Below, one piece after another: positions 1-64,000 of a stretch of DNA of 64,000 bases (positions are counted from its first letter, which is position 1; each line of letters opens with the position of its first letter). Below the pieces are notes generated by a model. That model saw nothing but the letters and a program-made list of their open reading frames with translations, had not been told where the DNA came from and made no database searches. Source of the DNA: a virus (lineage: Duplodnaviria > Caudoviricetes); the IMG/VR virus record IMGVR_UViG_3300028888_000101, positions 1-64,000 of that record; one strand, 5' to 3'. The position numbers and the translations under genes were made by a program.

Positions 1-151
1 TTTCGTGGAGAAGATGAATGTCAGCAATTTTTAACTAATCCACTAGTCAGTGCAATTTTTAAGATTGAAGAACTTGAAAAAGAAGTAAATGACCTTTATG
101 AACAGATTGATGTATTGAGTTTATAAAAGGACAGATAAGGAGACTGTTCAA

Positions 152-439
152 ATGATTTACAAGATTTATGAAATCATAAACTACATAAGAAACAGGATAA
201 AACATCCGATTGGTCAGCTTATACCATTCAGGGATATGTACGGACAACCTCTTCATGTAGGTGATACTGTAAAGTGCAAGGGTAGCAACGGCATTATCCT
301 TTTCAACCCATCTTCAGAAGAATACGAAGTGTTTTTATCTTATTCACAATGGTACGGAAATAATATCTATAATCCGTACAGTTATGGTAAGAGTTACACA
401 CTCACTGAGCATAATCTTAAGACATTATTCATATTGTAA
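152..439 (+). CDS. hypothetical protein (weak YopX-like D-x-x-G-x-x-L-x-x-GD motif)
   Basis: ORF in a co-directional run; motif DMYGQPLHVGDTVK. Confidence 0.6.
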   Translation: MIYKIYEIINYIRNRIKHPIGQLIPFRDMYGQPLHVGDTVKCKGSNGIILFNPSSEEYEVFLSYSQWYGNNIYNPYSYGKSYTLTEHNLKTLFIL

Positions 440-451
440 GGAGAACAAGGA

Positions 452-658
452 ATGATAAGAACCTTTTATGCCATTACTCATAAGAACGAAGAAGGTAAGA
501 CTGTCTATTATGATTACTACAATCAGGTATGGCTTGTGACAATTGATATGGACTGCCTGTTCTCAGAAAAGGATATTGCAGAGAGTATTGCTGAATTACA
601 TTGGAAGAAGGGTTATTATAAAATAACTACATTCGAATTAAAGGAGATAGAGGAATGA
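452..658 (+). CDS. hypothetical protein, paralog of 655..855
   Basis: AGGA RBS; shares GKTxYYD...W...L.SE...A..I....Y.I..FExKEI with the next ORF. Confidence 0.75.
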   Translation: MIRTFYAITHKNEEGKTVYYDYYNQVWLVTIDMDCLFSEKDIAESIAELHWKKGYYKITTFELKEIEE

Positions 659-855
659 CAATACTATATGGACTGAGACAAATTAGCAGTTCAGGTAAAA
701 CATACTATTATGACTTTATCAATTATCATTGGTCTGCAAACCTTAATGAGAATACATTGACTTCCGAAGTATGGCTTGCACAGGAGATAGGAGATAAACA
801 CTTTCCCAATAATTATGAAATAGTAAGATTTGAAGTAAAGGAGATAGATAAATGA
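655..855 (+). CDS. hypothetical protein, paralog of 452..658
   Basis: ATGA-type overlap; motif shared with the previous ORF. Confidence 0.75.
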   Translation: MTILYGLRQISSSGKTYYYDFINYHWSANLNENTLTSEVWLAQEIGDKHFPNNYEIVRFEVKEIDK

Positions 856-1298
856 ATCTAACACAGTTTATTAATACCTACAAAGGTAAGAAGGTTGATT
901 ACAAGGACAAACAGTTTAAGGGAGACGGCAGCTATCAGTGCGTAGACCTGGCAAGACAGTATGTACATGATGTATTTAATGTAGACCAGTTCCCAGCACT
1001 TGGAGCAGACGGTGGTGCTAAGGACATCTTTGATAAATGCACCAATCTTAAAAAGACTGTTGAGAGTCCTACAGCAGATTATGACAAGGGTGATATTCTT
1101 ATTTGGGATAAGAGTAAGACAAACAAGTATGGTCATGTAGCAATCCTTGTAGCAATCTATAATACGAAATACTTTATTGTATTCGAGCAGGATGGATTCA
1201 AACAGGATGGTGCTAAGTTAGAGTTCCGAAGCAGAGAGAATCTTCGTGGAGCTTTGTGGAGACCTGTTCAGTGGGATGCTAAAGTTCCTGAAAATTAG
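852..1298 (+). CDS. CHAP-domain peptidoglycan hydrolase (catalytic domain only)
   Basis: YQCVDL (catalytic Cys), GDILIW and YGHVAI (catalytic His), EQDG. Confidence 0.85.
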   Translation: MNLTQFINTYKGKKVDYKDKQFKGDGSYQCVDLARQYVHDVFNVDQFPALGADGGAKDIFDKCTNLKKTVESPTADYDKGDILIWDKSKTNKYGHVAILVAIYNTKYFIVFEQDGFKQDGAKLEFRSRENLRGALWRPVQWDAKVPEN

Positions 1299-1301
1299 AT
1301 A

Positions 1302-1317
1302 ATTCTATAATTATAAT
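1302..1317 (+). promoter_or_regulatory. phage-specific promoter-like motif, consensus (A/T)TTCTA(A/T)(T/A)ATTA(T/A)A
   Basis: Copies at about 1302, 4505, 5572, 8455, 11227, 13681, 13778, 13945, 22650, 43158, 43400 (+) and 24231, 33155, 35672, 53401 (-); intergenic and usually just upstream of an RBS or RNA gene. Confidence 0.75.
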
Positions 1318-1330
1318 AAGGAGTAAAATT

Positions 1331-1498
1331 ATGAAAACAATTAAGGTAAACATTGATGTCAAATGTGCAAATGAGTTTGATATGAATAGACTTATCGATA
1401 ATTTAAGAAAGTCACTCATGGTAAATAATGTTGAAAGTTCTAAGATTGAATACAATGAGAATTGGTATGATGTGAACGAATGTTTCGAGAAGGAGTAG
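1331..1498 (+). CDS. small hypothetical protein (55 aa, below the ORF-track cutoff)
   Basis: AAGGAG RBS behind the promoter motif; MKTIKVNIDVKC...FEKE. Confidence 0.7.
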   Translation: MKTIKVNIDVKCANEFDMNRLIDNLRKSLMVNNVESSKIEYNENWYDVNECFEKE

Positions 1499-1501
1499 TA
1501 A

Positions 1502-1744
1502 ATGACATTTCTCGAATCATTAGCAAAAGACTGTATCGAGAATCATACCCACAAGTTAGTTGATAAACCTACCAAACAGGATATTTATCTCAGGGAAGAA
1601 TCAATCTATATCGCAGGGTATAAGGAATGTGAGAGAAGAATGAAGTGCTGCTATAATTGTTCTAAAGATTGTGGCCCAATAGACAGACGAAAATGTTTTG
1701 AAAATGAGATGAAAGATTGGGTAATGAAGGAGTTAGTGAAATGA
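1502..1744 (+). CDS. mosaic-family hypothetical protein (MKCCxNC module)
   Basis: RBS; Cys module shared with 32361..32891. Confidence 0.7.
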   Translation: MTFLESLAKDCIENHTHKLVDKPTKQDIYLREESIYIAGYKECERRMKCCYNCSKDCGPIDRRKCFENEMKDWVMKELVK

Positions 1745-1992
1745 ACAAAGAATTGAAAAAGGAAGCAGAAGATTATGCTGATAAATGGATAAAACATGCA
1801 ATAGACCATAAATCACTCACTTATTGGAATTCTTGTGTCGATGGGTATATTGCAGGTTCAGAGCCAAGAGAAAAGCATATTAGAAAGGCAAAAGATTTAA
1901 TTCGTAGACTAATTACAATCTATTGTGACCAAATAGAATATGACGAAGATGGTAATACATTAGAAGAAGCAAGACAGTTTTTAAAGGAGTAA
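1741..1992 (+). CDS. mosaic-family hypothetical protein (KEAE/AGSEPREK/EARQFLKE modules)
   Basis: ATG at 1741 follows AGGAG; modules shared with the 31-33 kb genes. Confidence 0.75.
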   Translation: MNKELKKEAEDYADKWIKHAIDHKSLTYWNSCVDGYIAGSEPREKHIRKAKDLIRRLITIYCDQIEYDEDGNTLEEARQFLKE

Positions 1993-1997
1993 AAAGA

Positions 1998-2192
1998 ATG
2001 AAAAAGATTAAGGTAAACAAATTATTCAAAGGTGATAAGGTTGTAATGCACACCTGTATGGAATCACACGGTCGTGAAGATGTTGTGTGGGAGTGTATCT
2101 GTGACAGTTGTGAAATGTGTGGTTCAGAAGTAGTATTCTTAAAAGGATATAGCGGTGCATTTGCTACTGAATTCTTAAAGAAGGTAGAATAA
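1998..2192 (+). CDS. hypothetical protein
   Basis: RBS, tight packing. Confidence 0.7.
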   Translation: MKKIKVNKLFKGDKVVMHTCMESHGREDVVWECICDSCEMCGSEVVFLKGYSGAFATEFLKKVE

Positions 2193-2453
2193 ATGAAAAG
2201 ATTTTTAATTGTATTAATGTTATTACTGTTTATCAGTCCGGTATTTGCCAGAACTATTCAGTGTGTAAAGAGCTATCAGGTTCTTAAAGATTATGCTGCT
2301 TATGGCAACACTTATGATGTAACACCTGCAATGCAGTCCATGCTTAATCAGGGTTGGAAGATTGTATCAATTACTCCTGTTACTGTAAGGAACGGAGATA
2401 CTATGCCAACTGATTATGTGATTGTAGTATTTGAAAGAGAGGAAAGTAAATGA
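2193..2453 (+). CDS. exported protein with DUF4177-like motif
   Basis: Signal peptide MKRFLIVLMLLLFISPVFA; LNQGWKIVSI...VFERE. Confidence 0.65.
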   Translation: MKRFLIVLMLLLFISPVFARTIQCVKSYQVLKDYAAYGNTYDVTPAMQSMLNQGWKIVSITPVTVRNGDTMPTDYVIVVFEREESK

Positions 2454-2866
2454 GGGATACATTACCAAACCGTGATATGGCGTATCTTGAAGGTTTAGGT
2501 GAGGAACTAGATAATGTTTTAAAAAAATCAAATAAGCCGCTTGTAGACGCAATAAACAATCTTGCAATGAATACTGGTAACAAGACAACAAGAGAGTATA
2601 ACGAACTTAAAAAGAAATATGCTGAACTTGAGAATAAGTATAAAAAATCTGATTTACTATTAAAGTCTATCATTACCATGTATACATTTGTCGTATTTAA
2701 TTATAATTGTCTAGGTGAACCATTAAACTCAGATAAAGTTGTGGAGATTATGGACCGGGCATATAACGATATTCAGAGACATCAAAATGATTTTATGCCA
2801 GACGTTCTATATGAGAACATAATCAATACAGGAAATGAAGTGTATGAAAAACTGATAGGAAGGTAA
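2450..2866 (+). CDS. hypothetical protein
   Basis: Overlapping start/stop; coiled-coil centre. Confidence 0.7.
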   Translation: MRDTLPNRDMAYLEGLGEELDNVLKKSNKPLVDAINNLAMNTGNKTTREYNELKKKYAELENKYKKSDLLLKSIITMYTFVVFNYNCLGEPLNSDKVVEIMDRAYNDIQRHQNDFMPDVLYENIINTGNEVYEKLIGR

Positions 2867-2869
2867 AAG

Positions 2870-3235
2870 ATGAAAAAGATTGAACTGAATAGAGGTAAAG
2901 GAAAGACAACTCGCTGCCTTAAACGAGCATTGAAACTTGTAAAGAAAGGTAAGAACGTAATCTACATCACACCATACGGAATGAATCACGCACATGACCT
3001 TTCGTTAAACTTTGCAAATAGGATACGTGGTAAGATTGATTATCATTATTTCTCTGCGAAAGGTAACAAGTTTGAATTCCCAGAGGGTAACTTCATCAAG
3101 TTTGTTTCATGGGAATACTATCACGAACATACAGGGAAAGAGTTTTACGACCACAGCCTGAATATTATCTTTGACGATATTCATATTCTGTTTGTCGGAA
3201 CTCTTGATACTGTATCTGTAACTAAGGGATTTTAG
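2870..3235 (+). CDS. small P-loop-like protein
   Basis: N-terminal RGKGKTT (Walker A-like) and IIFDD (Walker B-like). Confidence 0.55.
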   Translation: MKKIELNRGKGKTTRCLKRALKLVKKGKNVIYITPYGMNHAHDLSLNFANRIRGKIDYHYFSAKGNKFEFPEGNFIKFVSWEYYHEHTGKEFYDHSLNIIFDDIHILFVGTLDTVSVTKGF

Positions 3236-3239
3236 AATA

Positions 3240-3449
3240 ATGAAATATAAAGTATACGCACCTAACGGACAATTTATCTTTACAACAAATATAGATAAAG
3301 AATGTCCTTTGTGCCATAGTCCATTTATAAAAATAAAAGAACATGTAGATGAAGAAGAAATAGATTGTCTTTGTAGGAACTGTTCGTTGATATATGGATA
3401 TTTTCCGTTAAGACAATTTATTAAATTAAAAGGATTTGAGGAGAAATAA
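3240..3449 (+). CDS. zinc-ribbon microprotein
   Basis: CPLC...CRNC. Confidence 0.65.
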   Translation: MKYKVYAPNGQFIFTTNIDKECPLCHSPFIKIKEHVDEEEIDCLCRNCSLIYGYFPLRQFIKLKGFEEK

Positions 3450-3854
3450 ATGAAAACACAGATTATTTTTACTTGTGCAAGATGCGGCAAGGAACAGGTT
3501 GAGAATCTTAATTGTTTTACTGTTCGTAGATTCAAGTATAGAAACCTTATCGGTAAAGACAGTAGAGGTTATAAACTTGATAAGGAAATCTGTCCAGACT
3601 GTTACCGTTCACTTAAGATATGGTTGGACAATGGTGACGAGCATAAAGAGCTGATTGAAGAAAATAAAACTTTGATAAAGCAGAAAGATTATCTTAATGA
3701 ACAGAGAGTAAATCTTCAGACTCAACTTAGAGAAGCTAAAGAAGAATACGAACATTGTAAGGATTTCTGTCCAAGAAATATGCCTGACTATAATGAGTAT
3801 ATGAAAGGGTATGAGAAGTGGTACGAAAAGAAACATAAGGATGATATACAATGA
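3450..3854 (+). CDS. zinc-ribbon plus coiled-coil protein
   Basis: CARC...CPDC followed by a coiled coil. Confidence 0.7.
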   Translation: MKTQIIFTCARCGKEQVENLNCFTVRRFKYRNLIGKDSRGYKLDKEICPDCYRSLKIWLDNGDEHKELIEENKTLIKQKDYLNEQRVNLQTQLREAKEEYEHCKDFCPRNMPDYNEYMKGYEKWYEKKHKDDIQ

Positions 3855-4111
3855 GTGACGCAATAGATTACGTAGCACTTCAGAAATCAAAAGCAATTCA
3901 AAGCATGATTGCTCAGATAATGGATGAGGCATATCAGAATAATCTCACACCAGGTCAGACTGTAGAACTTGCAATCAAGAAAGGAATGGAATATCAGTAT
4001 AACCTAGACCATATAAACAAGTGGAGCGGTTATCAGTCTTCTGACTCCATAAAACTTGATGAAACCGGATTACCTTATTACGGTATCACTAAGAACATTG
4101 TGAAGGACTAA
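3851..4111 (+). CDS. hypothetical protein
   Basis: ATGA overlap. Confidence 0.7.
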   Translation: MSDAIDYVALQKSKAIQSMIAQIMDEAYQNNLTPGQTVELAIKKGMEYQYNLDHINKWSGYQSSDSIKLDETGLPYYGITKNIVKD

Positions 4112-4113
4112 AG

Positions 4114-4314
4114 ATGACCATATCAATCGAAATTCCAAAAGAGTTTGAAGAACATTTTAATACCGACAAATTCAAAGATAGTCTTGAGAGGATTCGTGTT
4201 GATGTTGAATGTGCCAGACTTTCATATCCCACAATGTCAGGTCTTTATGAAGTTGAACTTATCAAAATGCTGAGAGCCGCTTTTGATGTTTCAGAAGTCA
4301 TAAAGGAGAACTAA
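4114..4314 (+). CDS. hypothetical protein
   Basis: Tight packing. Confidence 0.7.
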   Translation: MTISIEIPKEFEEHFNTDKFKDSLERIRVDVECARLSYPTMSGLYEVELIKMLRAAFDVSEVIKEN

Positions 4315-4316
4315 GT

Positions 4317-4493
4317 ATGGATGATATTCCAAAGATTATCGACCTGTCACCTGAACTCGAATGGTATATCAAAAGATTACAGAAAGAGATTATTGAAAGG
4401 GATAATGCTACCACTCATTTTGTTGAAGGTATGAAAGAAGACAGAGCACGACAGCTTCTTAAATCACGTGTAAAGAGAATTCGTATCCTTTAG
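4317..4493 (+). CDS. small hypothetical protein (58 aa)
   Basis: AGGAG RBS; fills the gap before a promoter motif. Confidence 0.6.
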   Translation: MDDIPKIIDLSPELEWYIKRLQKEIIERDNATTHFVEGMKEDRARQLLKSRVKRIRIL

Positions 4494-4533
4494 AAATCAT
4501 TGTAATTCTAATATTATAACAAGGAGTAAAATT

Positions 4534-5226
4534 ATGTGGGAAGATTTTTATAATGAAGGTCCTTCTGACTTCGACATAGCAATCGAAGAGTTTAAAGAAG
4601 GATTACGAAAGACCGTCAGAGATGAGTATGTCAAAGAGATGGCTCGTCTTAAAAAAGAGAATGAAGAATTACAAGATGTGAAAAAGAATTGGGCACAGAT
4701 TCAAATGGAGTATCAATTCAAGGAAGAAAAGTTTAATCGTGAGAAGAGTGAGATTGAAAGGGAACTTGCTCGTAAGAAGATTAATGAACTTATTGAACTT
4801 GCAGACATTCATCAAGAATGTTATTGTATTGATACTGTTTATGGATATGTTCCTAAATGTGATAAATGTGATGAAAAACGTAAAATACATTTCAAATCAC
4901 CAAGCGGAAGAGATTGTGAAGAAGAATGTCCTGTATGTGGTAAGTATTGGTGTAAATATGTTGCAAAACCTATTCCATCTATTCGTATACGTTTTAATAA
5001 TGACCCTAATATTAAATGTGAAGTAATTTATACTTATCATAATGATTTTGGTGATAGTACGAATTACACGAATAAAAATATCTACAATGGCACGATAGAT
5101 GATTTTGATATTAAGACATATAACAAATATAATACGGTGTTTTCTTCAAAGGAACTTGCAGAACAGATTTGTGATAAATTAAATAAAGATGCTGGTGTTC
5201 CAGATAATCTTGAAATTAAGGAGTAA
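4534..5226 (+). CDS. hypothetical protein, coiled coil plus CxxC...CxxC zinc finger
   Basis: Promoter motif and RBS; KCDKC...CPVCG. Confidence 0.8.
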   Translation: MWEDFYNEGPSDFDIAIEEFKEGLRKTVRDEYVKEMARLKKENEELQDVKKNWAQIQMEYQFKEEKFNREKSEIERELARKKINELIELADIHQECYCIDTVYGYVPKCDKCDEKRKIHFKSPSGRDCEEECPVCGKYWCKYVAKPIPSIRIRFNNDPNIKCEVIYTYHNDFGDSTNYTNKNIYNGTIDDFDIKTYNKYNTVFSSKELAEQICDKLNKDAGVPDNLEIKE

Positions 5227-5231
5227 AATTA

Positions 5232-5552
5232 ATGAATGCATCATTCTACATTTACGATGTTGAAGGTTGTGAAGAATATATCAGGAAATCACAACTTAAG
5301 ATATGCATATACTACAATCCAACAATATCAGAAATTCCAAGAGAGTTCTCAAGAGAGTTCGACATGTACAGAAAACTTCTTACAATGGAGCAGATTAAAA
5401 AGCGTATCGAAGAAGGATATGTCATTGTTCCGCTTAGTAAAAGTATCTATCTGGTTGATTTGTTGAAGTATTATGACCTTGGATTGAAACCGTGCTTTAT
5501 GACAAGTAAGGCATTTAAGATATTCAGGAAAGTGTATAAAGACTATATGTAA
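5232..5552 (+). CDS. hypothetical protein
   Basis: RBS. Confidence 0.7.
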   Translation: MNASFYIYDVEGCEEYIRKSQLKICIYYNPTISEIPREFSREFDMYRKLLTMEQIKKRIEEGYVIVPLSKSIYLVDLLKYYDLGLKPCFMTSKAFKIFRKVYKDYM

Positions 5553-5599
5553 AGTTGTAGAAACCAGTAACATTCTAATATTATAACAAGGAGTAAATA

Positions 5600-6322
5600 A
5601 TGGAATTTTTAGCTGAAAGATGTTATACCGCATTGAACGCTGATGAACTGAAAGTGGGTAGCAAAGTTTTTGTTGCAGATAACCTTGCAACATTGAAAGA
5701 GTATGTAGACAGTGAACGTAGTATGGCAACAATCAGACATATTGCCAATGATTCGCAAGAACACAGATTTATTGTTCAGTTCAATAGTGACCCTAATACT
5801 TGTGCATGGGGTTTTGCCTACCTTATTTCAGAGCCGGAAGAAACTTGGATTGTTTATCTTTCCAGAAAAGGCTCATCTAATCCTGAAGATTATTACCTTA
5901 CAGCTTGTAGAAGTGACAAATGGGAATCTGTTAAGGAAGAATATAGTGCTAAGACCAAACTGTTTGAAGATACTGAAGATAAAGTTGAGGAATGGTATAC
6001 GTCTAGAAGACACCTCGCTGATATCATAGCAGCTTGGGAAGATGGTAAGAGTATTCAGTTTGAATATGATGGCCATTGGCTTGAAGCATCTAATCCAGAA
6101 TGGAAAACCAATACCAAATATCGTATTAAGCCGGAAGGTCTTAAATGGACTGACTTGAAGGTTGGAGATATCGTTCGTAGAATTGATACTGATACTGGTA
6201 CTGATGTAGAAGCTATGGTTGTTGCAATTGATAAGAACCCTGCCACAAATTTCCATGTTATGATTGGTAACGATTGGACAACAGATGATTGTTTAGCAAA
6301 TGCTTGGGGAAAGGTGGAATAA
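5600..6322 (+). CDS. multi-module hypothetical protein
   Basis: Promoter motif and RBS; modules ADELKVGSK, IIAAWEDGKSIQF...W...NPEW...YRIKP, LKVGDIV. Confidence 0.8.
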   Translation: MEFLAERCYTALNADELKVGSKVFVADNLATLKEYVDSERSMATIRHIANDSQEHRFIVQFNSDPNTCAWGFAYLISEPEETWIVYLSRKGSSNPEDYYLTACRSDKWESVKEEYSAKTKLFEDTEDKVEEWYTSRRHLADIIAAWEDGKSIQFEYDGHWLEASNPEWKTNTKYRIKPEGLKWTDLKVGDIVRRIDTDTGTDVEAMVVAIDKNPATNFHVMIGNDWTTDDCLANAWGKVE

Positions 6323-6643
6323 ATGAATCTTAGTAAAGACTTTTTAGAATGGTGGGAATCTTTCCTGAAGAAATGTAATTACACCCGAGAACAGGTGTTT
6401 GGTGATAAATGTAACAATAACTCAGGCATCATCATTCCTGTAAAATGGGTTGACTTTGCCTTCCATGCTCATGATGAAGAACTGGACAGACTGAGAAAGT
6501 TTGAAAAGAAGGTTCGTAAACTTCAGGATAAATGTAACAAGTATAGTGAGAAGTCTTTAGACTATTGGACAAGCAATCCAGAGAAAAGTGTTGAATACGA
6601 AATAAAGTATGATGAAGCTATGGAAGAATTTCTTTATTTGTAG
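6323..6643 (+). CDS. hypothetical protein
   Basis: Tight packing. Confidence 0.7.
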   Translation: MNLSKDFLEWWESFLKKCNYTREQVFGDKCNNNSGIIIPVKWVDFAFHAHDEELDRLRKFEKKVRKLQDKCNKYSEKSLDYWTSNPEKSVEYEIKYDEAMEEFLYL

Positions 6644-6661
6644 AAGGGAGATAAAGTATTC

Positions 6662-6958
6662 ATGATAAAGGTAAAGAGTAACGCCCCAGATAATTATACT
6701 TTCGTTTGTGATACATACGAAGAAAAGAACTTTATAGATTTACACCAAAATGAGTTGTTTGATAAGTTTATTAATATTCAAACTAAAGGTAAAATTAAGA
6801 ACCTTGAAGACCTTCACAAGAAAGCAACAGATTTAGAGTTTGGGAAAACATCTATAGAATACTTTTGGTATATATCTAGTGGACTTGAATGGCTACCATG
6901 TACAGTAGGCATATTCCAAGATTTTGTGAATAAGGAGTATGAGAATGACAAGGGATAA
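6662..6958 (+). CDS. hypothetical protein
   Basis: GGGAG RBS. Confidence 0.7.
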   Translation: MIKVKSNAPDNYTFVCDTYEEKNFIDLHQNELFDKFINIQTKGKIKNLEDLHKKATDLEFGKTSIEYFWYISSGLEWLPCTVGIFQDFVNKEYENDKG

Positions 6959-7133
6959 TGTTTTAATGGTTCTTGCCAGAAGATGGACTTGTAAATATAC
7001 AAAACGTGAAGTTGAAATGATGCTTGCAGGTAATGATGCTTATACACCGCTTGAAAAAGATAAGCTGCTATATTATTTCAACTGTTATAACGAATGTGAT
7101 GAAGTTGCTTATCCTTATGGAGAAACAAAATGA
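6939..7133 (+). CDS. hypothetical protein
   Basis: AAGGAG upstream; true start may be 6945. Confidence 0.6.
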   Translation: MRMTRDNVLMVLARRWTCKYTKREVEMMLAGNDAYTPLEKDKLLYYFNCYNECDEVAYPYGETK

Positions 7134-7324
7134 AACAACTGACCAAACAAAAGATACAGTTCTATGAATCAGCTTTTAATCGTGGACAGACTGTAATGTA
7201 TTTCAGTAAAGCTGAACACGATAAGTTTCCAGATTGTACCTGGTACACTTGGATTCCAATTAAGGATAAGAAAGATATTAAGAAGTGTGTATTAAACAAT
7301 ATTGAAATGAGGATAGACAGATGA
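7130..7324 (+). CDS. hypothetical protein
   Basis: ATGA overlap. Confidence 0.65.
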   Translation: MKQLTKQKIQFYESAFNRGQTVMYFSKAEHDKFPDCTWYTWIPIKDKKDIKKCVLNNIEMRIDR

Positions 7325-7587
7325 CAGAAGAAGAATTTTTTATAAACAATTATCCAGATTCTTGTTACGGAGATAGACCACTTAGTCCGCATTGGGATTT
7401 CTTTCAAGACGGTGTGGAGTTTGGAGAAAGAAAATCTAAAAAGCGGATTGAAGAACTTGAAACACAGATAAATGGGATGAAAACAGAATTACACCACAGA
7501 CTTGTTGACTCTTCACATGATGATAGTGATTGTCTTGATAAGATTATAGGACTTGACCGGCTTTGGCAGTTTGGGCAAGAGTTTTAA
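7321..7587 (+). CDS. mosaic-family hypothetical protein (RIEELETQI..MK module)
   Basis: Module resembles RIADLEAQIEKM in 32361..32891. Confidence 0.7.
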   Translation: MTEEEFFINNYPDSCYGDRPLSPHWDFFQDGVEFGERKSKKRIEELETQINGMKTELHHRLVDSSHDDSDCLDKIIGLDRLWQFGQEF

Positions 7588-7600
7588 GTGAGGTTGAGAA

Positions 7601-7825
7601 ATGACAATTCTTGAGACATTGTGGGATATTGTAGTAGCTGCTTTTTATGCAATTCTTATTCTATACATACTGTATGGCATCTGTGAGTTCTTTGATTGGA
7701 TTGAGTATAAGATATTTGAGAAGGATACGACAGAATATCTTAAACGAAAACACGAACGAGAATTTTTGGAAAGATATGATTATGATTTACATTTACAGTA
7801 TATGATGAGGGAGTGGAATTGGTAA
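7601..7825 (+). CDS. small membrane protein
   Basis: One N-terminal hydrophobic helix. Confidence 0.65.
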   Translation: MTILETLWDIVVAAFYAILILYILYGICEFFDWIEYKIFEKDTTEYLKRKHEREFLERYDYDLHLQYMMREWNW

Positions 7826-7826
7826 T

Positions 7827-8012
7827 ATGACATATATTAAATGCGATAGGTGTGGGGCACAGATACATCCATTAGATAATCAATCAGATATTACTGTCAT
7901 GGCAAATTTCGAAGTTCCAGTAGCTAATGCAAGAACATCACTTGATTTATGTGAAACTTGCACTAAGCAGTTTTATTCACATTTTATGAAGAATCATTAT
8001 AAGGAGCAATAA
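7827..8012 (+). CDS. zinc-ribbon microprotein
   Basis: CDRCG...LCETC. Confidence 0.7.
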   Translation: MTYIKCDRCGAQIHPLDNQSDITVMANFEVPVANARTSLDLCETCTKQFYSHFMKNHYKEQ

Positions 8013-8013
8013 A

Positions 8014-8202
8014 ATGAAAATAATATCAGTAAATGGGCACGGTAAATGTATTGAGTGCGGTAAAGAAACTTCAACTCAAATGTGGTTAGGCAGGATGCAG
8101 TTCTTCTTCTGTGAAACTTGTGTAAACAAACTGTCAGTAGAATCCACAAGATTTATGAATGATTATAAGATTAAAATAATGCAGAGCGTAAAGAAGGATT
8201 AA
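8014..8202 (+). CDS. zinc-ribbon microprotein
   Basis: CIECG...FCETC. Confidence 0.7.
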   Translation: MKIISVNGHGKCIECGKETSTQMWLGRMQFFFCETCVNKLSVESTRFMNDYKIKIMQSVKKD

Positions 8203-8206
8203 ACTT

Positions 8207-8443
8207 ATGGAATTAAAAGTCACTGAGATACTACATGATGGCAAATTGGAAATCACTCGCACCTTCCACGATGTTACTGATATAAAGGAAGTCGCAACTC
8301 ATCACGGAGATACATACCCTGAGATTCATGAGTATATGAGTTATTGGTACGAAGTATGGTCAGGTGATGATAAACTTGGTGGATTCAGTAAAGACAATGC
8401 CAAGGTGTCATTAGTGCTTAATAAGACAGAACAGCTTCAGTAG
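8207..8443 (+). CDS. hypothetical protein
   Basis: Tight packing. Confidence 0.65.
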   Translation: MELKVTEILHDGKLEITRTFHDVTDIKEVATHHGDTYPEIHEYMSYWYEVWSGDDKLGGFSKDNAKVSLVLNKTEQLQ

Positions 8444-8485
8444 AAATCAAAGTAATTCTATAATTAAAGTTAGGAGCAATAAATT

Positions 8486-9070
8486 ATGGATATTTACGAA
8501 ACAATTGAACGAGACGAAAATCTCAAACGTCTTATGGCAATCAGTAAGGCGAATGAACTTGTAACAGAGATGCAGCGTGAGGTAGATAAATACACTAAAC
8601 TACTTCAGCTTGCTAAGGAAGACCAGGTTTACACAGTAACTCACAATGTAAATTATTTTAATTTCCTTTTTAGAATTAAACCTGCACAGGATTATTTTCA
8701 TCTCGCCAAAGATACAGATAAACGTTCTAAGGAATACAAGGCTAATAAACTGATGTTTGAATCTCTCCAAAAGTATCTGGAAGATGAAGTATTCAAGAAA
8801 CCAGTCAAGATTGTGGATATGTATTCTGGCGGTTATGAAAGTTACTATTATGAAATTATATTCACTATTCCAGATTCAGACACTAAATACATTTTCACTG
8901 TACCGAATCCTGATGTAATCAATACAAAGAATTTTGAATATGCTTTTGAAGGTAAACTTGCTTTCGGATATTATAAAGGTGAAGGTTGTCATTACATCGA
9001 AGAAACTTCTTATTGCATTGAAGATATAACAAAGGCTTTTGATAAGTTTACAAACAAGGAGGATAAATAA
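8486..9070 (+). CDS. hypothetical protein
   Basis: Promoter motif and RBS. Confidence 0.8.
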   Translation: MDIYETIERDENLKRLMAISKANELVTEMQREVDKYTKLLQLAKEDQVYTVTHNVNYFNFLFRIKPAQDYFHLAKDTDKRSKEYKANKLMFESLQKYLEDEVFKKPVKIVDMYSGGYESYYYEIIFTIPDSDTKYIFTVPNPDVINTKNFEYAFEGKLAFGYYKGEGCHYIEETSYCIEDITKAFDKFTNKEDK

Positions 9071-9072
9071 TT

Positions 9073-9285
9073 ATGAAAGCAGATAAGAATGTATTTCCAT
9101 ATAAGTTATATGACAGTAATGGTAAAGGTACTGTCTATACAGGGCTTAAGGTCCGTGATTACATTGCGATTCAGGCTATGACAGGTCTTAGTGCTAATCC
9201 ACAACTTACAGAACGAGGTTTTGATGAAATAGCAGATATGGCCTACAAACAGGCAGATGAAATGATTAAGAGGAGTGAGAAATGA
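9073..9285 (+). CDS. conserved phage hypothetical protein (RDYxAxxAMxG...AYxxADxM family)
   Basis: GLKVRDYIAIQAMTGL...AYKQADEMIK. Confidence 0.75.
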   Translation: MKADKNVFPYKLYDSNGKGTVYTGLKVRDYIAIQAMTGLSANPQLTERGFDEIADMAYKQADEMIKRSEK

Positions 9286-9725
9286 AACTGTCTCAGAAGA
9301 TAAAGCATATCAAACGACATAGAGCAAATAAAAGATTTGCCAAGCACGCAGACGATATTCATTTTGCCGCAGCTGAATCTTTCCTGAATGGCAATGAAAA
9401 TATATTTATTGTCAGTCCAAGACTATATAATGTTATGAACTGTAGAAAAGGATGTGTACCAAAGAATGTTATAAGCTCATGGGTTTGTAATAATTACAGG
9501 ATAATGACAATACCATCTGAAATCTATAGTTTCTATAATGACAATGTAGCCAGTTATATTAAAGAGTACTGCGGTATTCCAAATCTTCATAAAGAGCCTG
9601 ATGAAGAAACTGTAAATCAATTGAGTAATATTCCGTCAGGACAGTTTGTCAATCCTGAACTGTATATGCATATTGATAAACCAATTGCACCAGATATCAC
9701 TATATTAAATGGAGTTCGAATATGA
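9282..9725 (+). CDS. hypothetical protein
   Basis: ATGA overlap, RBS. Confidence 0.7.
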   Translation: MKLSQKIKHIKRHRANKRFAKHADDIHFAAAESFLNGNENIFIVSPRLYNVMNCRKGCVPKNVISSWVCNNYRIMTIPSEIYSFYNDNVASYIKEYCGIPNLHKEPDEETVNQLSNIPSGQFVNPELYMHIDKPIAPDITILNGVRI

Positions 9726-9964
9726 GTGAATGGATTAATCCTATCGGTACGACAAATGATACTGAAGTGAAGGGTATTCCGTTAAGTGAACCTAGTTGTG
9801 CTATTCCTTGTGCAGTTTGCGGTAAAGCGATATCATTAACTCAGTCAGAAGCAAGATATGCTACATTCCGATTGTGTGATGAATGTATTAAAGCAATTAA
9901 GTTTGCAAAAACATTAATGAAGAATAATCCTAATATGAATATTGATGGAGATGACGGAAAATGA
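9722..9964 (+). CDS. zinc-ribbon protein
   Basis: CAVCG...LCDEC. Confidence 0.7.
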   Translation: MSEWINPIGTTNDTEVKGIPLSEPSCAIPCAVCGKAISLTQSEARYATFRLCDECIKAIKFAKTLMKNNPNMNIDGDDGK

Positions 9965-10143
9965 AAGAGTATGCGTTCGTTGTAACAATACCTGTAGGTA
10001 GGGGTAAGAGTAATGAAGATAAGGAACAGGTAGATAAACTTTCTAAATATCTTAACAACGGTTATGTTGTTACCCACATTACAAGTTCAGTACTTCAAGA
10101 CAATATGTATGTGTATCATTGGCTAGAAAAGGAGACAAAATAA
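9961..10143 (+). CDS. DUF4177-like microprotein
   Basis: YLNNGYVV...YHWLEKE; resembles the core of 2193..2453. Confidence 0.6.
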   Translation: MKEYAFVVTIPVGRGKSNEDKEQVDKLSKYLNNGYVVTHITSSVLQDNMYVYHWLEKETK

Positions 10144-10564
10144 AATGTGATTTACTTATACAAAAGTAACCGGAGATAAAAGAAAATGAATAAAGATGAA
10201 GCACGTTCAGCTGTTATGGGTGCAATTTCTATGGCACTTAAAAACCCTACACTACAACAAGGATTTGAGATTATCTGTAAGAATCTTGCCGAACTTGAAA
10301 AAGAAAATGCAAAACTGAAAGAAAAATTAAAGCCAGAGAATTGTTTAAAATTATTGGCAAAAGATGGCTATATAAAGTTTACAAGCGAACAACTCACCAA
10401 AGCAGAAAAAATAATTGAGTTACTTCTTTCTGATAATAGAATAATGAAAGCACAATTTGAATCAGAAGAACAAGCAAAAATATGGTTTGAGCATATACAT
10501 CAAGCAGAGCAATTCTTATTGGCTAGAAAAGGAGACAAAATAAAATGAGATTTACTTATACAAA
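10118..10564 (+). repeat. 47-bp direct repeat pair (10118-10164 and 10518-10564) bracketing one gene
   Basis: attggctagaaaaggagacaaaataaaatg(t/a)gatttacttatacaaa, one mismatch, 400 bp apart. Confidence 0.95.
10186..10548 (+). CDS. mosaic-family coiled-coil protein (ELEKENAKLK/QLTKA/AEQFL)
   Basis: Modules and RBS string shared with 31126..31842. Confidence 0.8.
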   Translation: MNKDEARSAVMGAISMALKNPTLQQGFEIICKNLAELEKENAKLKEKLKPENCLKLLAKDGYIKFTSEQLTKAEKIIELLLSDNRIMKAQFESEEQAKIWFEHIHQAEQFLLARKGDKIK

Positions 10565-11213
10565 GGTTGAAGGATTTGAACCTGCCATTATTGGTGTTCG
10601 TCTTAATATGTCTAAAGATTATGAAGACGCTGTATCTAAGATGGATAGTATGCTCAGTATGGGCGGAAGACGTATCGGACCAGAAGATTTGCGTATCTGT
10701 AAAAATCTTATTAAAGCAGACAGTACGAAGAAAGCTGCCGGTGAACCAAACAGTAAGTTCTTACAGATGATTGAAGTATGGGTTTGTGTAGAGGCACCAC
10801 TTTGTTTCTGGAAGGAAGCTGATACCTATAGACATGGCGTAAAGTCTTCAACTTCCACAATGCACCGTATAGGTAAGTACGTCATTGATGAAACCTGTTT
10901 TGAACCAAAGCCAACAAACGGAAAGATTTCAAGTCTTATTGATATTCAGAAACTTGAAGAAGCTCGTCAGAAGTTCAATGAAACTCACGACAAGGATATA
11001 TGGTATGATTTGATTTATGGACTTGGAGACAGCTGGCTGCAAACTCGTATGTGGCATTTCAATTACAGCACGTTAAGAAATATTTGTCAGTGGAGATTAC
11101 ATCACAAACAGAATACATGGAGTGGTGATGACAATGACACTATGGAAAACTTTATCAAATGGGCTAAGACATTACCTTATGCTCAGGAATTTTTATTCGA
11201 GGAGTATAAATAA
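10545..11213 (+). CDS. thyX: divergent ThyX-like (FAD-dependent thymidylate synthase fold) protein
   Basis: SKFLQMIEVW..VEAPLCFWKEADTYR..KSSTSTMHRI...QTRMWHFNY..LRNI..WRLHH pattern of phage ThyX-like proteins. Confidence 0.7.
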   Translation: MRFTYTKVEGFEPAIIGVRLNMSKDYEDAVSKMDSMLSMGGRRIGPEDLRICKNLIKADSTKKAAGEPNSKFLQMIEVWVCVEAPLCFWKEADTYRHGVKSSTSTMHRIGKYVIDETCFEPKPTNGKISSLIDIQKLEEARQKFNETHDKDIWYDLIYGLGDSWLQTRMWHFNYSTLRNICQWRLHHKQNTWSGDDNDTMENFIKWAKTLPYAQEFLFEEYK

Positions 11214-11247
11214 TATTCAATTAGAAATTCTAATATTAAAATAAATT

Positions 11248-11333
11248 GGTTGGTTAGTTTAACTGGCAGAACACCGGAGACGTATCCTGCAAGGTTCCAT
11301 CCGGAGATTCAGGTTCAAGTCCTGAACGAACCT
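11248..11333 (+). tRNA. atypical tRNA-Cys-like element with a 21-nt anticodon loop region
   Basis: Acceptor GGTTGGT/ACGAACC (one mismatch), D stem GTTT/GAAC, anticodon stem CCGGA/TCCGG, T arm TCAGG-TTCAAGT-CCTGA, U73; CTGCAAG lies inside the expanded loop. Confidence 0.7.
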
Positions 11334-11338
11334 ATATT

Positions 11339-11415
11339 GGTTCTAACAGACTCTCGGCAATTAAGCTAAGGAGCACTCAAAGGGGCGATGGGTTTTAGTT
11401 TCGCACTTAGAACCA
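11339..11415 (+). ncRNA. degenerate cloverleaf-like RNA
   Basis: Terminal stem GGTTCTAA/TTAGAACC with three weak internal arms; no T-loop consensus. Confidence 0.4.
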
Positions 11416-11419
11416 TTTT

Positions 11420-11520
11420 GGTGAGGTAGCTCAACGGGAAACCAAGGCAGAGCTTCGGTGATTGAAAGGGATATTTTCATCTGAATACCCTTAGTGGAGG
11501 TTCGAGTCCTCCCCTCACCT
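11420..11520 (+). tRNA. atypical tRNA-like element with expanded D loop and rebuilt central arm
   Basis: Perfect acceptor GGTGAGG/CCTCACC, D stem GCTC/GAGC with a 17-nt loop, T arm GGAGG-TTCGAGT-CCTCC; central AAGGG..CCCTT arm. Confidence 0.7.
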
Positions 11521-11522
11521 AT

Positions 11523-11638
11523 CCTTATTTTATACGTTTCACACAGGGTTACAGTGAGATAAACGTATAAGGCATTTTCTGTTTTGTCTTCCGGTAGGAA
11601 ATATCGGTTAAGTTTGGTAGACGTACCAACTAACAGAA
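11523..11638 (+). ncRNA. two further structured RNA elements
   Basis: TTATACGTTT/AAACGTATAA long hairpin; TTCTGTT/AACAGAA stem enclosing two hairpins. Confidence 0.5.
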
Positions 11639-11659
11639 TCTTTTTTAGGAGTATAAATT

Positions 11660-12025
11660 ATGGTAATTGCAGTTGATTTTGATGGAACAATCACTGATAA
11701 AAATGTTTTCCCACAAATTGGAGAGATGAAAGAATATGCTCTTGAAGCAATTCATAATATTCAGGCTGCTGGAAATAAAATTGTTTTGTGGACTTGTCGG
11801 GAAGGATATTATCTTGATGAAGCCAGAAAATGGTTGAATGAACATGGGATTGATTTGGATTTTTATAATTACAGTCCTTATCAGCTGCAGTCAAGAAAGA
11901 TTGTTGCAGATGTTTATATTGACGATAAGAATGTATTCATGGTTGATGATGTAGATTGGCATAAGATTGAGGAATATATACTTAATCTTGCTGATAGAAA
12001 TGCTGTAATTTATTCAGGAGTGTAA
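11660..12025 (+). CDS. HAD-superfamily hydrolase (small phage type)
   Basis: IAVDFDGTI (DxD motif I), LWTCR (motif II), RKIVADVYIDDKN (motifs III/IV). Confidence 0.9.
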   Translation: MVIAVDFDGTITDKNVFPQIGEMKEYALEAIHNIQAAGNKIVLWTCREGYYLDEARKWLNEHGIDLDFYNYSPYQLQSRKIVADVYIDDKNVFMVDDVDWHKIEEYILNLADRNAVIYSGV

Positions 12026-12028
12026 ACT

Positions 12029-12292
12029 ATGTTAGATTACAAAGGAATATTGAATCATTACAGAGAAGGCTGTAAGACAGATGATGAACTTAGAGCTAAG
12101 GTTACACCATTTATGAAGTTCTTGTCTTATCTTGATACAGCTGGTGAGATGCTTAAACATGCAGAGGCTTGCTGCAGAGCAATTCCTGATGAGTTTGGTC
12201 TTAAGGAACTCAAATGGAAAGTAGCTGATATGAGTGCAGCTCTTGATGAGTTCAGTGGTGATAGTGTAATAGAGGATATGAAGAACGCATGA
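12029..12292 (+). CDS. hypothetical protein
   Basis: RBS, packing. Confidence 0.7.
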   Translation: MLDYKGILNHYREGCKTDDELRAKVTPFMKFLSYLDTAGEMLKHAEACCRAIPDEFGLKELKWKVADMSAALDEFSGDSVIEDMKNA

Positions 12293-12684
12293 CAAAAGCT
12301 ATAGTTACCATCAGTTTTAGAGTATATGATGAGTCCAGAGGAGAGTTATGTCTGAGTAAAGATGATGTAATTGAGTATGAACGTTATACATCTTATGCTA
12401 CTAAAAACATGGAGCCATGTATACGAATACGAATCTTTTCGTTTGATGTAAAAATGATGTACGATGTTCCTGATTTTATTATTGAGGGTTATGTTACAAC
12501 CATACCACAACCTTTACTCAATTATCAGTCTGGCAAGAAAGATAAATGTATTCAAATACAAAGGTTTGATTCAGTACATAACACTAATGAGTTCTTAAAG
12601 AATATTCCAAAAGAAAACGTTATTAAAATTGAACCACTTGAAAATAATACTTATCTTGTAACATACAGTGAGGAAATGAAATGA
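12289..12684 (+). CDS. hypothetical protein
   Basis: ATGA overlap. Confidence 0.7.
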   Translation: MTKAIVTISFRVYDESRGELCLSKDDVIEYERYTSYATKNMEPCIRIRIFSFDVKMMYDVPDFIIEGYVTTIPQPLLNYQSGKKDKCIQIQRFDSVHNTNEFLKNIPKENVIKIEPLENNTYLVTYSEEMK

Positions 12685-12980
12685 TTGATTTAAATGAAAT
12701 GGCAGGACAGATGTACGAAGTTGCACTAAAGAGAGAACAGCATAGTCCTTATATGAATTCCCTTACCAGTGTAGAACTTCTCAAACATCTTGCAGGTGAA
12801 GTTGTAGAAGCTAGTATGGCTTATGGTGTAGGTGCAGAACCTTATCGTATGGAACTTGGTGATGTCCTTTGTATGACGATGTTGCTCGCATATAAAGAAA
12901 ACTTTGATATTGAGAAGATGCTTTCTGATGTACTTGCCAAGAATACAGAAAGGGCAAACAGAACAGGAGACAAACTCTAA
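12681..12980 (+). CDS. MazG-like all-alpha NTP pyrophosphohydrolase
   Basis: KHLAGEVVEA...MELGDVL (ExxE...ExxD). Confidence 0.75.
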   Translation: MIDLNEMAGQMYEVALKREQHSPYMNSLTSVELLKHLAGEVVEASMAYGVGAEPYRMELGDVLCMTMLLAYKENFDIEKMLSDVLAKNTERANRTGDKL

Positions 12981-13090
12981 AATACCCTCTAAAACGTTCA
13001 TAGATTGCATATAACACGTCTTTTTAGGGTAGTTAGTATAATTACTTGTTTTAAGGGTCGAACGTCACTACAGCAATCTATGACGTGGTT
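12980..13090. repeat. dispersed intergenic element, copy 1 (other copies at about 44563-44650 and 50835-50917)
   Basis: Reverse complement of 12980-13016 matches 50881-50917 at 30/37 positions; TAGTATAAT core; internal inverted repeat CATAGATTGC/GCAATCTATG. Confidence 0.7.
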
Positions 13091-13129
13091 TTTAAGTATT
13101 AAATAAATACATCTAAGGTGGATTAACTA

Positions 13130-13360
13130 ATGAACAAAAGACTTCTCAGTTATGCTAAACTTCTTAAAGAGAGATTACTTAATGACGGTTGTACATTTAA
13201 TAATCAGAAACAATCTGAATTTGGCGTTATACAAGAATATTACAGAAACGGTATAGATTCTAAAATCATAGAACATACGGTAAACAGTATATCTTGCCAG
13301 TACAGACTTGAACTTGGTAAAGACATAATAAAGATATTTTTATATATGGAGAGAGGATGA
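13130..13360 (+). CDS. hypothetical protein
   Basis: RBS-like AGGTGG. Confidence 0.6.
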   Translation: MNKRLLSYAKLLKERLLNDGCTFNNQKQSEFGVIQEYYRNGIDSKIIEHTVNSISCQYRLELGKDIIKIFLYMERG

Positions 13361-13677
13361 CTTGTACAGACATGATTGAAGAGATAGTTGAACTTGCCAC
13401 TGTAAGATATAAGAAACTGTCTAAGGGTAGCAAAGAGTTCGACCTTATCAATATGCACAAAGAAGTCGTAATAGACGGTATTCCTTTTCATTATTGGCGT
13501 GAGTACGGTGTCTATAAGGTATGTGAGTATCTTAAAGAGAAAGTACCTGAGGCTGATATAGAATGTGTGCTTGACGGTAATGATTCTAATATCGTTATTA
13601 CACTTACAGACGAAGAGGAGAGAAATCTTAATCCTAAACTTTGTCACTTACTTAAAAACTTTTGGTCTGTTTCTTAG
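13357..13677 (+). CDS. hypothetical protein
   Basis: ATGA overlap, GGAG. Confidence 0.7.
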   Translation: MTCTDMIEEIVELATVRYKKLSKGSKEFDLINMHKEVVIDGIPFHYWREYGVYKVCEYLKEKVPEADIECVLDGNDSNIVITLTDEEERNLNPKLCHLLKNFWSVS

Positions 13678-13698
13678 CAGATTCTAATATTATATTAA

Positions 13699-13762
13699 TG
13701 ACATGTTTTTATGCATGACACCTCCTTCGGACCTTTGTACTGTCAGTATGAAGGTCCTTTTT
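13699..13762 (+). ncRNA. candidate small RNA 1 with anti-Shine-Dalgarno CACCTCCTT
   Basis: Promoter motif at 13681, CACCTCCTT at 13719-13727, terminator GGACCTT/AAGGTCC plus T5. Confidence 0.55.
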
Positions 13763-13795
13763 ATTTTCAAAAATCTGATTCTAATATTATTAGTG

Positions 13796-13923
13796 TAGTT
13801 ATCTTGGTGTATCCGTATTTTCCCTCCCACCCACGGATATGTCATGTGATTACCTCCAAATGTTTTCGGATACCCTGTTGTCTGTTTTGTTCATTTTATC
13901 GGGCATCAGGGTATCCTTTTTTT
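13796..13923 (+). ncRNA. candidate small RNA 2 with C-rich loop and GATTACCTCC
   Basis: Promoter motif at 13778; hairpin TATCCGT/ACGGATA with CCCTCCC loop; terminator GGATACCCTG/CAGGGTATCC plus T7. Confidence 0.6.
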
Positions 13924-13977
13924 AACTTTACTGTCTGAGATATAATTCTATTATTAAAGTTATAAAGGAGAAAACTC

Positions 13978-14145
13978 ATGGAAGAAAAAACTTTTGCTCA
14001 GTGGTGGAAAGATAACGAGGAAGATGTTCTTGCTAATTTCCCTCACTATTCGGATGTAGAAATCATTAAACGACTTTGCCTTGATTGTTGGAAGACACAG
14101 AACACAAACTGTGAAATCAAAATGGCACAGCTTAGTGAGGTGTAA
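13978..14145 (+). CDS. small hypothetical protein (55 aa)
   Basis: Promoter motif and AAGGAG RBS. Confidence 0.65.
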   Translation: MEEKTFAQWWKDNEEDVLANFPHYSDVEIIKRLCLDCWKTQNTNCEIKMAQLSEV

Positions 14146-14147
14146 CA

Positions 14148-14336
14148 ATGGATGAAGAAAAACCTAATTTGATTCCTTGTAATTGGCAGGAATGTAAGAA
14201 CAACAAAGACTGGTTCTATGTTGGTTGTATTAATCAGAAAGTAAACATTTGGAAATTGGCAAAGAAGAAACACATAACTCTTATACAGTTGTTTCAGTCT
14301 TGTCCATACTGTGGCGGCAGGGTGGTAATGAAATGA
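14148..14336 (+). CDS. Cys-rich microprotein
   Basis: CxWxxC...C and CPYCG. Confidence 0.65.
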   Translation: MDEEKPNLIPCNWQECKNNKDWFYVGCINQKVNIWKLAKKKHITLIQLFQSCPYCGGRVVMK

Positions 14337-14464
14337 GAGTAAAAATGTTTTGGGAATGGCTGCATAACATTGGCTATAGTGACAATGAACTTGATAACCT
14401 TCCGATAAACCATCTTGTAGCTTTACAGGACGAATACATAATGTTGATGTACGGAGACAACTAA
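14333..14464 (+). CDS. small hypothetical protein
   Basis: ATGA overlap. Confidence 0.5.
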   Translation: MRVKMFWEWLHNIGYSDNELDNLPINHLVALQDEYIMLMYGDN

Positions 14465-14781
14465 TGAACAGCAATGAAGTAGCAAATAGAATCAACAGAT
14501 ACTTTAACGGACAGTGCAAGGCATATTCCGTAAGTCAATATAAGGTTGAAGTTGATGTAAGTAAAGAACTATCTACTGACACTTGGAAAAGATGTGCTGA
14601 TGCTTTGGAAATGAAAGATAACAGTAAGTCTATTCCAAACAGTTATAAATACGGAGATGTTACTGTAGTATTTTTCTATGGTGCATTACAGAAGTTTACA
14701 CAGGACAGGAGAACAAATTGGACAATCTCATCACGACCACAGAACTATCGAAAAGATACGGCAGAACAGCAGCCAGAATAA
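14464..14781 (+). CDS. hypothetical protein
   Basis: TAATG overlap, GGAG. Confidence 0.6.
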   Translation: MNSNEVANRINRYFNGQCKAYSVSQYKVEVDVSKELSTDTWKRCADALEMKDNSKSIPNSYKYGDVTVVFFYGALQKFTQDRRTNWTISSRPQNYRKDTAEQQPE

Positions 14782-15173
14782 TTAAAATACTTGAAGGCCA
14801 CGGATTCGTAGCTGAGACTGTGTATGTTGAGCATCACATCTGTAAGGCTTGGAGTAAGGAAGCTGAGGATTTTCTTAGTAAGTTTATTACAGAAGAGAAC
14901 AACAAAAGTTTGCTGATAATGGACTATGCCAAGGAACTTCATGTATCTGAGGATGTTCTCAGAACAGCTATGAAGAATCTTAAACTGTACGGTGAGTACA
15001 GAACAGCTCGAAGTAAGGCACTTGAAAAAGAAGTAAAGCGGCTTTTGGAAGAAGATAAAGCGGCAATGCAGGAATCTCACCCACTTGTCAAAAATAAAAA
15101 ATACTTCAAGACAAGTTACTTTCCGAATACCATTCCAAGTTGTTTTGAGGACTTAGATGAGGATACTATTTGA
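14718..15173 (+). CDS. putative DNA-binding protein with two HTH-like segments
   Basis: LITTTELSKRYGRT..RI and YAKELHVSEDVLR. Confidence 0.6.
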   Translation: MDNLITTTELSKRYGRTAARIIKILEGHGFVAETVYVEHHICKAWSKEAEDFLSKFITEENNKSLLIMDYAKELHVSEDVLRTAMKNLKLYGEYRTARSKALEKEVKRLLEEDKAAMQESHPLVKNKKYFKTSYFPNTIPSCFEDLDEDTI

Positions 15174-15329
15174 TATTGTTCTTATTGCCGTAGGATTCAT
15201 ATGGTGTACCCTGAGTATTCTGATGTGCGATAAAGATACACTGGATAAACTGTTGGAAACTAGAAAGTATTTTGATTGGCTGAGAGATTCCGATAACGAT
15301 AATTAAGATATTAAATTAAATATTTTTAC

Positions 15330-15398
15330 AAAAGGTACAGAACGTTTTTTTTAAGGTGTATTACTCCGCACCTGATAGTTTTCCGTTCTGTACCTTTT
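15330..15398. other. 15-bp perfect inverted repeat enclosing an internal hairpin
   Basis: AAAAGGTACAGAACG/CGTTCTGTACCTTTT; inner AGGTG/CACCT. Confidence 0.8.
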
Positions 15399-15451
15399 CT
15401 TTGTTTTATATATTTTACAGAAGAAACAATCAATAGTATAATACTATCGTT

Positions 15452-15754
15452 GTGGAGGTATATATGACTACAGCACAACTTAGTGATATAGCGTGGATTA
15501 AAGACATAATTTATATTCTTCCACTTGCCGGAGTAATCTGGAAGGGGGCTACTATGAATTCTCAAGTCAAAAGGAATTCGGAGGAGATTAAAGAATGTAA
15601 GGATATTATACAGAAACAGAACGAGGCTATAATTTCCAGTCTTAATAAACTTACGGATACAATGAATGATATTAAGTTGGATGTATCCGTATTAAAAGCA
15701 CTACGTGATGAAGAAGTCGGTAAGAAAACGCCTAAGAGAAAGGCAGCTAACTAG
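15452..15754 (+). CDS. single-TM coiled-coil membrane protein (holin/antiholin-like)
   Basis: TM IIYILPLAGVIW followed by a coiled coil; near lysis genes. Confidence 0.55.
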   Translation: MEVYMTTAQLSDIAWIKDIIYILPLAGVIWKGATMNSQVKRNSEEIKECKDIIQKQNEAIISSLNKLTDTMNDIKLDVSVLKALRDEEVGKKTPKRKAAN

Positions 15755-15765
15755 GAGTAAATGTT

Positions 15766-16173
15766 ATGATGGATTACGATTACTGGTTACAAAAAAGTGC
15801 TGGTTGTTTTGATGATTATTATGAAGCCTCCGATGATGAAATATTTAGATGGTATGATGAACGTTACTCCGATGTTCCAATGGAAAAAGCACTTGGAGAT
15901 TATGATATTCCATCTTGTGTTGCAGATGCAATGATTGACAAGATGTGGGAAGATGAAGAATTTCTTAGGGATTATGATTATGGATTTGTAGAGGATTTAG
16001 CTGAATGGATGGATAAATATCCTGATAAAGCTAACCGTTTATATCAAAAACTCAAACCAAAAAATAGCGATGAAATGTTCAAGTTACTTGGAAGAAAAGG
16101 TTGGTCTTCATTTACAGATGAGTTTTATGATTGGTATAATAATTATTACGACCCTGAAGACTATCGTTATTAA
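15766..16173 (+). CDS. acidic, aromatic-rich hypothetical protein
   Basis: AGGAG RBS; D/E/Y/W rich. Confidence 0.7.
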   Translation: MMDYDYWLQKSAGCFDDYYEASDDEIFRWYDERYSDVPMEKALGDYDIPSCVADAMIDKMWEDEEFLRDYDYGFVEDLAEWMDKYPDKANRLYQKLKPKNSDEMFKLLGRKGWSSFTDEFYDWYNNYYDPEDYRY

Positions 16174-16422
16174 GATTAATTATGATTGATAAAATACTTG
16201 AAATAATACTTTCATCATCTCTTATAACTATAGGTATTATGGCCCTTATTTTTGTTATAAGAGATTCTATTAACAAAGACGATGACATAGACAGCGAGGT
16301 ATAAATGGTAATGCTTAAAATTATTTTAGGAATGATTATTGGTAGTGCTATGATGGTTGGCATCATTGTAGTATCTGTACTCATTGCTAAGCACATTGAT
16401 ATGATAGAGGAGAAAACTAAAA

Positions 16423-16710
16423 ATGGAACAGGAGAAAACTAAAAAGACAGACAGCCGTAAATTCGTTGTATGGATTACTTGGCTTATCGTTGCGATTCTT
16501 GTAATTGCATGGTGTGCTGTTGTAATGATTTTTACAAAACAGATTGTAGAAGGTCTTGTAAGCCTTATTGAGAAAGCACTCTCATACTTCTTTGCAATCA
16601 GTATGATGTATCTTGGGGTAAATGTAGGACAGAAAGTTGGATTGGCTTTTGCCGATAAACTTTTACCAAAAGAAGAATCTAATATTGAAGAAGAGGAGAA
16701 CGAAAAATGA
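16423..16710 (+). CDS. holin-like protein (2 TM)
   Basis: SRKF then TM1, TM2 ending YLGVNVGQK; charged tail; upstream of the spanins. Confidence 0.6.
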   Translation: MEQEKTKKTDSRKFVVWITWLIVAILVIAWCAVVMIFTKQIVEGLVSLIEKALSYFFAISMMYLGVNVGQKVGLAFADKLLPKEESNIEEEENEK

Positions 16711-16907
16711 AAGATATGCCTAACGAAATGTCAGGACTGTTTCCAAAAAAATCTATGAATAAATCTGCAAAGGAAAAACCCGATATGATAGAAAGGGCGG
16801 CTGAAATTCTGAAGGTTATTTTGAACAGAGATGAAATCGAATCTATAAATGTAAAATACACTAAGGATAAGTTTGATATGAGTTTTAATTTCAAGGAGAA
16901 CAAATAA
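16707..16907 (+). CDS. hypothetical protein
   Basis: ATGA overlap. Confidence 0.6.
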   Translation: MKDMPNEMSGLFPKKSMNKSAKEKPDMIERAAEILKVILNRDEIESINVKYTKDKFDMSFNFKENK

Positions 16908-17263
16908 TGAAAACAATTATTATTGGTGTAGGAATTATTGTATTACTTCTTCTTTGTCTTATTCTTGCAATCAAATATGCCGGTAAGAAATCTGAAGAGG
17001 CGAAAGAAAACAAGAAGATTGCAGACGCTTACAAACAGAATGCAGAAAGCCTTAAAGATTATTCAGAAAAGGTTCAGGAAGAAATTGCAAAGAAAGATGA
17101 AAAGGATAAGGAGATATCAAATGCAAAAACTAAAGAAGATTTGCGTAGTCATGCTCGGAATACTGCCAATTCTAACAATGACAAGCTGCGTAACAAAACC
17201 ACAGAATCAAAAGGTACTTCCACCAAGACCCGTAAGACCAGAACTAAATCCACCGGCAAGTGA
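16907..17263 (+). CDS. i-spanin (Rz-like)
   Basis: N-terminal TM followed by a long coiled coil; overlaps a lipoprotein gene. Confidence 0.65.
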   Translation: MKTIIIGVGIIVLLLLCLILAIKYAGKKSEEAKENKKIADAYKQNAESLKDYSEKVQEEIAKKDEKDKEISNAKTKEDLRSHARNTANSNNDKLRNKTTESKGTSTKTRKTRTKSTGK

Positions 17264-17375
17264 TGATGACGATTATGCATGGGAAGTGTATTACAACCAT
17301 GCGATAGACAGTCTGGAGTCTACGATAACACTTTGGGAATATTGGGCTGATACTGTTGAAAATATAAACGAATAA
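17121..17375 (+). CDS. o-spanin (Rz1-like) lipoprotein
   Basis: AAGGAG RBS, MQKLKK...ILTMTS-C lipobox, Pro-rich mature part; +1 frame overlap with the i-spanin. Confidence 0.7.
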   Translation: MQKLKKICVVMLGILPILTMTSCVTKPQNQKVLPPRPVRPELNPPASDDDDYAWEVYYNHAIDSLESTITLWEYWADTVENINE

Positions 17376-17379
17376 AATT

Positions 17380-17410
17380 AAAGACGGAAGTAATTCCGTC
17401 TTTTTTTACA
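17380..17410 (+). terminator. intrinsic terminator
   Basis: AAGACGGAA/TTCCGTCTT plus T run. Confidence 0.8.
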
Positions 17411-17422
17411 TATTATCTATAT

Positions 17423-18988
17423 ATGGAGAATCCTTTTATGAATATGAATAAACTTCTTAAATCATCAATTGAGATTACAGGAAAAATACCTTTATTACTT
17501 AAAAATAAACTTGAATCAGCCGGTGTACTTGTAGACGGTCTTATCACTGGTGGAAACAACATTAACGTTACATTGAATTCTAAAGGTACAGAAACTACAG
17601 TTGAGGCTACTTTTGTCGGTAACGGTAAATGGGTTGTAGACAGTCTTGATGATGCTGCAAATCTTTTTCCAGAGATTGAAGAAGGTGATTCTGTTTCCGC
17701 AGATATGTTTACCAAGTTATTCATGAACAGTATTAATTCAGGTCTTATTCTCTCATTTAATCCGCTTGGTGAAGTAAAATACGGAATCAAAGATAAGATA
17801 GATAATCTTAAAGAAAAGGCACAGAAAGTAAAAGATTGGGCTAATAATACTTTATACGCTGAAGACGCTGAAAAATGGATTCGTGGTAACGGTCCTTACA
17901 GACGTACTTTTACTGATGCTAGAGACGGACAAACACGAACTAAAAAAGATTATAGTGCCGGTAGAATAAATGTAGGAAAGATTCAACAGTTAAACGATGA
18001 GGGTAAAGGTCATTATAAAGTTCTCACAGGAAACCCAGCTACTCAGGATTTTCAAGTATGGCACCTTTATAAGAACGGTAATAAAATCAGATGTGTTGAT
18101 TTGAAGACAGGCCTTAAACCACAAGAAGCAGAATGGGTATACGATAATAACATCCCAGATAATTGGAGTGAAGCTGATTGGAATCCTGAGGGTGAGATTC
18201 CTGAGAAAGCAAGTAAGATTGAAATACAGGAAGTTCCTCAAACAGAAGAAGATAATGTAAACGAGACAGAAGAATCTCAGACTACAGAAGAGAATAACGT
18301 AACTGCTGAATCTGAAGATGTAGAACAGACAGAAGAAGATAATATCGGTAATCCTGACAATTGGTGGGATGATTCTGAAAACGGTGATGAATGGAATGAA
18401 GATATGGAATATGTTCAAATGGATGAAGAGAATAACGTAACCGAAGAGCCTAAGAAGAAAAAGAAGAAAGTTACAGCAGCTCTTGTAAAATCAAGCATAG
18501 AAGATAGTGATTCTGATTTTGGTGAAGATGTTGAAGAGGATAATGTTATTGAATCTAAACCAAAGAAGAAGTCAAAGTATAACGGAAAGAATGTAACAGG
18601 TTATCAAGACGGTATGCTCGGAACCATGACAGTTGCATCATCTCTTATCTCATGTAGTCTTATTCTGAGTAAGATTGAAGATTTCCAAAATTATATTAAA
18701 CAATACAAATTGGGAAAGAAACCAAAGCAGGTTCTTACAGAGATATTAACACGATTACGAAAACTTCCTGCAGAAGACAGAAACAATATCACTAAAGACA
18801 GTAACAACAATGTGCTTATTATAAATTTCGGAAACACAGATTTAACTACAGAGAATTATATGGCTCAGTTTGAGATTTATGACGATGATGTTGTATCTAA
18901 AGTAAATCTCGGAAAAGGAAACAGTATGACAGGTGATGACGCTATCAGAATGTGTACGCAGACACTTGATAGCATCACTAATCCTTAG
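17423..18988 (+). CDS. large hypothetical, probably virion-associated protein with acidic low-complexity region
   Basis: 521-aa ORF; TEED/TEEN repeats. Confidence 0.75.
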   Translation: MENPFMNMNKLLKSSIEITGKIPLLLKNKLESAGVLVDGLITGGNNINVTLNSKGTETTVEATFVGNGKWVVDSLDDAANLFPEIEEGDSVSADMFTKLFMNSINSGLILSFNPLGEVKYGIKDKIDNLKEKAQKVKDWANNTLYAEDAEKWIRGNGPYRRTFTDARDGQTRTKKDYSAGRINVGKIQQLNDEGKGHYKVLTGNPATQDFQVWHLYKNGNKIRCVDLKTGLKPQEAEWVYDNNIPDNWSEADWNPEGEIPEKASKIEIQEVPQTEEDNVNETEESQTTEENNVTAESEDVEQTEEDNIGNPDNWWDDSENGDEWNEDMEYVQMDEENNVTEEPKKKKKKVTAALVKSSIEDSDSDFGEDVEEDNVIESKPKKKSKYNGKNVTGYQDGMLGTMTVASSLISCSLILSKIEDFQNYIKQYKLGKKPKQVLTEILTRLRKLPAEDRNNITKDSNNNVLIINFGNTDLTTENYMAQFEIYDDDVVSKVNLGKGNSMTGDDAIRMCTQTLDSITNP

Positions 18989-19106
18989 AAGAGATTTCTG
19001 TTAACAATTTGTCGATTTGCTCCTGAGTAAGTGGTGTAACATCCTTGAGGTACTCATCACTTACTTTTGATTTTTCATCAACATCTTTCGGACACTTGTT
19101 TTCCAT
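18978..19106 (-). CDS. 42-aa peptide resembling the FliM N-terminal CheY-binding motif
   Basis: GGAGGT RBS then ATG at 19106; C-terminal LTQEQIDKLLTEISS. Confidence 0.6.
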   Translation of the reverse strand: MENKCPKDVDEKSKVSDEYLKDVTPLTQEQIDKLLTEISSKD

Positions 19107-19110
19107 ATCA

Positions 19111-19386
19111 CTACCTCCAAGTAATAACTCTTCTTGAATTAAAGAACTGGAATAACCATTTCTCACTAAGGCACTTCTTGAAAGCGTTTCTGTACTCTGG
19201 AATAGAAAGTCTGATAGCTTCATCTGGATTAGTCTTGCTGCCGTACTTCTTTACGATACAGAGAATTTCATTTCCATCTCTTTCCCAAAGAACCTGAAGT
19301 GTATTGTCTTTGTTTGTGGCCATTACACTAGCCTGTCTGATTGATTTGAGATAAGCCTCTTTTCCTGTACATCTAACCATTTCCAT
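19111..19386 (-). CDS. hypothetical early protein
   Basis: AGGAGG RBS, sigma70-like promoter upstream. Confidence 0.7.
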   Translation of the reverse strand: MEMVRCTGKEAYLKSIRQASVMATNKDNTLQVLWERDGNEILCIVKKYGSKTNPDEAIRLSIPEYRNAFKKCLSEKWLFQFFNSRRVITWR

Positions 19387-19418
19387 AATCTGCCTCCTAA
19401 AGCACCTAAGATACTTTG

Positions 19419-19448
19419 ATTATAACATAGAATAAAATAAAAAGTAAA
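19419..19448 (-). promoter_or_regulatory. host sigma70-type promoter (class also at 25198-25226, 26517-26545, 33558-33586, 55844-55872 on -, and 28215-28243 on +)
   Basis: TTTAC(A/T) or TTGAAA, 17-18 bp spacer, TAT(A/T/G)(A/T)(T/A). Confidence 0.7.
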
Positions 19449-19623
19449 GGATTTTAGAAACTATTTCAATATAATTATAGAACTTCGATATCTTAGTTAT
19501 AACGTGATTATCCGCATCAATTGAATAATTACACTATTTTTCTGAGAAAACCTCTCCAAATCAATCCTGGTGCGAATTAGAGTATGTTTTAAGTCTATTA
19601 TTAGAACTATAAAGGAGATTAAC

Positions 19624-19899
19624 ATGGCACCACAGGAATATCTTGAATTTATGAGAAAACGATATCACACATACGCTTATTTCAAATACTCATTAAAAGA
19701 CTGTAATACTGAAGCGGATTTTTCTGTAAAATCGAATGAGCTACTTGATGAGATATTTGAAGATGAAAAAATGTATTTTGATTTCACCAAAGGCCAGATA
19801 CTTATCGCACCAATTCAGAAAGAATACGAGAACTTATCAGCCTACTCTCAGAAAGTAATGCAATTCTTTGCAATGTTTCAGCAATTAAAAGGATTCTAA
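19624..19899 (+). CDS. hypothetical protein
   Basis: AAGGAG RBS before the ATG at 19624. Confidence 0.65.
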   Translation: MAPQEYLEFMRKRYHTYAYFKYSLKDCNTEADFSVKSNELLDEIFEDEKMYFDFTKGQILIAPIQKEYENLSAYSQKVMQFFAMFQQLKGF

Positions 19900-19928
19900 G
19901 ATTAAATATTCTTAAAGGAGAATTTACT

Positions 19929-20600
19929 ATGGATTCTAAAGTAAAGAGTGCCGTAAACGAACTTGCGGATTTATTCGGTACAACACCTAAAGGAACAACA
20001 GTTTATTTTAACGAATATAATTACACACCGATTCCACAACCGGTTACAGAAGCGGTAAAAGCGATAATGAATGATTATTCTGAACTGAAATACAGAATTG
20101 GACTTTACTCGGTAACTGTACTTGATACAGATAAAAAAAAAATCGCTAACGCATTAAATAAGAAACCCATAGAGTCAAAGACCGCTATGGGTAATCTTCA
20201 TGATGAATTCGTAACAGGTAAAATTACTGAAGCTGAGCTTAAAGATACTCTCACAAAGAAACACGGTTACGGAAAACGTAAGGCTGCAGCACTTATCGAT
20301 AAGTGGAAACCTGGCGTAATCAAATCATCGCTTTCGGATTATTTTCCTGTAAGTGGAAGTCAGGCAGAAGAACTTGAAGATAAGATTTCTCAGTTTGATA
20401 ATAAATCAGATATCAGAACAACACTCGAAGATTATTTTCACATTTACGATGATTATGCCGAAATGTCTGTTGAAGATTTTGATAATGCACTTGATGAATA
20501 TTTCAACGAGATTGATGAAGATGATTTTCTTACTGACGAAATAGACGATACCGCTATGGATGAATACGGTGGAGATGAATATTCTGAATCGTTAGAATAA
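19929..20600 (+). CDS. hypothetical protein with acidic C-terminus
   Basis: RBS; immediately upstream of the portal. Confidence 0.75.
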   Translation: MDSKVKSAVNELADLFGTTPKGTTVYFNEYNYTPIPQPVTEAVKAIMNDYSELKYRIGLYSVTVLDTDKKKIANALNKKPIESKTAMGNLHDEFVTGKITEAELKDTLTKKHGYGKRKAAALIDKWKPGVIKSSLSDYFPVSGSQAEELEDKISQFDNKSDIRTTLEDYFHIYDDYAEMSVEDFDNALDEYFNEIDEDDFLTDEIDDTAMDEYGGDEYSESLE

Positions 20601-20662
20601 TTTTTTGTAGGATTTTCCTCTATTTTTACATATTATTTATATAAGATGGAGGAAATCCTTAA

Positions 20663-22633
20663 ATGAATAATAACAATAAGAACAGTAAACAAACCATTCC
20701 ACAAATAGTAAAACATTTTCTTACACGTGATGAAGATGAAGACCTTTTTAATCAGGTTGAGGAATATAATAACTACGCCAATTATTCGATAGAGACATCT
20801 ACAACTTCAAGGTCTATCTTAAATGCACTTAAAGACATCCCTTCAATGGTTGATGACCCTATCTGTGGTTCTGCTGTAAAAGCTGTAATGCAGACAACTT
20901 TCCAGACAAACGGTAATAACGAATTGTTTACACTTGTTACACCATCCACACTTATTGAAAACGAATTGAATGATTTCCATGAAGCAATCGGTGTAAATCA
21001 GTTCTTACTCACCACAGGATATAATAATCTTTTGTGGGGTCAGTTACCATGGAAACACATTTATAGTTCTGAGGGTGTTCTGGAAAGGGTTGTTCCTATT
21101 CCTGATTTCACAAGCATTACTCCGATTATTATCAGTGGTAAAACAATTGGATTCATAAATGAAAACGGTGACTTTGTTCCGTCTTATGAATACACATACA
21201 GTCAGCTTGAGTATTACAAGAATCTTGGCGGTAACTCTAAGAACGTTTCTATCACAATGGGAAGTAGTTCTTCTAATCCTATTGAACAGACTTTGCAGAA
21301 TGAGTTCACATACGCAAATAGTTATCTGGGACAGGCAAGTAAACCATGGAGAAACGTAAATGTAATCGAAGACGCATTACTTCTCAATCGTATGGACCAA
21401 AGTAATTACTACAGAATCATCTCTGTAAATGTCGGTGCTCAGGTTTATTCTAAATCAGCTATTCAGGTTCTTAATTATTACCGTAATCTTTTCAAGAAAG
21501 TAAGACGTGTTAATTATGATTCTGACGGAATGAGTAGCAGAGGTATCGGACAGAACTTCGAAGTTATTGTTCCTCAGACACAGAATCAAGGCGTAAACGT
21601 TCAGGAAGTTGCAGGAAATCCTGACATTAAAGCACTTAAAGACCTTGATACACAATATCAGAAACTCTTTGCCGCACTTCAGATTCAACCGTCTATGATT
21701 GGATTCTCTGAAGATACACCGTCTTCACTTGGTGACAGTGCGGCTCTTACTTGGGATAAACGATTCGCTAAAGTATGTAAAACACTTTCTTACAGTACAT
21801 ACGATGCCCTTAAAAATATTGATTATCTCCATTTGCGTTCACTTGGTTATAATGTTACTAAAGACGATTGGAAATACGCTACTGTATCTAATACAATTCA
21901 GGAAGACCAGGATAAAGGCGAAAGTCTTAAAATCGCTGTTGAGAATCTTAAAGAAATCACAGACAGTTTTACGAGTATGGAAGTTCAGTACGATAAAGAA
22001 TATCTTATCAAAACTATTCTTGGCGATGCTCTCGGTAACTTTGGTGTTGATTCTGAAAAACTTCTTGCGGCTAAAGATGATGTCGGTGATGATAATGAAC
22101 AACTTATGATTGCGACATCTCTCAGACAGGGTAAGATTAAGAACACATTCAAACAGGATATTCTTAATGAAGATGCTCGTGTTATGACTTTGAATGGTAT
22201 TTATAAAGAGAGGGAAATCAAGAAGATTATTGCAGCATTTACTAAATCAGACGTAAAGGTTGAAGAACAGACCACACCAATGACACTTAAACAGCTTTGT
22301 TCTTCGTTTGTTGTTAAACGTGATAATCCTCTGAATCTCAAGGGATTTGTAGAATATGTTGATGATGAACCTAGACTGATAGAAGATTCATTCATAGGCT
22401 CTAAACAAACAAACGGAGAAGCTGTACCGTTTAAGTTCCCTGTAATCTGTTCTAAAGAATATGAAGTTACAGCAGGTGACCTCGACCTTGGTGCAGTATC
22501 TTGTGTAAACAATCTGTATATCGACAAGAACGGTAATTATACAATCAACAGTAAGACTGACCTTGCAAGATATCTTTATAATTATATGAATGACGGTATT
22601 GATTGTTACTGTGGAACTGTATGGAAACAATAA
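20663..22633 (+). CDS. portal protein (T4 gp20-like)
   Basis: PWRNVNVIEDALLLNR...YRIISVNVG resembles gp20 LEDAxVIYRxxR..RRV..VD.G; DLDTQYQKLFAALQI resembles DxxYFxxKLYxAL. Confidence 0.8.
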   Translation: MNNNNKNSKQTIPQIVKHFLTRDEDEDLFNQVEEYNNYANYSIETSTTSRSILNALKDIPSMVDDPICGSAVKAVMQTTFQTNGNNELFTLVTPSTLIENELNDFHEAIGVNQFLLTTGYNNLLWGQLPWKHIYSSEGVLERVVPIPDFTSITPIIISGKTIGFINENGDFVPSYEYTYSQLEYYKNLGGNSKNVSITMGSSSSNPIEQTLQNEFTYANSYLGQASKPWRNVNVIEDALLLNRMDQSNYYRIISVNVGAQVYSKSAIQVLNYYRNLFKKVRRVNYDSDGMSSRGIGQNFEVIVPQTQNQGVNVQEVAGNPDIKALKDLDTQYQKLFAALQIQPSMIGFSEDTPSSLGDSAALTWDKRFAKVCKTLSYSTYDALKNIDYLHLRSLGYNVTKDDWKYATVSNTIQEDQDKGESLKIAVENLKEITDSFTSMEVQYDKEYLIKTILGDALGNFGVDSEKLLAAKDDVGDDNEQLMIATSLRQGKIKNTFKQDILNEDARVMTLNGIYKEREIKKIIAAFTKSDVKVEEQTTPMTLKQLCSSFVVKRDNPLNLKGFVEYVDDEPRLIEDSFIGSKQTNGEAVPFKFPVICSKEYEVTAGDLDLGAVSCVNNLYIDKNGNYTINSKTDLARYLYNYMNDGIDCYCGTVWKQ

Positions 22634-22696
22634 TCTTGTTCAATAAATAATTCTATTATTATATTATAATTAGAATTATTTATTCAGGAGAAAAAC

Positions 22697-23149
22697 ATGA
22701 GTAAGAGAACAATCAGACTTCAGCCTTCATCGGGCAAGTTTTTACAGACATCTTTGGATGGCCGTATCATTAATATTTTCCTTGTAGACCCTAAAACAAA
22801 TGTTCAGGGTACTGAGGTAAATTACGATGATGCGATTCGTATTCTTGCATTTAAGAATCCGGTTGCTATTCCTGTACCTGTTAAAGGTAGAGACGGAAAG
22901 TACATTAAACAGCTTACAGATGAAGACATTGCTGCTATTGAAGAGATTCGAAATAACGGTTATAAAGAGACAACCGCTATCGTATCATCTGACAATTCTG
23001 CACTTGAGAACGTTGTTGCTTCACAGAATGAAGTAATTAAGTCTCAGATGGACTTCATGACTCAGATGAAAAAGGAAATGGATGAACTTAAATCTGAAGT
23101 AAAAAAGATGAACAGTAAATCCGAATCCAAAGCTAAAAGAGAAAAATAA
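22697..23149 (+). CDS. hypothetical protein with C-terminal coiled coil
   Basis: AGGAG RBS. Confidence 0.75.
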   Translation: MSKRTIRLQPSSGKFLQTSLDGRIINIFLVDPKTNVQGTEVNYDDAIRILAFKNPVAIPVPVKGRDGKYIKQLTDEDIAAIEEIRNNGYKETTAIVSSDNSALENVVASQNEVIKSQMDFMTQMKKEMDELKSEVKKMNSKSESKAKREK

Positions 23150-23240
23150 ACTATTTTTGGCCTCCTAAGCATTAATAGTTTTTGAGAACCTTGAGCGGAC
23201 CTCACAACTCACATCCATATCCGCTTAAGGTTCTCTTTTT
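23148..23240 (+). ncRNA. 3'-UTR hairpin displaying anti-SD GCCTCCTAAG, followed by a terminator
   Basis: AAACTATT/AATAGTTT stem with GCCTCCTAAGC in the loop; GAGAACCTT(G/T)AGCGGA-type 15-bp terminator plus T run. Confidence 0.5.
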
Positions 23241-23267
23241 ATTTACATATTTAAGTGAGGTTACATT

Positions 23268-23996
23268 ATGGTTTCATTAAAGAAATACACAAAAGAACAA
23301 ATCCTTACAGAAGGTAACAATCGTTTCAAAAAGATTGCGAGTATGCTCGATAAAGAAGATTTGGAAGATATGCTGCAACAGGCATTAACTTGGCTCGACC
23401 AGGTTATCTTTACTCCAAGAGCGGTACTGTTTAAGCCAGATGATATAATGATGTATAAAGGCGGATGGTTTGTTGATGTAACTCCATACAAAGTAGATGT
23501 AATTAATAACGCTTATTATCAGGATACTTTTGATGAACAATTGAACACTATTCTTCCTGAGGTCGGTCTCATGCCTTTCATTGTAGGTGGTAATACCTTT
23601 AATTCGTTGAGTTCTATCGGTGATTATCTGGGTCTTAGAAGTAACCTTAATATGATGAACAGACAACTTGAACTTGACGGTGATTATGAACTATGGCCTG
23701 TAGATGAAGAAGGAAGACAATTACTGCAAGTAAAGAACAATCATCTGATAAGAATAGAATATCTTCCGAACATTGATAGAAATGCGGAAGAATGGTATCT
23801 GTATGATTATGAATATGGTGCGTTAAAAGACGTTCTGTTCGACATGTGTAATATATTCAACTACGAACAACTTATGTCAGCTCAATCACTTGGTGTAAGT
23901 AAAGAAACAGAGAACCTTGCTAAATACTGGAATGACAAACTTGAAAAAGACAAGAAAGAATTCCAGGACAAAGTTCTCGTTACTGCGTTGATGTAG
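23268..23996 (+). CDS. neck/head-completion protein (gp13-like), putative
   Basis: Size, position after the portal, ELxxxDLEDMLQQAL helix, C-terminal LExxKKEF. Confidence 0.5.
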   Translation: MVSLKKYTKEQILTEGNNRFKKIASMLDKEDLEDMLQQALTWLDQVIFTPRAVLFKPDDIMMYKGGWFVDVTPYKVDVINNAYYQDTFDEQLNTILPEVGLMPFIVGGNTFNSLSSIGDYLGLRSNLNMMNRQLELDGDYELWPVDEEGRQLLQVKNNHLIRIEYLPNIDRNAEEWYLYDYEYGALKDVLFDMCNIFNYEQLMSAQSLGVSKETENLAKYWNDKLEKDKKEFQDKVLVTALM

Positions 23997-24199
23997 TACT
24001 AATTATATACGCTTCTCTTAAAGAACGGATGATTTACCATTTTTGAAACTGTGGTGGACTGATTCTTCTCCACAGTAAGGAAAGAATCTTTATCTTTTAC
24101 ATCAGTGAAAGTAATGTAATCTTTGCACATTAAACAAAGATATTTTCTACCGTTGATATTACAGAATATTCTACTCATCTTTATTGCTCCTAAAAATAA

Positions 24200-24224
24200 T
24201 CAGGGTGACGAATCACCCTGATTT
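24200..24224 (-). terminator. intrinsic terminator of the DUF932 island
   Basis: AATCAGGGTGA/TCACCCTGATT. Confidence 0.7.
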
Positions 24225-24234
24225 AATGTTAGAA

Positions 24235-25164
24235 TTAAGCTGATTTCAGAATATCTTCTGCTGCTGAAAGCATTGAATATCCGTTCATGAAGTTGGCCAT
24301 TTTCCAATCGGCACTTGTAGAAGTTTTGCGGAGAGGTTCACCGTTTGAAACGAAATCAGCTACCGAATTGTAAAGACCCCAGGCAGTTCCCTTGAAGTTC
24401 TGAAGGTCTTCTTTATTGTGATAGATGTCTGCAATTGCAAGACCAACTTTTTCAGTAGACTTTTCAGAAAGATTCATCTTCTTGAACAATTCACGGAAGA
24501 AAGCCTCTTCACGAACTTTCTGTCCTGCCATTTTGATTGCATCTTCTTTTACACGTTCAGTGTAATTAAGTGCAAGTCCGAGAGCCTGTTCTGCTTCAGC
24601 CTGTTTACCTTTGATTGATTCTGTATGGCGAAGATTCCAAGTTCTCTGAGCACCGTTGATGGCAAGCTGCAAAGTATTTGAACATACTACTCTCACGCAG
24701 CTCACAGACGCTATTAATCCTGTTGTACCATCATGACTATTCGATACACATAAATAATTTTCAGTAGTATCACCAACCAAATCAATATCTGGCAATCTAA
24801 CCAACATAAAGGTTCGTTTACCGTTGAAAAGTGAACCTGCGGTTTCATATCTGCACTCAACACCTCTTGAATTTTCTATAATGTTATTTGTAAATTCAAA
24901 AGCGTCTTTGTTCTGTACAATTCTGTACTTACCTTTTACCATCCCAAGAACATCTTTTGTATCAGAACGTACATTTACAAAAAAGTCTGGAATTTCGGTT
25001 CCGTCTTTGAGAAATACAGGCTGTTGTACAACATCCCATCCAAGATTAGCTAATCTAATAGCTTCGTCTGAAGTGGCTGTTCCATCAATAACAGTTCCTA
25101 AACCATGCCAAGGTCTAATTCCATTTCCGCTAAACATAGTATCATGTTCCATGATTCCGTGCAT
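24235..25164 (-). CDS. DUF932/DUF945 (TIGR03299-like phage/plasmid) protein
   Basis: PWHGLG, L.WDV, Y.IVQN.DAF, ETAGSL..G...F, NSHDG, VRVVC.NTL, H..GTAWGLYN. Confidence 0.9.
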   Translation of the reverse strand: MHGIMEHDTMFSGNGIRPWHGLGTVIDGTATSDEAIRLANLGWDVVQQPVFLKDGTEIPDFFVNVRSDTKDVLGMVKGKYRIVQNKDAFEFTNNIIENSRGVECRYETAGSLFNGKRTFMLVRLPDIDLVGDTTENYLCVSNSHDGTTGLIASVSCVRVVCSNTLQLAINGAQRTWNLRHTESIKGKQAEAEQALGLALNYTERVKEDAIKMAGQKVREEAFFRELFKKMNLSEKSTEKVGLAIADIYHNKEDLQNFKGTAWGLYNSVADFVSNGEPLRKTSTSADWKMANFMNGYSMLSAAEDILKSA

Positions 25165-25235
25165 AAAAGCCTCCTAAGATTTATTATTTGTAATAATAAT
25201 ATATAATAAAATAACATCTTTGTAAAGTATTACGG

Positions 25236-26486
25236 TTAAAAATTTTTAATGAAAGTATAATTTTTATTAAAATATTCTTTCATGTAAAAATAATCACCGC
25301 CTTTATTAAAAGATTTAGATAATATTAATTTAATGTCATTGTTAGATTCTATAACGTTTAATTTTAATTCCCATAATCTTAATCGTTTACGATTATCGTT
25401 AACATCATTTTTATTGTATATGAATTTTGGATTGCCTTCAGAATCAAAAAATTGATTTCCTTTTATCTCAATATATTCATTATCTACCTTAAAATCCACG
25501 ATGAATATGTGTTCCTCTCCATCGTCATCTTTATACGGTAAAGGATATTCTACTTGATATTCAAAAGTATAATCGTGGTCTTTTAGATAAATGTAAAAAT
25601 AAGCTTCTTCTTTGGATGCAAAACTTATATTTGACAATCCGTGTACTTCCCATTTTTTATGAGATTTCCTTAAAATGTCGTTGGATTGTAACGCATGTTC
25701 TACACCATAATGTTCAAACAATGTTCTTTTTACCTTTTCTTGTATTTCCTTCGATTGCGTTGGTTTTTTCACTCCGTATTTTTTCATACACGTTTGCTCA
25801 GATTTATTTTTCATATCTTGCGTTTGAGTGTAATATTCCACTCCATATTTTTCTAGACATGTGCGTATTCCTTTTTCTTTAATTTCATCTACCTGTTTGA
25901 CATTGGATTTACCATATTTTTTCAAACATGTTTGTTTACATTTCTCTCTGTTATTATAACCAGAAACGCCATATCGTTCTGTTTTAGTCCGTTTAGCGTT
26001 CTCTATCATTTGTTTGGATTGTGCTGAATATTCGACACCATATTTTTCTAAACATGTCTTTTTTGTTTTTTCTTTAACTCCGGGAATATTAGCAATTACA
26101 GATGTTCCGTATTTATCGACCAAAACGTTATTTATTTTTTCTCTGATTTTTTTATCTTTTAGAACACTTTCGACACCGTATTTTTTCATACAAGTATGTC
26201 TAATCTTATTTACAACCTCAGGCGAAGACATAGGCGAATTACCACCATAACGTTCTATACAAGTTTCTAAACGATGTTCTTCTTTTATTTGACGTTTAAT
26301 ATTTTTTATATCAGGTTGATTATAAAATTCTTTAAGTTTAAGATAATCTAATTTAGTACAATAATTAGTTCTCCGTACTTTAATGATTTTAATTCCTAGA
26401 TATTTAGTCCATGTAGAAAAACTCCATCTACCCATTTGCAGCTCATCTTTAATTAAAGATGTAGGTATCAATTCATCATCATTCAT
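25236..26486 (-). CDS. free-standing homing-endonuclease-like protein with KYG repeats and a C-terminal PD-(D/E)xK-like domain
   Basis: About 9 T(C)xxKYGV repeats; EYQV...FIVDF...YIEIKG; GAGGAG RBS before 26486. Confidence 0.7.
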   Translation of the reverse strand: MNDDELIPTSLIKDELQMGRWSFSTWTKYLGIKIIKVRRTNYCTKLDYLKLKEFYNQPDIKNIKRQIKEEHRLETCIERYGGNSPMSSPEVVNKIRHTCMKKYGVESVLKDKKIREKINNVLVDKYGTSVIANIPGVKEKTKKTCLEKYGVEYSAQSKQMIENAKRTKTERYGVSGYNNREKCKQTCLKKYGKSNVKQVDEIKEKGIRTCLEKYGVEYYTQTQDMKNKSEQTCMKKYGVKKPTQSKEIQEKVKRTLFEHYGVEHALQSNDILRKSHKKWEVHGLSNISFASKEEAYFYIYLKDHDYTFEYQVEYPLPYKDDDGEEHIFIVDFKVDNEYIEIKGNQFFDSEGNPKFIYNKNDVNDNRKRLRLWELKLNVIESNNDIKLILSKSFNKGGDYFYMKEYFNKNYTFIKNF

Positions 26487-26588
26487 ATAACAACTCCTCA
26501 ATTCAATCTAAGTTATATCATACTATATTAACAGTAGTGTTTCAATCAATTACTGATATTTTTTATAAGAAAAGAAAATCTATTATTA

Positions 26589-27407
26589 ATGTTAGAGAGA
26601 ATTAAATATTTAGATATGAATAACATTAAAGAATTGAATCCGATATATTCATTTACTCTTAAAGAGCTTCGTGATGCTGAGGACATGGACTTTATTCACA
26701 GAAGAGAACATCTCGCAGAACTTGAAGAACCTGAGCTGGAATATTGCTATGCGAATACTCTTGTGTTTACAATCAAATCTTCTCAGTACGGTAAGAAAGA
26801 TAAAAAGACTGGCGGCACTAATGTAACTAAGTATAAAGTGTTTGTTTTGTTTGAAGATTTTTATACTATCGGAAAAGATAAAGACATTGATTTTGAAGAT
26901 GCTGTAGATTATGCGATTAATTACGCAGATGTTCATACTCGCTGTACATGCCCCAGCCAGCTGTATTGGGGATTTAGCTATGAGGGCACACAGCTTGGAT
27001 ATCTTTATGGTGTTCCGAGAGAAAACAGATTTCCAAAAATACGCAATCCTAATTTAAGAAGTACCAGCTGTAAACATACAGATAAAGTCATTGAATGGAT
27101 TCTGAGACATAAAGATATAGTTACTAAATTGTTTGCCACATATTACAATCGTCTTGATGATGGACAATCTATATATGCTGTAAATACTAAAGGTACTACA
27201 ATTACAATCGGAAAGAAAAATGAAGATGGTGACGTATTCTTTGAACAACAAGTGGAGGAAGAAAATATGAGTGAGGACCAGACACCTGAAGAACAGACTG
27301 AAGAAACTGTTACAGAAGAAACATCTGAAGATGTTGATAATCTCGACCCAGATACATGGTGGGAAGATGAAGATAATGTCACAGACATTGAACAGGAGAA
27401 TGAATAA
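26589..27407 (+). CDS. SWIM-type zinc-finger protein with acidic tail
   Basis: RCTCPSQLYWG...NP...SCKH (CxC...CxH). Confidence 0.7.
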   Translation: MLERIKYLDMNNIKELNPIYSFTLKELRDAEDMDFIHRREHLAELEEPELEYCYANTLVFTIKSSQYGKKDKKTGGTNVTKYKVFVLFEDFYTIGKDKDIDFEDAVDYAINYADVHTRCTCPSQLYWGFSYEGTQLGYLYGVPRENRFPKIRNPNLRSTSCKHTDKVIEWILRHKDIVTKLFATYYNRLDDGQSIYAVNTKGTTITIGKKNEDGDVFFEQQVEEENMSEDQTPEEQTEETVTEETSEDVDNLDPDTWWEDEDNVTDIEQENE

Positions 27408-28207
27408 TGACTATCGATAATATTTCAACTGTTGTAGAAGAATTCACAAAAAGACTTCAGCTGCCTGAAAGTCTTTACAAGTTCACAATGACTACAACGA
27501 ATGAGAATGTGGAACTCATAATCTCGATTGAAAATACTGTAAAATGTGCAATGAATATTACTAACGGTAACATTAAAGTTCTTTATGCAGATAATTATCT
27601 GTCTGAGAATTATCTTGCGTTGGAATTCATGACACCGATAACTTTACTGTATCAACTTTGTATTATGTTCTATGCGTGTGTCAAAGATGTTGCTCAGATA
27701 GATTTTAATAAAATGCTCAGTATTATCTTCCTTGAAGATGTTTATGACTGGAAGACATTGATATATGCGATAGCTGAGAATGTTGGTCTTGAGACGGAAT
27801 TAAAAGACGATTATGTTGTAATAGATGATGTAGAAATACATTACAGCGGATATCTGAATAAAATCCAGATTGATAATACTGAAATCACATTACGAGGAAA
27901 TGATTACACAGATATCGTTGAAGCTATGTTCAAATGTGTAGAATATATCGCAAATGTCATGGATGTTGCAGATAATCTGTTTATGCCTGAGGAAACCGGT
28001 GAGGGTGAATTTGCGGAAGAAGATAATGTTGCAGAAGCTGGTGGAATGCCTATGAACGGTGAAGATATGGATATTGATGTTGATATGGACATGGGTGATG
28101 AAGAGGCTGCAGAAGAAGGTGGTGCTCCTGAACCTGTGGAGCCTATGGAAAATGAGGACTTCACAGAACCTCAGGGTCCGGTAGTAACAATGGATGATTT
28201 ACTATAA
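27407..28207 (+). CDS. hypothetical protein with acidic tail
   Basis: TAATG overlap. Confidence 0.75.
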   Translation: MTIDNISTVVEEFTKRLQLPESLYKFTMTTTNENVELIISIENTVKCAMNITNGNIKVLYADNYLSENYLALEFMTPITLLYQLCIMFYACVKDVAQIDFNKMLSIIFLEDVYDWKTLIYAIAENVGLETELKDDYVVIDDVEIHYSGYLNKIQIDNTEITLRGNDYTDIVEAMFKCVEYIANVMDVADNLFMPEETGEGEFAEEDNVAEAGGMPMNGEDMDIDVDMDMGDEEAAEEGGAPEPVEPMENEDFTEPQGPVVTMDDLL

Positions 28208-28275
28208 ATTATTCTTTACAAGGTAATATTTATTTGATATTATAGTTACATAAACTAAATACATAGGAGATATTT

Positions 28276-28959
28276 ATGGAAGACGAAAAGATTAACGCAC
28301 TCGTACAGTGGCTCAACGAAAACGGTAATGAAGTTTCTGTCGATGATGTAATTGATGAAGGTTGGAATCGTTACAGTGTAAATGGTGACGATTACTTGGT
28401 TTGTACTGATGAAGAAGCTGATGAAGAATTTAAAAGTTCTGAAGAATCTCTTATCGATGATTTGGGAATAGATTCTTTCTCAGACTGGTTTCAGACATGG
28501 ATTCTTGATAACGCAATCAATACTTCATGGTTCGAAAGTGCTCTTGAAGAAGAGGCTGATTATCTTGCAAGTGAATATTCAAACGAAAGTAGCAGCACTT
28601 ATGAAAATCGTCTTGTCGAAGAATGCTATGACCATGACCTTATCACAGATGATGATTTTGAAACAGGCGAAGACGGAAATCCAGATTATGAAAGATGTAC
28701 TGTAGAAGAATGGGATTTGCAGGATAGATTCAAGACATGGTATGTTGACCACCAGGAAGATGCTGTTGAATGGTATAAGATGAACTTCGGAAATGAATCT
28801 TTTAGAGATGTCGTAAAAGAACACAATCTTCTTGATGTTGATGCAATCATTGAAGAAGTTAAACGTAATGACGGTCGTGGTGGTGCTCTTGCAGCTTATG
28901 ACGGTGTTGAAAACGAAGTAGACTATAATGGTGAATGGTATTACATTTATCGATGCTAG
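28276..28959 (+). CDS. highly acidic early protein, putative DNA mimic
   Basis: About 28-29% D+E by manual count; own sigma70 promoter and terminator; DGRG..LA.YDG.E..YYIYR C-terminus. Confidence 0.6.
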   Translation: MEDEKINALVQWLNENGNEVSVDDVIDEGWNRYSVNGDDYLVCTDEEADEEFKSSEESLIDDLGIDSFSDWFQTWILDNAINTSWFESALEEEADYLASEYSNESSSTYENRLVEECYDHDLITDDDFETGEDGNPDYERCTVEEWDLQDRFKTWYVDHQEDAVEWYKMNFGNESFRDVVKEHNLLDVDAIIEEVKRNDGRGGALAAYDGVENEVDYNGEWYYIYRC

Positions 28960-28982
28960 TTCGTAATAACATATTTCTATAG

Positions 28983-29012
28983 AGGCACACTCTTAAACGG
29001 GTGTGTCTTTTT
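28983..29012 (+). terminator. intrinsic terminator
   Basis: GGCACACTC/GGGTGTGTC plus T5. Confidence 0.7.
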
Positions 29013-29025
29013 TATATATTTTTAT

Positions 29026-29505
29026 ATGAGCGTAGAAAATTTTCTTGCATACGAACAGTATATCTCATACATGGACAAGCAGTTGTCAATTTGGGGTCAG
29101 CCCATGACAGTCTACAATCCTGAAAGACAGAATGCACTTGGCTATGAAGATACAGGATATAACGAGATTGAAAGAATGAATAGTGATAAGGTTCTCGGTA
29201 ACCAGTACCATAAATATCAAAGCCGTATTTGGATAAACTTCACTATTCCAAAATCGGTTTTCTATAAGCACAATTGGTTTCCTGAAGAAGGTGAAGAACT
29301 CTGTATGGCTGTAATAAAGTCAGATGTTCCTGTAAAAGAAAATGATTATATCAGAACAGCAATCCCTGAGGCTACAAGTATTTGGGGTGATATGATTTTC
29401 CAGGTAAGGAAGATTATAGACACAGGGTTAGCCAATGTACTGCAGCGTCAGTATTTCTTAAAACCAACTAGCAATAAAGATTTACATTTTGAACTTGATT
29501 TCTAA
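29026..29505 (+). CDS. head-closure/neck protein (gp14-like), putative
   Basis: WGQPM.VY.P; PVKENDYI...IFQV.KI beta pattern. Confidence 0.45.
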   Translation: MSVENFLAYEQYISYMDKQLSIWGQPMTVYNPERQNALGYEDTGYNEIERMNSDKVLGNQYHKYQSRIWINFTIPKSVFYKHNWFPEEGEELCMAVIKSDVPVKENDYIRTAIPEATSIWGDMIFQVRKIIDTGLANVLQRQYFLKPTSNKDLHFELDF

Positions 29506-29757
29506 GTGAGGTATTTTATGAAGAAGTTTATCGCTATTATTGTTATTATATTCTCTTGTTTCTTTCTTACAGGATATTCTTACTCGATGAAGTGTCCTAA
29601 ATGCATTGAAGAGTCAAAGACCAACAAACAGGTTATGAACAGTATTGGAGTTGCTTGGCGTGACTTTGGAACTCCGATTATCCATAAAGACGGTAAGGCT
29701 TACGCTACTTACCGTTGTTGCTATGGACATTCTTTTCTTGTAGATTTATCAGAATAA
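29506..29757 (+). CDS. exported Cys-rich small protein
   Basis: Signal peptide MKKFIAII...; CPKC...RCCYGH. Confidence 0.6.
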   Translation: MRYFMKKFIAIIVIIFSCFFLTGYSYSMKCPKCIEESKTNKQVMNSIGVAWRDFGTPIIHKDGKAYATYRCCYGHSFLVDLSE

Positions 29758-30018
29758 TGACGGATGCTCTTTCTTGTATTTATCAACAATGTCAAGACAA
29801 TCTTCAAGAACAGACAGGCCTATTGGATTAACTGTCATATTAAATAGTTCAAGAACTCTGCTAACTACATCTTTATACTTCAAGGAATATTCATAATTCG
29901 GATTCTTATCATGTACACCTTGTAAATAACCTTCTTGATAAAACTTTTGTAAAAGGGCTACCTTTTCCTTATCATTAAAATCAATATTTTCTGCAGCCAA
30001 TAGTTTCATCAAACTCAT
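29749..30018 (-). CDS. hypothetical protein
   Basis: End of the minus-strand block. Confidence 0.65.
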   Translation of the reverse strand: MSLMKLLAAENIDFNDKEKVALLQKFYQEGYLQGVHDKNPNYEYSLKYKDVVSRVLELFNMTVNPIGLSVLEDCLDIVDKYKKEHPSLF

Positions 30019-30207
30019 TTATTTAATCTCCTTCTTTACAATCTTTGGAATAAAATTATTACACCCAGCACAATAACATTCTTCTTGTACGTTACATCTA
30101 TGCAGATAAACATTATGCTCAGGAATCGCATAAATATATCCGTGCATACAATCAAAGAATCTGTCATTGTTGTTACAGTCTATTGTCAGATATTCTTCAG
30201 GTTTCAT
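30019..30207 (-). CDS. Cys-rich microprotein
   Basis: AGGAGAG RBS. Confidence 0.65.
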   Translation of the reverse strand: MKPEEYLTIDCNNNDRFFDCMHGYIYAIPEHNVYLHRCNVQEECYCAGCNNFIPKIVKKEIK

Positions 30208-30216
30208 ACGCTCTCC

Positions 30217-30408
30217 TTAAAGATGTTGTGCAAGTAAATAAATACGATTACCTCTGATTGCAAGTCCAACATCACAACCAAACTTTTCATATTTAACTTC
30301 TTCATTGTTCACATCTGATAAATCAGCAATAGGAACAAACACTGTATTTTTTGGATTTTCTCTTTGTAACATTCTGATTAAATCTTCAACTGTAATTGGT
30401 TCGTGCAT
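30217..30408 (-). CDS. hypothetical protein
   Basis: ITVEDLIRMLQ..NP motif; RBS. Confidence 0.65.
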   Translation of the reverse strand: MHEPITVEDLIRMLQRENPKNTVFVPIADLSDVNNEEVKYEKFGCDVGLAIRGNRIYLLAQHL

Positions 30409-30786
30409 TTATTTATCCTCCTTTGGAAGTTCTGGAAGCTTTTCTAAATATCTCCAAGCATAAATCTTTCCAAAAATATCTACCCTTTTCCAACCAACAG
30501 GTTCTTTAGAATCCCAAAATATGAAATCAGTTCCGTTAAAACAACAATCCATTTTACAAGGATTGTCATAAGCATTAAGATAGGCAACGGTAACATTTAT
30601 ATTACCAAACTTTACATCTGGTAAATCCCCATCTTTTACATAGTGCCATTCGTTAGCCTTGTTATAACCAAACTTTGCACCTTTAATGAAAATATCTGTA
30701 ACTTCCTTTTTCCTTTCTTCTTCTCCAATATTCAATGTAACAGGATAAGTTTTGTAATAATATTCTTCTGCTTCTTTCTCAAACAT
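30409..30786 (-). CDS. mosaic-family protein (EKEAEEY plus EWHYVKDGDLP DUF551-like module)
   Basis: AGGAG RBS; ends WRYLEKLPELP. Confidence 0.75.
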   Translation of the reverse strand: MFEKEAEEYYYKTYPVTLNIGEEERKKEVTDIFIKGAKFGYNKANEWHYVKDGDLPDVKFGNINVTVAYLNAYDNPCKMDCCFNGTDFIFWDSKEPVGWKRVDIFGKIYAWRYLEKLPELPKEDK

Positions 30787-30795
30787 AGTTACTCC

Positions 30796-30966
30796 TTAAA
30801 TTAGATTCTCCAACAACCTTTTACAGTCATCGCAAAGAATAACTGATATTATAGGTCTGTTATCAATATCAGTAACCTTTATGTAGGTAAACTTTTCTTT
30901 ATTTTTTGGTTCTTTGAAACACGATTGACAATGCCTTAATGCTATACGTTCGGTTTCTATCAACAT
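30796..30966 (-). CDS. zinc-ribbon microprotein (56 aa)
   Basis: CQSC...LCDDC; RBS. Confidence 0.6.
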   Translation of the reverse strand: MLIETERIALRHCQSCFKEPKNKEKFTYIKVTDIDNRPIISVILCDDCKRLLENLI

Positions 30967-31125
30967 ATCCTTACTCCTTCGGTTGTGAACTAAGTTTTCT
31001 AAGCTTATTTTTGTAGTACATAATTCTGAATGGACGTAAAAATATATCCCAAGACCAATGGGGTTTTCTTAGGTACTTCAAATATTTTTCACAAAGTGAT
31101 ATTTCTACCTGTTTTTCGTATTCTG

Positions 31126-31842
31126 TCATTTCTCCACCTCGCAATCTTTAAGGAATTGCTCTGCTTCCACTCTTACTCTCAAAACTTCACTGCAATTTGG
31201 TAAAAGGTTTAGAACATCTGAATTACAAGACGTTATCAACAATCTTTCAAGAAGTTCCTTTGCTTTGGTGAGTTGTTTATCTGCAATTTCTTTATTAGCC
31301 TTGTTCGTATACATCTGCATTGTAACTGCGTCTTGTGTATCTAGATTTTTCTTTTTCAATTTTGCATTTTCTTCTCGCAACTGTTTTTCAACCTTTTCAC
31401 TCATAGCCATAGCAAACTTTCTAGCGTCATTGTCTGCTTTCAGTTCTGCGTTTTCTTTCAAGACTTCTTCTGCCTTATCCATAGCACTTTTCAAATCTGG
31501 AAAACGTTTATAAACTCCTTCATACTTGATAAGTAAGCCCATTATCTGCTTTTCAAAACCTTCGTTTCTGCCTTTAAGTAAAGTATTTTCCTTTTCAAGT
31601 TCCCAATAAGGTTTCTTGTTTCTGAAAGCATCATTTATTTGTTGTCTTACGTGTTCACCAGCCTTGTCTATTGCGTCTAACTCTGCTTTCTGTCTTGCAT
31701 TTTCCTGCTCAAGTTCTGCAACATCTTTTTGAATTGCAGAAAACCACATTTTTTCAAATCGACTTAATGTGTGATACATTGGAAAACAAGCCCCACAACC
31801 TTTATATCGCAAAGCAAAATCTTCATATTCGTCTTTAGTCAT
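31126..31842 (-). CDS. mosaic-family coiled-coil protein with several ELEKEN modules
   Basis: ELEQENA, ELEKENT, LKENAELK, LREENAKLK, QLTKAKELL, EAEQFLKD. Confidence 0.8.
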   Translation of the reverse strand: MTKDEYEDFALRYKGCGACFPMYHTLSRFEKMWFSAIQKDVAELEQENARQKAELDAIDKAGEHVRQQINDAFRNKKPYWELEKENTLLKGRNEGFEKQIMGLLIKYEGVYKRFPDLKSAMDKAEEVLKENAELKADNDARKFAMAMSEKVEKQLREENAKLKKKNLDTQDAVTMQMYTNKANKEIADKQLTKAKELLERLLITSCNSDVLNLLPNCSEVLRVRVEAEQFLKDCEVEK

Positions 31843-31857
31843 TTTTCTTTTATCTCC

Positions 31858-32364
31858 TTATTCCTTATCTAAAAGACCCTTTATATGCTCACTAGAAGTA
31901 TGACACCAAATTCTTTCACCGTCTTCATATTCAGCCACAACTCCAATATCTAAAGTCGTACCAAACATCGTTGTCTTTGGAGCTGTTAAAGTTGCGTAAC
32001 CTATAATTCTCAATTTATGCTCTTTTAGATTTGAAGCCATTTCAGCTAAGTTTCCAGCACAAAGCCAAGAGTTCCACATTTCGTGGTAGCCGTCTACTTG
32101 ACCTAAATTGTGACTTAGTGCTTCCTTTATTTCTTGGATAGTATCTTTATATTTTTCTTGTAATTCTTCATTTGTTAAAGCAACGCTGAACATATAATCA
32201 GACGCATTTTTTAATGAAGTTCCCCAGCTAAGTTTTACGGTGTTATTCTTTATTGCAACAACATCTTGAGTACAATAAGAGGTTGTGTTTCCTTTTTTAT
32301 ACCCTTGTATTTCCATTCCGATTCTCAATTCCGATAATGTGATATATTTTGTTTCTCTACTCAT
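31858..32364 (-). CDS. hypothetical protein
   Basis: GGAGATAAAAGAAAAATG start at 32364. Confidence 0.75.
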   Translation of the reverse strand: MSRETKYITLSELRIGMEIQGYKKGNTTSYCTQDVVAIKNNTVKLSWGTSLKNASDYMFSVALTNEELQEKYKDTIQEIKEALSHNLGQVDGYHEMWNSWLCAGNLAEMASNLKEHKLRIIGYATLTAPKTTMFGTTLDIGVVAEYEDGERIWCHTSSEHIKGLLDKE

Positions 32365-32891
32365 TTTTCTTTTATCTCCCATTTCTCTAAGTTACAGTTA
32401 TATCCATAACCCGAACCTAAAACACAGAAACATTCATTGTCATTATAATTTTTGCAATTTGCACAATTTCTCATTTTCTCAATCTGTGCTTCAAGGTCGG
32501 CAATTCTTCTTGAATCTCTACATTGTCCGTAGGCTTCAAAGTGTTCAACTATTTTACCTTCTTTAGCCTGTTTGAGTTCTGCGTTTTCCTTACTCAGCTT
32601 AGCCATTTGTTCTACAACTTTTCTTCTTCCGTTCCTTAGTCCGTTTTCATAACAGCCAGCACCATAGTCTTTCATAGATTCTCGTAAGGCTTTCAGTTCG
32701 TCTGTAAGTTCTCCGTTCTGTTTCTGCAAGGCTCGTATCTGTTCTGCGTCTATCTGTATCTGCTTTTCTCTTGGCTCTGCACCTGCAAGATAACCATTCA
32801 TATAAATCAACTCATCTTCGTGAGTATGTGCAATACAAAATGCTTTCTTTGAACTTTCTTCTGCTTCTTTTTCAAGTTCTTCTTTTGTCAT
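32361..32891 (-). CDS. mosaic-family protein
   Basis: EKEAEE, GYLAGAEPREK, KENAELK, RIADLEAQIEKM, CANC modules. Confidence 0.8.
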   Translation of the reverse strand: MTKEELEKEAEESSKKAFCIAHTHEDELIYMNGYLAGAEPREKQIQIDAEQIRALQKQNGELTDELKALRESMKDYGAGCYENGLRNGRRKVVEQMAKLSKENAELKQAKEGKIVEHFEAYGQCRDSRRIADLEAQIEKMRNCANCKNYNDNECFCVLGSGYGYNCNLEKWEIKEK

Positions 32892-33158
32892 TCCTTATTT
32901 TCCTTATTCCAATAATGAATTACTAAACAAATTATTAATGCCAATACTCCACCTACTATGTAGGCTATTGCTTCTGCTTTACTCATTACCTATCTCCCCA
33001 TATTTTAGTCAAAAGTTTGAAATAAACGATAATTTCTATAATGCAAATAGGAATGTATATTTTCCAAGGCATATATTCAGGATTGATGTATCCTGTCAGA
33101 TTGCAAATTATCCATACGATACTACTAATCATAATCATCCTCTACCTTAATATTAGAA

Positions 33159-33521
33159 TTAATAGCCGTAGTGGAAAACCACAATATCTTCCCAATCATC
33201 TGTAGTAAACGATTTCAAGAGATTAATTGCCATTTCAGTTCTGCGATAATGTTCTTCAGTTTCACATTTGTAAAGAACCTTGAGAAGTTTTCTTACTGAT
33301 GTGTAGCGAAGTACCTCACCGTATTTATCGTCTGAAACAGTTTCACCATCCAAGTAAATGTATTTGTTTTCTCCAAGTTCATTTTCAAATGTTTCAGCTA
33401 TTGGAAAGAAACTGTCTGGCATTCCACAAAGATTTAATGTTGCAATAGTTTCTCCAAAAGAATCTATTGATGTGTCATAACTCCACTTCTTAACAACTAC
33501 CAATTTTGATTCGTAACCCAT
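33159..33521 (-). CDS. hypothetical early protein
   Basis: AGGAGG RBS, sigma70 promoter. Confidence 0.75.
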   Translation of the reverse strand: MGYESKLVVVKKWSYDTSIDSFGETIATLNLCGMPDSFFPIAETFENELGENKYIYLDGETVSDDKYGEVLRYTSVRKLLKVLYKCETEEHYRRTEMAINLLKSFTTDDWEDIVVFHYGY

Positions 33522-33644
33522 AATCTGCCTCCTAAAGCATTTATTTAGTATAACTATAATATACAGTAAAACATCTATGATGTAAAGGATAAATCAAAGA
33601 AAATCTCCATTAAAATTAAATATTTTACATAAAGGAGTTATTCA

Positions 33645-33791
33645 ATGGATATAGTTGAAAACGACTTCAATGTTGTACAAGATGATACTTCGTATTTGGC
33701 GGTTTCAGAAGTGAAAGAAGATGTATATGATTCTTCACTTTCTGTTATCGCAGAAGAATTTAAATACATGGAGATTTTTGAAGATGATTAG
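33645..33791 (+). CDS. small acidic protein (48 aa)
   Basis: AAGGAG RBS; overlaps the next start. Confidence 0.5.
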   Translation: MDIVENDFNVVQDDTSYLAVSEVKEDVYDSSLSVIAEEFKYMEIFEDD

Positions 33792-34806
33792 ATTAAACAA
33801 TACCCCTAACGAAGGTTCTACTGTAAAGGTAAATCTCGGATTCCGTGATAGTGCCGGACAGTATTATATTCCTGCAAAGATTACCTATACATTCCTTGCA
33901 TTAAATAACGATAAGGAAAGCTGGTCTGTAGTGGATAATCTTTATGAGGTTGCACTTACACCGGCAAGTTCAGTTACTCTTACTATTCCTGATGTAAAGA
34001 CAATTACAGGAACAACACTTTCAAGAAAGGTTATGATATATTGGGATGCTTTTGTAGATAATCAGTACAGCAGCTTTACTGATGAAATTACCTTTGATAT
34101 CGCTCCAAAGCCATACATTCCAAATCCACCTTCACCACAACCTCAGCCGCAGATATATGTTGAAATCACAGACATTCAACTTCAAATTGGAACTTTATCG
34201 ACAGCTCCTGTAAATCCTGTATTTTTGCTTAAAACAAATCTTCCTGTGAATATTACGCAGGCTGTCTGTAGAGTTATCGACAATGAACAGAATGAAATAC
34301 CATGCACTATTTCTGTTTCTACTTCAGGTGCTAATCTTACCGTTGAACCTGATGCTTTGTTGAGTTATAACAAACCGTATAAACTTGCAATAGTAGGTCT
34401 TAAATCAACAATTAATGAATATGAAATGAGAGAAAGATATGAATGTAATTTCGTAACGCAAAGCGAAAATTCACTTCATATTCCTCTTATTCAGGAGATT
34501 AAAGAAATATCAATTGTTGAAAACGGAACGTCTATCATCGAACCTGATGAAGGATATGACGGTATAAAACAGACTATTGTAAGAACAGAAGTTCCTGAAA
34601 ATCCAATACTTCTTTTTGCTTATCAGGGAACATCAATGTTTTATTTTACAAAAGAAATTACTATTACAGGAGTATATAAGATGTTTGTTCATTCACTTGA
34701 ATCTTCACTTATAGATGTTACTGTAGAAAATGATAACATTAGTTTTGAATATAACGGTAATACCGAACACGTAATCAGAAATAGTGGTATGGATATTATG
34801 AAATAG
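33784..34806 (+). CDS. structural protein with Ig-like (Big_5-type) domain
   Basis: PVNP.F..KTN.PV...LTVEP...L.YN..Y.L.I.GLKS; Pro-rich linker; start at 33784 via GGAG. Confidence 0.6.
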   Translation: MIRLNNTPNEGSTVKVNLGFRDSAGQYYIPAKITYTFLALNNDKESWSVVDNLYEVALTPASSVTLTIPDVKTITGTTLSRKVMIYWDAFVDNQYSSFTDEITFDIAPKPYIPNPPSPQPQPQIYVEITDIQLQIGTLSTAPVNPVFLLKTNLPVNITQAVCRVIDNEQNEIPCTISVSTSGANLTVEPDALLSYNKPYKLAIVGLKSTINEYEMRERYECNFVTQSENSLHIPLIQEIKEISIVENGTSIIEPDEGYDGIKQTIVRTEVPENPILLFAYQGTSMFYFTKEITITGVYKMFVHSLESSLIDVTVENDNISFEYNGNTEHVIRNSGMDIMK

Positions 34807-34848
34807 AATTTATATATTTAGTATTAACTATTTCCAACAGAGATGTTG

Positions 34849-34898
34849 AAGACTTCCCCTGAGTGTTGCCGCACGTTGAAAGGGAAGTCTTTTTTTTT
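34849..34898 (+). terminator. intrinsic terminator
   Basis: AAGACTTCCC/GGGAAGTCTT plus T run. Confidence 0.75.
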
Positions 34899-35658
34899 AT
34901 TTCTTTAATCTGCCTGGAACAAAACCTTCAGGGCGGGTTCTTGCTCGAATATTTATTTTACCGTTATTGAAGAATTTTAATCCTTTAATGGATTCACCTT
35001 GTTTCTTTAATTTGGATTTAAGCTGACCTGGTACAAATCCAATAGGACAAGTTTTAGCCATGACTTGTTCTTCACCGTTTGTAAACCAATGAAGACCGTA
35101 ACTACCTATTTTAGAAAAATCTCCAATTCTTCCGGGTTTGAAACCTGGTGGACATTCCTCACAGAATTTTTCAATAGTTCCGTTATTATACCAATGACTT
35201 CGTTTACATCTTTTGGACATATTGTTTTTAGTTGCTTTAGTAAAATTAAGTCTACCTGGAATATATCCTTCAGGACATTCTTTTGCTTTTATAGATTCGA
35301 TACCATTATTAAACCATTTGTACTCAGCCATTTTCTGTTTTTGGCTATCTGATTTAGCTTTATTTTTGAAAGTTTTAGAGGTTGTATCTCGTCTATCAGG
35401 TAACATCATGTGCAGTTTTAGATGTTCAGTATGAGTTAAGAAAATAAATTCATTAGCCGGTCTATTATAATATAAACCCAATTCATTTAATTGCGTTGGA
35501 GATAATGTATTTTCTCTAAGAGAGCCATCCCTATTATGTGTTTCTAATCTATGATGACAATGCCATATCTGAGTATTATCTTTAATCGCTTTGTCATAAT
35601 TTTCTATCAAAGAAACATTTTCACAGCAATATTCTTTTAATGTATTTTCACTAATCAT
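34897..35658 (-). CDS. free-standing HNH homing endonuclease with repeated W(F/Y)xNG...PxG modules
   Basis: WHCHHRLE...FLT..EH..LH; four WFNNG-type repeats. Confidence 0.8.
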   Translation of the reverse strand: MISENTLKEYCCENVSLIENYDKAIKDNTQIWHCHHRLETHNRDGSLRENTLSPTQLNELGLYYNRPANEFIFLTHTEHLKLHMMLPDRRDTTSKTFKNKAKSDSQKQKMAEYKWFNNGIESIKAKECPEGYIPGRLNFTKATKNNMSKRCKRSHWYNNGTIEKFCEECPPGFKPGRIGDFSKIGSYGLHWFTNGEEQVMAKTCPIGFVPGQLKSKLKKQGESIKGLKFFNNGKINIRARTRPEGFVPGRLKK

Positions 35659-35735
35659 ATAATATAATTATAGAATTTTATCTACACCTATACTTTTATA
35701 TATTTTAGTAAATCTATATTAATGGAGGATGCCGT

Positions 35736-37439
35736 ATGTTTAAGTACGAACTCAATTACACCAATCTCATCCATTTGTCAAAAGTAAAGGTTAATGAGAA
35801 AAAGCTCAAGTTAACACTATATTTCGATGGAAAGATTGAAAATCAGGTTTTCGCTAATCAGAGCGATTTTGATGATGCTGTTGCAGAACTCGAAGACAAA
35901 GGACTTCTGCTCATTGGAGAAACATGGTACAATGTTGACCGTCTTTCTATCGTAGAACCAAATGCTAAAACAATCCGCTTTAACTTTATCGGTAACGTTA
36001 CTATTACTCATGAGTATGCAGACGTATCAGAAGTTGAAGATGTTATTGCATTTATCGAAGGCGGATTTGTTGAAATTAATGGTAAGTGGTATCAGGGTAA
36101 ACAGATTCACGTTGCTATGACTAACCCTAACACACTCACAATCAACTATGACTTCCTTGGTATGGATATGTTCCCTGTAACATACGAAGACCAGGCAGCA
36201 TTTGAAGACGCCCTTGATAAGATTGCTGAAATTGCAGAAGGTGGCGGTTCAGGTCCTTCTACAAAGAAAGTTGCTACTCCAAAATTCACACCTTCCGCTG
36301 GCGGTGTACCAAGTGGAACAACTGTAACAATCACATGTTCGACAAGTGGTGCAACAATCCACTATACTACAGATGGAACAACTCCTGACGCAAGTTCTCC
36401 AACTTACTCATCTCCTATCGCAATCACAGCTGAAATAACAATCAAGGCTATCGGTGTTAAAGAAGGAATGGATAATTCAAATGTTGGTAGTGCTCACTAT
36501 ACTGTTGTTCTTCCAAAGGTTGCAAATCCTGTATTTACTCCAAGTGCAGGTGAAGTAACAAGCGGAACTGAAGTAACAATTTCTTGTGCAACTTCAGGTG
36601 CGACTATTTACTACACAACAGATGGTTCTACACCAACTGAAGATTCAACAGAATATACAGCACCTATCGCTGTTACAGCTGCCGTAACTATCAAGGCAAT
36701 TGCTGTTGCAACTGATTATCAGGATTCTTCTGTTGTTACTGCTGCTTATACAATTGGTGTTCCAACAGCTGAGGCTCCAACATTCGTTCCTAACGGTGGT
36801 GAAGTTTCTAAGGGTTCTACAGTTACTCTTTCAACAACAACTCCTGGTGGTGTAATCCATTACACAACTAACGGTTCAACACCAACAGCAAGTTCACCTG
36901 TTTACGAAGACCCTATTGTTATCAACGCTGATACAACAATCAAGGCTCTTACAATCGCAGACGGTTACAAGAACAGTTCAGTTGTAACAAAGAACTTCAC
37001 AGTTCCTGCCGTAACATTGTATCGTTATATTGGCGATTACAATATGGTTGATGATGGTGAGGGTGATGTTGACCCAAGATACAAACTCACATCTGCTAAT
37101 GCGTCAACTATCATTACAGGTCTTTCTTGGCTCGAAGAAAACATCTATAACGCTAATCCAAGCGAAGATGCTAAACTTCCTGCTACTACAAGAGCGTGGG
37201 GTTCAGGTTCATCTGAGAAGACAATCCGTTCAAACTCACAGGCTGAAGTAGGTTATCAGATTATGTATGCTTATCCTGCAAGTCTTGGTGAACTTACTAA
37301 GTGTACAAACAACGGATTCGATAATACAGGTAGTTACACTCATGTAACTCTCACACTTGACGGTGAAGAATATCTCGTTTATTTCCTTACTACTCCAACA
37401 GGTAAAGAGGACCAGAACATGAGTTTGAGTTTCAACTAA
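35736..37439 (+). CDS. virion surface protein with three CHB_HEX_C/Fn3-associated repeats
   Basis: 3x P.F.P..G.V..G.TVT....T.GA.I.YTT.G.TP...S..Y..PI.......IKA. Confidence 0.85.
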   Translation: MFKYELNYTNLIHLSKVKVNEKKLKLTLYFDGKIENQVFANQSDFDDAVAELEDKGLLLIGETWYNVDRLSIVEPNAKTIRFNFIGNVTITHEYADVSEVEDVIAFIEGGFVEINGKWYQGKQIHVAMTNPNTLTINYDFLGMDMFPVTYEDQAAFEDALDKIAEIAEGGGSGPSTKKVATPKFTPSAGGVPSGTTVTITCSTSGATIHYTTDGTTPDASSPTYSSPIAITAEITIKAIGVKEGMDNSNVGSAHYTVVLPKVANPVFTPSAGEVTSGTEVTISCATSGATIYYTTDGSTPTEDSTEYTAPIAVTAAVTIKAIAVATDYQDSSVVTAAYTIGVPTAEAPTFVPNGGEVSKGSTVTLSTTTPGGVIHYTTNGSTPTASSPVYEDPIVINADTTIKALTIADGYKNSSVVTKNFTVPAVTLYRYIGDYNMVDDGEGDVDPRYKLTSANASTIITGLSWLEENIYNANPSEDAKLPATTRAWGSGSSEKTIRSNSQAEVGYQIMYAYPASLGELTKCTNNGFDNTGSYTHVTLTLDGEEYLVYFLTTPTGKEDQNMSLSFN

Positions 37440-37499
37440 CAAATTTTTTGCCTATCTTGAAACACAGGTAGGCAAATTTTATTTTAATGGAGGATATAA

Positions 37500-38198
37500 A
37501 TGGCTATTCCATTCAGTGATAACCTAGAATATCTCGGTCCAGACCCGGATTTTACCCGTCAGCAATATGCAACTATTGCAGACATGAAAGCCGTAAAGAA
37601 AGGTCGTATGCCTGAGAAATATATTGGTTATTGCCTTGAAGACCGTAATTGGTATCAATACGATAAAAACAATGAAACTGATGAAGTTCTTGGCAAATGG
37701 CGACCTTTTGGTAGTGGTGAAAGTATTCAGAAAGCAGCCCTTCCTGAAGCAAGTGAAACTGAACTTGGAAAGATTTATCAGTATGTAGGAATTACCGGAA
37801 CTTATACTCGTGGATTCTTCTATGAGTGTGTAGCCGAGGAACATACTACAACGGTAGATGTAACAACTGTAACTCAGTTCATCGAATTGATTTCTAACAG
37901 TGAACTTACTGTTCAGATTAAACTTGCAGATGAAAGTATTGTTGATACACCAGCTTATGAATTTGGTGGTGTATTCTATTTTATTTATGAAGATACAATC
38001 TATGGTGGTACAAAGGTTGAAGATGTAATCGTTGTTGCTGACAGTACAGCTTATACAACTGATGAACAGATTACTGCTCTTGGTATTACCTATGAATCAA
38101 CTTCATATACTTATTCTTGGGATAACATTGACGTATCTTCAGGTGGTGGAACAATTGAAACTATTACTGTAGAAGAAGTTGATGAACTTTTCGAGTAG
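37500..38198 (+). CDS. fibre/decoration-like structural protein
   Basis: LPEAS...GKIYQYVG..G.FYEC...W..IDVS architecture. Confidence 0.7.
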   Translation: MAIPFSDNLEYLGPDPDFTRQQYATIADMKAVKKGRMPEKYIGYCLEDRNWYQYDKNNETDEVLGKWRPFGSGESIQKAALPEASETELGKIYQYVGITGTYTRGFFYECVAEEHTTTVDVTTVTQFIELISNSELTVQIKLADESIVDTPAYEFGGVFYFIYEDTIYGGTKVEDVIVVADSTAYTTDEQITALGITYESTSYTYSWDNIDVSSGGGTIETITVEEVDELFE

Positions 38199-38214
38199 TC
38201 ATAGGAGGAATAAA

Positions 38215-39207
38215 ATGGCTGAGAAAAAATATCTTGATTATGAAGGATTGACAGAACTTGTCGCAAAAATTAAAGAGTTTGTTGGAGATGCAGGAAAACT
38301 TGAATTCAAGGGAACTGTAATTGATGTTGCACATCTTCCAAGTGTCGCAGCTCAGAAAATCGGTTATATGTATACCGTACAGACAGCCGGTAAAACAACT
38401 GCTGACTTTACAGATGGTGCAGGAAAAACAATTGCCGCTAACTCAGAAGTTGCAGCTGTACAGGTTGAAGGAACAACTGAAGTGCCTGTTTATTCTGTAG
38501 ATGCAGGTGCTTCTTATGTAACCGCTGACCTTCAGGCTTATACGCCAACAGGAACAATGAGTGCTGCAACAAAACTTGCAAGTGCTTATGTAGCTGATGG
38601 AACTGAAACTCATCTTATAGACGGTACTCTTTATGTAACTGAAGATGGTGCTTCATTCTTCTCAGTAACAGCTCTTGCTGATACATTTGCAGATTTTACT
38701 AAGGTTGCAATTGATGATGAAGACGCTATCGCAGAACTTGGAACTCTCTATACAGGTGATTCTTTCAAAGACCTTAACGCTTATACAGAAACCATTACTG
38801 GAAATGTAATGATGTGGTGTCTGCTTGGACCTGTATTCGATGTAAGCAACAAACTCACATTTGGCGATGCTTTTCCAAGTAATCCTGAAAATGGTGACAC
38901 ATTCCTCTATATGGGACCAACTACAACAGAGGATGTTTATAATGAACTTACTCTCGAAGATGGTACAGATATTGAAGGTCTTGGATATTATCACAGAGCA
39001 ACTGGTACAACAGACCCTTGGACACTTGCTTCTGAGACAACTGCCGATACAACTACATACGATTATGCAGAAAAAGAAACTGTAGAAAAGTATGTGAAAG
39101 GTGTAATCTATATTTATGATGAAACCGAAGGTGATTGGATTGCTCAGACAGCCGGAGACCAGTTTGTAGCAATTACAACTTCTGAAGTTGATGCACTGTT
39201 TGACTAA
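38215..39207 (+). CDS. fibre/decoration-like structural protein
   Basis: KKYLDYEGL N-terminus, ends IT..EVDALF; start at 38215 via AGGAGG. Confidence 0.7.
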   Translation: MAEKKYLDYEGLTELVAKIKEFVGDAGKLEFKGTVIDVAHLPSVAAQKIGYMYTVQTAGKTTADFTDGAGKTIAANSEVAAVQVEGTTEVPVYSVDAGASYVTADLQAYTPTGTMSAATKLASAYVADGTETHLIDGTLYVTEDGASFFSVTALADTFADFTKVAIDDEDAIAELGTLYTGDSFKDLNAYTETITGNVMMWCLLGPVFDVSNKLTFGDAFPSNPENGDTFLYMGPTTTEDVYNELTLEDGTDIEGLGYYHRATGTTDPWTLASETTADTTTYDYAEKETVEKYVKGVIYIYDETEGDWIAQTAGDQFVAITTSEVDALFD

Positions 39208-39324
39208 TCACTAAGCAAAATCTTCTAAAAACAAAATAACCGTATTCATAGCTAGTCTGTGGGTACGGTTATTTTTATATATTTTTATTATACATTCTTC
39301 AGTATTCTAAAGGAGGAAAAAGGA

Positions 39325-40773
39325 ATGGCAACGAAAAAATACCTTGACCAAACTGGACTTGCTGAAGTCGCAGGTTACGTCAACTCAAGATTGAAAACAG
39401 TTACTGCTATGCCAGTAAGTGCTAATAACAAAGCTGTTCGTCTTTACGTTGGTGAAGATACAGCAAGTTATCGTAAAGGACACATTTATCAGTATACTGT
39501 GAATACTTATTACGCTTGGAGACACGAAAGTCATCCTGGTGTATATCGTGATGTCTATACTTTGAGTGCAACACCGTCCGTTGATGATGATGTTTACGAA
39601 TTAAATGAAGGACATTATGAGCAAAATGGTCTTGTAGAAGCTGTCTATAGTAACAGTATTGAGTATTCTGGTTATAGTTGGGAAAGAACAGCTCAAGGAG
39701 ATGTTGAGGAAAATCTTGGTTGGGTAGACATCTCTCTTACGGATTTTGTTAAACCTGTGGACGATTTACCATATAAAGCAGATATTGGTGACGTGGTAAT
39801 TAAAGTAGGTCCAGGTACATCATATCCAAGAGGTCATATTTTCTTATGCACTGATGAAATTCACCTCTACGCTTGGGATTATGAATTCTATCCGGGAGAA
39901 TTTAATTATGTTTTCACAACAACTGATTCGCCTCAGGTTGGAGACCATGTTTATAATCCTTCAAGTCAGGGTGCTGAGATTACTAACATCACGGTTGAAG
40001 ATGATGTGGTTGTTGCAATCGAACTTAACAACAACGTAACATTCAATCGCAATTCTTCTCAAGATTACGATAATGCTGAATGGGAAGATATTACTGCTAG
40101 TGGTGGAAGTGCTGAAGATGTAAGTTATGAAAACGAACAGATTCCTTCAGCTACTAATGTTGAAGACGCACTCGATACAATTATCGGAAAGATTTATTAT
40201 GTAGACCCTGCAATTACATCATTTACAATGACACCAAGTACAGATACTTATGAGATTGGCTCTACTGTAAATGAACTTACTTTTGCTTGGGCTTATAATA
40301 AAGATATTGTAAGTCAGACATTAACAGACTGTACACTTGCTGATGAGACTGTTCGTTCTGCAACTTATAGTACACCTATCGATTCTAATAAAACATTCAC
40401 ACTTACTGCAAGTGATGGTGAGAAATCTGTTTCGGCAACTAAGTCAATTTCATTCAAGCATAAAGTTTATTGGGGTGCAGCTAGTGAATCTGCTAGTTTT
40501 GACTCAGCATTTATTCTTGCACTTACCGGAAAGAAGTTTGCAACAAACTATAAAGGTTCTTATAACATGAATCTTGGCGAAGGTCAGTACGGATACCTTG
40601 CTTACCCTGCTAGTTGGGGTACTGTAAGTGCTTGGTGGATTGGAGGATTCGAAGTTGAGACTTACGATTGTGGAACAATTGAGTTCACAAACGCAAGCGG
40701 CAACACAACTACATTCCGAATTACAAGAACTACTCAGCCTAGTCTTGGTAGTATCACAGCTGAAGTAAAATAA
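39325..40773 (+). CDS. fibre/decoration-like structural protein with C-terminal Ig-like domain
   Basis: KKYLDQTGL N-terminus; two nested insert modules; start at 39325. Confidence 0.7.
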   Translation: MATKKYLDQTGLAEVAGYVNSRLKTVTAMPVSANNKAVRLYVGEDTASYRKGHIYQYTVNTYYAWRHESHPGVYRDVYTLSATPSVDDDVYELNEGHYEQNGLVEAVYSNSIEYSGYSWERTAQGDVEENLGWVDISLTDFVKPVDDLPYKADIGDVVIKVGPGTSYPRGHIFLCTDEIHLYAWDYEFYPGEFNYVFTTTDSPQVGDHVYNPSSQGAEITNITVEDDVVVAIELNNNVTFNRNSSQDYDNAEWEDITASGGSAEDVSYENEQIPSATNVEDALDTIIGKIYYVDPAITSFTMTPSTDTYEIGSTVNELTFAWAYNKDIVSQTLTDCTLADETVRSATYSTPIDSNKTFTLTASDGEKSVSATKSISFKHKVYWGAASESASFDSAFILALTGKKFATNYKGSYNMNLGEGQYGYLAYPASWGTVSAWWIGGFEVETYDCGTIEFTNASGNTTTFRITRTTQPSLGSITAEVK

Positions 40774-40785
40774 GGAGAATGAATT

Positions 40786-43092
40786 ATGGCAATTAAATTA
40801 GCAGATACATTAAAGCCAATGGGAGATTTCCCTGCGGCAGATGCAAGTGATGTTGAAATCACGTTACATGATGAAACAAAGAAGTCTATTCAACAGGCTT
40901 ATGAAGATGGCGACCTCGGTGGTGGAAGTAGTGATGTAGACCAAACTTACGATGCAGATTCACCAAGAGCACAGGCAGGTAAAGCTGTTGCCGAGGCTAT
41001 TCAGGAAATATTTTTGGAAAATCCTGATTCGACAATTACCGCTCCGGTAGCTTCCACAGTTACTGTTTCTGAAAGTAAGGATATTTCTGGCATGTTCAAG
41101 GATGACCGAATTATTCTTCCAAGTGGTTCAACAATTAAAGGTCATGTGATTACAAACATGTCACACACTTTCGATAACTCAATTTCAGTTTCAGCCGGAC
41201 GTGTGGCAATTGACACATTTGACAGTCCTTGCGACCAAGACTACTGTTATGCCAATTCAGGCGTCACTAGCTATGCTCCTTTGAGTTCTAATGTAACAAA
41301 CGTTGTGGGAACCTATCTCAATGCCGGACAGTTTAATGGTGCAGTGACAATTTCTGATACAATTAATAACATGTATCAGACATTTGAAAATGCAGCAAGT
41401 TTCGATAGACCAATTACAATTCCTTCAGGAGTTACCAATCTCACTTCCACATTTAAGGGAGCTTCTTCTTTTAATCAACCAATTACAATCCCTTCTGGAG
41501 TTACAGACCTCAATTCTACTTTTAATGGTGCTGCAGCTTTCAACCAACCTATCACTATTCCTGCTGGAGTTACAGACCTCAATTCTACCTTCAAGGGAGC
41601 TTCCTCTTTCAACCAGCCTATTACAATCCCTGACGGATGTACTGATATGTTTGATATGTTCAATGGTGCAGCAGCTTTCAACCAGCCTATTAGTATTCCA
41701 GATACTGTTAATACTATTGGTTCTCTTTTCGAAGGTTGTGCTGCACTTGATTGTGATGTAAGTATTTCTTCTCAAATCACTAATGTTCATGGTTTAATGA
41801 AGGGTTGTGAGAGCTTTAATGCAAATGTTACTCTCAATGGTGAAGTAACCGACATGTCTAGCATGTATGAGAACTGTTCTTCTTTCAATCAGCCAATCAC
41901 TATTCCAAACACAGTTACTAATGCTACATATGCTTTCTCTGGTTGTCCGAATTTCAACCAGCCTGTAGGAAATCTTGACTATGTTGAAAACGCCTCTTAT
42001 ATGTTTAATAATTGTTCTAATTTCAATCAGCCCGTAGGAAACCTTGACAATCTCATTTATGGCACTAATATGTTTAGAAGTACAAAATTCAATCATCCTG
42101 TAGGTAACCTCAGCAATCTTGTTGACGGCAATTACATGTTAGGTGTTAGCTTCAACCAACCATTAAACCTTATCAGTCTTGTTAATGCCGAAGCTATGTT
42201 TATGGGCTCTGGTATTACTCAGCCTGTAGGTAATCTCAACAATCTTGTTCATGGTGCTCACATGTTTGAGTCATGTCTGAGTTTCAACCAGCCCGTAGGT
42301 AACCTCAGCAATCTTGTTAATGGTACTTATATGTTTAGCTACTGTTATTCTTTCAATCAGCCTGTAGGCAGCCTTACCAGTCTTGTTCAAGGTTCATATA
42401 TGTTTGGAAATTGTGAGAACTTCAATCAACCTGTTGGTAATCTTGACAATCTTGTTGATGGCTCCACCATGTTCATGAGCTGTAAAAACTTCAATCAACC
42501 TGTAGGAAATCTTGACAATCTTGCTAATGGTTCTAATATGTTCTCGCGTTGTTCTAATTTCAACCAACCATTAAACCTTGACAATCTTGCTAATGGTTCT
42601 AATATGTTCTCGCGTTGTTCTAATTTCAACCAACCTGTCAATCTCTCTAACTTAACTAATGGTTTTCAGATGTTCTCGCGTTGTTATAATTTCAACCAAC
42701 CTGTTGGTAATCTTGACAATCTTACTGATGGTTCGCTCCTGTTTACTCAATGTCCCAATTTCAACCAACCTGTAGGCAATCTTTCCAATCTTACCAACGG
42801 TACTTCTATGTTCTCGTTTGCTCGCAGCTTCAACCAACCTGTTGGTAATCTTGACAATCTTACTGATGGTTCGCTCATGTTCTCTATGAGCAGCTTCAAC
42901 CAACCTTTGTATCTTGGTGATAAAATTACTAACATGCAGGAGATGTTGTCCTCTTCTCCTTGGAAGTCCGTAGTTCATCTTCCAACTACAGTGCCTCTGT
43001 CTACTTCTAACTATATCTACAATTGTCTTGTAAATGGTAACTGTGGTGTGACAGTTCCTGCAGCAAACATCTTCAATGACCGTGTTCTGTAG
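40786..43092 (+). CDS. DUF285/BspA-like 23-aa repeat solenoid protein (adhesin-like)
   Basis: About 24 FNQP repeats in two subtypes. Confidence 0.85.
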   Translation: MAIKLADTLKPMGDFPAADASDVEITLHDETKKSIQQAYEDGDLGGGSSDVDQTYDADSPRAQAGKAVAEAIQEIFLENPDSTITAPVASTVTVSESKDISGMFKDDRIILPSGSTIKGHVITNMSHTFDNSISVSAGRVAIDTFDSPCDQDYCYANSGVTSYAPLSSNVTNVVGTYLNAGQFNGAVTISDTINNMYQTFENAASFDRPITIPSGVTNLTSTFKGASSFNQPITIPSGVTDLNSTFNGAAAFNQPITIPAGVTDLNSTFKGASSFNQPITIPDGCTDMFDMFNGAAAFNQPISIPDTVNTIGSLFEGCAALDCDVSISSQITNVHGLMKGCESFNANVTLNGEVTDMSSMYENCSSFNQPITIPNTVTNATYAFSGCPNFNQPVGNLDYVENASYMFNNCSNFNQPVGNLDNLIYGTNMFRSTKFNHPVGNLSNLVDGNYMLGVSFNQPLNLISLVNAEAMFMGSGITQPVGNLNNLVHGAHMFESCLSFNQPVGNLSNLVNGTYMFSYCYSFNQPVGSLTSLVQGSYMFGNCENFNQPVGNLDNLVDGSTMFMSCKNFNQPVGNLDNLANGSNMFSRCSNFNQPLNLDNLANGSNMFSRCSNFNQPVNLSNLTNGFQMFSRCYNFNQPVGNLDNLTDGSLLFTQCPNFNQPVGNLSNLTNGTSMFSFARSFNQPVGNLDNLTDGSLMFSMSSFNQPLYLGDKITNMQEMLSSSPWKSVVHLPTTVPLSTSNYIYNCLVNGNCGVTVPAANIFNDRVL

Positions 43093-43188
43093 TAACTAAA
43101 GTTATTCCTAAAGTTTAACCCTATTATCTTCGTAAAAGAAGGTAATGGGGTTTTATTTTTCTAATATTAAAGTATAAGGAGGAATAAT

Positions 43189-43419
43189 ATGGTTGTTAGC
43201 GGAGGAGTGTGTGGTCTTGTTGCATTACAAGTAGCATTAGCAAGTTCAAGAACCTCTTTCAAAAATGAAGAATATTCTAGTAGTTCAAAGGGTTATTCCA
43301 CTCCAACGTTTAATGCCAGAGTTGAACCTACAAATTCTATAAATCAAATGATTTATAAAAATTATTGTATCCCTCAATATCATAATCTTTGTTCAGATTT
43401 TTCTAATATTAATGTATAA
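43189..43419 (+). CDS. hypothetical protein
   Basis: Promoter motif and AGGAGG RBS. Confidence 0.5.
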   Translation: MVVSGGVCGLVALQVALASSRTSFKNEEYSSSSKGYSTPTFNARVEPTNSINQMIYKNYCIPQYHNLCSDFSNINV

Positions 43420-43434
43420 GGAGAATTCTCAAAA

Positions 43435-44544
43435 ATGGCTAAAGAAGAAAAGAAATTACAGATTACTGTCGGTATTCCTGCTTTCAAGGCACAGGACCAT
43501 ATCGAAGATTGTCTATCTTCAATCAACATTCAGACAGTAAGAGATATTATTGAAGTAGTTATTGCTTCAGACAATCCTGAAGACAACTACGATTATCTTA
43601 TTGAAAAGTTCCCTAAACTGACAATTAAGACTATATCTTGTGAAAAGAATACAGGTCCGGGTCTTGCAAGACAGAGAGCACTTGATAATGCTACAACAAA
43701 TTGGATTACCTTCATTGATGCAGACGATGTATTTATGACACCGTTCAGCCTTGAGCAGCTTGCAAAAGGTATTGGTGAAAATGTTATCGAAGTTCAGGGT
43801 CCGTTCTATCAGGAAGTTCGTGGAAATCCACAGGTACGAACAGTACAGCGTAATGATATTGGTCATCCTTGGGTATTCGGTCGTCTTTACAATACTCAGT
43901 TCCTTAAACAGTATGGAATTCAGTTCAGTGAATTAAGAGCAATGGAAGACGGTGAATTCAACTGGAAAATCAGAATGTCGATTGAAGGTACTCCTTTGAA
44001 GATTAATATTATCAACGACCCTATCTATCTTTGGAGAATCGGCAGCGAACATTCAATCACAAGAATAGGAGCGGATGATAAAGGTATTCCTCAGTACAAT
44101 TTTGACCTTTGCCAAATTGGTGCTACACAGGCAAGTATCAGAGCAATCAAGTTCTGCCGGGAAAAGAATCCTTTCAATGGTGGAATTACAAGATTTGCAA
44201 CTGAAATGATGATTGGTCATTACTTTACATACATTGAATGTCTTGAAAGAAAACCGGTATTTGCCGAGCAGAATCTGTTCAACGCAAAACGTTTTTATCA
44301 TGAAGCATACAAAGAAATTGAACATCTGATTAACGATAAGACTTTGAAAGATATGTATACAATGCAGTATGCTGGTCATTCTCAGCAGCTTATCGGTATT
44401 ATTCCTCAGATTAGTTTCAATGAATTCTTTGATAAGGTGAAGAACGATAAGTACGATGGCGAAAACGAACTGAAGGAAATCCGTTCTAAATTCAGTAAAG
44501 AAATTCTTGATAACGATAAGAAGTGCGGTGTTGCAATCTGGTGA
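43435..44544 (+). CDS. GT2-family glycosyltransferase
   Basis: ITVGIPAFKA..IEDCL.SI, GPGLARQ.AL, WITFIDADD, EDGEF. Confidence 0.9.
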   Translation: MAKEEKKLQITVGIPAFKAQDHIEDCLSSINIQTVRDIIEVVIASDNPEDNYDYLIEKFPKLTIKTISCEKNTGPGLARQRALDNATTNWITFIDADDVFMTPFSLEQLAKGIGENVIEVQGPFYQEVRGNPQVRTVQRNDIGHPWVFGRLYNTQFLKQYGIQFSELRAMEDGEFNWKIRMSIEGTPLKINIINDPIYLWRIGSEHSITRIGADDKGIPQYNFDLCQIGATQASIRAIKFCREKNPFNGGITRFATEMMIGHYFTYIECLERKPVFAEQNLFNAKRFYHEAYKEIEHLINDKTLKDMYTMQYAGHSQQLIGIIPQISFNEFFDKVKNDKYDGENELKEIRSKFSKEILDNDKKCGVAIW

Positions 44545-44562
44545 CATCTGCTGATATCTGTT

Positions 44563-44650
44563 AAAATAAGGGGTATTTTAGGTTGGTAGTGTTATTATAC
44601 TATTTTCGCTAAATACCCCTTATTTTTTCAATCTATGAGCGTTTAAGGGC
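44563..44650. repeat. dispersed intergenic element copy with a 16-bp inverted repeat
   Basis: AAAATAAGGGGTATTT/AAATACCCCTTATTTT around the TAGTATAATAACACTA core (minus strand); CAATCTATGAGCG box. Confidence 0.7.
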
Positions 44651-44698
44651 ACATTATTATATATTTTTTATCTATTATTTCATTATAAAGGTAATCAA

Positions 44699-45304
44699 AT
44701 GGCAATAACGCAATTTAATATTTTTGAAGAATCTCAGTTTTGTGTAGGTTTCAATATTACCTTAGTCTGTGATAATCTTAGACCAACATCTGCAAAAACT
44801 GTAACATATCCTGACGGATTCTCACTTCTTCCTTACATAACATTTAACGTACTGTTCGTAAACGGATTTGCTGCGGCAAATACAGCTATGACAATAAACG
44901 GCATTCCTGTGAAAGTAAATGATAATGGAACTCTCAAAGATTTACCTAAAGTTGGTGCAAACAATGATGTTCTTCCATACGGTTACGTATTACCTTTATA
45001 TTATGATGCTACAAATAACAGATTCATTATTATAGGTAATCCAATCCTTACTTGTAATAGTGATTATATAATATTTGCTAACGGTACTATTATTTGGAAT
45101 GTTGTAAAGAACAAGATAGGTTCTGAACTTGGACTTACTGCAACTAATTATACAGGTAAAGCAACTACAGCGGCTACAGCAGATAACGCATTGGCTTGTT
45201 CAGGAAATGCAGTTACAGCTACCACAGCAGATACAGCCAAACGATTAAGAGTTCTTAGTGGAGTTCCATCTGGTGTACAAGCCGGTGATATTTGGATTCA
45301 GTAG
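44699..45304 (+). CDS. tail-fibre-like protein
   Basis: ATTAATADNA/ATTADTAKRL repeats; P...GDIWI end. Confidence 0.6.
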   Translation: MAITQFNIFEESQFCVGFNITLVCDNLRPTSAKTVTYPDGFSLLPYITFNVLFVNGFAAANTAMTINGIPVKVNDNGTLKDLPKVGANNDVLPYGYVLPLYYDATNNRFIIIGNPILTCNSDYIIFANGTIIWNVVKNKIGSELGLTATNYTGKATTAATADNALACSGNAVTATTADTAKRLRVLSGVPSGVQAGDIWIQ

Positions 45305-45311
45305 GTGATGT

Positions 45312-54516: not shown

Positions 54517-54715
54517 TTGTTCTTGGTTTAAGGTTCAAAATAGTTTCTCCAACATCTCTTTTGTACATAGATACGGATACATTTGATGTAACATTGGCAG
54601 GTTGCTTTTCCAACTTTACTGTATCACCAGGAAAAATACTGATATACTCTCCGTCAAGATAATAAGTTCCTTCAGAACGGCTTTTATTTATAAGAACATA
54701 GTACGTTTTCTTCAT
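54491..54715 (-). CDS. small hypothetical protein
   Basis: AGGAG RBS; G....I.PG.TV.L beta motif. Confidence 0.65.
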   Translation of the reverse strand: MKKTYYVLINKSRSEGTYYLDGEYISIFPGDTVKLEKQPANVTSNVSVSMYKRDVGETILNLKPRTTKVVKKSR

Positions 54716-54746
54716 AATAATAACTCCTTATTAAAATATTTAATTA

Positions 54747-55808
54747 TTATATCGTTCTACCTTTATAATATCCTACAGGACATTCTTTAGCCTGAATGTT
54801 GTGAACACCGTCTGTATACCAATGCTTTCCGAGAGCACTTAGATTCTTTCTAGCATTTATTTTCCCTGGTCTATAACCTTCAGGACATTCAGCACCACGA
54901 TAATTTACTACACCATTTGTAAACCATTTCATATTTGTTTTATCATGTTCTTTTCCACGATGTGCATCAGCAGCTTTTTTAATCCATTCTTCTGTATGAA
55001 TTACTTTTTTACAGCTTTCAGACATTCTGCGTTTGTACTCTTCATCATGAACCGTTCCTCTATTAGCATCTCCAATTTTCTTTTTGGTTTCTTCAGAAAG
55101 ATGAGTACCACGTCTAGTCTCATATTGTGCCTGATGTGCTGCATATTCTTCTTCAGAATATTTTCTACCCTTCAACCTGTCTGACATAGCCTGTCTAGCC
55201 TCAGGATGTTCCACATAATGTCTTTTAATACCCTCAGAGACTTTCTGAATATATTCTGGATTCTTACAAAGTTCTGTCATTCTCTGTGACATACCCTCAC
55301 GCACTTCAGGATGGTCGTTATAATACTGTTTCATATATTCTGAATGTTCCTGCTTACGTTCAGGATGTTCAGCATAATGTTTATTCATGCGTTCAGAAAC
55401 CTTTTGACGTTCTTCAGGGTCTTCGTAACGTTTCTTCATACGGTTGGATATTTCCTGTTTTGCCTCAGGATGGTTCTTATAGTATTCTTTAAGAGCCTCT
55501 GAATTATTACGATATTTCTTGACAAATTTCTTGATATACTCACGTCTTGATTTAACAGAAACATGAACTTTTGTATGTTCAGAATCAGTTAAAAATATTA
55601 ATTCTGAAGCAGGTCTATGATAATATAAGTTATGTTCGATTAAATATTTCCTTGATAATTCTTTAGTTCTTAAATCTCCATTTTCATCATGCGTTTCTAG
55701 TCTATGATGACAATGCCATGTTCTATTTTCATCTTTTACGCAATCATCATAATTTTCAATTAAATTTAAATCATCTTTACAAAATGCATAAGCGTTTACA
55801 GAATACAT
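54747..55808 (-). CDS. free-standing HNH endonuclease with NUMOD3-like repeats
   Basis: WHCHHRLETH...FLT.SEH; EHPE..Q..S.RM repeats; HLSEETKKKIG; WFTNG/WYTDG. Confidence 0.85.
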   Translation of the reverse strand: MYSVNAYAFCKDDLNLIENYDDCVKDENRTWHCHHRLETHDENGDLRTKELSRKYLIEHNLYYHRPASELIFLTDSEHTKVHVSVKSRREYIKKFVKKYRNNSEALKEYYKNHPEAKQEISNRMKKRYEDPEERQKVSERMNKHYAEHPERKQEHSEYMKQYYNDHPEVREGMSQRMTELCKNPEYIQKVSEGIKRHYVEHPEARQAMSDRLKGRKYSEEEYAAHQAQYETRRGTHLSEETKKKIGDANRGTVHDEEYKRRMSESCKKVIHTEEWIKKAADAHRGKEHDKTNMKWFTNGVVNYRGAECPEGYRPGKINARKNLSALGKHWYTDGVHNIQAKECPVGYYKGRTI

Positions 55809-55948
55809 AAATATGTCCTCAAATTATATATTTTATGATACTATTTATATCATTATTGCCTTTTTGTGTAAAGTATTATTAACCTAATTGCAATAAATGA
55901 TACTTAGCATAAATTACAATCTTTTTTTTTTGAAAAGGAGGCTGTTAA

Positions 55949-56965
55949 GTGGGACAAGTAAATGTCGGAACGCAAAGCATTGGATGGAAATATAGTACAC
56001 CACTTCAAGCAGATTATCTTAATACATTTATTTCAGGAATCTCAACACCGGGTCTTTTGAGTAGACCTAAGATTGAAGTTATATCTACAAACAATGGTGC
56101 TACCGTTACAATAAAACCATTCTCATTACTTATAAATCCTACCGATTCTGAAAAGTATGTTACAGAGGATGGAAAGACTTTCTATCCTAGACTTGTAAAA
56201 ATTACCACAGCTGATAACGCTATTCTTACAGTATTTCCTGAAACTGTAGCAATTGGATTTACATATAGTTTCAAAGATGAAGGTGTAGCAAAACCTTCTT
56301 GGTATGGTGATTTTATGACACTTGACCAATATACGGTTGGTGAATTTGAAGGTGTTATTGTTGCAACATGTCAGAGTAAGACATTGACTGGCGGTACTAC
56401 ATTGTACTCTGTATCAACAAGTGGTGCAGATATCAGTAACGCTTTACTTATTGCTGAGGGTTGGAATCCTAGAAAATGGTTGAGTCTTGTTCATCCTAAA
56501 CGAAGTGCTTTTGGTAGTCAGGGTGTAAAGGGCATTTATAATCGTCTTGAAATCCGTTCTGACAATGATTTGTACAGGGGATATATCAATGGAAATCTTG
56601 GTACTATATCTTTACAAACTGCAGCAGATGTGACTATTCAGATTGACCCTAACGAGGCTGTACCAGGAACAGACCCTTACAATGAACGTGGTAAGATGAC
56701 CTATAACTATAACACTTACAGATTACAGACTAGAGGATTTGAGAAAGCACAATGCGGTAATTCACTTCCTATCGTAAGAACATCTGGCGGTATTTTTGCT
56801 TTTGTAGATGCAACTGATGTTAACTATGCAATTGCACATGAAGGTAGTGGTTCTCTTACTCCTGAACAGCAGCAGAATGGTTTTGCCAATAAATTAAAGA
56901 TATCTCCTGTTGAGCAGGAAGACATCAATATTTATTACTATAACAATACTTTAACCATAAATTAA
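55949..56965 (+). CDS. putative baseplate/tail structural protein
   Basis: GTG start with AGGAGG; directly upstream of the sheath. Confidence 0.6.
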   Translation: MGQVNVGTQSIGWKYSTPLQADYLNTFISGISTPGLLSRPKIEVISTNNGATVTIKPFSLLINPTDSEKYVTEDGKTFYPRLVKITTADNAILTVFPETVAIGFTYSFKDEGVAKPSWYGDFMTLDQYTVGEFEGVIVATCQSKTLTGGTTLYSVSTSGADISNALLIAEGWNPRKWLSLVHPKRSAFGSQGVKGIYNRLEIRSDNDLYRGYINGNLGTISLQTAADVTIQIDPNEAVPGTDPYNERGKMTYNYNTYRLQTRGFEKAQCGNSLPIVRTSGGIFAFVDATDVNYAIAHEGSGSLTPEQQQNGFANKLKISPVEQEDINIYYYNNTLTIN

Positions 56966-57001
56966 GTTATATATTTTTAATAATACTAAAGGAGAATTAC
57001 A

Positions 57002-59413
57002 ATGGATAAGGAAAGTGGAGTATATCTCACCATAACAGACAACTCGTTCCAAACACCTGGTGCTTCAAATATGAAAACCTTGGTCACAATGCTGACCACT
57101 AAGGGTAAATTGGGATTGAACCTTGTAACTGCAAATGACTTCAAAGACATTCTCGGATATGACTTGAAATACAATTCTAATTACTACGGATTGGGTAGTT
57201 TGTTGGAAGATGTTAGTTATGCTTATGTATGGCGTCTTAATCAGAATGCTAAACTTGCAAATGCATACTTTACGTCAACTGAAACAATTAAGGCTAGTAA
57301 GGCAGATGCCGAATCGTTTGCAGACATTACTGAATTGGACCCTAAACCAATCTTGGCCGCAGCACTTAAAGATGTAGGAAATCCTCAGACTACAGCCATT
57401 AAGTTTACACCTGTTGCAGACGAAAGCACAGTTATGAACGAATTCCCTCAGCCTTCAAGTCCACAGGAAATGGTGTTCCCTGATGTTTCTGAAACTGAGA
57501 CTGCTACTTATGACGGTAAACAAATCAAAGGTGCTTGTATCTTCTATAACTCTTCAGACAACGCTCCTGTAGCTGTTATCAAAGAAAATAAAGAAGGTCA
57601 GCTCACTCTTTATAAAATCGCTGACGGTGCTATTGAAGATGATGTTTATAAGACAATCAGTACAAACACTTGGACTGACGGAACAAACTTCTATGGTGCA
57701 GACACACTTCCTATGGAAGAACCTGAGGGTGAACATACAACACCAAAGAATATTGGTGAAGTATCTATCGGTACTTACTCAGTAACAAACGATGTTTGGA
57801 ATGTAGGTTCTACAGACCTCAATCAGGATGTGGAAATTATCATTCCTTCAGGTACAGCAGGTACAGCTGTTACATTGTGTGAAGGCTATGTTGCTACAAG
57901 TAGCGATAGTCCACTTATTCCTGGAAATCTTTATATCACAAATGACGGTGGTTCTACATTTGCTGTTGTAACAAGTTTGAGTAAAGTTTATTCAGGCATT
58001 GTTTCAACTGTAGTAGGTGGTGAAATTGCCGCAAAACTTACAGACATTTATACCAACTCACGTTTCAGTAATCTTCAGTATGTTCCTTACACAGAAGATG
58101 TTAGTACAGGATTCTATAAGAAGATTGTAAATACAGGTGTTACAAGTTGGTATAAGGTTGAGGCATTCACAAGTTCTACACTCGTTACAGTAAGTTACGA
58201 AGAAACAAACACAGATATCATAGCCGCACTCAATGGTGCTACACCTAAAGAAATATCGTTCACAACATACTCTTATGAAGTTGAAGTTGAAAATAATTCT
58301 TGTGGTATTGCATCATGGAATGGAACAGAACTTACCGTTATAATGACAAAAACTGTTTCTAAAGATTCATTCTGGAATGTACATACTATTCCTTCTGTTG
58401 TTACAGATTGGACTGTTACTGTTGCCTCTTATACAAACAATCAGTATAAGACTATGGAAACAGCAACAATCAGTACAGATACAGAATCAGAATACTATTG
58501 GAAGAATGTTACTCTGTCAAACATTGATTTGTATATTCAGAGTTCTATTCCTTCAAATTGGGCATCTCCAAGATATTACTTTACACTTGATAATGGTTCT
58601 AACGGTGACCCATCAATTATCGCTTCTGATATTGATGTATCTGTTCTTGAACAGTGCGGTTGTAACGTATTAGCAACAAACGGTATTACCAATTATAAAG
58701 TTATTAATAAGATTGCTCAGAAAGGTGAAGGATTATTCATTCATTCTTTTGGTGATGCTCCAGCTTATGCAAAATATGCTGACCTTGAAAATTGGATGAG
58801 AAACGTTTATCGAAGTCAGTATCTTGCAATTGGTGCTAGACCAGACCAGGTAGAGATTGATGAAGATGAATATATCTATGTTTATCCTTCTGTAAACTAT
58901 GTTAAGATTTTGGCTCGTATGTATAATCAGTATCAAAATCTCAACTATCCACCTGCAGGTTTCACTTACGGTACAATTTCTGTTGAAAACCTTATCACTT
59001 GTGATTATGAGAATTACGGTGATGAACTTAAGACAAATCGTATTAACTGGCAGAGAACTAAGAACCGTGGTTCAGTAATGTGGGAACAGAGAACTACATA
59101 TTCACTTGATACTGACCTTAGTTACATTGCACCTAACTTTATCGTAGACGGATTGCGTGAACAGTTAATTGAATTTGAGGAACAGTTCAATTTCCGTTAT
59201 ATGAGTCCAACAGACTTACTTAATCAGGAGTCAGGTATTAAATCAATACTTGATGACTATGTAACAAAGGGATTCATATACAAGTATGAACTCGAAGTTC
59301 CGACTTATGCAGAGGCACAGAAAGCCGGAAGAACCCTTACAATCAAGATTGGTGTAGCACTTGCTAAGGATGCAGAAGTTATCTACATCAACATCAACTT
59401 GAACAACGGTTAG
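57002..59413 (+). CDS. contractile tail sheath protein with a large inserted domain
   Basis: SGVYLTITDNS N-terminus; C-terminal NYPPAGF.YG, LKTNRINW, W.QRT, L.YI, L.IKIGV...K.AE.I.INI. Confidence 0.85.
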   Translation: MDKESGVYLTITDNSFQTPGASNMKTLVTMLTTKGKLGLNLVTANDFKDILGYDLKYNSNYYGLGSLLEDVSYAYVWRLNQNAKLANAYFTSTETIKASKADAESFADITELDPKPILAAALKDVGNPQTTAIKFTPVADESTVMNEFPQPSSPQEMVFPDVSETETATYDGKQIKGACIFYNSSDNAPVAVIKENKEGQLTLYKIADGAIEDDVYKTISTNTWTDGTNFYGADTLPMEEPEGEHTTPKNIGEVSIGTYSVTNDVWNVGSTDLNQDVEIIIPSGTAGTAVTLCEGYVATSSDSPLIPGNLYITNDGGSTFAVVTSLSKVYSGIVSTVVGGEIAAKLTDIYTNSRFSNLQYVPYTEDVSTGFYKKIVNTGVTSWYKVEAFTSSTLVTVSYEETNTDIIAALNGATPKEISFTTYSYEVEVENNSCGIASWNGTELTVIMTKTVSKDSFWNVHTIPSVVTDWTVTVASYTNNQYKTMETATISTDTESEYYWKNVTLSNIDLYIQSSIPSNWASPRYYFTLDNGSNGDPSIIASDIDVSVLEQCGCNVLATNGITNYKVINKIAQKGEGLFIHSFGDAPAYAKYADLENWMRNVYRSQYLAIGARPDQVEIDEDEYIYVYPSVNYVKILARMYNQYQNLNYPPAGFTYGTISVENLITCDYENYGDELKTNRINWQRTKNRGSVMWEQRTTYSLDTDLSYIAPNFIVDGLREQLIEFEEQFNFRYMSPTDLLNQESGIKSILDDYVTKGFIYKYELEVPTYAEAQKAGRTLTIKIGVALAKDAEVIYININLNNG

Positions 59414-59424
59414 AAGTAACTATA

Positions 59425-59451
59425 AGGGTGATGAAATACTCACCCTTTATT
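59425..59451 (+). terminator. hairpin/terminator after the sheath gene
   Basis: AAGGGTGA/TCACCCTT plus T-rich tract. Confidence 0.6.
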
Positions 59452-59472
59452 TCAATATAAAGGAGATATAAA

Positions 59473-60036
59473 ATGCCATTATCTTGTGAGAATGTACATG
59501 CAACTATTGGAGATTATCAGCGTAACTATCTATATAAACTCTTTATTGAAAACGTTCCTGCTGTAGTTAGTGCTGCACTTCCTACCGCTCTTACTTTTCA
59601 GAAAGAATGTGATATCTACAACCTGAAAGCTGTATTCCCTGATAGAAAGACAAATAAAAAGGAAATGAAGTGGTCAGGTGAATTTTTCTATATCCCTACT
59701 ACTGAGGCAAACACTAAGGAATCAGATTTTGATTTCGTAGATGATGAATACATGACTTGTTATGACTTTTGGAGTGAACTTAAGAATCTTACAGGTAACG
59801 AAGAAAATCAGGCAGGTGTGTTTGGTGTTCAGTCTAAGTTTAATATTGGTGTTGCTAAAGTTTCTGTAGACAAGGAAACCATTACAGCTTACAGACGACT
59901 TGTTGGCTGTCGTGTTTATGAAATTGACTCAGGTGAAGGTCTTTCTAAAGAAGGTGATGATATCACTAAAGTTAGAGTAAACATCAAATGGGACAAAAAC
60001 GTAGAAGACAAATCAATGCGTGGTAAGCAGATTTAA
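59473..60036 (+). CDS. tail tube protein
   Basis: Follows the sheath; QR.YLYK..I, FP.R, F.F.DDE....Y.FW.E, Y.L.GC, V.I.WD pattern of gp19-like tubes. Confidence 0.75.
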   Translation: MPLSCENVHATIGDYQRNYLYKLFIENVPAVVSAALPTALTFQKECDIYNLKAVFPDRKTNKKEMKWSGEFFYIPTTEANTKESDFDFVDDEYMTCYDFWSELKNLTGNEENQAGVFGVQSKFNIGVAKVSVDKETITAYRRLVGCRVYEIDSGEGLSKEGDDITKVRVNIKWDKNVEDKSMRGKQI

Positions 60037-60048
60037 GGAGCATAATTA

Positions 60049-60849
60049 ATGCGACCTGAAACCCTACCTTTAATTTCAGACTACAAGAAAGAATATAAAT
60101 TCCTCTGGTTGGTTACTGCCAATCAGGGCGAATCTGTCTCACGAACAGCAATGGCTTATAACGGTTCTTCTTTACAAGAAATCACGAAGAACATTTCTAT
60201 CCGTCAATTCATGAACAACAAAAACGTTGACGGAATGGAACTTTTTGAAGCCGTTGTTATGAATCCTATATTCAACGGATATGTTTCTCAATTAGCACAG
60301 ACTGTAAATATTCCTGATGATGAGTTTGACTCGGAAAATATTCCACAAGGTCCTGTAGATTACAAAATGCCTACTCGTGTAAAGATGGAAGATATCATTG
60401 TAACTTATCTTGAGGATAGTCTTGAGACTGTTTACAACTTTCATAAGGCTTGGTTTCAGGCAATACGTTGTGGTAAAGGTGTTGGTATAAACAGTCCGTC
60501 TTTATTCTCGGCAACAGCTCGTTATATTCCATTTGAAGATACAATGCTTGCTACAGAATATCTTATGTTCAAGAATCAGTTTATGCAGAACATTAATAGT
60601 TTTATCTCAAGTTATGCTACGCCAAGTTTACCTATGGGTGCTAAGGCTACATCTGTTCAGACATATCCTAAAATTTATCCTTATAAGATTCATAGAAGTC
60701 CTGCAAAACATGACGGTGATGATATTGCCACCGTTGAAGTAACTTATGCACGAATACCTACTTTCGAAAAGAAACATACCGCATTACAGATGTGGGATGG
60801 TACTTCTTGGAGAAACACTAATAATGATTTAAGTTATTTTACAGTTTAG
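60049..60849 (+). CDS. tube-like baseplate protein (gp48/gp54-type), putative
   Basis: K.P.RV.MEDI.VTYLED...VY.FH..W; YP.KI; V.V.Y. Confidence 0.55.
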   Translation: MRPETLPLISDYKKEYKFLWLVTANQGESVSRTAMAYNGSSLQEITKNISIRQFMNNKNVDGMELFEAVVMNPIFNGYVSQLAQTVNIPDDEFDSENIPQGPVDYKMPTRVKMEDIIVTYLEDSLETVYNFHKAWFQAIRCGKGVGINSPSLFSATARYIPFEDTMLATEYLMFKNQFMQNINSFISSYATPSLPMGAKATSVQTYPKIYPYKIHRSPAKHDGDDIATVEVTYARIPTFEKKHTALQMWDGTSWRNTNNDLSYFTV

Positions 60850-60879
60850 ATGTTCTAAAATTATATTAGAGGTATATCT

Positions 60880-61686
60880 ATGAAACGTACATTCAAAATG
60901 CCAGCCCCACAGCTGTCTTATCTTAAAGAAGTAAATATTGATTTGGACATGAGTGGCAGACACTACGCTTTACTCGCAAAAGCCAAAGGAAAATTACCTG
61001 AAGATGTAGCACTCTCTATTCTTAAAGACCTCATGGAAGAAGATGCCAATATGCTTACATTAGCTGAACTTAGGTATCTTTTTATGATGGTTAAAATAAA
61101 TAATCTTGAAAATGATTACGTTGTAGATATTGAATGCCAGAATATTAATACTAAAAAGAAAAAGATTTGTGGTTGTATAAATCATGTTAAAGTTCAATTA
61201 CAGGATTCAGACTTGAATCCTACACCTTCCGATTATACACCACCAAAGATTAAATTCAGACGTGATGGCACAGAAAAAGAATATAGTGTTATTCCACCAA
61301 CTGTTAAACAGATTAGTCAATTATATGATTTCTTTATAACTCAGAAATCAGCTGACCAGATAAAAATCATAAATGATGATGTATTATCTGATGAGTTTAA
61401 TTTTCTTTACGGAATATTACATCTTAGAGATAATGAGGGAAATTGTTTTGTAAAAGATACAGACAATTTTGAAGACTTATTAGACATAGGATTATGTGAA
61501 GACGGTAAAACACCTAAACCAACAGTAAGGAATCTTAATAAATTCTCTGTTATTAGAGAACTATTAAAAGATGTTATAGAGGTAGGTGCTTACGGTGTTC
61601 AGGAAACAGTAGTAGATGCTAACTGTAAGGAGTGTGGTGGACGTATGATTGTCCCTATTCCCTTACTCGATGGACTCCTTGATTAA
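60880..61686 (+). CDS. baseplate hub assembly / tail chaperone protein (T4 gp26-like)
   Basis: LT..E..YL...K; C...CG..N.V.V.L; C-terminal CKECG...VPIPL. Confidence 0.6.
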   Translation: MKRTFKMPAPQLSYLKEVNIDLDMSGRHYALLAKAKGKLPEDVALSILKDLMEEDANMLTLAELRYLFMMVKINNLENDYVVDIECQNINTKKKKICGCINHVKVQLQDSDLNPTPSDYTPPKIKFRRDGTEKEYSVIPPTVKQISQLYDFFITQKSADQIKIINDDVLSDEFNFLYGILHLRDNEGNCFVKDTDNFEDLLDIGLCEDGKTPKPTVRNLNKFSVIRELLKDVIEVGAYGVQETVVDANCKECGGRMIVPIPLLDGLLD

Positions 61687-61873
61687 TGAGCCAGTCCGAC
61701 AGTATCACGCTTTCTTCGAAGACAGTATAATATATCTTTCACTTCTCGGGCTTGGTTCTGTTGATGATATTCTCAATATGAAAATGAATGAGATTACCGA
61801 AATCAAACAAATCATGAGAAGTGACGAGATGAAGAAACTCAGATATAATTTGCTTGGAATACCTACAGAGTAA
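61649..61873 (+). CDS. small tail assembly protein
   Basis: Lies between the hub gene and tape measure; D.ILNM...EI pattern; start uncertain (TTG 61649 or ATG 61670). Confidence 0.5.
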   Translation: MSLFPYSMDSLINEPVRQYHAFFEDSIIYLSLLGLGSVDDILNMKMNEITEIKQIMRSDEMKKLRYNLLGIPTE

Positions 61874-61902
61874 AGTTAAATATTACATATAGAGGTATAC
61901 TC

Positions 61903-63540
61903 ATGGCAACATATTCACGTTCACAAACAACTACTCAAACATCACAGTCCGCAGCAATGCCAAGTATGGACATAAGTTCATTACTTGTCAAAACTATGGA
62001 AAATGTCATGAATGACAAAGAAGATGATGATAAAGGTTTTGAAGAAAGTGTTACCAATGGTATAAATAACTCGGACCTTCTCAAAGATAAGACAAAGCAA
62101 GATACAGACAAAGAACTTGCCGACTTACTCAAAGACAAGAAGAATTCGGATAAGGAATTATCAAATCTTCTTAAAGATACTAATAAGAATACCAAGGAAA
62201 GTAAGAAAGAAAGTTCAGGTAAACTTGTGGGTGCAAGTGCTCTTGGTGCAAGTATAGGTGCTTTATTCAAATCTAAATCTATAGGACAGGCTACAGGTGC
62301 TGTCGTAGGTGGTGCAGGAAAAGCAGCTGGTGGATTGATATCGGGTGTTGGAAATGTAGGCGGTAGTCTTATTGCAGGTGTAGGTAAACTCTTTGGCCCT
62401 ATCGGTGGAATTATTGGTAAGGCTGTAGGAACTGCTGTAGCCGTACCGTTCAAAGCTGTTGGTGGTCTTATTACAGGTGCTATAGGTGGACTTGGAAAAT
62501 TACTTAGTTCACCGTTAAAAGAACTCGTTACTAAAGGTGCATTAATTGTTGGTGTACTTTCTCAACTGTTTGTATTCCTCGAAGGACTATTAGCGAAGTT
62601 TATTGCTCAGAAAGATATTAAGTGGATTGATTTCATGAGTAAATTGAAATCCTCTATATCAATGATACCAAGTAAACTCAAATTAAATTTGGAACAAATT
62701 CTCTCAAAAGTAAGAATTATGGGTAAACCTATTTTTGGTTCACTGACTGATGATGAAGAAAAAGAATTGGGTGAACTTGGTACACGTGCAAAGTTTGGTG
62801 ATAAAAATGACCCATTATATCAGTACGACCAATTGTTGAATAATAAGAAAACAGGTATTGCAGCAAAAGAACAAGAGTTACAAAAACTTGAAGCTACAAT
62901 GCAAGAAGAATATACACGTGCTACTGGCGGTACATTGGATTTGTCTAAATATAATTTGAATACTACAGCTGGTAAAGAGGCACTGAAAGCTGATTGGTTA
63001 TCACAACTTCCTGAAGATGAAAGAGCTGCTATGGCAGAAACTATAAATAGCAGATTATCAGATTATTCATATATGTCAGGTTCGTTAGATGATGCTAAGA
63101 AACGTGCAGCATACCTTGAAAAAACTAATCCTGAAATCGCAAGATACAAAGAACTTAGTGATATGGCAAACACACCACGAACTAAAGAATGGTATGATGA
63201 GCAGATGACTAAGTTAGATGATGAACAGTCACAGAAACAGGCGGATTATTTTGCTCAGGGATTATATGACTATTCTCAGAAGAAAGGTGGTCTTACAGAG
63301 TATCAACAAACTTATGCCAATAAACTTCATGCAGGTTCTGTAGATACTGTTAAAGGAATGTATGCTGCAAATAATGAAGTTCTTACAACTAAAGATGCCA
63401 CAGGTGCAGAACGTTTCTTAAATAATCAGTACAAGGCTTGGACAGATTCTTGGTCTAAGATGTTCAAAGACCTTAAGCAAGATATTGGAATTGATATCAA
63501 ACAGAAAGTAGATAGACCTAATCCAAATGTAAGTAGGTAA
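61903..63540 (+). CDS. tape measure protein
   Basis: Gly/Ala-rich amphipathic repeats plus helical region; position. Confidence 0.75.
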   Translation: MATYSRSQTTTQTSQSAAMPSMDISSLLVKTMENVMNDKEDDDKGFEESVTNGINNSDLLKDKTKQDTDKELADLLKDKKNSDKELSNLLKDTNKNTKESKKESSGKLVGASALGASIGALFKSKSIGQATGAVVGGAGKAAGGLISGVGNVGGSLIAGVGKLFGPIGGIIGKAVGTAVAVPFKAVGGLITGAIGGLGKLLSSPLKELVTKGALIVGVLSQLFVFLEGLLAKFIAQKDIKWIDFMSKLKSSISMIPSKLKLNLEQILSKVRIMGKPIFGSLTDDEEKELGELGTRAKFGDKNDPLYQYDQLLNNKKTGIAAKEQELQKLEATMQEEYTRATGGTLDLSKYNLNTTAGKEALKADWLSQLPEDERAAMAETINSRLSDYSYMSGSLDDAKKRAAYLEKTNPEIARYKELSDMANTPRTKEWYDEQMTKLDDEQSQKQADYFAQGLYDYSQKKGGLTEYQQTYANKLHAGSVDTVKGMYAANNEVLTTKDATGAERFLNNQYKAWTDSWSKMFKDLKQDIGIDIKQKVDRPNPNVSR

Positions 63541-63545
63541 TTGAT

Positions 63546-64000
63546 ATGGCAATATTAAATATACTTAAATCCTTAGACCTTCCTGTATTAGGAAAGAGTA
63601 CGTATAGAACAGAGGACCAATTCTTATCCAATAACGAATTCCAATTATCAAACGGTGCGTTAGGTCAGTTAATGGGAAATAACGCTGCCGCTAATCCTCA
63701 AGAAATAATGATTGCTTGTAAAGGTAAACGAAGACGTGTAATTGGATATTTGTCTCAAGGTGTAAAGTTAGTAGGTACTTCTGAATGGGAAGATTTAGTT
63801 TCTACAAATGGTATCTCAGAAATGAGCCAAGGCGTATCAACAATCAACAAACTTGGACAACTTGGATTTGCAGGTAAAAATACGCAAGGTGGTTCTACGG
63901 CAGGTTCTGTTATTCAACAACCTTGGCTTGACCGTAAGTTTTGGAAACACAGTAAATCATTTGACCTCAATTTTGATTTTAATCTTGTTGCCGAATCTTC
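63546..64000 (+). CDS. baseplate-associated protein (partial, runs off the window)
   Basis: Open frame MAILNILKSLDL...W....S..L.FDF.LVA after the tape measure. Confidence 0.6.
   Translation, partial: MAILNILKSLDLPVLGKSTYRTEDQFLSNNEFQLSNGALGQLMGNNAAANPQEIMIACKGKRRRVIGYLSQGVKLVGTSEWEDLVSTNGISEMSQGVSTINKLGQLGFAGKNTQGGSTAGSVIQQPWLDRKFWKHSKSFDLNFDFNLVAES

Follow-up and report, generated by a model that had tools for sequence, protein, structure and literature searches.

The locus described here raises the question of what kind of RNA is encoded by a phage gene which shows the complete cloverleaf of a tRNA but in which the 7-nt anticodon loop is expanded to 21 nt. The gene, referred to here as gene A, lies in a window of 64,000 nucleotides at the start of a metagenomic virus contig (IMG/VR record IMGVR_UViG_3300028888_000101) that is 83.5 kb long and has an estimated completeness of 59%. 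A preliminary description had read gene A as a tRNA-Cys scaffold with an expanded anticodon loop and had named a tiny intron and a Gly(TCC) identity among the possible explanations.

The window encodes a tail sheath gene and a portal protein with a distant likeness to T4 gp20, showing 23 to 28% identity with the portals of cultured myophages of bacteria. Its single ordinary tRNA, a tRNA-Gln(UUG) at position 53381 on the minus strand, is of normal size and carries U1-A72, G2-C71, G3-C70, and G73, a set which corresponds to the bacterial pattern. The bacterial-type tRNA-Gln set and the T4-like portal indicate that the host is probably a bacterium, and probably one without protein-based tRNA splicing. 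Searches for enzymes covered the window's genome (G000) and a complete relative of 142.8 kb (G001). The tRNA-Gln(UUG) of this complete relative (L014, positions 536 to 626, minus strand; G001:C1:20335-20425) has a length of 91 nt because of an 18-nt hairpin of the ATTCAT-ACAT-GAAT type in the variable region.

Table 1. Features of the gene A locus in the window and anticodon-less or altered tRNA shapes in related records (positions in the latter are those of the record named).
Feature	Position	Strand	Description	Basis
Promoter-like motif ATTCTAATATTA	11227..11238	+	recurrent phage 12-mer, 9 nt upstream of gene A	enrichment and conservation
Gene A	11248..11333	+	tRNA-like, complete cloverleaf, anticodon loop expanded to 21 nt	Rfam RF00005, 46.4 bits
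Gene A, acceptor stem	11248-11254 / 11326-11332	+	one G.G mismatch at 5:68	read directly
Gene A, D arm	11257-11272	+	G18 G19 present	
Gene A, extended anticodon arm	11274..11304	+	predicted 5-bp stem, asymmetric internal loop, 3-bp hairpin	minimum-free-energy and centroid folds
Gene A, anticodon stem	11274-11278 / 11300-11304	+	5 bp, CCGGA / TCCGG	
Gene A, loop	11279-11299	+	21 nt	
Gene A, apical hairpin	11286..11294	+	CCT-GCA-AGG	relatives CCT-GTAA-AGG or CCT-GCAA-AGG, GNRA tetraloops
Gene A, variable region		+	4 nt, AGAT	
Gene A, T arm	11309-11325	+	TCAGG-TTCAAGT-CCTGA	
Gene A, discriminator	11333	+	T	
Module B	11334..11419	+	structured RNA, 86 nt, multi-hairpin, 9-bp closing stem, adjoins gene A at its 3' side	
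Gene C	11420..11520	+	tRNA-like, perfect acceptor stem and T arm, enlarged D loop	Rfam tRNA, 36 bits
Module D	11521..11646	+	long hairpin and branched element, T run before the ribosome-binding site of the next gene	
tRNA shape in L017	467-538		no anticodon loop, arm ends AGAA-GTAA-TTCT	
tRNA shape in L002	4026-4092		no anticodon loop, arm ends CAG-GTGG-CTG	
tRNA shape in L004	17-114	+	long variable arm, A discriminator, UGCA loop on a 9-bp stem as anticodon arm	

The Rfam tRNA score of gene A is far above chance, with 46.4 bits compared to a gathering score of 29 and E values of 1.9e-8 in a local search and 3e-10 per genome. All arms of gene A are placed in the Rfam alignment, and the 21 nt appear as an insertion at the site of the 7-nt anticodon loop. 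The 7-bp acceptor stem, the D arm with G18 and G19, and the T arm with its T-loop correspond to those of a canonical tRNA, whereas gene A lacks the canonical anticodon loop of 7 nt, with its U33 and its purine at position 37, the loop comprising 21 nt in the window and 22 nt in relatives. The tRNA scaffold with an expanded anticodon loop is thus real, and the near-complete cloverleaf, CCGGA/TCCGG stem, 4-nt variable region, TCAGG/CCTGA stem, and U73 named in the preliminary description are each present in the sequence. The tRNA family is the sole Rfam family matched by gene A. The ARAGORN search for tmRNA gave no match, and the combination of a tRNA-like domain with a tag frame which marks a tmRNA was not found. 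A relationship to YrlA or other bacterial Y RNAs was rejected as well, with no match to a Y RNA model and no Ro protein (TROVE, PF05731) in G000 or the complete G001. Neither ARAGORN with default settings nor an Rfam run of the whole window with fast filters calls gene A, and ARAGORN with intron search reports it as Gly(TCC), placing an insert of 16 nt at 30/31. As a practical lesson, such genes escape standard tRNA finders or receive a wrong label (Gly, Phe, or Cys) from them.

The fold predicted for the extended arm contains an internal loop of 7 by 5 nt, with GACGTAT on the 5' side and TTCCA on the 3' side, below the apical hairpin. In the nearest-neighbour model, the register of the 3-bp hairpin shows a pair probability of 0.98 in the relatives and 0.69 in the window, and the 7-nt register, which would display CTGCAAG or CTGTAAA, has a probability of <0.01 in the relatives. 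According to the model, the tip of the arm is a 3-bp hairpin of the GNRA type and not a 7-nt anticodon loop. An antisense search of the phage genome with the arm returned no target of at least 12 nt, the best match being a single 11-mer at chance level.

Protein-anchored and pattern searches recovered relatives of gene A from four other viral contigs and several metagenome contigs, giving a set of seven distinct variants including that of the window; an additional contig shows no difference from the window. The variants are 92 to 99% identical, with 95% of stem cells paired, and all seven keep the expansion (21 nt in the window, 22 nt in the six others). Eighteen nonapical loop positions are invariant in all seven variants, and changes in the insert are confined to the tip of the hairpin, the stem of which is kept: the center reads CCT-GTAA-AGG in five of the seven, CCT-GCAA-AGG in one, and CCT-GCA-AGG in the window. 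The canonical-looking CT-GCA-AG of the preliminary description is therefore present in the window but is not conserved in the relatives. The refuting case given there, in which relatives would have a normal loop of 7 nt together with random decay, was not found among the six other variants, which keep the expansion with its invariant flanks, and a pattern scan of the viral collection showed no copy of the same body with a normal loop.

The rate of change can be compared with that of the adjacent gene for a protein of 222 aa. Its four-fold degenerate sites differ by 19 to 27% between the same phages, compared to 6 to 8% for the gene A RNA, which corresponds to an evolution of the RNA three to four times slower than that of neighbouring neutral sites. 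Because 18 insert positions are invariant while the neighbouring four-fold sites differ to this extent, simple decay of gene A appears unlikely. The difference between the insert, with 0 of 18 variable positions, and the body, with 10 of 65 variable columns, is not significant, and recent horizontal spread of the cassette could account for some of the conservation. A covariation check on the seven variants, which are very close to each other, found no pair with a double change. Five of the eight stem changes keep or improve pairing (e.g., G-C to G.U, U.G to C-G, and G.G to G-C). The three disruptive changes comprise two in L001, an A.C (T stem) and a U.C (acceptor stem), and one in L012, a C.U (anticodon stem); the G.G at 5:68 occurs in five of the seven variants.

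Gene A shows a narrow distribution. Pattern scans of viral contigs, metagenome contigs, and 185,579 species genomes found it only in a few related metagenomic contigs; it is absent from the species genomes, and all other pattern matches in these scans are chance occurrences in GC-rich coding DNA. The RNA cluster and a stretch of 15 kb had no blastn match among 50,697 phage records, the 86 nt of gene A searched alone against cultured phage records gave only matches to the T arm with an E value of ∼0.7, and E. coli genomes gave no match to gene A. More distant phage contigs, with 39 to 66% portal identity, contain only one normal tRNA.

The identity as a tRNA-Cys is not supported. The triplet at the tip is GTA in five of the seven variants, and the GCA of the window sits in the tip of the 3-bp hairpin instead of at positions 34 to 36 of a 7-nt loop. 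The discriminator at position 73 is T, G, or C, and positions 15:48 are A:U, compared to G:G in E. coli cysT. Over 65 positions, the body of gene A shares 39 with E. coli cysT, 38 to 39 with E. coli Gly tRNAs, 43 with the tRNA-Asn of a related phage, and likewise 43 with the window's own tRNA-Gln. None of the variants carries G3.U70, a long variable arm, or a G at position -1, and G18 is changed to A in two of them. Judged by these positions, no aminoacylation identity is retained by gene A.

Gene A is part of an RNA cluster contained in a 446-bp noncoding gap (positions 11214 to 11659) between two plus-strand genes. The GC content of the gap is 45%, compared to ∼33% nearby, and all overlapping open reading frames have at most 40 aa. 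Module B matches no Rfam family; in an RNAalifold analysis of five sequences, L029 differs at two pairs by compensatory double changes (A-U to G-C and G-C to A-U), which indicates that the cluster encodes selected RNAs. Gene C carries ∼33 nt where the normal anticodon arm would be, and its D loop of 17 nt holds a GG-GAAA-CC hairpin. The tip triplet of gene C changes from CAT to CAC in L032, which argues against a conserved anticodon. Homologues of gene C with differing central inserts are found in L017, L029, L002, and L032, the L029 and L002 versions having the acceptor stem and T arm in common but differing in a 44-nt central insert. Module D shows a fold z-score of -2.2 and is kept in L002, L007, L017, L029, and L032.

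The cluster has a cassette-like organization, with gene A as the first unit in every relative examined. The order A-B-C-D is found in the window, L029, and L032, the complete relative shows A-B, and L007 shows A-D. In L012 and L017, gene A is followed by a further stretch of ∼97 nt and an extra tRNA shape, X, before B, C, and D, and in L002, the units after gene A are a different, long module, then a tRNA shape of 67 nt, and finally D. Across these sister tRNA shapes, the anticodon arm is replaced by arms with tetraloop caps or by inserts of 33 to 44 nt. The stretch which takes the place of module B in L002 (positions 3833 to 4025, plus strand) comprises ∼190 nt, is unrelated to module B, contains repeated GTAAGCTGAGG motifs, and matches no Rfam family. 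In L003 to L006, the position of the RNA cluster downstream of the 222-aa gene is occupied by small zinc-finger or HNH-like open reading frames, which indicates that this slot is a hotspot of cassette exchange.

The 12-mer upstream of gene A recurs in the window, with 14 copies at no more than one mismatch compared to 1.9 expected; none of 100 shuffled sequences reached 14. Its sites include 4505, 5572, 11227, 13681, 13778, and, on the minus strand, 33148 and 53395, and copies lie directly upstream of protein genes as well as RNA genes. All relatives keep the motif upstream of gene A, also those in which the upstream gene or the genomic context is different. A scan with the sigma-70 consensus found no promoter on the plus strand, and the motif has no TTGACA-like partner. 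Its position upstream of genes and RNA genes together with the missing partner suggests that it is probably a phage-specific promoter. The motif also lies 13 nt before the tRNA-Gln of the window on the minus strand, so that the gene A locus and the tRNA-Gln locus have the layout of motif, tRNA, and RNA array in common. Behind the tRNA-Gln, positions 53091 to 53303 on the minus strand hold successive hairpin units in which ACAGGGAAACCGAG / ACAGGGCAACCGAG boxes are repeated, and this region appears to be a second phage RNA operon with a tRNA in first position.

Among the explanations to be weighed for gene A, a functional decoding tRNA, e.g., Gly(UCC), from which a short intron of 14 to 16 nt would be removed after transcription, is very improbable. 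Such a reading can draw on the Gly(TCC) call of the ARAGORN intron search and on the Lak megaphages, in which tRNA genes including Gly(TCC) and Phe(GAA) hold conserved, unexplained inserts (PMC6784885). However, the Gly(TCC) alternative of the preliminary description works only if the stem is shifted to include an A.A pair, nucleotide 26 is dropped, and the variable region is cut to 3 nt, and the discriminator varies among the variants. None of the eight possible contiguous excisions that keep the Rfam-aligned 5-bp stem gives U33. In a bulge-helix-bulge motif, two 3-nt bulges flank a 4-bp helix at the exon-intron junctions; the fold of gene A shows a 7-by-5 internal loop and a 3-bp stem in its place. 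A group I intron needs a catalytic core of some 200 nt or more, compared to an insert of only 14 to 15 nt without any Rfam intron match. The tRNA splicing endonuclease (PF01974), RtcB, RNA ligase, and CCA-adding enzyme are absent from G000 and the complete G001, and the host, judged from the bacterial-type tRNA-Gln and the T4-like portal, is probably a bacterium without protein-based splicing. With no excision restoring U33, no bulge-helix-bulge motif, and no splicing enzymes in the phage, the tiny intron proposed earlier is unlikely. Most likely, the extension abolishes decoding, and gene A would be a nondecoding RNA rather than a cysteine tRNA or an intron-bearing tRNA.

Two further explanations accept that gene A does not decode. 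It might be the relic of a disabled tRNA, the shape of which serves as a processing or punctuation signal or is a neutral pseudogene, with a functionless insert conserved through recent descent. This is considered unlikely, although the anticodon arms are destroyed in diverse ways across the tRNA shapes of the cluster, the stems of L001 and L012 contain mismatches in addition to the frequent G.G at 5:68, and the conservation of the insert is statistically inseparable from that of the body; moreover, a single T4 precursor yields both the tRNAs and the species I and II RNAs (PMC2330249). A relic is difficult to reconcile with the slow evolution of the whole RNA compared to neutral sites next door, with insert changes that spare the hairpin stem, with the promoter motif retained in every context, and with the majority of stem changes keeping or improving pairing. 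Alternatively, gene A could act as a decoy or competitive inhibitor of a host tRNA-directed defence nuclease, the body recruiting the enzyme and the arm being either uncleavable or a Tyr-like (CUGUAAA) or Cys-like (CUGCAAA) loop mimic kept off the translation machinery. Anti-phage tRNases which cut the anticodon arm are widespread and are countered by phage tRNAs (PMC10264068, PMC11555353, PMC13056530, PMC11464382), the clade holds several anticodon-less tRNA shapes, and a nondecoding decoy would leave translation undisturbed. The tip of the arm in its alternative register indeed reads CTGTAAA or CTGCAAA, closed by a C-G pair, but it is this 7-nt register to which the nearest-neighbour model assigns the probability of <0.01, and the mimicked identity would flip from Tyr to Cys between near-identical phages. 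A decoy function of this kind is regarded as improbable. The decoy and the uncharged-tRNA mimic named in the preliminary description would both be compatible with the features of gene A.

The reading favoured here, and held to be rather probable, is that gene A encodes a nondecoding tRNA-shaped small RNA at the head of the cluster, in which a conserved arm is carried on a chassis processed like a tRNA. The cloverleaf, its conservation, the promoter motif, the modular context, and the missing anticodon loop are directly established. The parts of a tRNA recognized in processing are kept, and the part used by the ribosome and most synthetases is removed, which leads to the reading of gene A as a nondecoding tRNA chassis. 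In the proposed mechanism, transcription from the promoter motif of the distantly T4-like myophage would yield a polycistronic RNA with several structured units, of which gene A comes first. The acceptor stem, T arm, and D arm would supply the tRNA elbow, and RNase P, the 3' processing enzymes, and the CCA-adding enzyme of the host may then cut out and stabilize the RNA; the intact acceptor/T-arm stack and the elbow make it a candidate for RNase P and RNase Z cuts at +1 and at the discriminator and for subsequent CCA addition. Excision of gene A may also release the neighbouring RNAs. The irregular helical extension in place of the anticodon loop would be the conserved, sequence-specific part of the molecule and presumably serves to bind a partner, either a protein or an RNA. 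A wider proposal, which is put forward only tentatively, is that the phage clade encodes a natural family of tRNA-chassis RNAs with host-processed bodies and swapped arm cargos, which might interfere in trans with host tRNA-binding factors (e.g., anti-phage tRNases), either as decoys or by inhibition, with gene A as the constant first member.

The nearest published case is that of the "enigmatic introns" in tRNA genes of the Lak megaphages (Devoto et al. 2019, PMC6784885). In both cases, tRNA shapes of phages from gut- or rumen-type metagenomes are extra long through an insert in the anticodon loop, and the inserts are well conserved between samples, have no known splicing mechanism, and match no Rfam family. 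The Lak inserts, however, comprise ∼80 to 115 nt at the canonical position 37/38, leave an anticodon loop that can still be typed, and in some cases contain a T-arm-like element (PMC6784885). The insert of gene A, in contrast, has 14 to 15 nt with a small hairpin and leaves no canonical loop after any excision, and it was rejected as a Lak-type insert on account of this noncanonical position and product. Archaeal and eukaryal bulge-helix-bulge introns and bacterial group I tRNA introns are likewise insertions in the anticodon-loop region but differ from gene A, which shows neither the motif nor a catalytic core, gives no canonical spliced product, and belongs to a phage whose host appears to be bacterial.

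The cluster as a whole resembles the T4 tRNA cluster with its species I and II RNAs, in which tRNA-type processing of the precursor frees the tRNA and the species I/II units (PMC2330249). Both are polycistronic and combine tRNA units with other small RNAs, and the phage of gene A is distantly T4-like, as seen from the similarity of the portal. The T4 tRNAs are normal and decoding, in contrast to the tRNA-shaped units of the gene A cluster, which lack anticodon loops. The same arrangement as in gene A is known from the engineered tRNA scaffold (PMC3753655), where the acceptor, T, and D parts of the body are intact and the anticodon arm is swapped for a structured element, leading to tRNA-type processing and stability of the cargo RNA (PMC3753655). 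That scaffold is synthetic, and gene A is a candidate for its natural counterpart in a phage. The phage tRNAs which evade anticodon nucleases are also phage encoded with altered anticodon loops (PMC10264068, PMC11464382, PMC11555353), but these decode and carry point changes in a 7-nt loop, whereas gene A is without a decoding loop.

Phage tRNA genes are now viewed as weapons against tRNA-cutting defences, and all cases known so far involve decoding tRNAs. A phage RNA that is conserved and has the body of a tRNA but no anticodon loop would differ from these cases, and genes of the same operon with other arm replacements strengthen the argument. The significance of gene A is limited by its narrow distribution; it would also offer a second, simpler study case for the unexplained tRNA "introns" of the Lak megaphages. 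If the favoured reading is true, gene A would be an instance in nature of the tRNA fold serving as a chassis for the processing and stability of small functional RNAs or as a decoy neutral to translation.

Follow-up and report, generated by a model that had tools for sequence, protein, structure and literature searches.

A predicted small RNA with an open anti-Shine-Dalgarno stretch and its long-form sister family in tailed phages of the rumen

What is encoded in a 300-nt gap at the end of a phage operon, in which a promoter motif, a sequence resembling the 3' end of 16S rRNA and a terminator follow each other on the same strand? The locus lies near 13.7 kb of the window, by which we mean the whole stretch of DNA analyzed here, corresponding to the first 64 kb of an 83.5-kb IMG/VR record (35% G+C; completeness estimate of 59%). 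Whole-genome searches (G000) cover approximately 83 kb, and about 40% of the phage is outside the sample. The genome encodes a portal protein, a tail sheath, homing endonucleases, helicases and a tRNA-Gln, and therefore belongs to an uncultured tailed phage whose tail is contractile. The relatives come without exception from ruminant gut metagenomes, among them the rumen assemblies of Stewart 2019, Xie 2021 and Wilkinson 2020, and the source environment of the phage itself is the cattle rumen. A blastn comparison with GenBank phages gave no match to the locus, and Pfam and PHROGs analysis of the phage genes gave no pointer to the host; the only hint is the presence of a Dp-1-type holin in relatives together with strong Shine-Dalgarno (SD) sequences, which would point to a Bacillota host.

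All credible genes near 13.7 kb are encoded on the plus strand. The gap is located between a gene encoding a 106 amino acid protein (13357-13677) and a gene encoding a 55 amino acid protein (13978-14145), and contains two promoter-to-terminator units: unit 1, which corresponds to the predicted small RNA 1 (sRNA1), and unit 2, which corresponds to sRNA2. The corresponding loci of the relatives were collected via the gene upstream of the gap.

Unit 1 begins with the phage promoter motif GATTCTAATATTAT (13680-13693, plus strand), with TAATAT as the probable -10 element. The 14-mer motif has 11 matches with up to two mismatches versus 2.2 expected, a number reached in 0 of 100 shuffles, and the exact 13-mer is present in seven copies in the 83-kb genome (reversed control, 0). 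When one mismatch is allowed, TTCTAATATTA is found a few bases 5' of approximately 20 gene starts, and among the genes behind a motif of this type are the tRNA-Gln, sRNA2, a tRNA-like gene and the gene that follows the gap, as well as structural and replication genes. The flanks upstream of the motif copies show no conserved -35 box, and therefore a phage-specific factor likely recognizes the motif. Three long ORFs, at 74920, 77558 (a DnaB-like helicase) and 79804 (a helicase), start 5-8 nt past the motif, which places the transcription start approximately 5-6 nt past it. The motif-to-start spans of these ORFs in G000 are 74903-74922, 77539-77560 and 79788-79806 (the last two outside the window); the encoded proteins have 316, 472 and 581 amino acids, respectively, and there is no space for an SD, so that as read from the sequence their messages are probably leaderless or nearly so. 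Elsewhere in the genome, a copy of the motif at 11228 precedes a tRNA-like gene cluster (window 11245-11520, plus strand), where Rfam detects a tRNA at 11420-11520 (36 bits) that is not reported by ARAGORN. On the minus strand (window 24180-24234), a G+C-rich hairpin and a T-run come immediately after the motif copy TTCTAACATTA, and behind them lie an SD and a start codon; the arrangement forms a promoter-proximal terminator-like element in a 5' leader.

The terminator of unit 1 follows the promoter motif by about 35 nt. This intrinsic terminator (13729-13767, plus strand) consists of a 13-bp hairpin with a 3-nt loop (13729-13757) and the T-run TTTTTATTTT (13758-13767); it is the only terminator-like site in a consensus scan of positions 13000-14500, and it also closes the upstream operon. 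Taking the start site given by the promoter geometry and the end given by the T-run, the predicted sRNA1 has approximately 70 nt (13697-13767, plus strand). The plus strand folds with -22.4 kcal/mol (z = -4.8; frequency of the minimum-free-energy structure, 0.36) and the minus strand more weakly (-18.5 kcal/mol). In addition, the terminator hairpin contains two G-U pairs, and a change in L137 converts a G-C pair into a G-U pair; both fit an RNA of the plus strand only. The first-pass annotation had described a unit of about 65 nt (13681-13762) with its own promoter and terminator. The enriched motif, the terminator of the consensus scan and the fold bear this out, and the place was right, but the proposed end cuts the T-run. 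Rfam searches of the window yielded only a tRNA at gathering score, and no match over 13680-13770 even at E-values up to 10. A leaderless mini-ORF at the 5' end of sRNA1 (MTCFYA) was considered and rejected, as its frame is lost in L164 and L139 reads M-T-stop.

Between promoter and terminator, a weak 5' hairpin of 5-7 bp with a U-rich loop (13699-13720, plus strand) is part of the minimum-free-energy fold; four of its seven pairs are broken in L138, and it is probably not functional as a structure. The conserved region, by contrast, is single-stranded (13706-13728, plus strand; unpaired probability 0.87-0.95) and comprises a U-run, GCAU and ACACCUCCUU. It includes ATGCATGACACCTCCTT at 13711-13727 and, inside the latter, CACCTCCTT at 13719-13727, the DNA form of the core CACCUCCUU, which is located between the two hairpins and, for each of the four close variants, has a predicted ensemble accessibility of 87-95% unpaired. 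A single copy of CACCTCCTT is present in the 83-kb genome versus 0.09 expected, and three of the 15 plus-strand CCTCC sequences fall in 13721-13857, most of the others being ribosome-binding sites of minus-strand genes read backwards. We take CACCUCCUU to be nine bases of the canonical 16S rRNA 3' tail, a canonical sequence that may not be that of the host. The claim that the unit carries the complement of an SD plus AUG finds weak support: GCAU is kept beside the box in L138, although the long-form relatives described below have no CAU in register. The spacing implied by the box of sRNA1 (GGAGG-UGUC-AUG) is 4 nt.

Based on this anatomy, the reading we favor, in which our confidence is evenly balanced, is that sRNA1 may be a non-coding phage RNA of about 70 nt, transcribed as a unit of its own, that acts in trans as an anti-SD/anti-start antisense RNA. 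The first-pass annotation had likewise inferred an antisense RNA that occludes ribosome-binding sites of host or phage mRNAs in trans, an interpretation for which our analysis provides partial support. The phage's own promoter class would start the RNA and the intrinsic terminator would end it; the open stretch of U-run, GCAU and ACACCUCCUU, which abuts the terminator on its 5' side, would pair with the SD and start region of mRNAs; and this pairing would keep 30S subunits off the mRNA, as with streptococcal csRNAs and the C-rich sRNAs of Bacillota. We infer the transcription of sRNA1, its ends, its pairing and its effect on translation from the sequence, and an anti-SD match of 6-7 bp is in itself generic.

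The short form is found in two lineages only, one comprising G000, L136, L137 and L164 and the other L138; it is absent from L158, L151, L152, L139/L156, L159, L160 and L008/L162. Among the close relatives, sRNA1 has two differences per 75 nt in L137 versus 3.5 expected, and one in L164 versus 4.2 (expectations taken from the neighboring gene), so that its conservation in these sequences does not appear clearly above neutral; in L164, sRNA2 has 21 differences in 139 nt (15% diverged). The diverged orthologue in L138 is more informative. Its flanking gene is 74% identical to that of the window at the nucleotide level and its sRNA2 only 59%, and the short unit is again located directly upstream of the long-form gene, though an extra gene is inserted in front. 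Between the window and L138, the promoter is identical at 14 of 14 positions, the U-run-GCAU-ACACCUCCUU stretch at 18 of 21 and the terminator at 22 of 30, versus 6 of 14 in the 5' segment, whose hairpin is not maintained. In the terminator, both partners have changed in two pairs (G-C to A-U and A-U to C-G) and one partner has changed compatibly in two others, and across five sequences 98% of its cells are paired. A promoter and an open stretch kept above their surroundings, together with a compensated stem, are the pattern that a functional small RNA would show, seen here in one diverged orthologue.

The neighbor of sRNA1 in the tandem proved to be part of a larger family. sRNA2 (13777-13927, plus strand; fold z = -5.4) is a full member of a long-form small RNA family, with the loop CCCUCCCACCC, the box UUACCUCCAAA and a terminator. 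The long-form design comprises the promoter motif, a hairpin of 12-15 bp with CCCUCCCACC as its constant loop, a single-stranded CU-rich box (for example, UGACACCUCCAAAA, AUGACACUAUCUCCUU, CACACCUCUU or GCCCUCCUAAGCAUU) and a terminator. The stems are wholly different between lineages while the loop is invariant across 11 sequences, and in the alignment of these sequences 17 of the 21 predicted pairs are changed on both sides. A covariance model built from this alignment (R1) recovers every member (window 13795-13923, L137, L164, L158, L008, L151, L152, L139, L156, L159 and L160) as well as one in L138 that was not used in building it; sRNA2 scores 126 bits (13795-13923). The gene is regularly located at the same spot as the gap or one gene further, at the end of an operon. 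Judged by this sequence evidence, the long-form family is real, and it constitutes a group of undescribed, uncatalogued small RNAs of rumen phages (myoviruses).

Several further observations concern the long form. A complement of its loop (GGUGGGAGGG) was not found in the available phage DNA, and no target of the L008 box was found at up to three mismatches in the 38-kb record of L008 itself. Aligned by hand, the sRNA2 box CAUGUGAUUACCUCCAAAUG (13838-13860, plus strand) would pair at 18 of 20 positions (G-U included) with UACUUGGAGGUAGUGAUAUG, the start region of a 42 amino acid minus-strand ORF at 19106 (window 19106-19130, minus strand). R1 also gives a weak match of 23.7 bits at window 43037-43162 (plus strand), which looks like an ordinary operon-end terminator, and one of 24.8 bits at G003:C1:10297-10384 (L171, a complete 46.7-kb relative), where ACCCUCCCACC is present and there is no clear long hairpin or T-run.

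How is sRNA1 related to this family? The promoter feature of the long form, TTCTAATATTA(T/A) directly upstream, is present exactly at 13680-13693. When the box-plus-terminator module of sRNA1 was aligned with the long form, the alignment score was reached by none of 300 shuffles for L151 and by one of 300 for L139. sRNA1 and L008 have GTTTATGC, CACACCTC, GTACTGT, CAGTA and CCTTTTTATTT in common, and sRNA1 and L139 the 5' start TGACAT. The 12-15 bp hairpin with the CCCUCCCACC loop is absent from 13694-13768, and R1 finds no match on sRNA1 in the window at E-values up to 10 and 15.4 bits (E-value 0.07) in L136. Since the box-plus-terminator module is related and the C-rich hairpin is missing, sRNA1 looks like a short paralogue of the long-form family that kept promoter, box and terminator and whose hairpin appears to have been lost by internal deletion. 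The first-pass view of a self-contained unit thus holds in itself; it missed the family kinship and the fact that the conserved stretch reaches 5' into the U-run and GCAU. Database searches for further copies added none: a loose promoter-plus-ACCTCC pattern gave 113 matches, and no locus fetched from them was related to the phage by blastn, while a promoter-plus-CCCTCCCACC pattern gave, besides the known relative, one chance match each in IMG/VR and GTDB genomes, both without the hairpin, and thereby gave no pointer to a host or prophage.

This kinship opens a different reading, namely that sRNA1 is a decaying duplicate in which the hairpin was deleted and which persists mainly for its terminator at the end of the upstream operon; transcription from its promoter would run into this terminator, yielding a short RNA with no function of its own. 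We consider this unlikely. The missing invariant CCCUCCCACC hairpin and an R1 score of at most 15.4 bits (L136) are what it would predict, as are a close-relative conservation no better than neutral and a 5' hairpin that is not kept; moreover, most relatives have the long form without the short one, and in these the operon is closed by the long-form terminator. However, five genomes from two lineages have an intact promoter, box and terminator, and L138 keeps the promoter and the box better than both the 5' segment and sRNA2. A mere terminator would require no exact promoter and no conserved open stretch, and the sRNA1-sRNA2 pair stays together despite different neighbor genes.

If sRNA1 acts as an antisense RNA, as in the reading we favor, its box should meet suitable start regions. 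The first-pass search by eye had found no matching target in the window, in agreement with our finding that no contiguous complement of at least 8 nt to ACACCUCCUU exists in the 83-kb genome or the relatives' loci; likewise, when the whole genome was scanned for duplexes with the sRNA1 5' part, nothing other than its own antisense strand lay past the tail of the distribution. Phage start sites mostly carry AAGGAG (40 on the plus strand), and none has GGAGGTG at the start. The predicted duplex energies of the box are -6.6 kcal/mol with AAGGAG, about -10 to -11 kcal/mol with AAGGAGG, about -15 kcal/mol with a long SD (AAGGAGGUG) and about -21 kcal/mol with the full 13-nt complement; on short SD sites they equal those of the 16S tail. 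Because pairing with the usual AAGGAG(G) is weak, real targets should, according to these models, carry an extended or two-part match; their place would be the host, the 40% of the phage that is unsampled, or else the start of a phage DUF932 gene.

The latter is the best in-phage candidate (start region AGGAGGCUUUUAUGCA, 25140-25189, minus strand; start codon at 25164; DUF932 assigned by Pfam). In the predicted bipartite duplex, CCUCCU pairs with AGGAGG and UGCAUGA with UUAUGCA, with more pairs into the coding region, reaching -22.6 kcal/mol, a value attained by one of 500 shuffles. With only the accessible part considered, the DUF932 start ties for first (rank 1-2) among 121 SD-bearing start regions, a result found after several looks. 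The box region of L138 differs by a sole substitution, G to A, which would replace a G-U pair of this duplex by A-U and so improve it. The DUF932 start occurs in two forms, AGGAGGCUUUUAUGCACGG in the window and L193 and AGGAGGACAGAUUAUGGCACAUGG, with one extra codon, in L190-192, which are without sRNA1; no DUF932 homologue was found in G001-G003. Taken as modeled, this start region is a weak lead. Two other pairings were discarded: the start region of gene 17121 (AUGCAAAAAC) reaches only -14.6 kcal/mol, and the pairing of sRNA1 with sRNA2 was equaled or bettered by 176 of 300 shuffles. As a separate observation, a 3'-UTR hairpin just before a terminator (window 23150-23240, plus strand) carries GCCUCCUAAGCAUU in its loop, which is complementary to the leader AAUGCUU(U)AGGAGGC of minus-strand genes at approximately 19375, 25164, 33510, 77145 and 77440; the box of the L152 small RNA (GCCCUCCUAAGCAUU) is nearly the same as that of this loop.

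With no specific phage target found, one may ask whether the resemblance to the 16S tail is itself the function; the first-pass annotation had called the unit a 16S-3'-end mimic. Here, the open CACCUCCUU would compete broadly with the 30S subunit for long SDs, leading to host shut-off, or would soak up a protein or nuclease that recognizes the 16S 3' end. We regard this as improbable, although several observations fit it: the nine bases identical to the canonical tail, SD pairing energies of CACCUCCUU that are those of the 16S tail, and two small RNA genes with strong promoters in tandem. In particular, phage genes mostly have a short AAGGAG, none has GGAGGTG at its start, and a minimum of three long phage genes, being leaderless by their appearance, would escape. 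On a bolder version, sRNA1 would be a stripped-down anti-SD tail made in bulk that outcompetes the 30S subunit on long-SD host mRNAs and spares short-SD or leaderless phage messages; if true, which we hold to be a long shot, such a tail would be an RNA-only host shut-off device. Nevertheless, the conserved stretch extends past the 16S-like part into GCAU and the U-run, which are not part of 16S rRNA, and the long-form relatives vary the box (CUCCUU, CCUCUU or ACUCC, and none in L160), a variation not expected of a strict mimic. Our literature searches returned no description of a phage RNA that copies the 16S tail. What stands of the mimicry claim is an accessible anti-SD-like CACCUCCUU; mimicry beyond simple anti-SD pairing has no specific support.

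A cis-acting role is very improbable in our assessment. Unit 1 could serve as a promoter-proximal terminator or attenuator that adjusts the amount of transcription passing from the upstream operon and its own promoter into sRNA2 and the genes beyond, or its anti-SD could fold onto a read-through SD, as its position at the operon end and directly upstream of another promoter would allow. The genome offers comparable arrangements, with a similar promoter-hairpin-T-run order before the minus-strand gene starting near 24180 and the 3'-UTR hairpin with an anti-RBS loop at 23150-23240. However, the terminator is strong, with no alternative fold evident, the unit contains no partner SD, and sRNA2, like the gene after it, is preceded by a promoter motif copy of its own, so that control by read-through seems unnecessary.

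Finally, a minus-strand feature, in which AAGGAGGTGTCATG is the ordinary ribosome-binding site and start of a 51-codon ORF (13690-13845) or of a mini-ORF, is largely refuted and retains a negligible probability: the literal SD-ATG string does lie on that strand and the 51 amino acid ORF, whose translation the first-pass annotation had named as the opposing outcome, is open in the window, but frameshifts interrupt it in each of the three close relatives (L136, L137 and L164), the peptide after the AAGGAGGTGTCATG ATG has 8, 6 or 4 residues depending on the relative, the neighbor genes are all on the plus strand, promoter motif and T-run are oriented on the plus strand, and the minus-strand hairpin is the weaker one. 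Searches for the box in IMG/VR, also as TGCATRACACCTCCTT, gave only unrelated matches in approximately the number expected by chance, mostly opposite-strand ribosome-binding sites plus starts of other phages.

Returning to the antisense reading, the closest known architecture is that of the streptococcal csRNAs, cia-dependent RNAs (CcnA-E) with two stem-loops around an unpaired anti-SD/anti-AUG stretch, which are present in several related copies per genome and for which a block of translation initiation was proposed (PMC3091779). The predicted fold and accessibility of sRNA1 likewise show two stem-loops flanking an unpaired anti-SD/anti-start stretch; however, its 5' stem-loop is weak and not conserved in L138, and sRNA1 is phage-encoded, has a phage-specific motif, is shorter (about 70 nt) and has no Rfam match on its interval at E-values up to 10. 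CiaR-dependent promoters carry the direct repeat TTTAAG-N5-TTTAAG upstream of the -10 element. No TTTAAG repeat is present in the 60 nt upstream of sRNA1, where GATTCTAATATTAT is found instead. Given the lack of a CiaR-type promoter and of an Rfam match, sRNA1 is not a member of the csRNA family.

Short antisense RNAs that block translation starts are also borne by phages, DicF of the Qin prophage and c4 of P1/P7 being cases with defined targets; neither is known to be related to sRNA1 in sequence or structure. In Bacillota, RsaE/RoxS and the Rsa RNAs with UCCC motifs use unpaired C/U-rich motifs to pair with G-rich SD regions (PMC2790875, PMC6158497). This likeness belongs to the long-form sisters, which carry CCCUCCC in a hairpin loop like the C-rich motifs of RsaE, whereas sRNA1 has no C-rich loop, only a linker box, and no Rfam match; furthermore, RsaE, RoxS and the Rsa RNAs are chromosomal regulators of stress or metabolism and not phage genes. 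With the long-form family itself, sRNA1 shares the promoter motif, the operon-end position and the box-plus-terminator module, and stands in tandem with it in two lineages, yet it lacks the CCCUCCCACC hairpin and scores at most 15 bits with R1. The proposed functional kind, an anti-SD small RNA, is already known, and what is new here is a conserved phage small RNA family and its short paralogue.

To our knowledge, a role has been assigned to few small RNAs of virulent phages, and phages infecting Bacillota-like hosts of the gut or rumen contribute almost none of these. The claim for sRNA1 is of moderate value, based as it is on sequence anatomy and one diverged orthologue. The locus represents a compact case, with one promoter, one open anti-SD stretch and one terminator beside a longer sister whose C-rich loop is invariant. 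If expressed, the short form would be a natural minimal construct for the effect of an exposed 16S-like CCUCCUU in the cell, and the sRNA1-sRNA2 pair would show phages steering translation by RNA alone.

Follow-up and report, generated by a model that had tools for sequence, protein, structure and literature searches.

The window analysed here, that is, the whole stretch of 64 kb, comprises the first 64 kb of an IMG/VR virus record of 83,475 bp (referred to as G000) with an estimated completeness of 59% and a G+C content of 34%. Based on a gp20-like portal protein and a tail sheath protein, this record represents a distant T4-like myovirus. The nearest isolates by portal protein are distant T4-like myoviruses with 23-27% identity, among which the Firmicutes ones score best, and in the Pfam and PHROGs annotation most proteins of the record fall into no family and none points to a host. 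No DNA relatives of the window were found in the phage nucleotide collection; near-identical DNA is present in gut metagenomes from sheep and other ruminants, and bovine gut runs match partially.

The locus is a 300-nt gap (13678-13977) between two plus-strand ORFs (13357-13677 and 13978-14145). This gap contains two promoter-to-terminator units, each of which opens with an exact copy of the 13-mer GATTCTAATATTA (at 13680 and at 13777). The second unit, small RNA 2, occupies 13777-13923 on the plus strand and would give rise to an RNA of ~125 nt beginning at ~13795, while the neighbouring small RNA 1 reproduces nine bases of the 16S tail (Table 1). Three of the 12 CCTCC sequences on the plus strand of the 64 kb lie within the 137 nt between 13721 and 13857. 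The original prediction had described small RNA 2 as a promoter-to-terminator unit of ~125 nt with a hairpin and a C-rich loop, and all of these features are found where it had placed them.

Table 1. Features of the small RNA locus and the tRNA-like copy of the hairpin; positions refer to the window unless another sequence is named.
Feature	Position	Strand	Basis or remark
Small RNA 1, neighbouring unit	13680..13767	+	GATTCTAATATTA copy 13680-13692; CACCTCCTT 13719-13727; terminator 13729-13757 followed by T run
Promoter-like motif GATTCTAATATTA of small RNA 2	13777..13789	+	Enriched; retained before the RNA in relatives
Extended 5' stem-loop, outer stem UAGUUAU/GUGAUUA	13796..13852	+	Minimum-energy fold; outer stem in close relatives only
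C-loop hairpin, 12-bp stem (3 G.U pairs), 16-nt loop	13805..13844	+	Fold; match to model R1; covariation
Invariant loop core CCCTCCCACCC, includes CCUCC	13822..13832	+	Positions 1-10 identical in 17/17 copies
Linker with second anti-SD-like stretch (CCTCC 13853-13857)	13846..13867	+	Single-stranded from 13853 in the fold
Intrinsic terminator, 10- and 6-bp stems and seven T	13868..13923	+	Fold; relatives have unrelated terminator hairpins at the same place
Separate promoter-like motif AATTCTATTATTA of the next gene (13978-14145)	13944..13956	+	Third copy of the motif, two changes
tRNA-like copy in G004	L069:1452-1560; record IMGVR_UViG_3300028888_000198, about 11,930-12,035	+	Predicted fold

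The predicted fold of small RNA 2 has a free energy of -39.4 kcal/mol (z = -5.7), and none of 200 shuffled sequences folds as well. In the C-loop hairpin, 13805-13816 pairs with 13833-13844 and encloses a loop (13817-13832) that reads ATTTTCCCTCCCACCC (= AUUUUCCCUCCCACCC). The hairpin is recognised in the window by the covariance model R1 described below (13810-13839, 32.5 bits, E 1.7e-07), and the loop core is present as a single copy in the 83-kb record, even when up to two mismatches are allowed. Both the loop and the linker from 13853 onwards are unpaired in the minimum-energy as well as in the centroid fold, in agreement with the proposal that the RNA displays two CCUCC-containing stretches, one in the loop and one in the linker. 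Around the second of these, GTCATGTGATTACCTCC is located at 13841-13857; its GUGAUUA is paired in the minimum-energy fold and only CCUCCAAAUGUUUUC is single-stranded. As had been noted from the sequence, GAUUACCUCC and the 16S tail GAUCACCUCC are one base apart; the genomes of the candidate host family, considered below, have GGAUCACCUCCUUU as the tail. The unit ends with a terminator in which 13868-13877 is paired with 13907-13916 and followed by seven T (13917-13923).

In metagenome contigs, strain differences relative to the window (13889-13917) cluster in the inner stem and loop of this terminator; they are substitutions (13889, 13903 and 13906-13908) and single-base deletions (13906, 13915 and 13917). 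The same contigs have zero differences in the C-loop hairpin. As for RNA evidence, one metatranscriptome among 21 runs has a contig of 151 nt, which covers 14142-14292 only; RNAs as small as this one cannot be seen in assembled contigs and usually go missing from such libraries.

The motif that opens both units is enriched, with 23 matches compared to 6.6 expected, a number reached by none of 100 shuffles. Throughout the 83-kb record, an 11-mer of the motif sits at a short and constant distance, 5-15 nt, ahead of Shine-Dalgarno (SD) sites, tRNA-Gln and tRNA-like genes; from this position a few bases before such elements, it behaves as a promoter -10 region. Because the motif has no conserved -35 partner and a simple sigma-70 scan makes no call, we can only infer that the transcript of small RNA 2 starts at ~13795. 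The copy of the motif at 13944 implies that the next gene need not rely on read-through of the small RNA 2 terminator. The 11-mer, TTCTAATATTA, is present exactly or with one change at 4506, 5573, 11228, 13682, 13779, 13946, 19894, 22651, 33158 (minus strand), 43159, 43401, 53405 (minus strand) and 60853 of the window and at other sites up to 81 kb of the record. It lies ahead of many genes, tRNA-Gln and tRNA-like genes, and resembles a phage-specific promoter type, comparable to the late promoters of T4. Behind one of its copies, the interval 11228-11530 holds two tRNA-like sequences with enlarged anticodon regions; 11420-11520 is called as a tRNA by Rfam (36 bits) and ARAGORN calls neither of the two sequences.

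Judged by comparative sequence analysis, small RNA 2 is a real gene for a non-coding RNA that has been retained in a clade of large, uncultured T4-like phages of the rumen. Relatives were gathered by means of homologues of the flanking 106-aa protein in IMG/VR and a large protein collection, so that the RNA itself was not used as the query. Seven homologue contigs (L004, L048, L049, L051, L054, L058 and L060) carry an RNA unit at the same place; the loop core CCCUCCCACC is present in all seven, and their stems have no sequence in common. Three more distant relatives (L005, L006 and L053) have no such unit at this place, and in L036, where the place is likewise empty, the loop is found elsewhere in the record. 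Pattern scans gave further members (L040, L041, L044, L045, L015, L167, L009 and L063) as well as a copy in G004. Looser scans for variants of the loop returned none among the matches listed and added at least one member (L167). Finally, the covariance model R1 was built from six hairpins of equal length, as MAFFT was unable to align loops of unequal length. In 415 kb of fetched sequence from rumen-phage contigs, R1 identifies 17 copies, one per genome, including exactly one each in G000, in the complete 142.8-kb relative G002, in G003 and in G004. The core CCCUCCCACC is unchanged in all 17 copies, and the eleventh position of the loop is C in every copy except that of L004.

The stem of the hairpin is conserved by compensatory change. 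In the R1 alignment, 99.1% of the stem cells are paired and each of the seven stem pairs has changes on both sides, with a covariation score of 1.346 compared to 0.274 for shuffled partners and 0.03-0.16 for slid partners. This alignment was fitted to the model and thereby favours the structure. A count of our own over 11 independent stems agrees with it and gives 77 of 77 cells paired compared to 39.5 +/- 5.3 with shuffled partners. Moreover, 16 of the 162 stem pairs are G.U on the plus strand and would be A.C on the other strand. Thus, the molecule that folds is the plus-strand RNA rather than DNA or a minus-strand transcript. Together with its own promoter motif and terminator, this conserved structure bears out the original assignment of a separate non-coding RNA gene on the plus strand.

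What varies between members are the stems, the terminator hairpins and the 5' part of the loop, which has 2-6 nt and never contains G. This is the reverse of the earlier expectation that seeds would differ between related phages against a constant promoter and terminator: it is the loop seed that stays the same, and stems, linker and terminators vary. The second display is loosely kept. It reads UACCUCC in the window and CACCUCU, CACCUCC, GCCCUCC or AAUCUCCUUA in other members, and L060 has just ACCUGA; a short xCCUCx core of the linker recurs in most members with different flanks. The longer string GTCATGTGATTACCTCC, which had been read as complementary to a start site (SD, 7-nt spacer and AUG), is kept in near-identical strains only (L044 and L051). 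L045 already has ACUCC in this string, all other members have unrelated sequence around the short xCCUCx core, and the complementarity to an entire start site is most readily taken as a coincidence or as a trace left by the local stem. The tandem arrangement with small RNA 1 exists in the window, and in this respect the prediction was right, but it is not a trait of the family, being confined to the window, L044 and L045; L051 and L058 have an ORF of 70-75 aa at the place of small RNA 1.

In a scan of the whole window, no Rfam family reaches its gathering score at small RNA 2, and a search at E up to 10 assigns it to no family either. The only matches to Rfam 15 models are weak, sub-threshold ones on the terminator (RNA-OUT, 26 bits with a gathering score of 41; ncr1241, 19.6 bits with a gathering score of 60). 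A literature search returned no paper that describes small RNA 2 or phage anti-SD RNAs of this kind. Going by sequence comparison, small RNA 2 represents a new family of phage RNAs, which stands out by its invariant 11-nt loop, by scaffolds that can be exchanged and by having no targets in the phage that carries it.

In contig L068 (G002, about 9,950-10,300, minus strand), three or more short promoter-to-terminator units stand in a row, and each consists of TTTCTATAATTAA followed by a hairpin and a T run; the C-loop RNA is the middle unit, its neighbour has no CCUCC, and the row looks like a small-RNA island. At L009:3830-3940, the family member lies inside a longer outer hairpin that also holds GAAGGAGAUUAAUAUG and a frame of three codons (MLS, stop), such that an SD-like site and the anti-SD loop share one RNA.

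The loop is found on three kinds of scaffold. In type A, represented by the window, the loop hairpin is followed by a linker and a separate terminator. In type B (L015, L167 and L040), the RNA begins with a 5' single-stranded xACCUCCx stretch and the C-loop hairpin doubles as the terminator; in L063, the C-loop terminator hairpin closes an ORF of 39 aa. The copy in G004 has the hairpin as the long 'anticodon arm' of a cloverleaf-like fold, which lies 50 nt behind a true tRNA-Asn and has a 6-bp acceptor-like stem and a UUCAACU T-loop in the minimum-energy prediction (z = -2.6). This scaffold matches neither the tRNA model nor ARAGORN, which call the neighbouring tRNA-Asn alone. Modelled in this way, the fold in G004 is perhaps a tRNA-like scaffold for the loop that is cut out by tRNA-processing enzymes; in view of it, the two tRNA-like sequences at 11228-11530 may be display scaffolds, too. 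That a single unchanging loop is combined with exchangeable bodies suggests that the loop is the effector.

Based on these data, we suggest a model for the function of small RNA 2 that we favour while granting it a little less confidence than doubt. In this model, small RNA 2 is a trans-acting sRNA with a C-rich seed that is aimed at GGAGG-type sites of the host. The working part would be the long unpaired hairpin loop with the invariant CCCUCCCACC(C), which may be assisted by the second, looser anti-SD-like stretch (xCCUCx), while stems, terminators and the whole scaffold would be interchangeable. The loop would base-pair in trans with G-rich sequences of the SD type (GGAGG, GGGAGG) and, as a result, block the loading of ribosomes. 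Small RNA 2 has the features of a trans-acting anti-SD sRNA, i.e. a promoter and a terminator of its own, no coding potential, a conserved structure and an unpaired CCUCC-type seed, and its loop probably pairs with G-rich ribosome binding sites (RBSs). Host messages would be more likely targets than phage messages because the RBSs of the phage, mostly AAGGAG(A), pair poorly with the loop. We infer that the RNA is transcribed, that it pairs with RBSs and that these belong to the host; for the mechanism, this is the most economical reading.

A weak hint to the host is provided by one MAG, Eubacterium sp. (G001), in which a relative of the portal protein (67% identity) and a second related phage contig are present; this assignment rests on a single MAG and may be a binning artefact. 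GGAGG is present in 24.5% of start regions in 140 kb of other G001 contigs compared to 11.8% in the phage, and 18% of the G001 start regions compared to 3.5% of those in the phage pair with the loop at -10 kcal/mol or better, a host-phage contrast that is suggestive only, since the underlying gene calls are crude and a difference in G+C content (39.7% versus 34%) confounds it. Start sites with a 9-11-nt complement of the loop were found neither in the MAG nor in 81 genomes of its family. In these genomes there are 23 occurrences of the exact 11-mer compared to 10 for the control, always in coding or repeat contexts and never at a start site, and the 9-mer occurs in the MAG only in the phage contig and at one coding site. 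One genome of the candidate host family (G054) has four copies of a repeated element that holds GCGGGTGGGAGGGGCACCCC (L087, L097, L100 and L102); this element, which has no relation to the phage RNA, is probably mobile or a repeat. The result at start sites weighs against the model of an sRNA directed at host RBSs: a loop of 11 nt that never varies exceeds what a generic CCUCC seed needs, yet no RBS with a complement of 9-11 nt was found.

In the main rival explanation, the loop and the stretches that resemble the 16S tail would be a decoy or sponge bound by a protein, which would be titrated or recruited. Candidates are a host endoribonuclease toxin with anti-SD-like cleavage sites, a KH-domain protein (Era, KhpA/B or NusA) that recognises C-rich RNA or the 3' end of 16S rRNA, Rho, or a phage protein. 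The loop consists of three C triplets, CCC-U-CCC-A-CCC, within a G-free loop of 12-17 nt, and 10-11 invariant loop bases on freely changing stems are typical of hairpins that are recognised by proteins. The same explanation accommodates the lack of a complementary RNA in the phage genomes, the candidate host and the 81 family genomes, the ability of the loop to sit on any scaffold, and the copy of nine bases of the 16S tail in small RNA 1. Moreover, MazF-type toxins with cleavage at U^CCUU and in the 16S anti-SD have been described (PMC5408214). On the other hand, no test names a candidate protein, no gene has been shown to travel with the RNA, and the CCUCC core with its second copy in the linker is more simply explained by pairing with SD sites. 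On balance, we regard a protein decoy as unlikely, although it is the strongest competitor of an sRNA that pairs with host RBSs.

The original prediction had instead seen in the tandem units a module that silences translation of the phage's own genes, and small RNA 2 might in this case control when a certain class of phage genes is expressed, by blocking their RBSs. This is quite improbable given the pairing data. In the 83-kb record, no site complementary to the loop (GGGTGGGAGGG-like) is present at up to two mismatches; in the complete G002, such complements are confined to the RNA gene itself and to coding sequence, and none lies in a start region. The best pairing of the loop with start regions is -14.9 in G000 compared to -16.5 +/- 2.0 for shuffled seeds and -17.6 in G002 compared to -17.0 +/- 1.6, i.e. 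the RBSs of neither phage pair with the loop better than with shuffled seeds. Among start regions in G002, 41% have AAGGAG, 10% GGAGG and 0.9% GGGAGG, and AAGGAG(A) sites form only four bp with CCCUCCC. The partial match at the start of 7827..8012, which had been flagged as possible chance, is real and no better than that of shuffled seeds, and the ORF 7827-8012 has no homologue in three relatives that carry the RNA. We also rejected the best duplexes of the whole RNA within the phage (49416-49460, inside a coding region, and the start region at 7827), which are not conserved and do not go beyond shuffles.

Two observations speak for an action on phage genes. The G002 copy has a 5' module whose pairing with phage start regions, at -10.2, is slightly better than that of shuffled seeds (-8.8 +/- 0.7). 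In addition, in L049 (3170-3290) and L058 (1505-1610) the second stretch reads AAUCUCCUUA and has 9 nt of complementarity, through AAUCUCCUU, to the RBS of the next gene downstream, AAGGAGAUU. Because AAGGAGA is a common phage site, this complementarity may be chance; going by these two contigs, the second stretch may have a role on phage genes. Across G002, G004 and G006, matches to the complement are the RNA gene itself, coding sequence or one RBS in an unrelated 46.7-kb phage. The latter is UGGUGGGAGGGUAAAUG in the complete phage G006 (L070:1497-1511, minus strand), which matches the loop complement at 10 of 11 bases and belongs to a 47-aa membrane-type ORF between genes for an SSB-like protein and a DNA methyltransferase-like protein. 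G006 shares the 106-aa protein and lacks the RNA, and the match may be chance or a lead to targeting across phages.

Less probable still is that the unit acts in cis, as a nut/put-like hairpin or a specialised terminator that controls downstream read-through with no free RNA being made. The unit does lie just behind a promoter and before a terminator, or is itself the terminator, and the copy in L063 ends the 39-aa ORF in the manner of a 3' UTR terminator. However, the next gene has its own promoter motif, the loop in G004 sits on a tRNA-like fold behind a tRNA, and in type A the hairpin is 5' of the terminator while in type B it is the terminator, and therefore the loop has no fixed position relative to the polymerase.

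Among conserved cellular RNAs, 23S rRNA alone contains a 9-nt complement of the loop, in helix 76 (AGGUGGGAGGC). The loop's CCUCCCACC could pair with GGUGGGAGG in the 5' strand of this helix, at the base of the L1 stalk, and so disturb or mark the assembly of the 50S subunit, which we consider a long shot. The 23S genes of the candidate host family have GGAUAGGUGGGAG(G/A)C, e.g. in four copies in the complete genome G055, and an invariant partner in rRNA would explain an invariant loop. Against this, only 9 nt match, with a probability of roughly 0.05 for a chance match somewhere in about 4.5 kb of rRNA; the invariant C on either side of the 9-mer faces C and A, and therefore selection does not extend the pairing; in mature ribosomes, this site is double-stranded; and the match was found after other ideas had been tried.

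Lastly, that the region encodes a 51-aa protein on the minus strand (13845-13690) is practically out of the question: the ORF with its perfect GGAGG, 7-nt spacer and ATG does exist in the window, but it is cut to 33 aa in the near-identical L044, differs in start and frame in L045 and L051 and is absent or unrelated elsewhere, it would run against two plus-strand terminators, and the G.U pairs place selection on the plus-strand RNA. Ribosome footprints on this ORF had been named as one finding that could overturn the assignment of an RNA gene; the ORF is not conserved across members, which favours that assignment.

A broader reading, possible if rather on the doubtful side, is that CCCUCCCACCC is a portable, invariant 11-nt 'head' that is put on any scaffold and aimed at a conserved component of the host rather than at messages of the phage. 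In one version, host RBSs of the GGAGG/GGGAGG type would be silenced selectively and the phage would escape through its AAGGAG(A) sites. In the other version, the loop would be a bait for a host factor that recognises or cuts the anti-SD tail of 16S rRNA. If true, either version would be an RNA-based device for host takeover or counter-defence as yet undescribed for phages.

To our knowledge, few regulatory RNAs encoded by phages are understood, and almost none in phages of anaerobic gut and rumen bacteria. Small RNA 2 offers a clean case, with strong comparative support, a sharply defined working part of 11 bases and, unusually, three kinds of scaffold for the same loop. Should the loop act on host RBSs or on a host factor that reads the anti-SD, these phages would bias translation towards their own messages by RNA alone. 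If only a few genes are fine-tuned, small RNA 2 would be one more family of sRNAs with a C-rich seed, still worth cataloguing.

The proposed sRNA directed at host RBSs can be compared with three groups of known regulators. Among phage antisense RNAs by which an RBS is blocked, c4 of P1/P7, sar of P22 and OOP of lambda have a defined complementary site in the same phage. Small RNA 2 shares with them its small size, its phage origin and a proposed action on translation initiation through pairing, and differs from them in that its loop has no complementary site in the 83-kb record or in the complete relative. The second group comprises RsaE/RoxS and the UCCC-loop sRNAs of Firmicutes (hairpins of RNAIII, LhrC, SprD), which are cellular or island-borne and have known regulons. 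Here, as in the model proposed for small RNA 2, several unpaired C-rich stretches in loops or linkers pair with G-rich SD regions and long complementarity is not needed. By contrast, small RNA 2 has no sequence or model similarity to RsaE/RoxS (RF01820) or to the UCCC-loop sRNAs, and its seed is longer and invariant.

The closest likeness in design is to the Cuckoo/CcsR RNAs of Alphaproteobacteria (RSs0680, ar14), which keep CCUCCUCCC in the loops of highly variable stems and have been read as anti-SD regulators (PMC4615179). Small RNA 2 likewise has one fixed, C-rich, anti-SD-like loop motif (that of Cuckoo being CCUCCUCCC), stems that vary through compensatory changes (7/7 pairs in the small RNA 2 family) and a modular build that ends in a terminator, and for both the occlusion of RBSs has been proposed; this is a likeness of design and not membership. 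However, the motif of small RNA 2 is CCCUCCCACCC, and each RNA has one loop hairpin rather than the two to four of Cuckoo. Moreover, the loop is found on a terminator and on a tRNA-like scaffold as well, and the RNA is carried by phages of a host that is probably of the Firmicutes type. The ar14 model (RF02344) has no match at the gathering score in the window and none at E up to 10 in 13500-14100. Thus, motif, copy number and model match all set small RNA 2 apart, and we suggest by analogy that it works like a Cuckoo or a UCCC-loop sRNA while being a member of neither.

Follow-up and report, generated by a model that had tools for sequence, protein, structure and literature searches.

We propose that a 42-amino-acid (aa) phage micro-protein acts as a free decoy for phosphorylated CheY (CheY-P), mimicking the 'EIDAL' or LSQxEIDxLL peptide at the N-terminus of the host protein FliM (FliM-N). 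We put the probability of this reading, which draws on sequence comparison, at roughly 0.65. FliM-N is the docking site of CheY-P (PMC5677366, PMC6946799), and in Borrelia, CheY3-P binds FliM-N (bioRxiv 10.1101/2020.05.18.101634). The micro-protein gene lies within a stretch of 64,000 nucleotides, referred to here as the window, which belongs to an 83.5-kb IMG/VR virus record with a GC content of 34% and an estimated completeness of 59%. The match to FliM, an independent link to the host, the retention of the motif, and the occurrence of FliM-N copies in unrelated phages all agree with the decoy interpretation that a preliminary description of this DNA had put forward, and from them we infer that the micro-protein binds CheY-P.

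The micro-protein gene and its cassette

The micro-protein gene comes second in a unit of two genes on the minus strand, which sits between a convergent 521-aa gene and a portal block (Table 1; a T4-type portal is found at 20663-22633 in the window). Its open reading frame (ORF) consists of 42 codons counted from ATG, and the preliminary description, which had reported a 42-aa ORF with a GGAGGT ribosome-binding site as the second gene of the unit, proved exact in its coordinates and in the C-terminal tail that it quoted. For the sigma-70 promoter that it had proposed, a promoter-like TTTACT-18-TATAAT site was located upstream; most of the aligned relatives retain its TTTAC and -10 element, as does the remote contig L219. 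The relatives also have GGAGG, and there the intergenic gap is 10 nt. The cassette may be expressed early in infection. Defined as a small ORF that directly follows a gene of the 91-aa family, ends with the motif, and converges on a gene of 450-560 aa, the cassette was found in the window, in L001-L010, and in L225, with remote forms in L219, L221/L222, and L223. This cassette type combines a protein of 91-97 aa with a small motif-bearing protein, and the convergent 521-aa gene is placed identically in all relatives.

Table 1. Features of the micro-protein cassette and its surroundings in the window.
Feature	Position	Strand	Basis
42-aa micro-protein gene, stop codon included	18978..19106	(-)	ORF listing, six conserved 42-aa clusters, pN/pS 0.18
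FliM-N-like peptide, residues 26-42 (L-T-Q-E-Q-I-D-K-L-L-T-E-I-S-S-K-D)	18981..19031	(-)	BLOSUM62 53, Gumbel P ~1.5e-5, kept in 3 distant cassettes
Ribosome-binding site GGAGGT, six bases 5' of ATG, overlapping the upstream stop codon	19113..19118	(-)	Read from sequence
First cassette gene, 91-aa protein	19111..19386	(-)	Present in all relatives, conserved
Sigma-70-like promoter TTTACT-18-TATAAT, extended -10 TG	19419..19448	(-)	Consensus scan, 10/12 matches
Protospacer 18686-18719 with TTC adjoining at 18683-18685, within the convergent 521-aa gene	18683..18719	(+)	Spacer 15 of the G275 CRISPR array, 31/34
Convergent 521-aa gene, 3' end overlapping the micro-protein gene by 11 nt	17423..18988	(+)	ORF listing

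Six clusters defined at 90% identity, from rumen-type metagenome contigs and with 74-100% identity, all retain the 42-aa length of the micro-protein and share the same cassette. A codon alignment of the copies yielded a pS of 0.64 and a pN of 0.12, which corresponds to a pN/pS of 0.18 and indicates that change has been mostly synonymous. Gene callers do predict the ORF in public assemblies, and most of these calls are 42 aa long; an upstream-extended frame of 81 aa was rejected as the gene, because conservation of the 91-aa frame extends to the stop codon of that frame and because of the length of those calls. We conclude that the micro-protein is encoded by a genuine gene that purifying selection maintains. 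Within the close clade, pN/pS was 0.15 for the N-terminal half and 0.23 for the motif. Because the N-terminal half is constrained as much as the motif, the micro-protein appears to do more than display a peptide.

A word-based protein search gave no longer or fused forms of the micro-protein, Pfam at E <= 1 assigned no family to either the 42-aa or the 81-aa frame, and phmmer found no match to the micro-protein among PDB sequences. A profile of the micro-protein searched against PDB returned lysozymes only (E 0.3-0.5), the best of which contain PLTQNQFDAL and are not FliM, and a protein-atlas look-up led to unnamed clusters only, below 0.9.

The 91-aa partner was predicted by AlphaFold2 to adopt a small alpha/beta fold (pLDDT 80). 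Fold comparisons gave no convincing match, with Foldseek at E >= 0.1 and VIA reaching a best Z of 6.0 for an uncharacterised Bacteroides protein and 4.2 for WGR-like domains, and neither Pfam nor PHROG offered a family for the partner. A profile search uncovered about a dozen small remote homologs. The profile also matches Ig-like repeats in giant proteins, matches that look like a common beta-hairpin pattern. The constrained N-terminal half and the conserved partner suggest that the micro-protein may have a function beyond that of a plain sink.

Likeness to the FliM N-terminus and retention of the motif

Residues 26-42 of the micro-protein align without gaps to a 17-residue peptide of Treponemataceae FliM (LSQDEIDQLLTAISSGD in FliM, LTQEQIDKLLTEISSKD in the micro-protein tail), with 11 of 17 positions identical, five conservative changes, and a BLOSUM62 score of 53. 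Relative to the host peptide, the substitutions are S to T, D to E, E to Q, Q to K, A to E, and G to K. The runner-up segment in the six frames of the whole 83-kb phage scored 23, and the top score was 27.9 +/- 2.8 over 300 shuffles that preserved composition, from which a Gumbel P of ~1.5e-5 per phage genome was extrapolated. Against the commonest FliM variant, the tail scored 47. We also searched with an HMM of FliM N-termini, a check that had been suggested in advance, and the micro-protein ranked first with 10.0 bits (E 0.06) versus 3.1 bits for the second.

All 34 Treponemataceae FliM N-termini examined, which are a sample of that family's genomes, begin with M-[NT]-E-V followed by LSQDEIDQLL-x-AISSG. 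The treponemal FliM start that the preliminary description had given occurs letter for letter in real genomes (L136, L216), and the match that it had seen in the trailing LLTxISS holds as well, in that the continuation T-x-I-S-S-x-D is common to the micro-protein and the host FliM. Residues 26-35 conform to L-[ST]-Q-x-[EQ]-I-D-x-L-L (pattern from PMC5677366), including the I-D pair, and continue into T-E-I-S-S-K-D, versus T-A-I-S-S-G-D in the FliM of the CRISPR-linked host described below. Like cellular FliM-N, the micro-protein pairs the hydrophobic-[ST]-Q-x-[EQ]-I-D-x-L-L core with the spirochaete-specific T-x-I-S-S-x-D. Unlike FliM, it is phage-encoded and free-standing, and an extreme N-terminal position followed by a flexible linker was not observed; instead, the motif forms the C-terminal end of the micro-protein (residues 26-42 of 42). 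Pfam detected neither of the FliM-family domains in the micro-protein, namely the CheC-like middle domain (PF02154) and the C-terminal SPOA/FliMN_C domain (PF01052), whereas the true FliM proteins found in this work scored 140-297 bits. We conclude that the micro-protein, which lacks the middle and SPOA domains, is outside the FliM family; as judged from its sequence, it most likely works like FliM-N.

At the DNA level, the micro-protein and host fliM share ~55% nucleotide identity and only ~30% at third codon positions, which indicates that the likeness is kept at the protein level and is no recent copy. The third-position identity led us to reject a recent capture of fliM DNA from the host, and common descent is not proved by the DNA. 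We also scanned ~186,000 prokaryote genomes for the core [LF]TQEQIDx[LF][LF], which was found in at least 120 places. Among the core matches listed, 37 of 120 have the motif 4-5 residues from the start of a protein of 329-340 aa, and Pfam identified 36 of these as FliM and one as FliY, mostly in rumen Oscillospiraceae-type, Selenomonadaceae, and Treponemataceae genomes. Non-FliM proteins account for about two thirds of the core matches listed, including histidine kinases, ComEA-like proteins, nitroreductases, and others, so the core motif alone is not diagnostic.

To locate distant cassettes, we used the profile of the 91-aa partner and inspected the downstream gene in four cases. The 35-aa protein of L219 (L219:2806-2913) has an unrelated basic N-terminal half and ends in LSQKEIDELLSKIASKD plus two residues; in this shortest version, only a basic 15-residue leader precedes the motif. 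The 46-aa protein of L223 (L223:1786-1926) ends in MSQEEIDELLTRINSDD and shows only a faint N-terminal likeness (K-C-x-K-D and a Y-L-D/K stretch), and the 90-aa protein of L221 (L221:1808-2080, also in L222) ends in YSQEQIDGILTEIANPD after an unrelated N-terminal part, which gives it a 70-residue extra domain. In L220, the partner homolog is followed by an unrelated ORF. All three distant small proteins retain x-S-Q-x-[EQ]-I-D-x-[LI]-L-[TS]-x-I at the C-terminus, one of them with exactly LSQ-x-EID-x-LL, and the invariant positions include the I-D pair (I31/D32 in the micro-protein), which mutagenesis of Caulobacter FliM identified as required for reversals (PMC5677366). A lack of conservation of the motif in homologs had been set beforehand as one of the findings that would refute the decoy reading; the motif was retained in each of the three and is the sole recognisable part in two of them. 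These comparisons indicate that the C-terminal motif, which takes the form x-[ST]-Q-x-[EQ]-I-D-x-[LI]-L-[TS]-x-I when the micro-protein is included, is clearly the conserved element of the small protein.

The retention of the motif across remote homologs, the shuffling P of ~1.5e-5 per genome, and the independent host concordance make it very improbable that the resemblance arose by chance and has no functional meaning, although the motif is short, its residues are common in this AT-rich phage, and any known motif could have been matched in the preliminary description. A second explanation is that the conserved C-terminal helix is an interface to the 91-aa partner or to another protein of phage or host outside chemotaxis. 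The two cassette proteins would then form a complex with a different role, for example in anti-defence or as a toxin-antidote pair, and the likeness to FliM-N would follow incidentally from a sequence that often starts helices. Such an interface would fit the observation that the small gene adjoins the 91-aa gene in every cassette where the small gene was found, and sequences of the L-T-Q-x-Q-x-D-x-L type start helices in many unrelated proteins; the constraint on the N-terminal half also accords with it. However, the likeness extends seven residues past the common core and is best to FliM of the host family named by CRISPR, two other phage families have the host FliM peptide without the 91-aa partner, and L220 has the partner without the small gene. 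We consider the interface possible but unlikely.

The host and the proposed action of the micro-protein

The host of the phage is probably a Treponema-type spirochaete (Treponemataceae), as judged from one spacer with three mismatches together with family-specific DNA similarity. The Treponemataceae genome G275 carries a CRISPR array of 16 regular repeats on contig C21, and its spacer 15 matches the window at 31 of 34 bases with TTC adjoining (Table 1). The three mismatched bases are all transitions, two of which leave the product of the 521-aa gene unchanged. The repeat and the TTC would fit a type I-C CRISPR system; no cas genes were found on the 6 kb of contig examined around the array. Short exact matches in other Treponemataceae genomes (e.g., G266 and G137) were rejected as spacers, since they do not lie in CRISPR arrays.

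When 20 kb of phage DNA was compared by BLAST with 301 Treponemataceae genomes, ~38 matches were obtained at E <= 1e-4, 16 of them below 1e-8. As controls, the same 20 kb gave one weak match among 201 Selenomonadaceae genomes and two, also weak, among 201 from the 'Ruminiclostridium'-type family; both control families inhabit the rumen, and their FliM also carries the core motif. A tail-fibre Fn3_assoc/CHB_HEX_C repeat has 70-78% DNA identity to many Treponemataceae genomes, and an exact match of 29 nt to Treponemataceae DNA occurs at 30763-30791. A search of Treponemataceae with window positions 37001-57000 was dominated by a tRNA-Gln match and revealed no more spacers. The nearest portal proteins, from distant myoviruses of Listeria, Streptococcus, Bacillus, and Flavobacterium, share 23-27% identity and are uninformative on the host, and blastn with 6 kb of the phage found no match in the phage collection.

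The preliminary description had guessed a treponemal target from the motif alone, and this guess agrees with the spacer and the DNA similarity, which independently name Treponemataceae as the host family. The FliM of G275 begins with the exact best-matching 17-mer. The presumed target is also present in this genome, which has a cheW/R-cheX-cheY operon whose CheY is closest to the solved Borrelia CheY3 (3hzh, E 3.5e-49).

In the decoy mechanism that we propose, an infected Treponema-type spirochaete would express the micro-protein from the cassette promoter, and the last 17 residues of the micro-protein would cover the face by which phosphorylated CheY (of the CheY3 type encoded by the cheX-cheY operon) binds FliM. 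The soluble peptide would compete with the motor, and CheY-P would thereby be kept from it. Deletion of cheY3 in Borrelia results in constant runs and a non-chemotactic cell, whereas deletion of cheX results in constant flexing (bioRxiv 10.1101/2020.05.18.101634). By analogy with the cheY3 mutants, the infected cell would run constantly and lose chemotaxis. The phage may benefit through dispersal of infected cells, through a saved signalling cost, or through blocking behaviour that lowers burst size.

Alternatively, the mimic could act on the motor or on another partner of FliM-N and not on CheY-P, for example by competing for a spirochaete-specific C-ring component. Cryo-tomography of Borrelia has revealed extra unidentified C-ring density in one rotational state (bioRxiv 10.1101/2020.05.18.101634), which would be compatible with such a component, but the partner described for FliM-N in PMC5677366 and PMC6946799 is CheY, and we regard action on the motor as improbable.

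FliM-N copies in other phage families and comparison with known systems

Scans of IMG/VR revealed FliM-N copies in a second phage family, represented by a 150-aa protein in an 86.6-kb record (L224:6364-6813) and a 137-aa protein in a 261-kb record (L228:2210-2620). The two proteins are homologous (35% identity overall) and share a layout in which a short leader precedes a 16-residue block, followed by an acidic linker and, at the C-terminus, a coiled coil; the block is identical to FliM residues 2-17 at 16 of 16 positions. Like the micro-protein, these jumbo-phage proteins are phage-encoded, occur on low-GC contigs, and carry the treponemal FliM peptide, and their presumed target is the same. 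They are nevertheless unrelated to the micro-protein outside the motif, contain an exact internal copy together with a coiled coil, and lack the 91-aa partner, which is absent from both the L224 and L228 records. Conversely, the phage of the window has no homolog of the L224/L228 protein.

A third case emerged from a scan for LSQEEIDALL, which identified proteins of 121-128 aa, annotated as hypothetical, in 44 cultured Campylobacter phage genomes (e.g., NCTC12673, PC14, CPX, and CP30A). These proteins start with M-A-x-I (or M-I) followed by LSQEEIDALL, and Pfam gave no match for them. Among Campylobacterales FliM N-termini, 29 of 31 start with [MV]-A-x-[ILF] and the motif, mostly as exact LSQEEIDALL. 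The Campylobacter phage protein thus resembles the micro-protein in copying the FliM start of its own host order. It differs in that the copy is placed at the true N-terminus and in belonging to another protein family and another host phylum.

Another reading is that the micro-protein serves as an adaptor, in which the tail captures CheY-P and the N-terminal part or the 91-aa partner takes CheY-P to another target; a phage decision could thereby be coupled to the chemotaxis state, or CheY-P could be dephosphorylated or degraded. The N-terminal parts are lineage-specific yet constrained within a lineage, one version has the 70-residue extra domain, and the jumbo-phage family has added a coiled coil, each of which is consistent with an adaptor. 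Because the second partner that it calls for is without support, and because the shortest version, at 35 aa, offers only its basic leader before the motif, we consider an adaptor rather unlikely.

The decoy reading can also be set against known systems. The C-terminal peptide of CheZ and the N-terminus of FliY dock on the same face of CheY-P. Like the micro-protein tail, these peptides are short and amphipathic with a similar pattern, and that of CheZ is likewise C-terminal; unlike it, they are tethered to a phosphatase or the motor and belong to the host pathway. Phage proteins that switch off host motility are also known, such as the Pseudomonas phage inhibitors of the pilus ATPase PilB. These inhibitors resemble the micro-protein in being small phage proteins with their own transcription units, and they disable host motility as the micro-protein may do, but they target type IV pili and not flagellar chemotaxis. 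To our knowledge, they have not been reported to act by copying a host docking peptide. Full-text literature searches turned up no work on phage proteins directed at CheY or modelled on FliM-N, and we consider the micro-protein family, the CRISPR link to the host, and the Campylobacter phage case to be new.

We see an even chance that copying the CheY-docking peptide of FliM is a recurrent phage strategy with at least three independent origins, in the micro-protein, jumbo coiled-coil, and Campylobacter families. If so, phages of flagellated hosts would routinely disconnect the motor from chemotaxis in the cells that they infect, which would represent a class of host-takeover function for which we found no description in the literature. 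The same idea is open to testing in the cultured Campylobacter phages. Short-motif mimicry is familiar in eukaryotic viruses that hijack host signalling and is hardly documented for phages. The probable host also ties a lineage of uncultured rumen phages, roughly 140 kb in size, to Treponema. If the micro-protein binds CheY-P, it would provide a natural, minimal, and genetically encoded trap for CheY-P in spirochaetes, a group in which chemotaxis is difficult to investigate, and it would suggest that phages edit the behaviour of their hosts by acting on steering, beyond metabolism or defence.

Phage DNA similar to Treponemataceae DNA

Several stretches of the window resemble Treponemataceae DNA. 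A match to the phage tRNA-Gln(UUG) was found in 268 of the 301 Treponemataceae genomes searched, so that most of the genomes have a tRNA-Gln 79-90% identical to that of the phage. The exact match to Treponemataceae genome G266 takes in the ribosome-binding site and the first codons of a gene whose product starts MFEKEAEE. This gene is one of the phage's 'mosaic' small-gene family, so these modules are shared with Treponema genomes or their prophages. Part of the DUF932 gene shows 68% DNA identity over 340 nt to contig C35 of Treponemataceae genome G027. The repeats of the tail-fibre-like protein share 70-78% DNA identity with genes of many Treponemataceae genomes and were unmatched in 402 control genomes from two other rumen families, which suggests an exchange of domains between phage and host.

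The 91-aa partner protein

The 91-aa partner is encoded by the first gene of the micro-protein cassette, at window 19111-19386 on the minus strand. In profile searches its middle 40 residues matched giant surface proteins with repeated Ig-like modules, in 4-13 stretches per protein and at E 1e-13 to 1e-3. The likeness is probably not homology but a beta-hairpin pattern common to both.

FliM-type sequences in other records

Two further IMG/VR records, with GC of 33-35%, encode proteins with a block of 16 residues that matches residues 2-17 of Treponemataceae FliM exactly; an acidic linker and then a coiled coil come after it. The block is 100% conserved between the two proteins, which share 35% identity overall. 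They represent a second phage family that is unrelated to the micro-protein of the window.

The proteins of viral contigs L234 and L289 carry an EIDAL-type motif at their true N-terminus and may be further FliM-N mimics. Contig L227, which encodes a complete fliM, is probably misclassified or includes host DNA that flanks a provirus. Separately, Treponemataceae genome G001 was observed to contain, in addition to a normal FliM, another gene that resembles fliM weakly, at 75 bits and with an open frame of ~395 aa, the N-terminus of which has the T/Q variant also present in the phage micro-protein.

Features located in the window and in stretches of other records or contigs (L-handles)
Feature	Location	Strand	Detail
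tRNA-Gln(UUG)	window 53304-53381		similar to Treponemataceae tRNA-Gln
Exact match to G266 contig C66	window 30763-30791		29 nt
Fn3_assoc/CHB_HEX_C repeats, tail-fibre-like protein	window 36547-36706		within gene 35736-37439
DUF932 gene	window 24235-25164	-	matched part 24268-24607
Coiled-coil FliM-block protein	L224:6364-6813	-	150 aa; 86.6-kb IMG/VR record
Coiled-coil FliM-block protein	L228:2210-2620	-	137 aa; 261-kb IMG/VR record
Viral-contig protein	L234:327-710	+	128 aa; start M-G-LTQE[EQ]IDALL-T
Viral-contig protein	L289:1048-1368	-	107 aa; start M-G-LTQE[EQ]IDALL-T
LTQEQIDELL N-terminus, weak FliM-like gene	L044:320-348	-	G001 contig C23
Complete fliM	L227:5960-6982	+	341 aa; GC 45%; 90-kb IMG/VR 'viral' contig
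Campylobacter-type FliM-start protein	L237:3153-3536	-	start [M]-x-ILSQEEIDALL
Campylobacter-type FliM-start protein	L232:1404-1766	+	start [M]-x-ILSQEEIDALL
Campylobacter phage FliM-start protein	NC_015464.1:121517-121900		example record

Campylobacter phage proteins

A 'hypothetical protein' of 121-128 aa that starts [M]-x-ILSQEEIDALL is encoded in 44 cultured Campylobacter phage genomes. It belongs to no Pfam family, and its start is the same as that of Campylobacterales FliM (MADILSQEEIDALL...). It is a possible FliM-N mimic for which a cultivable phage system exists.
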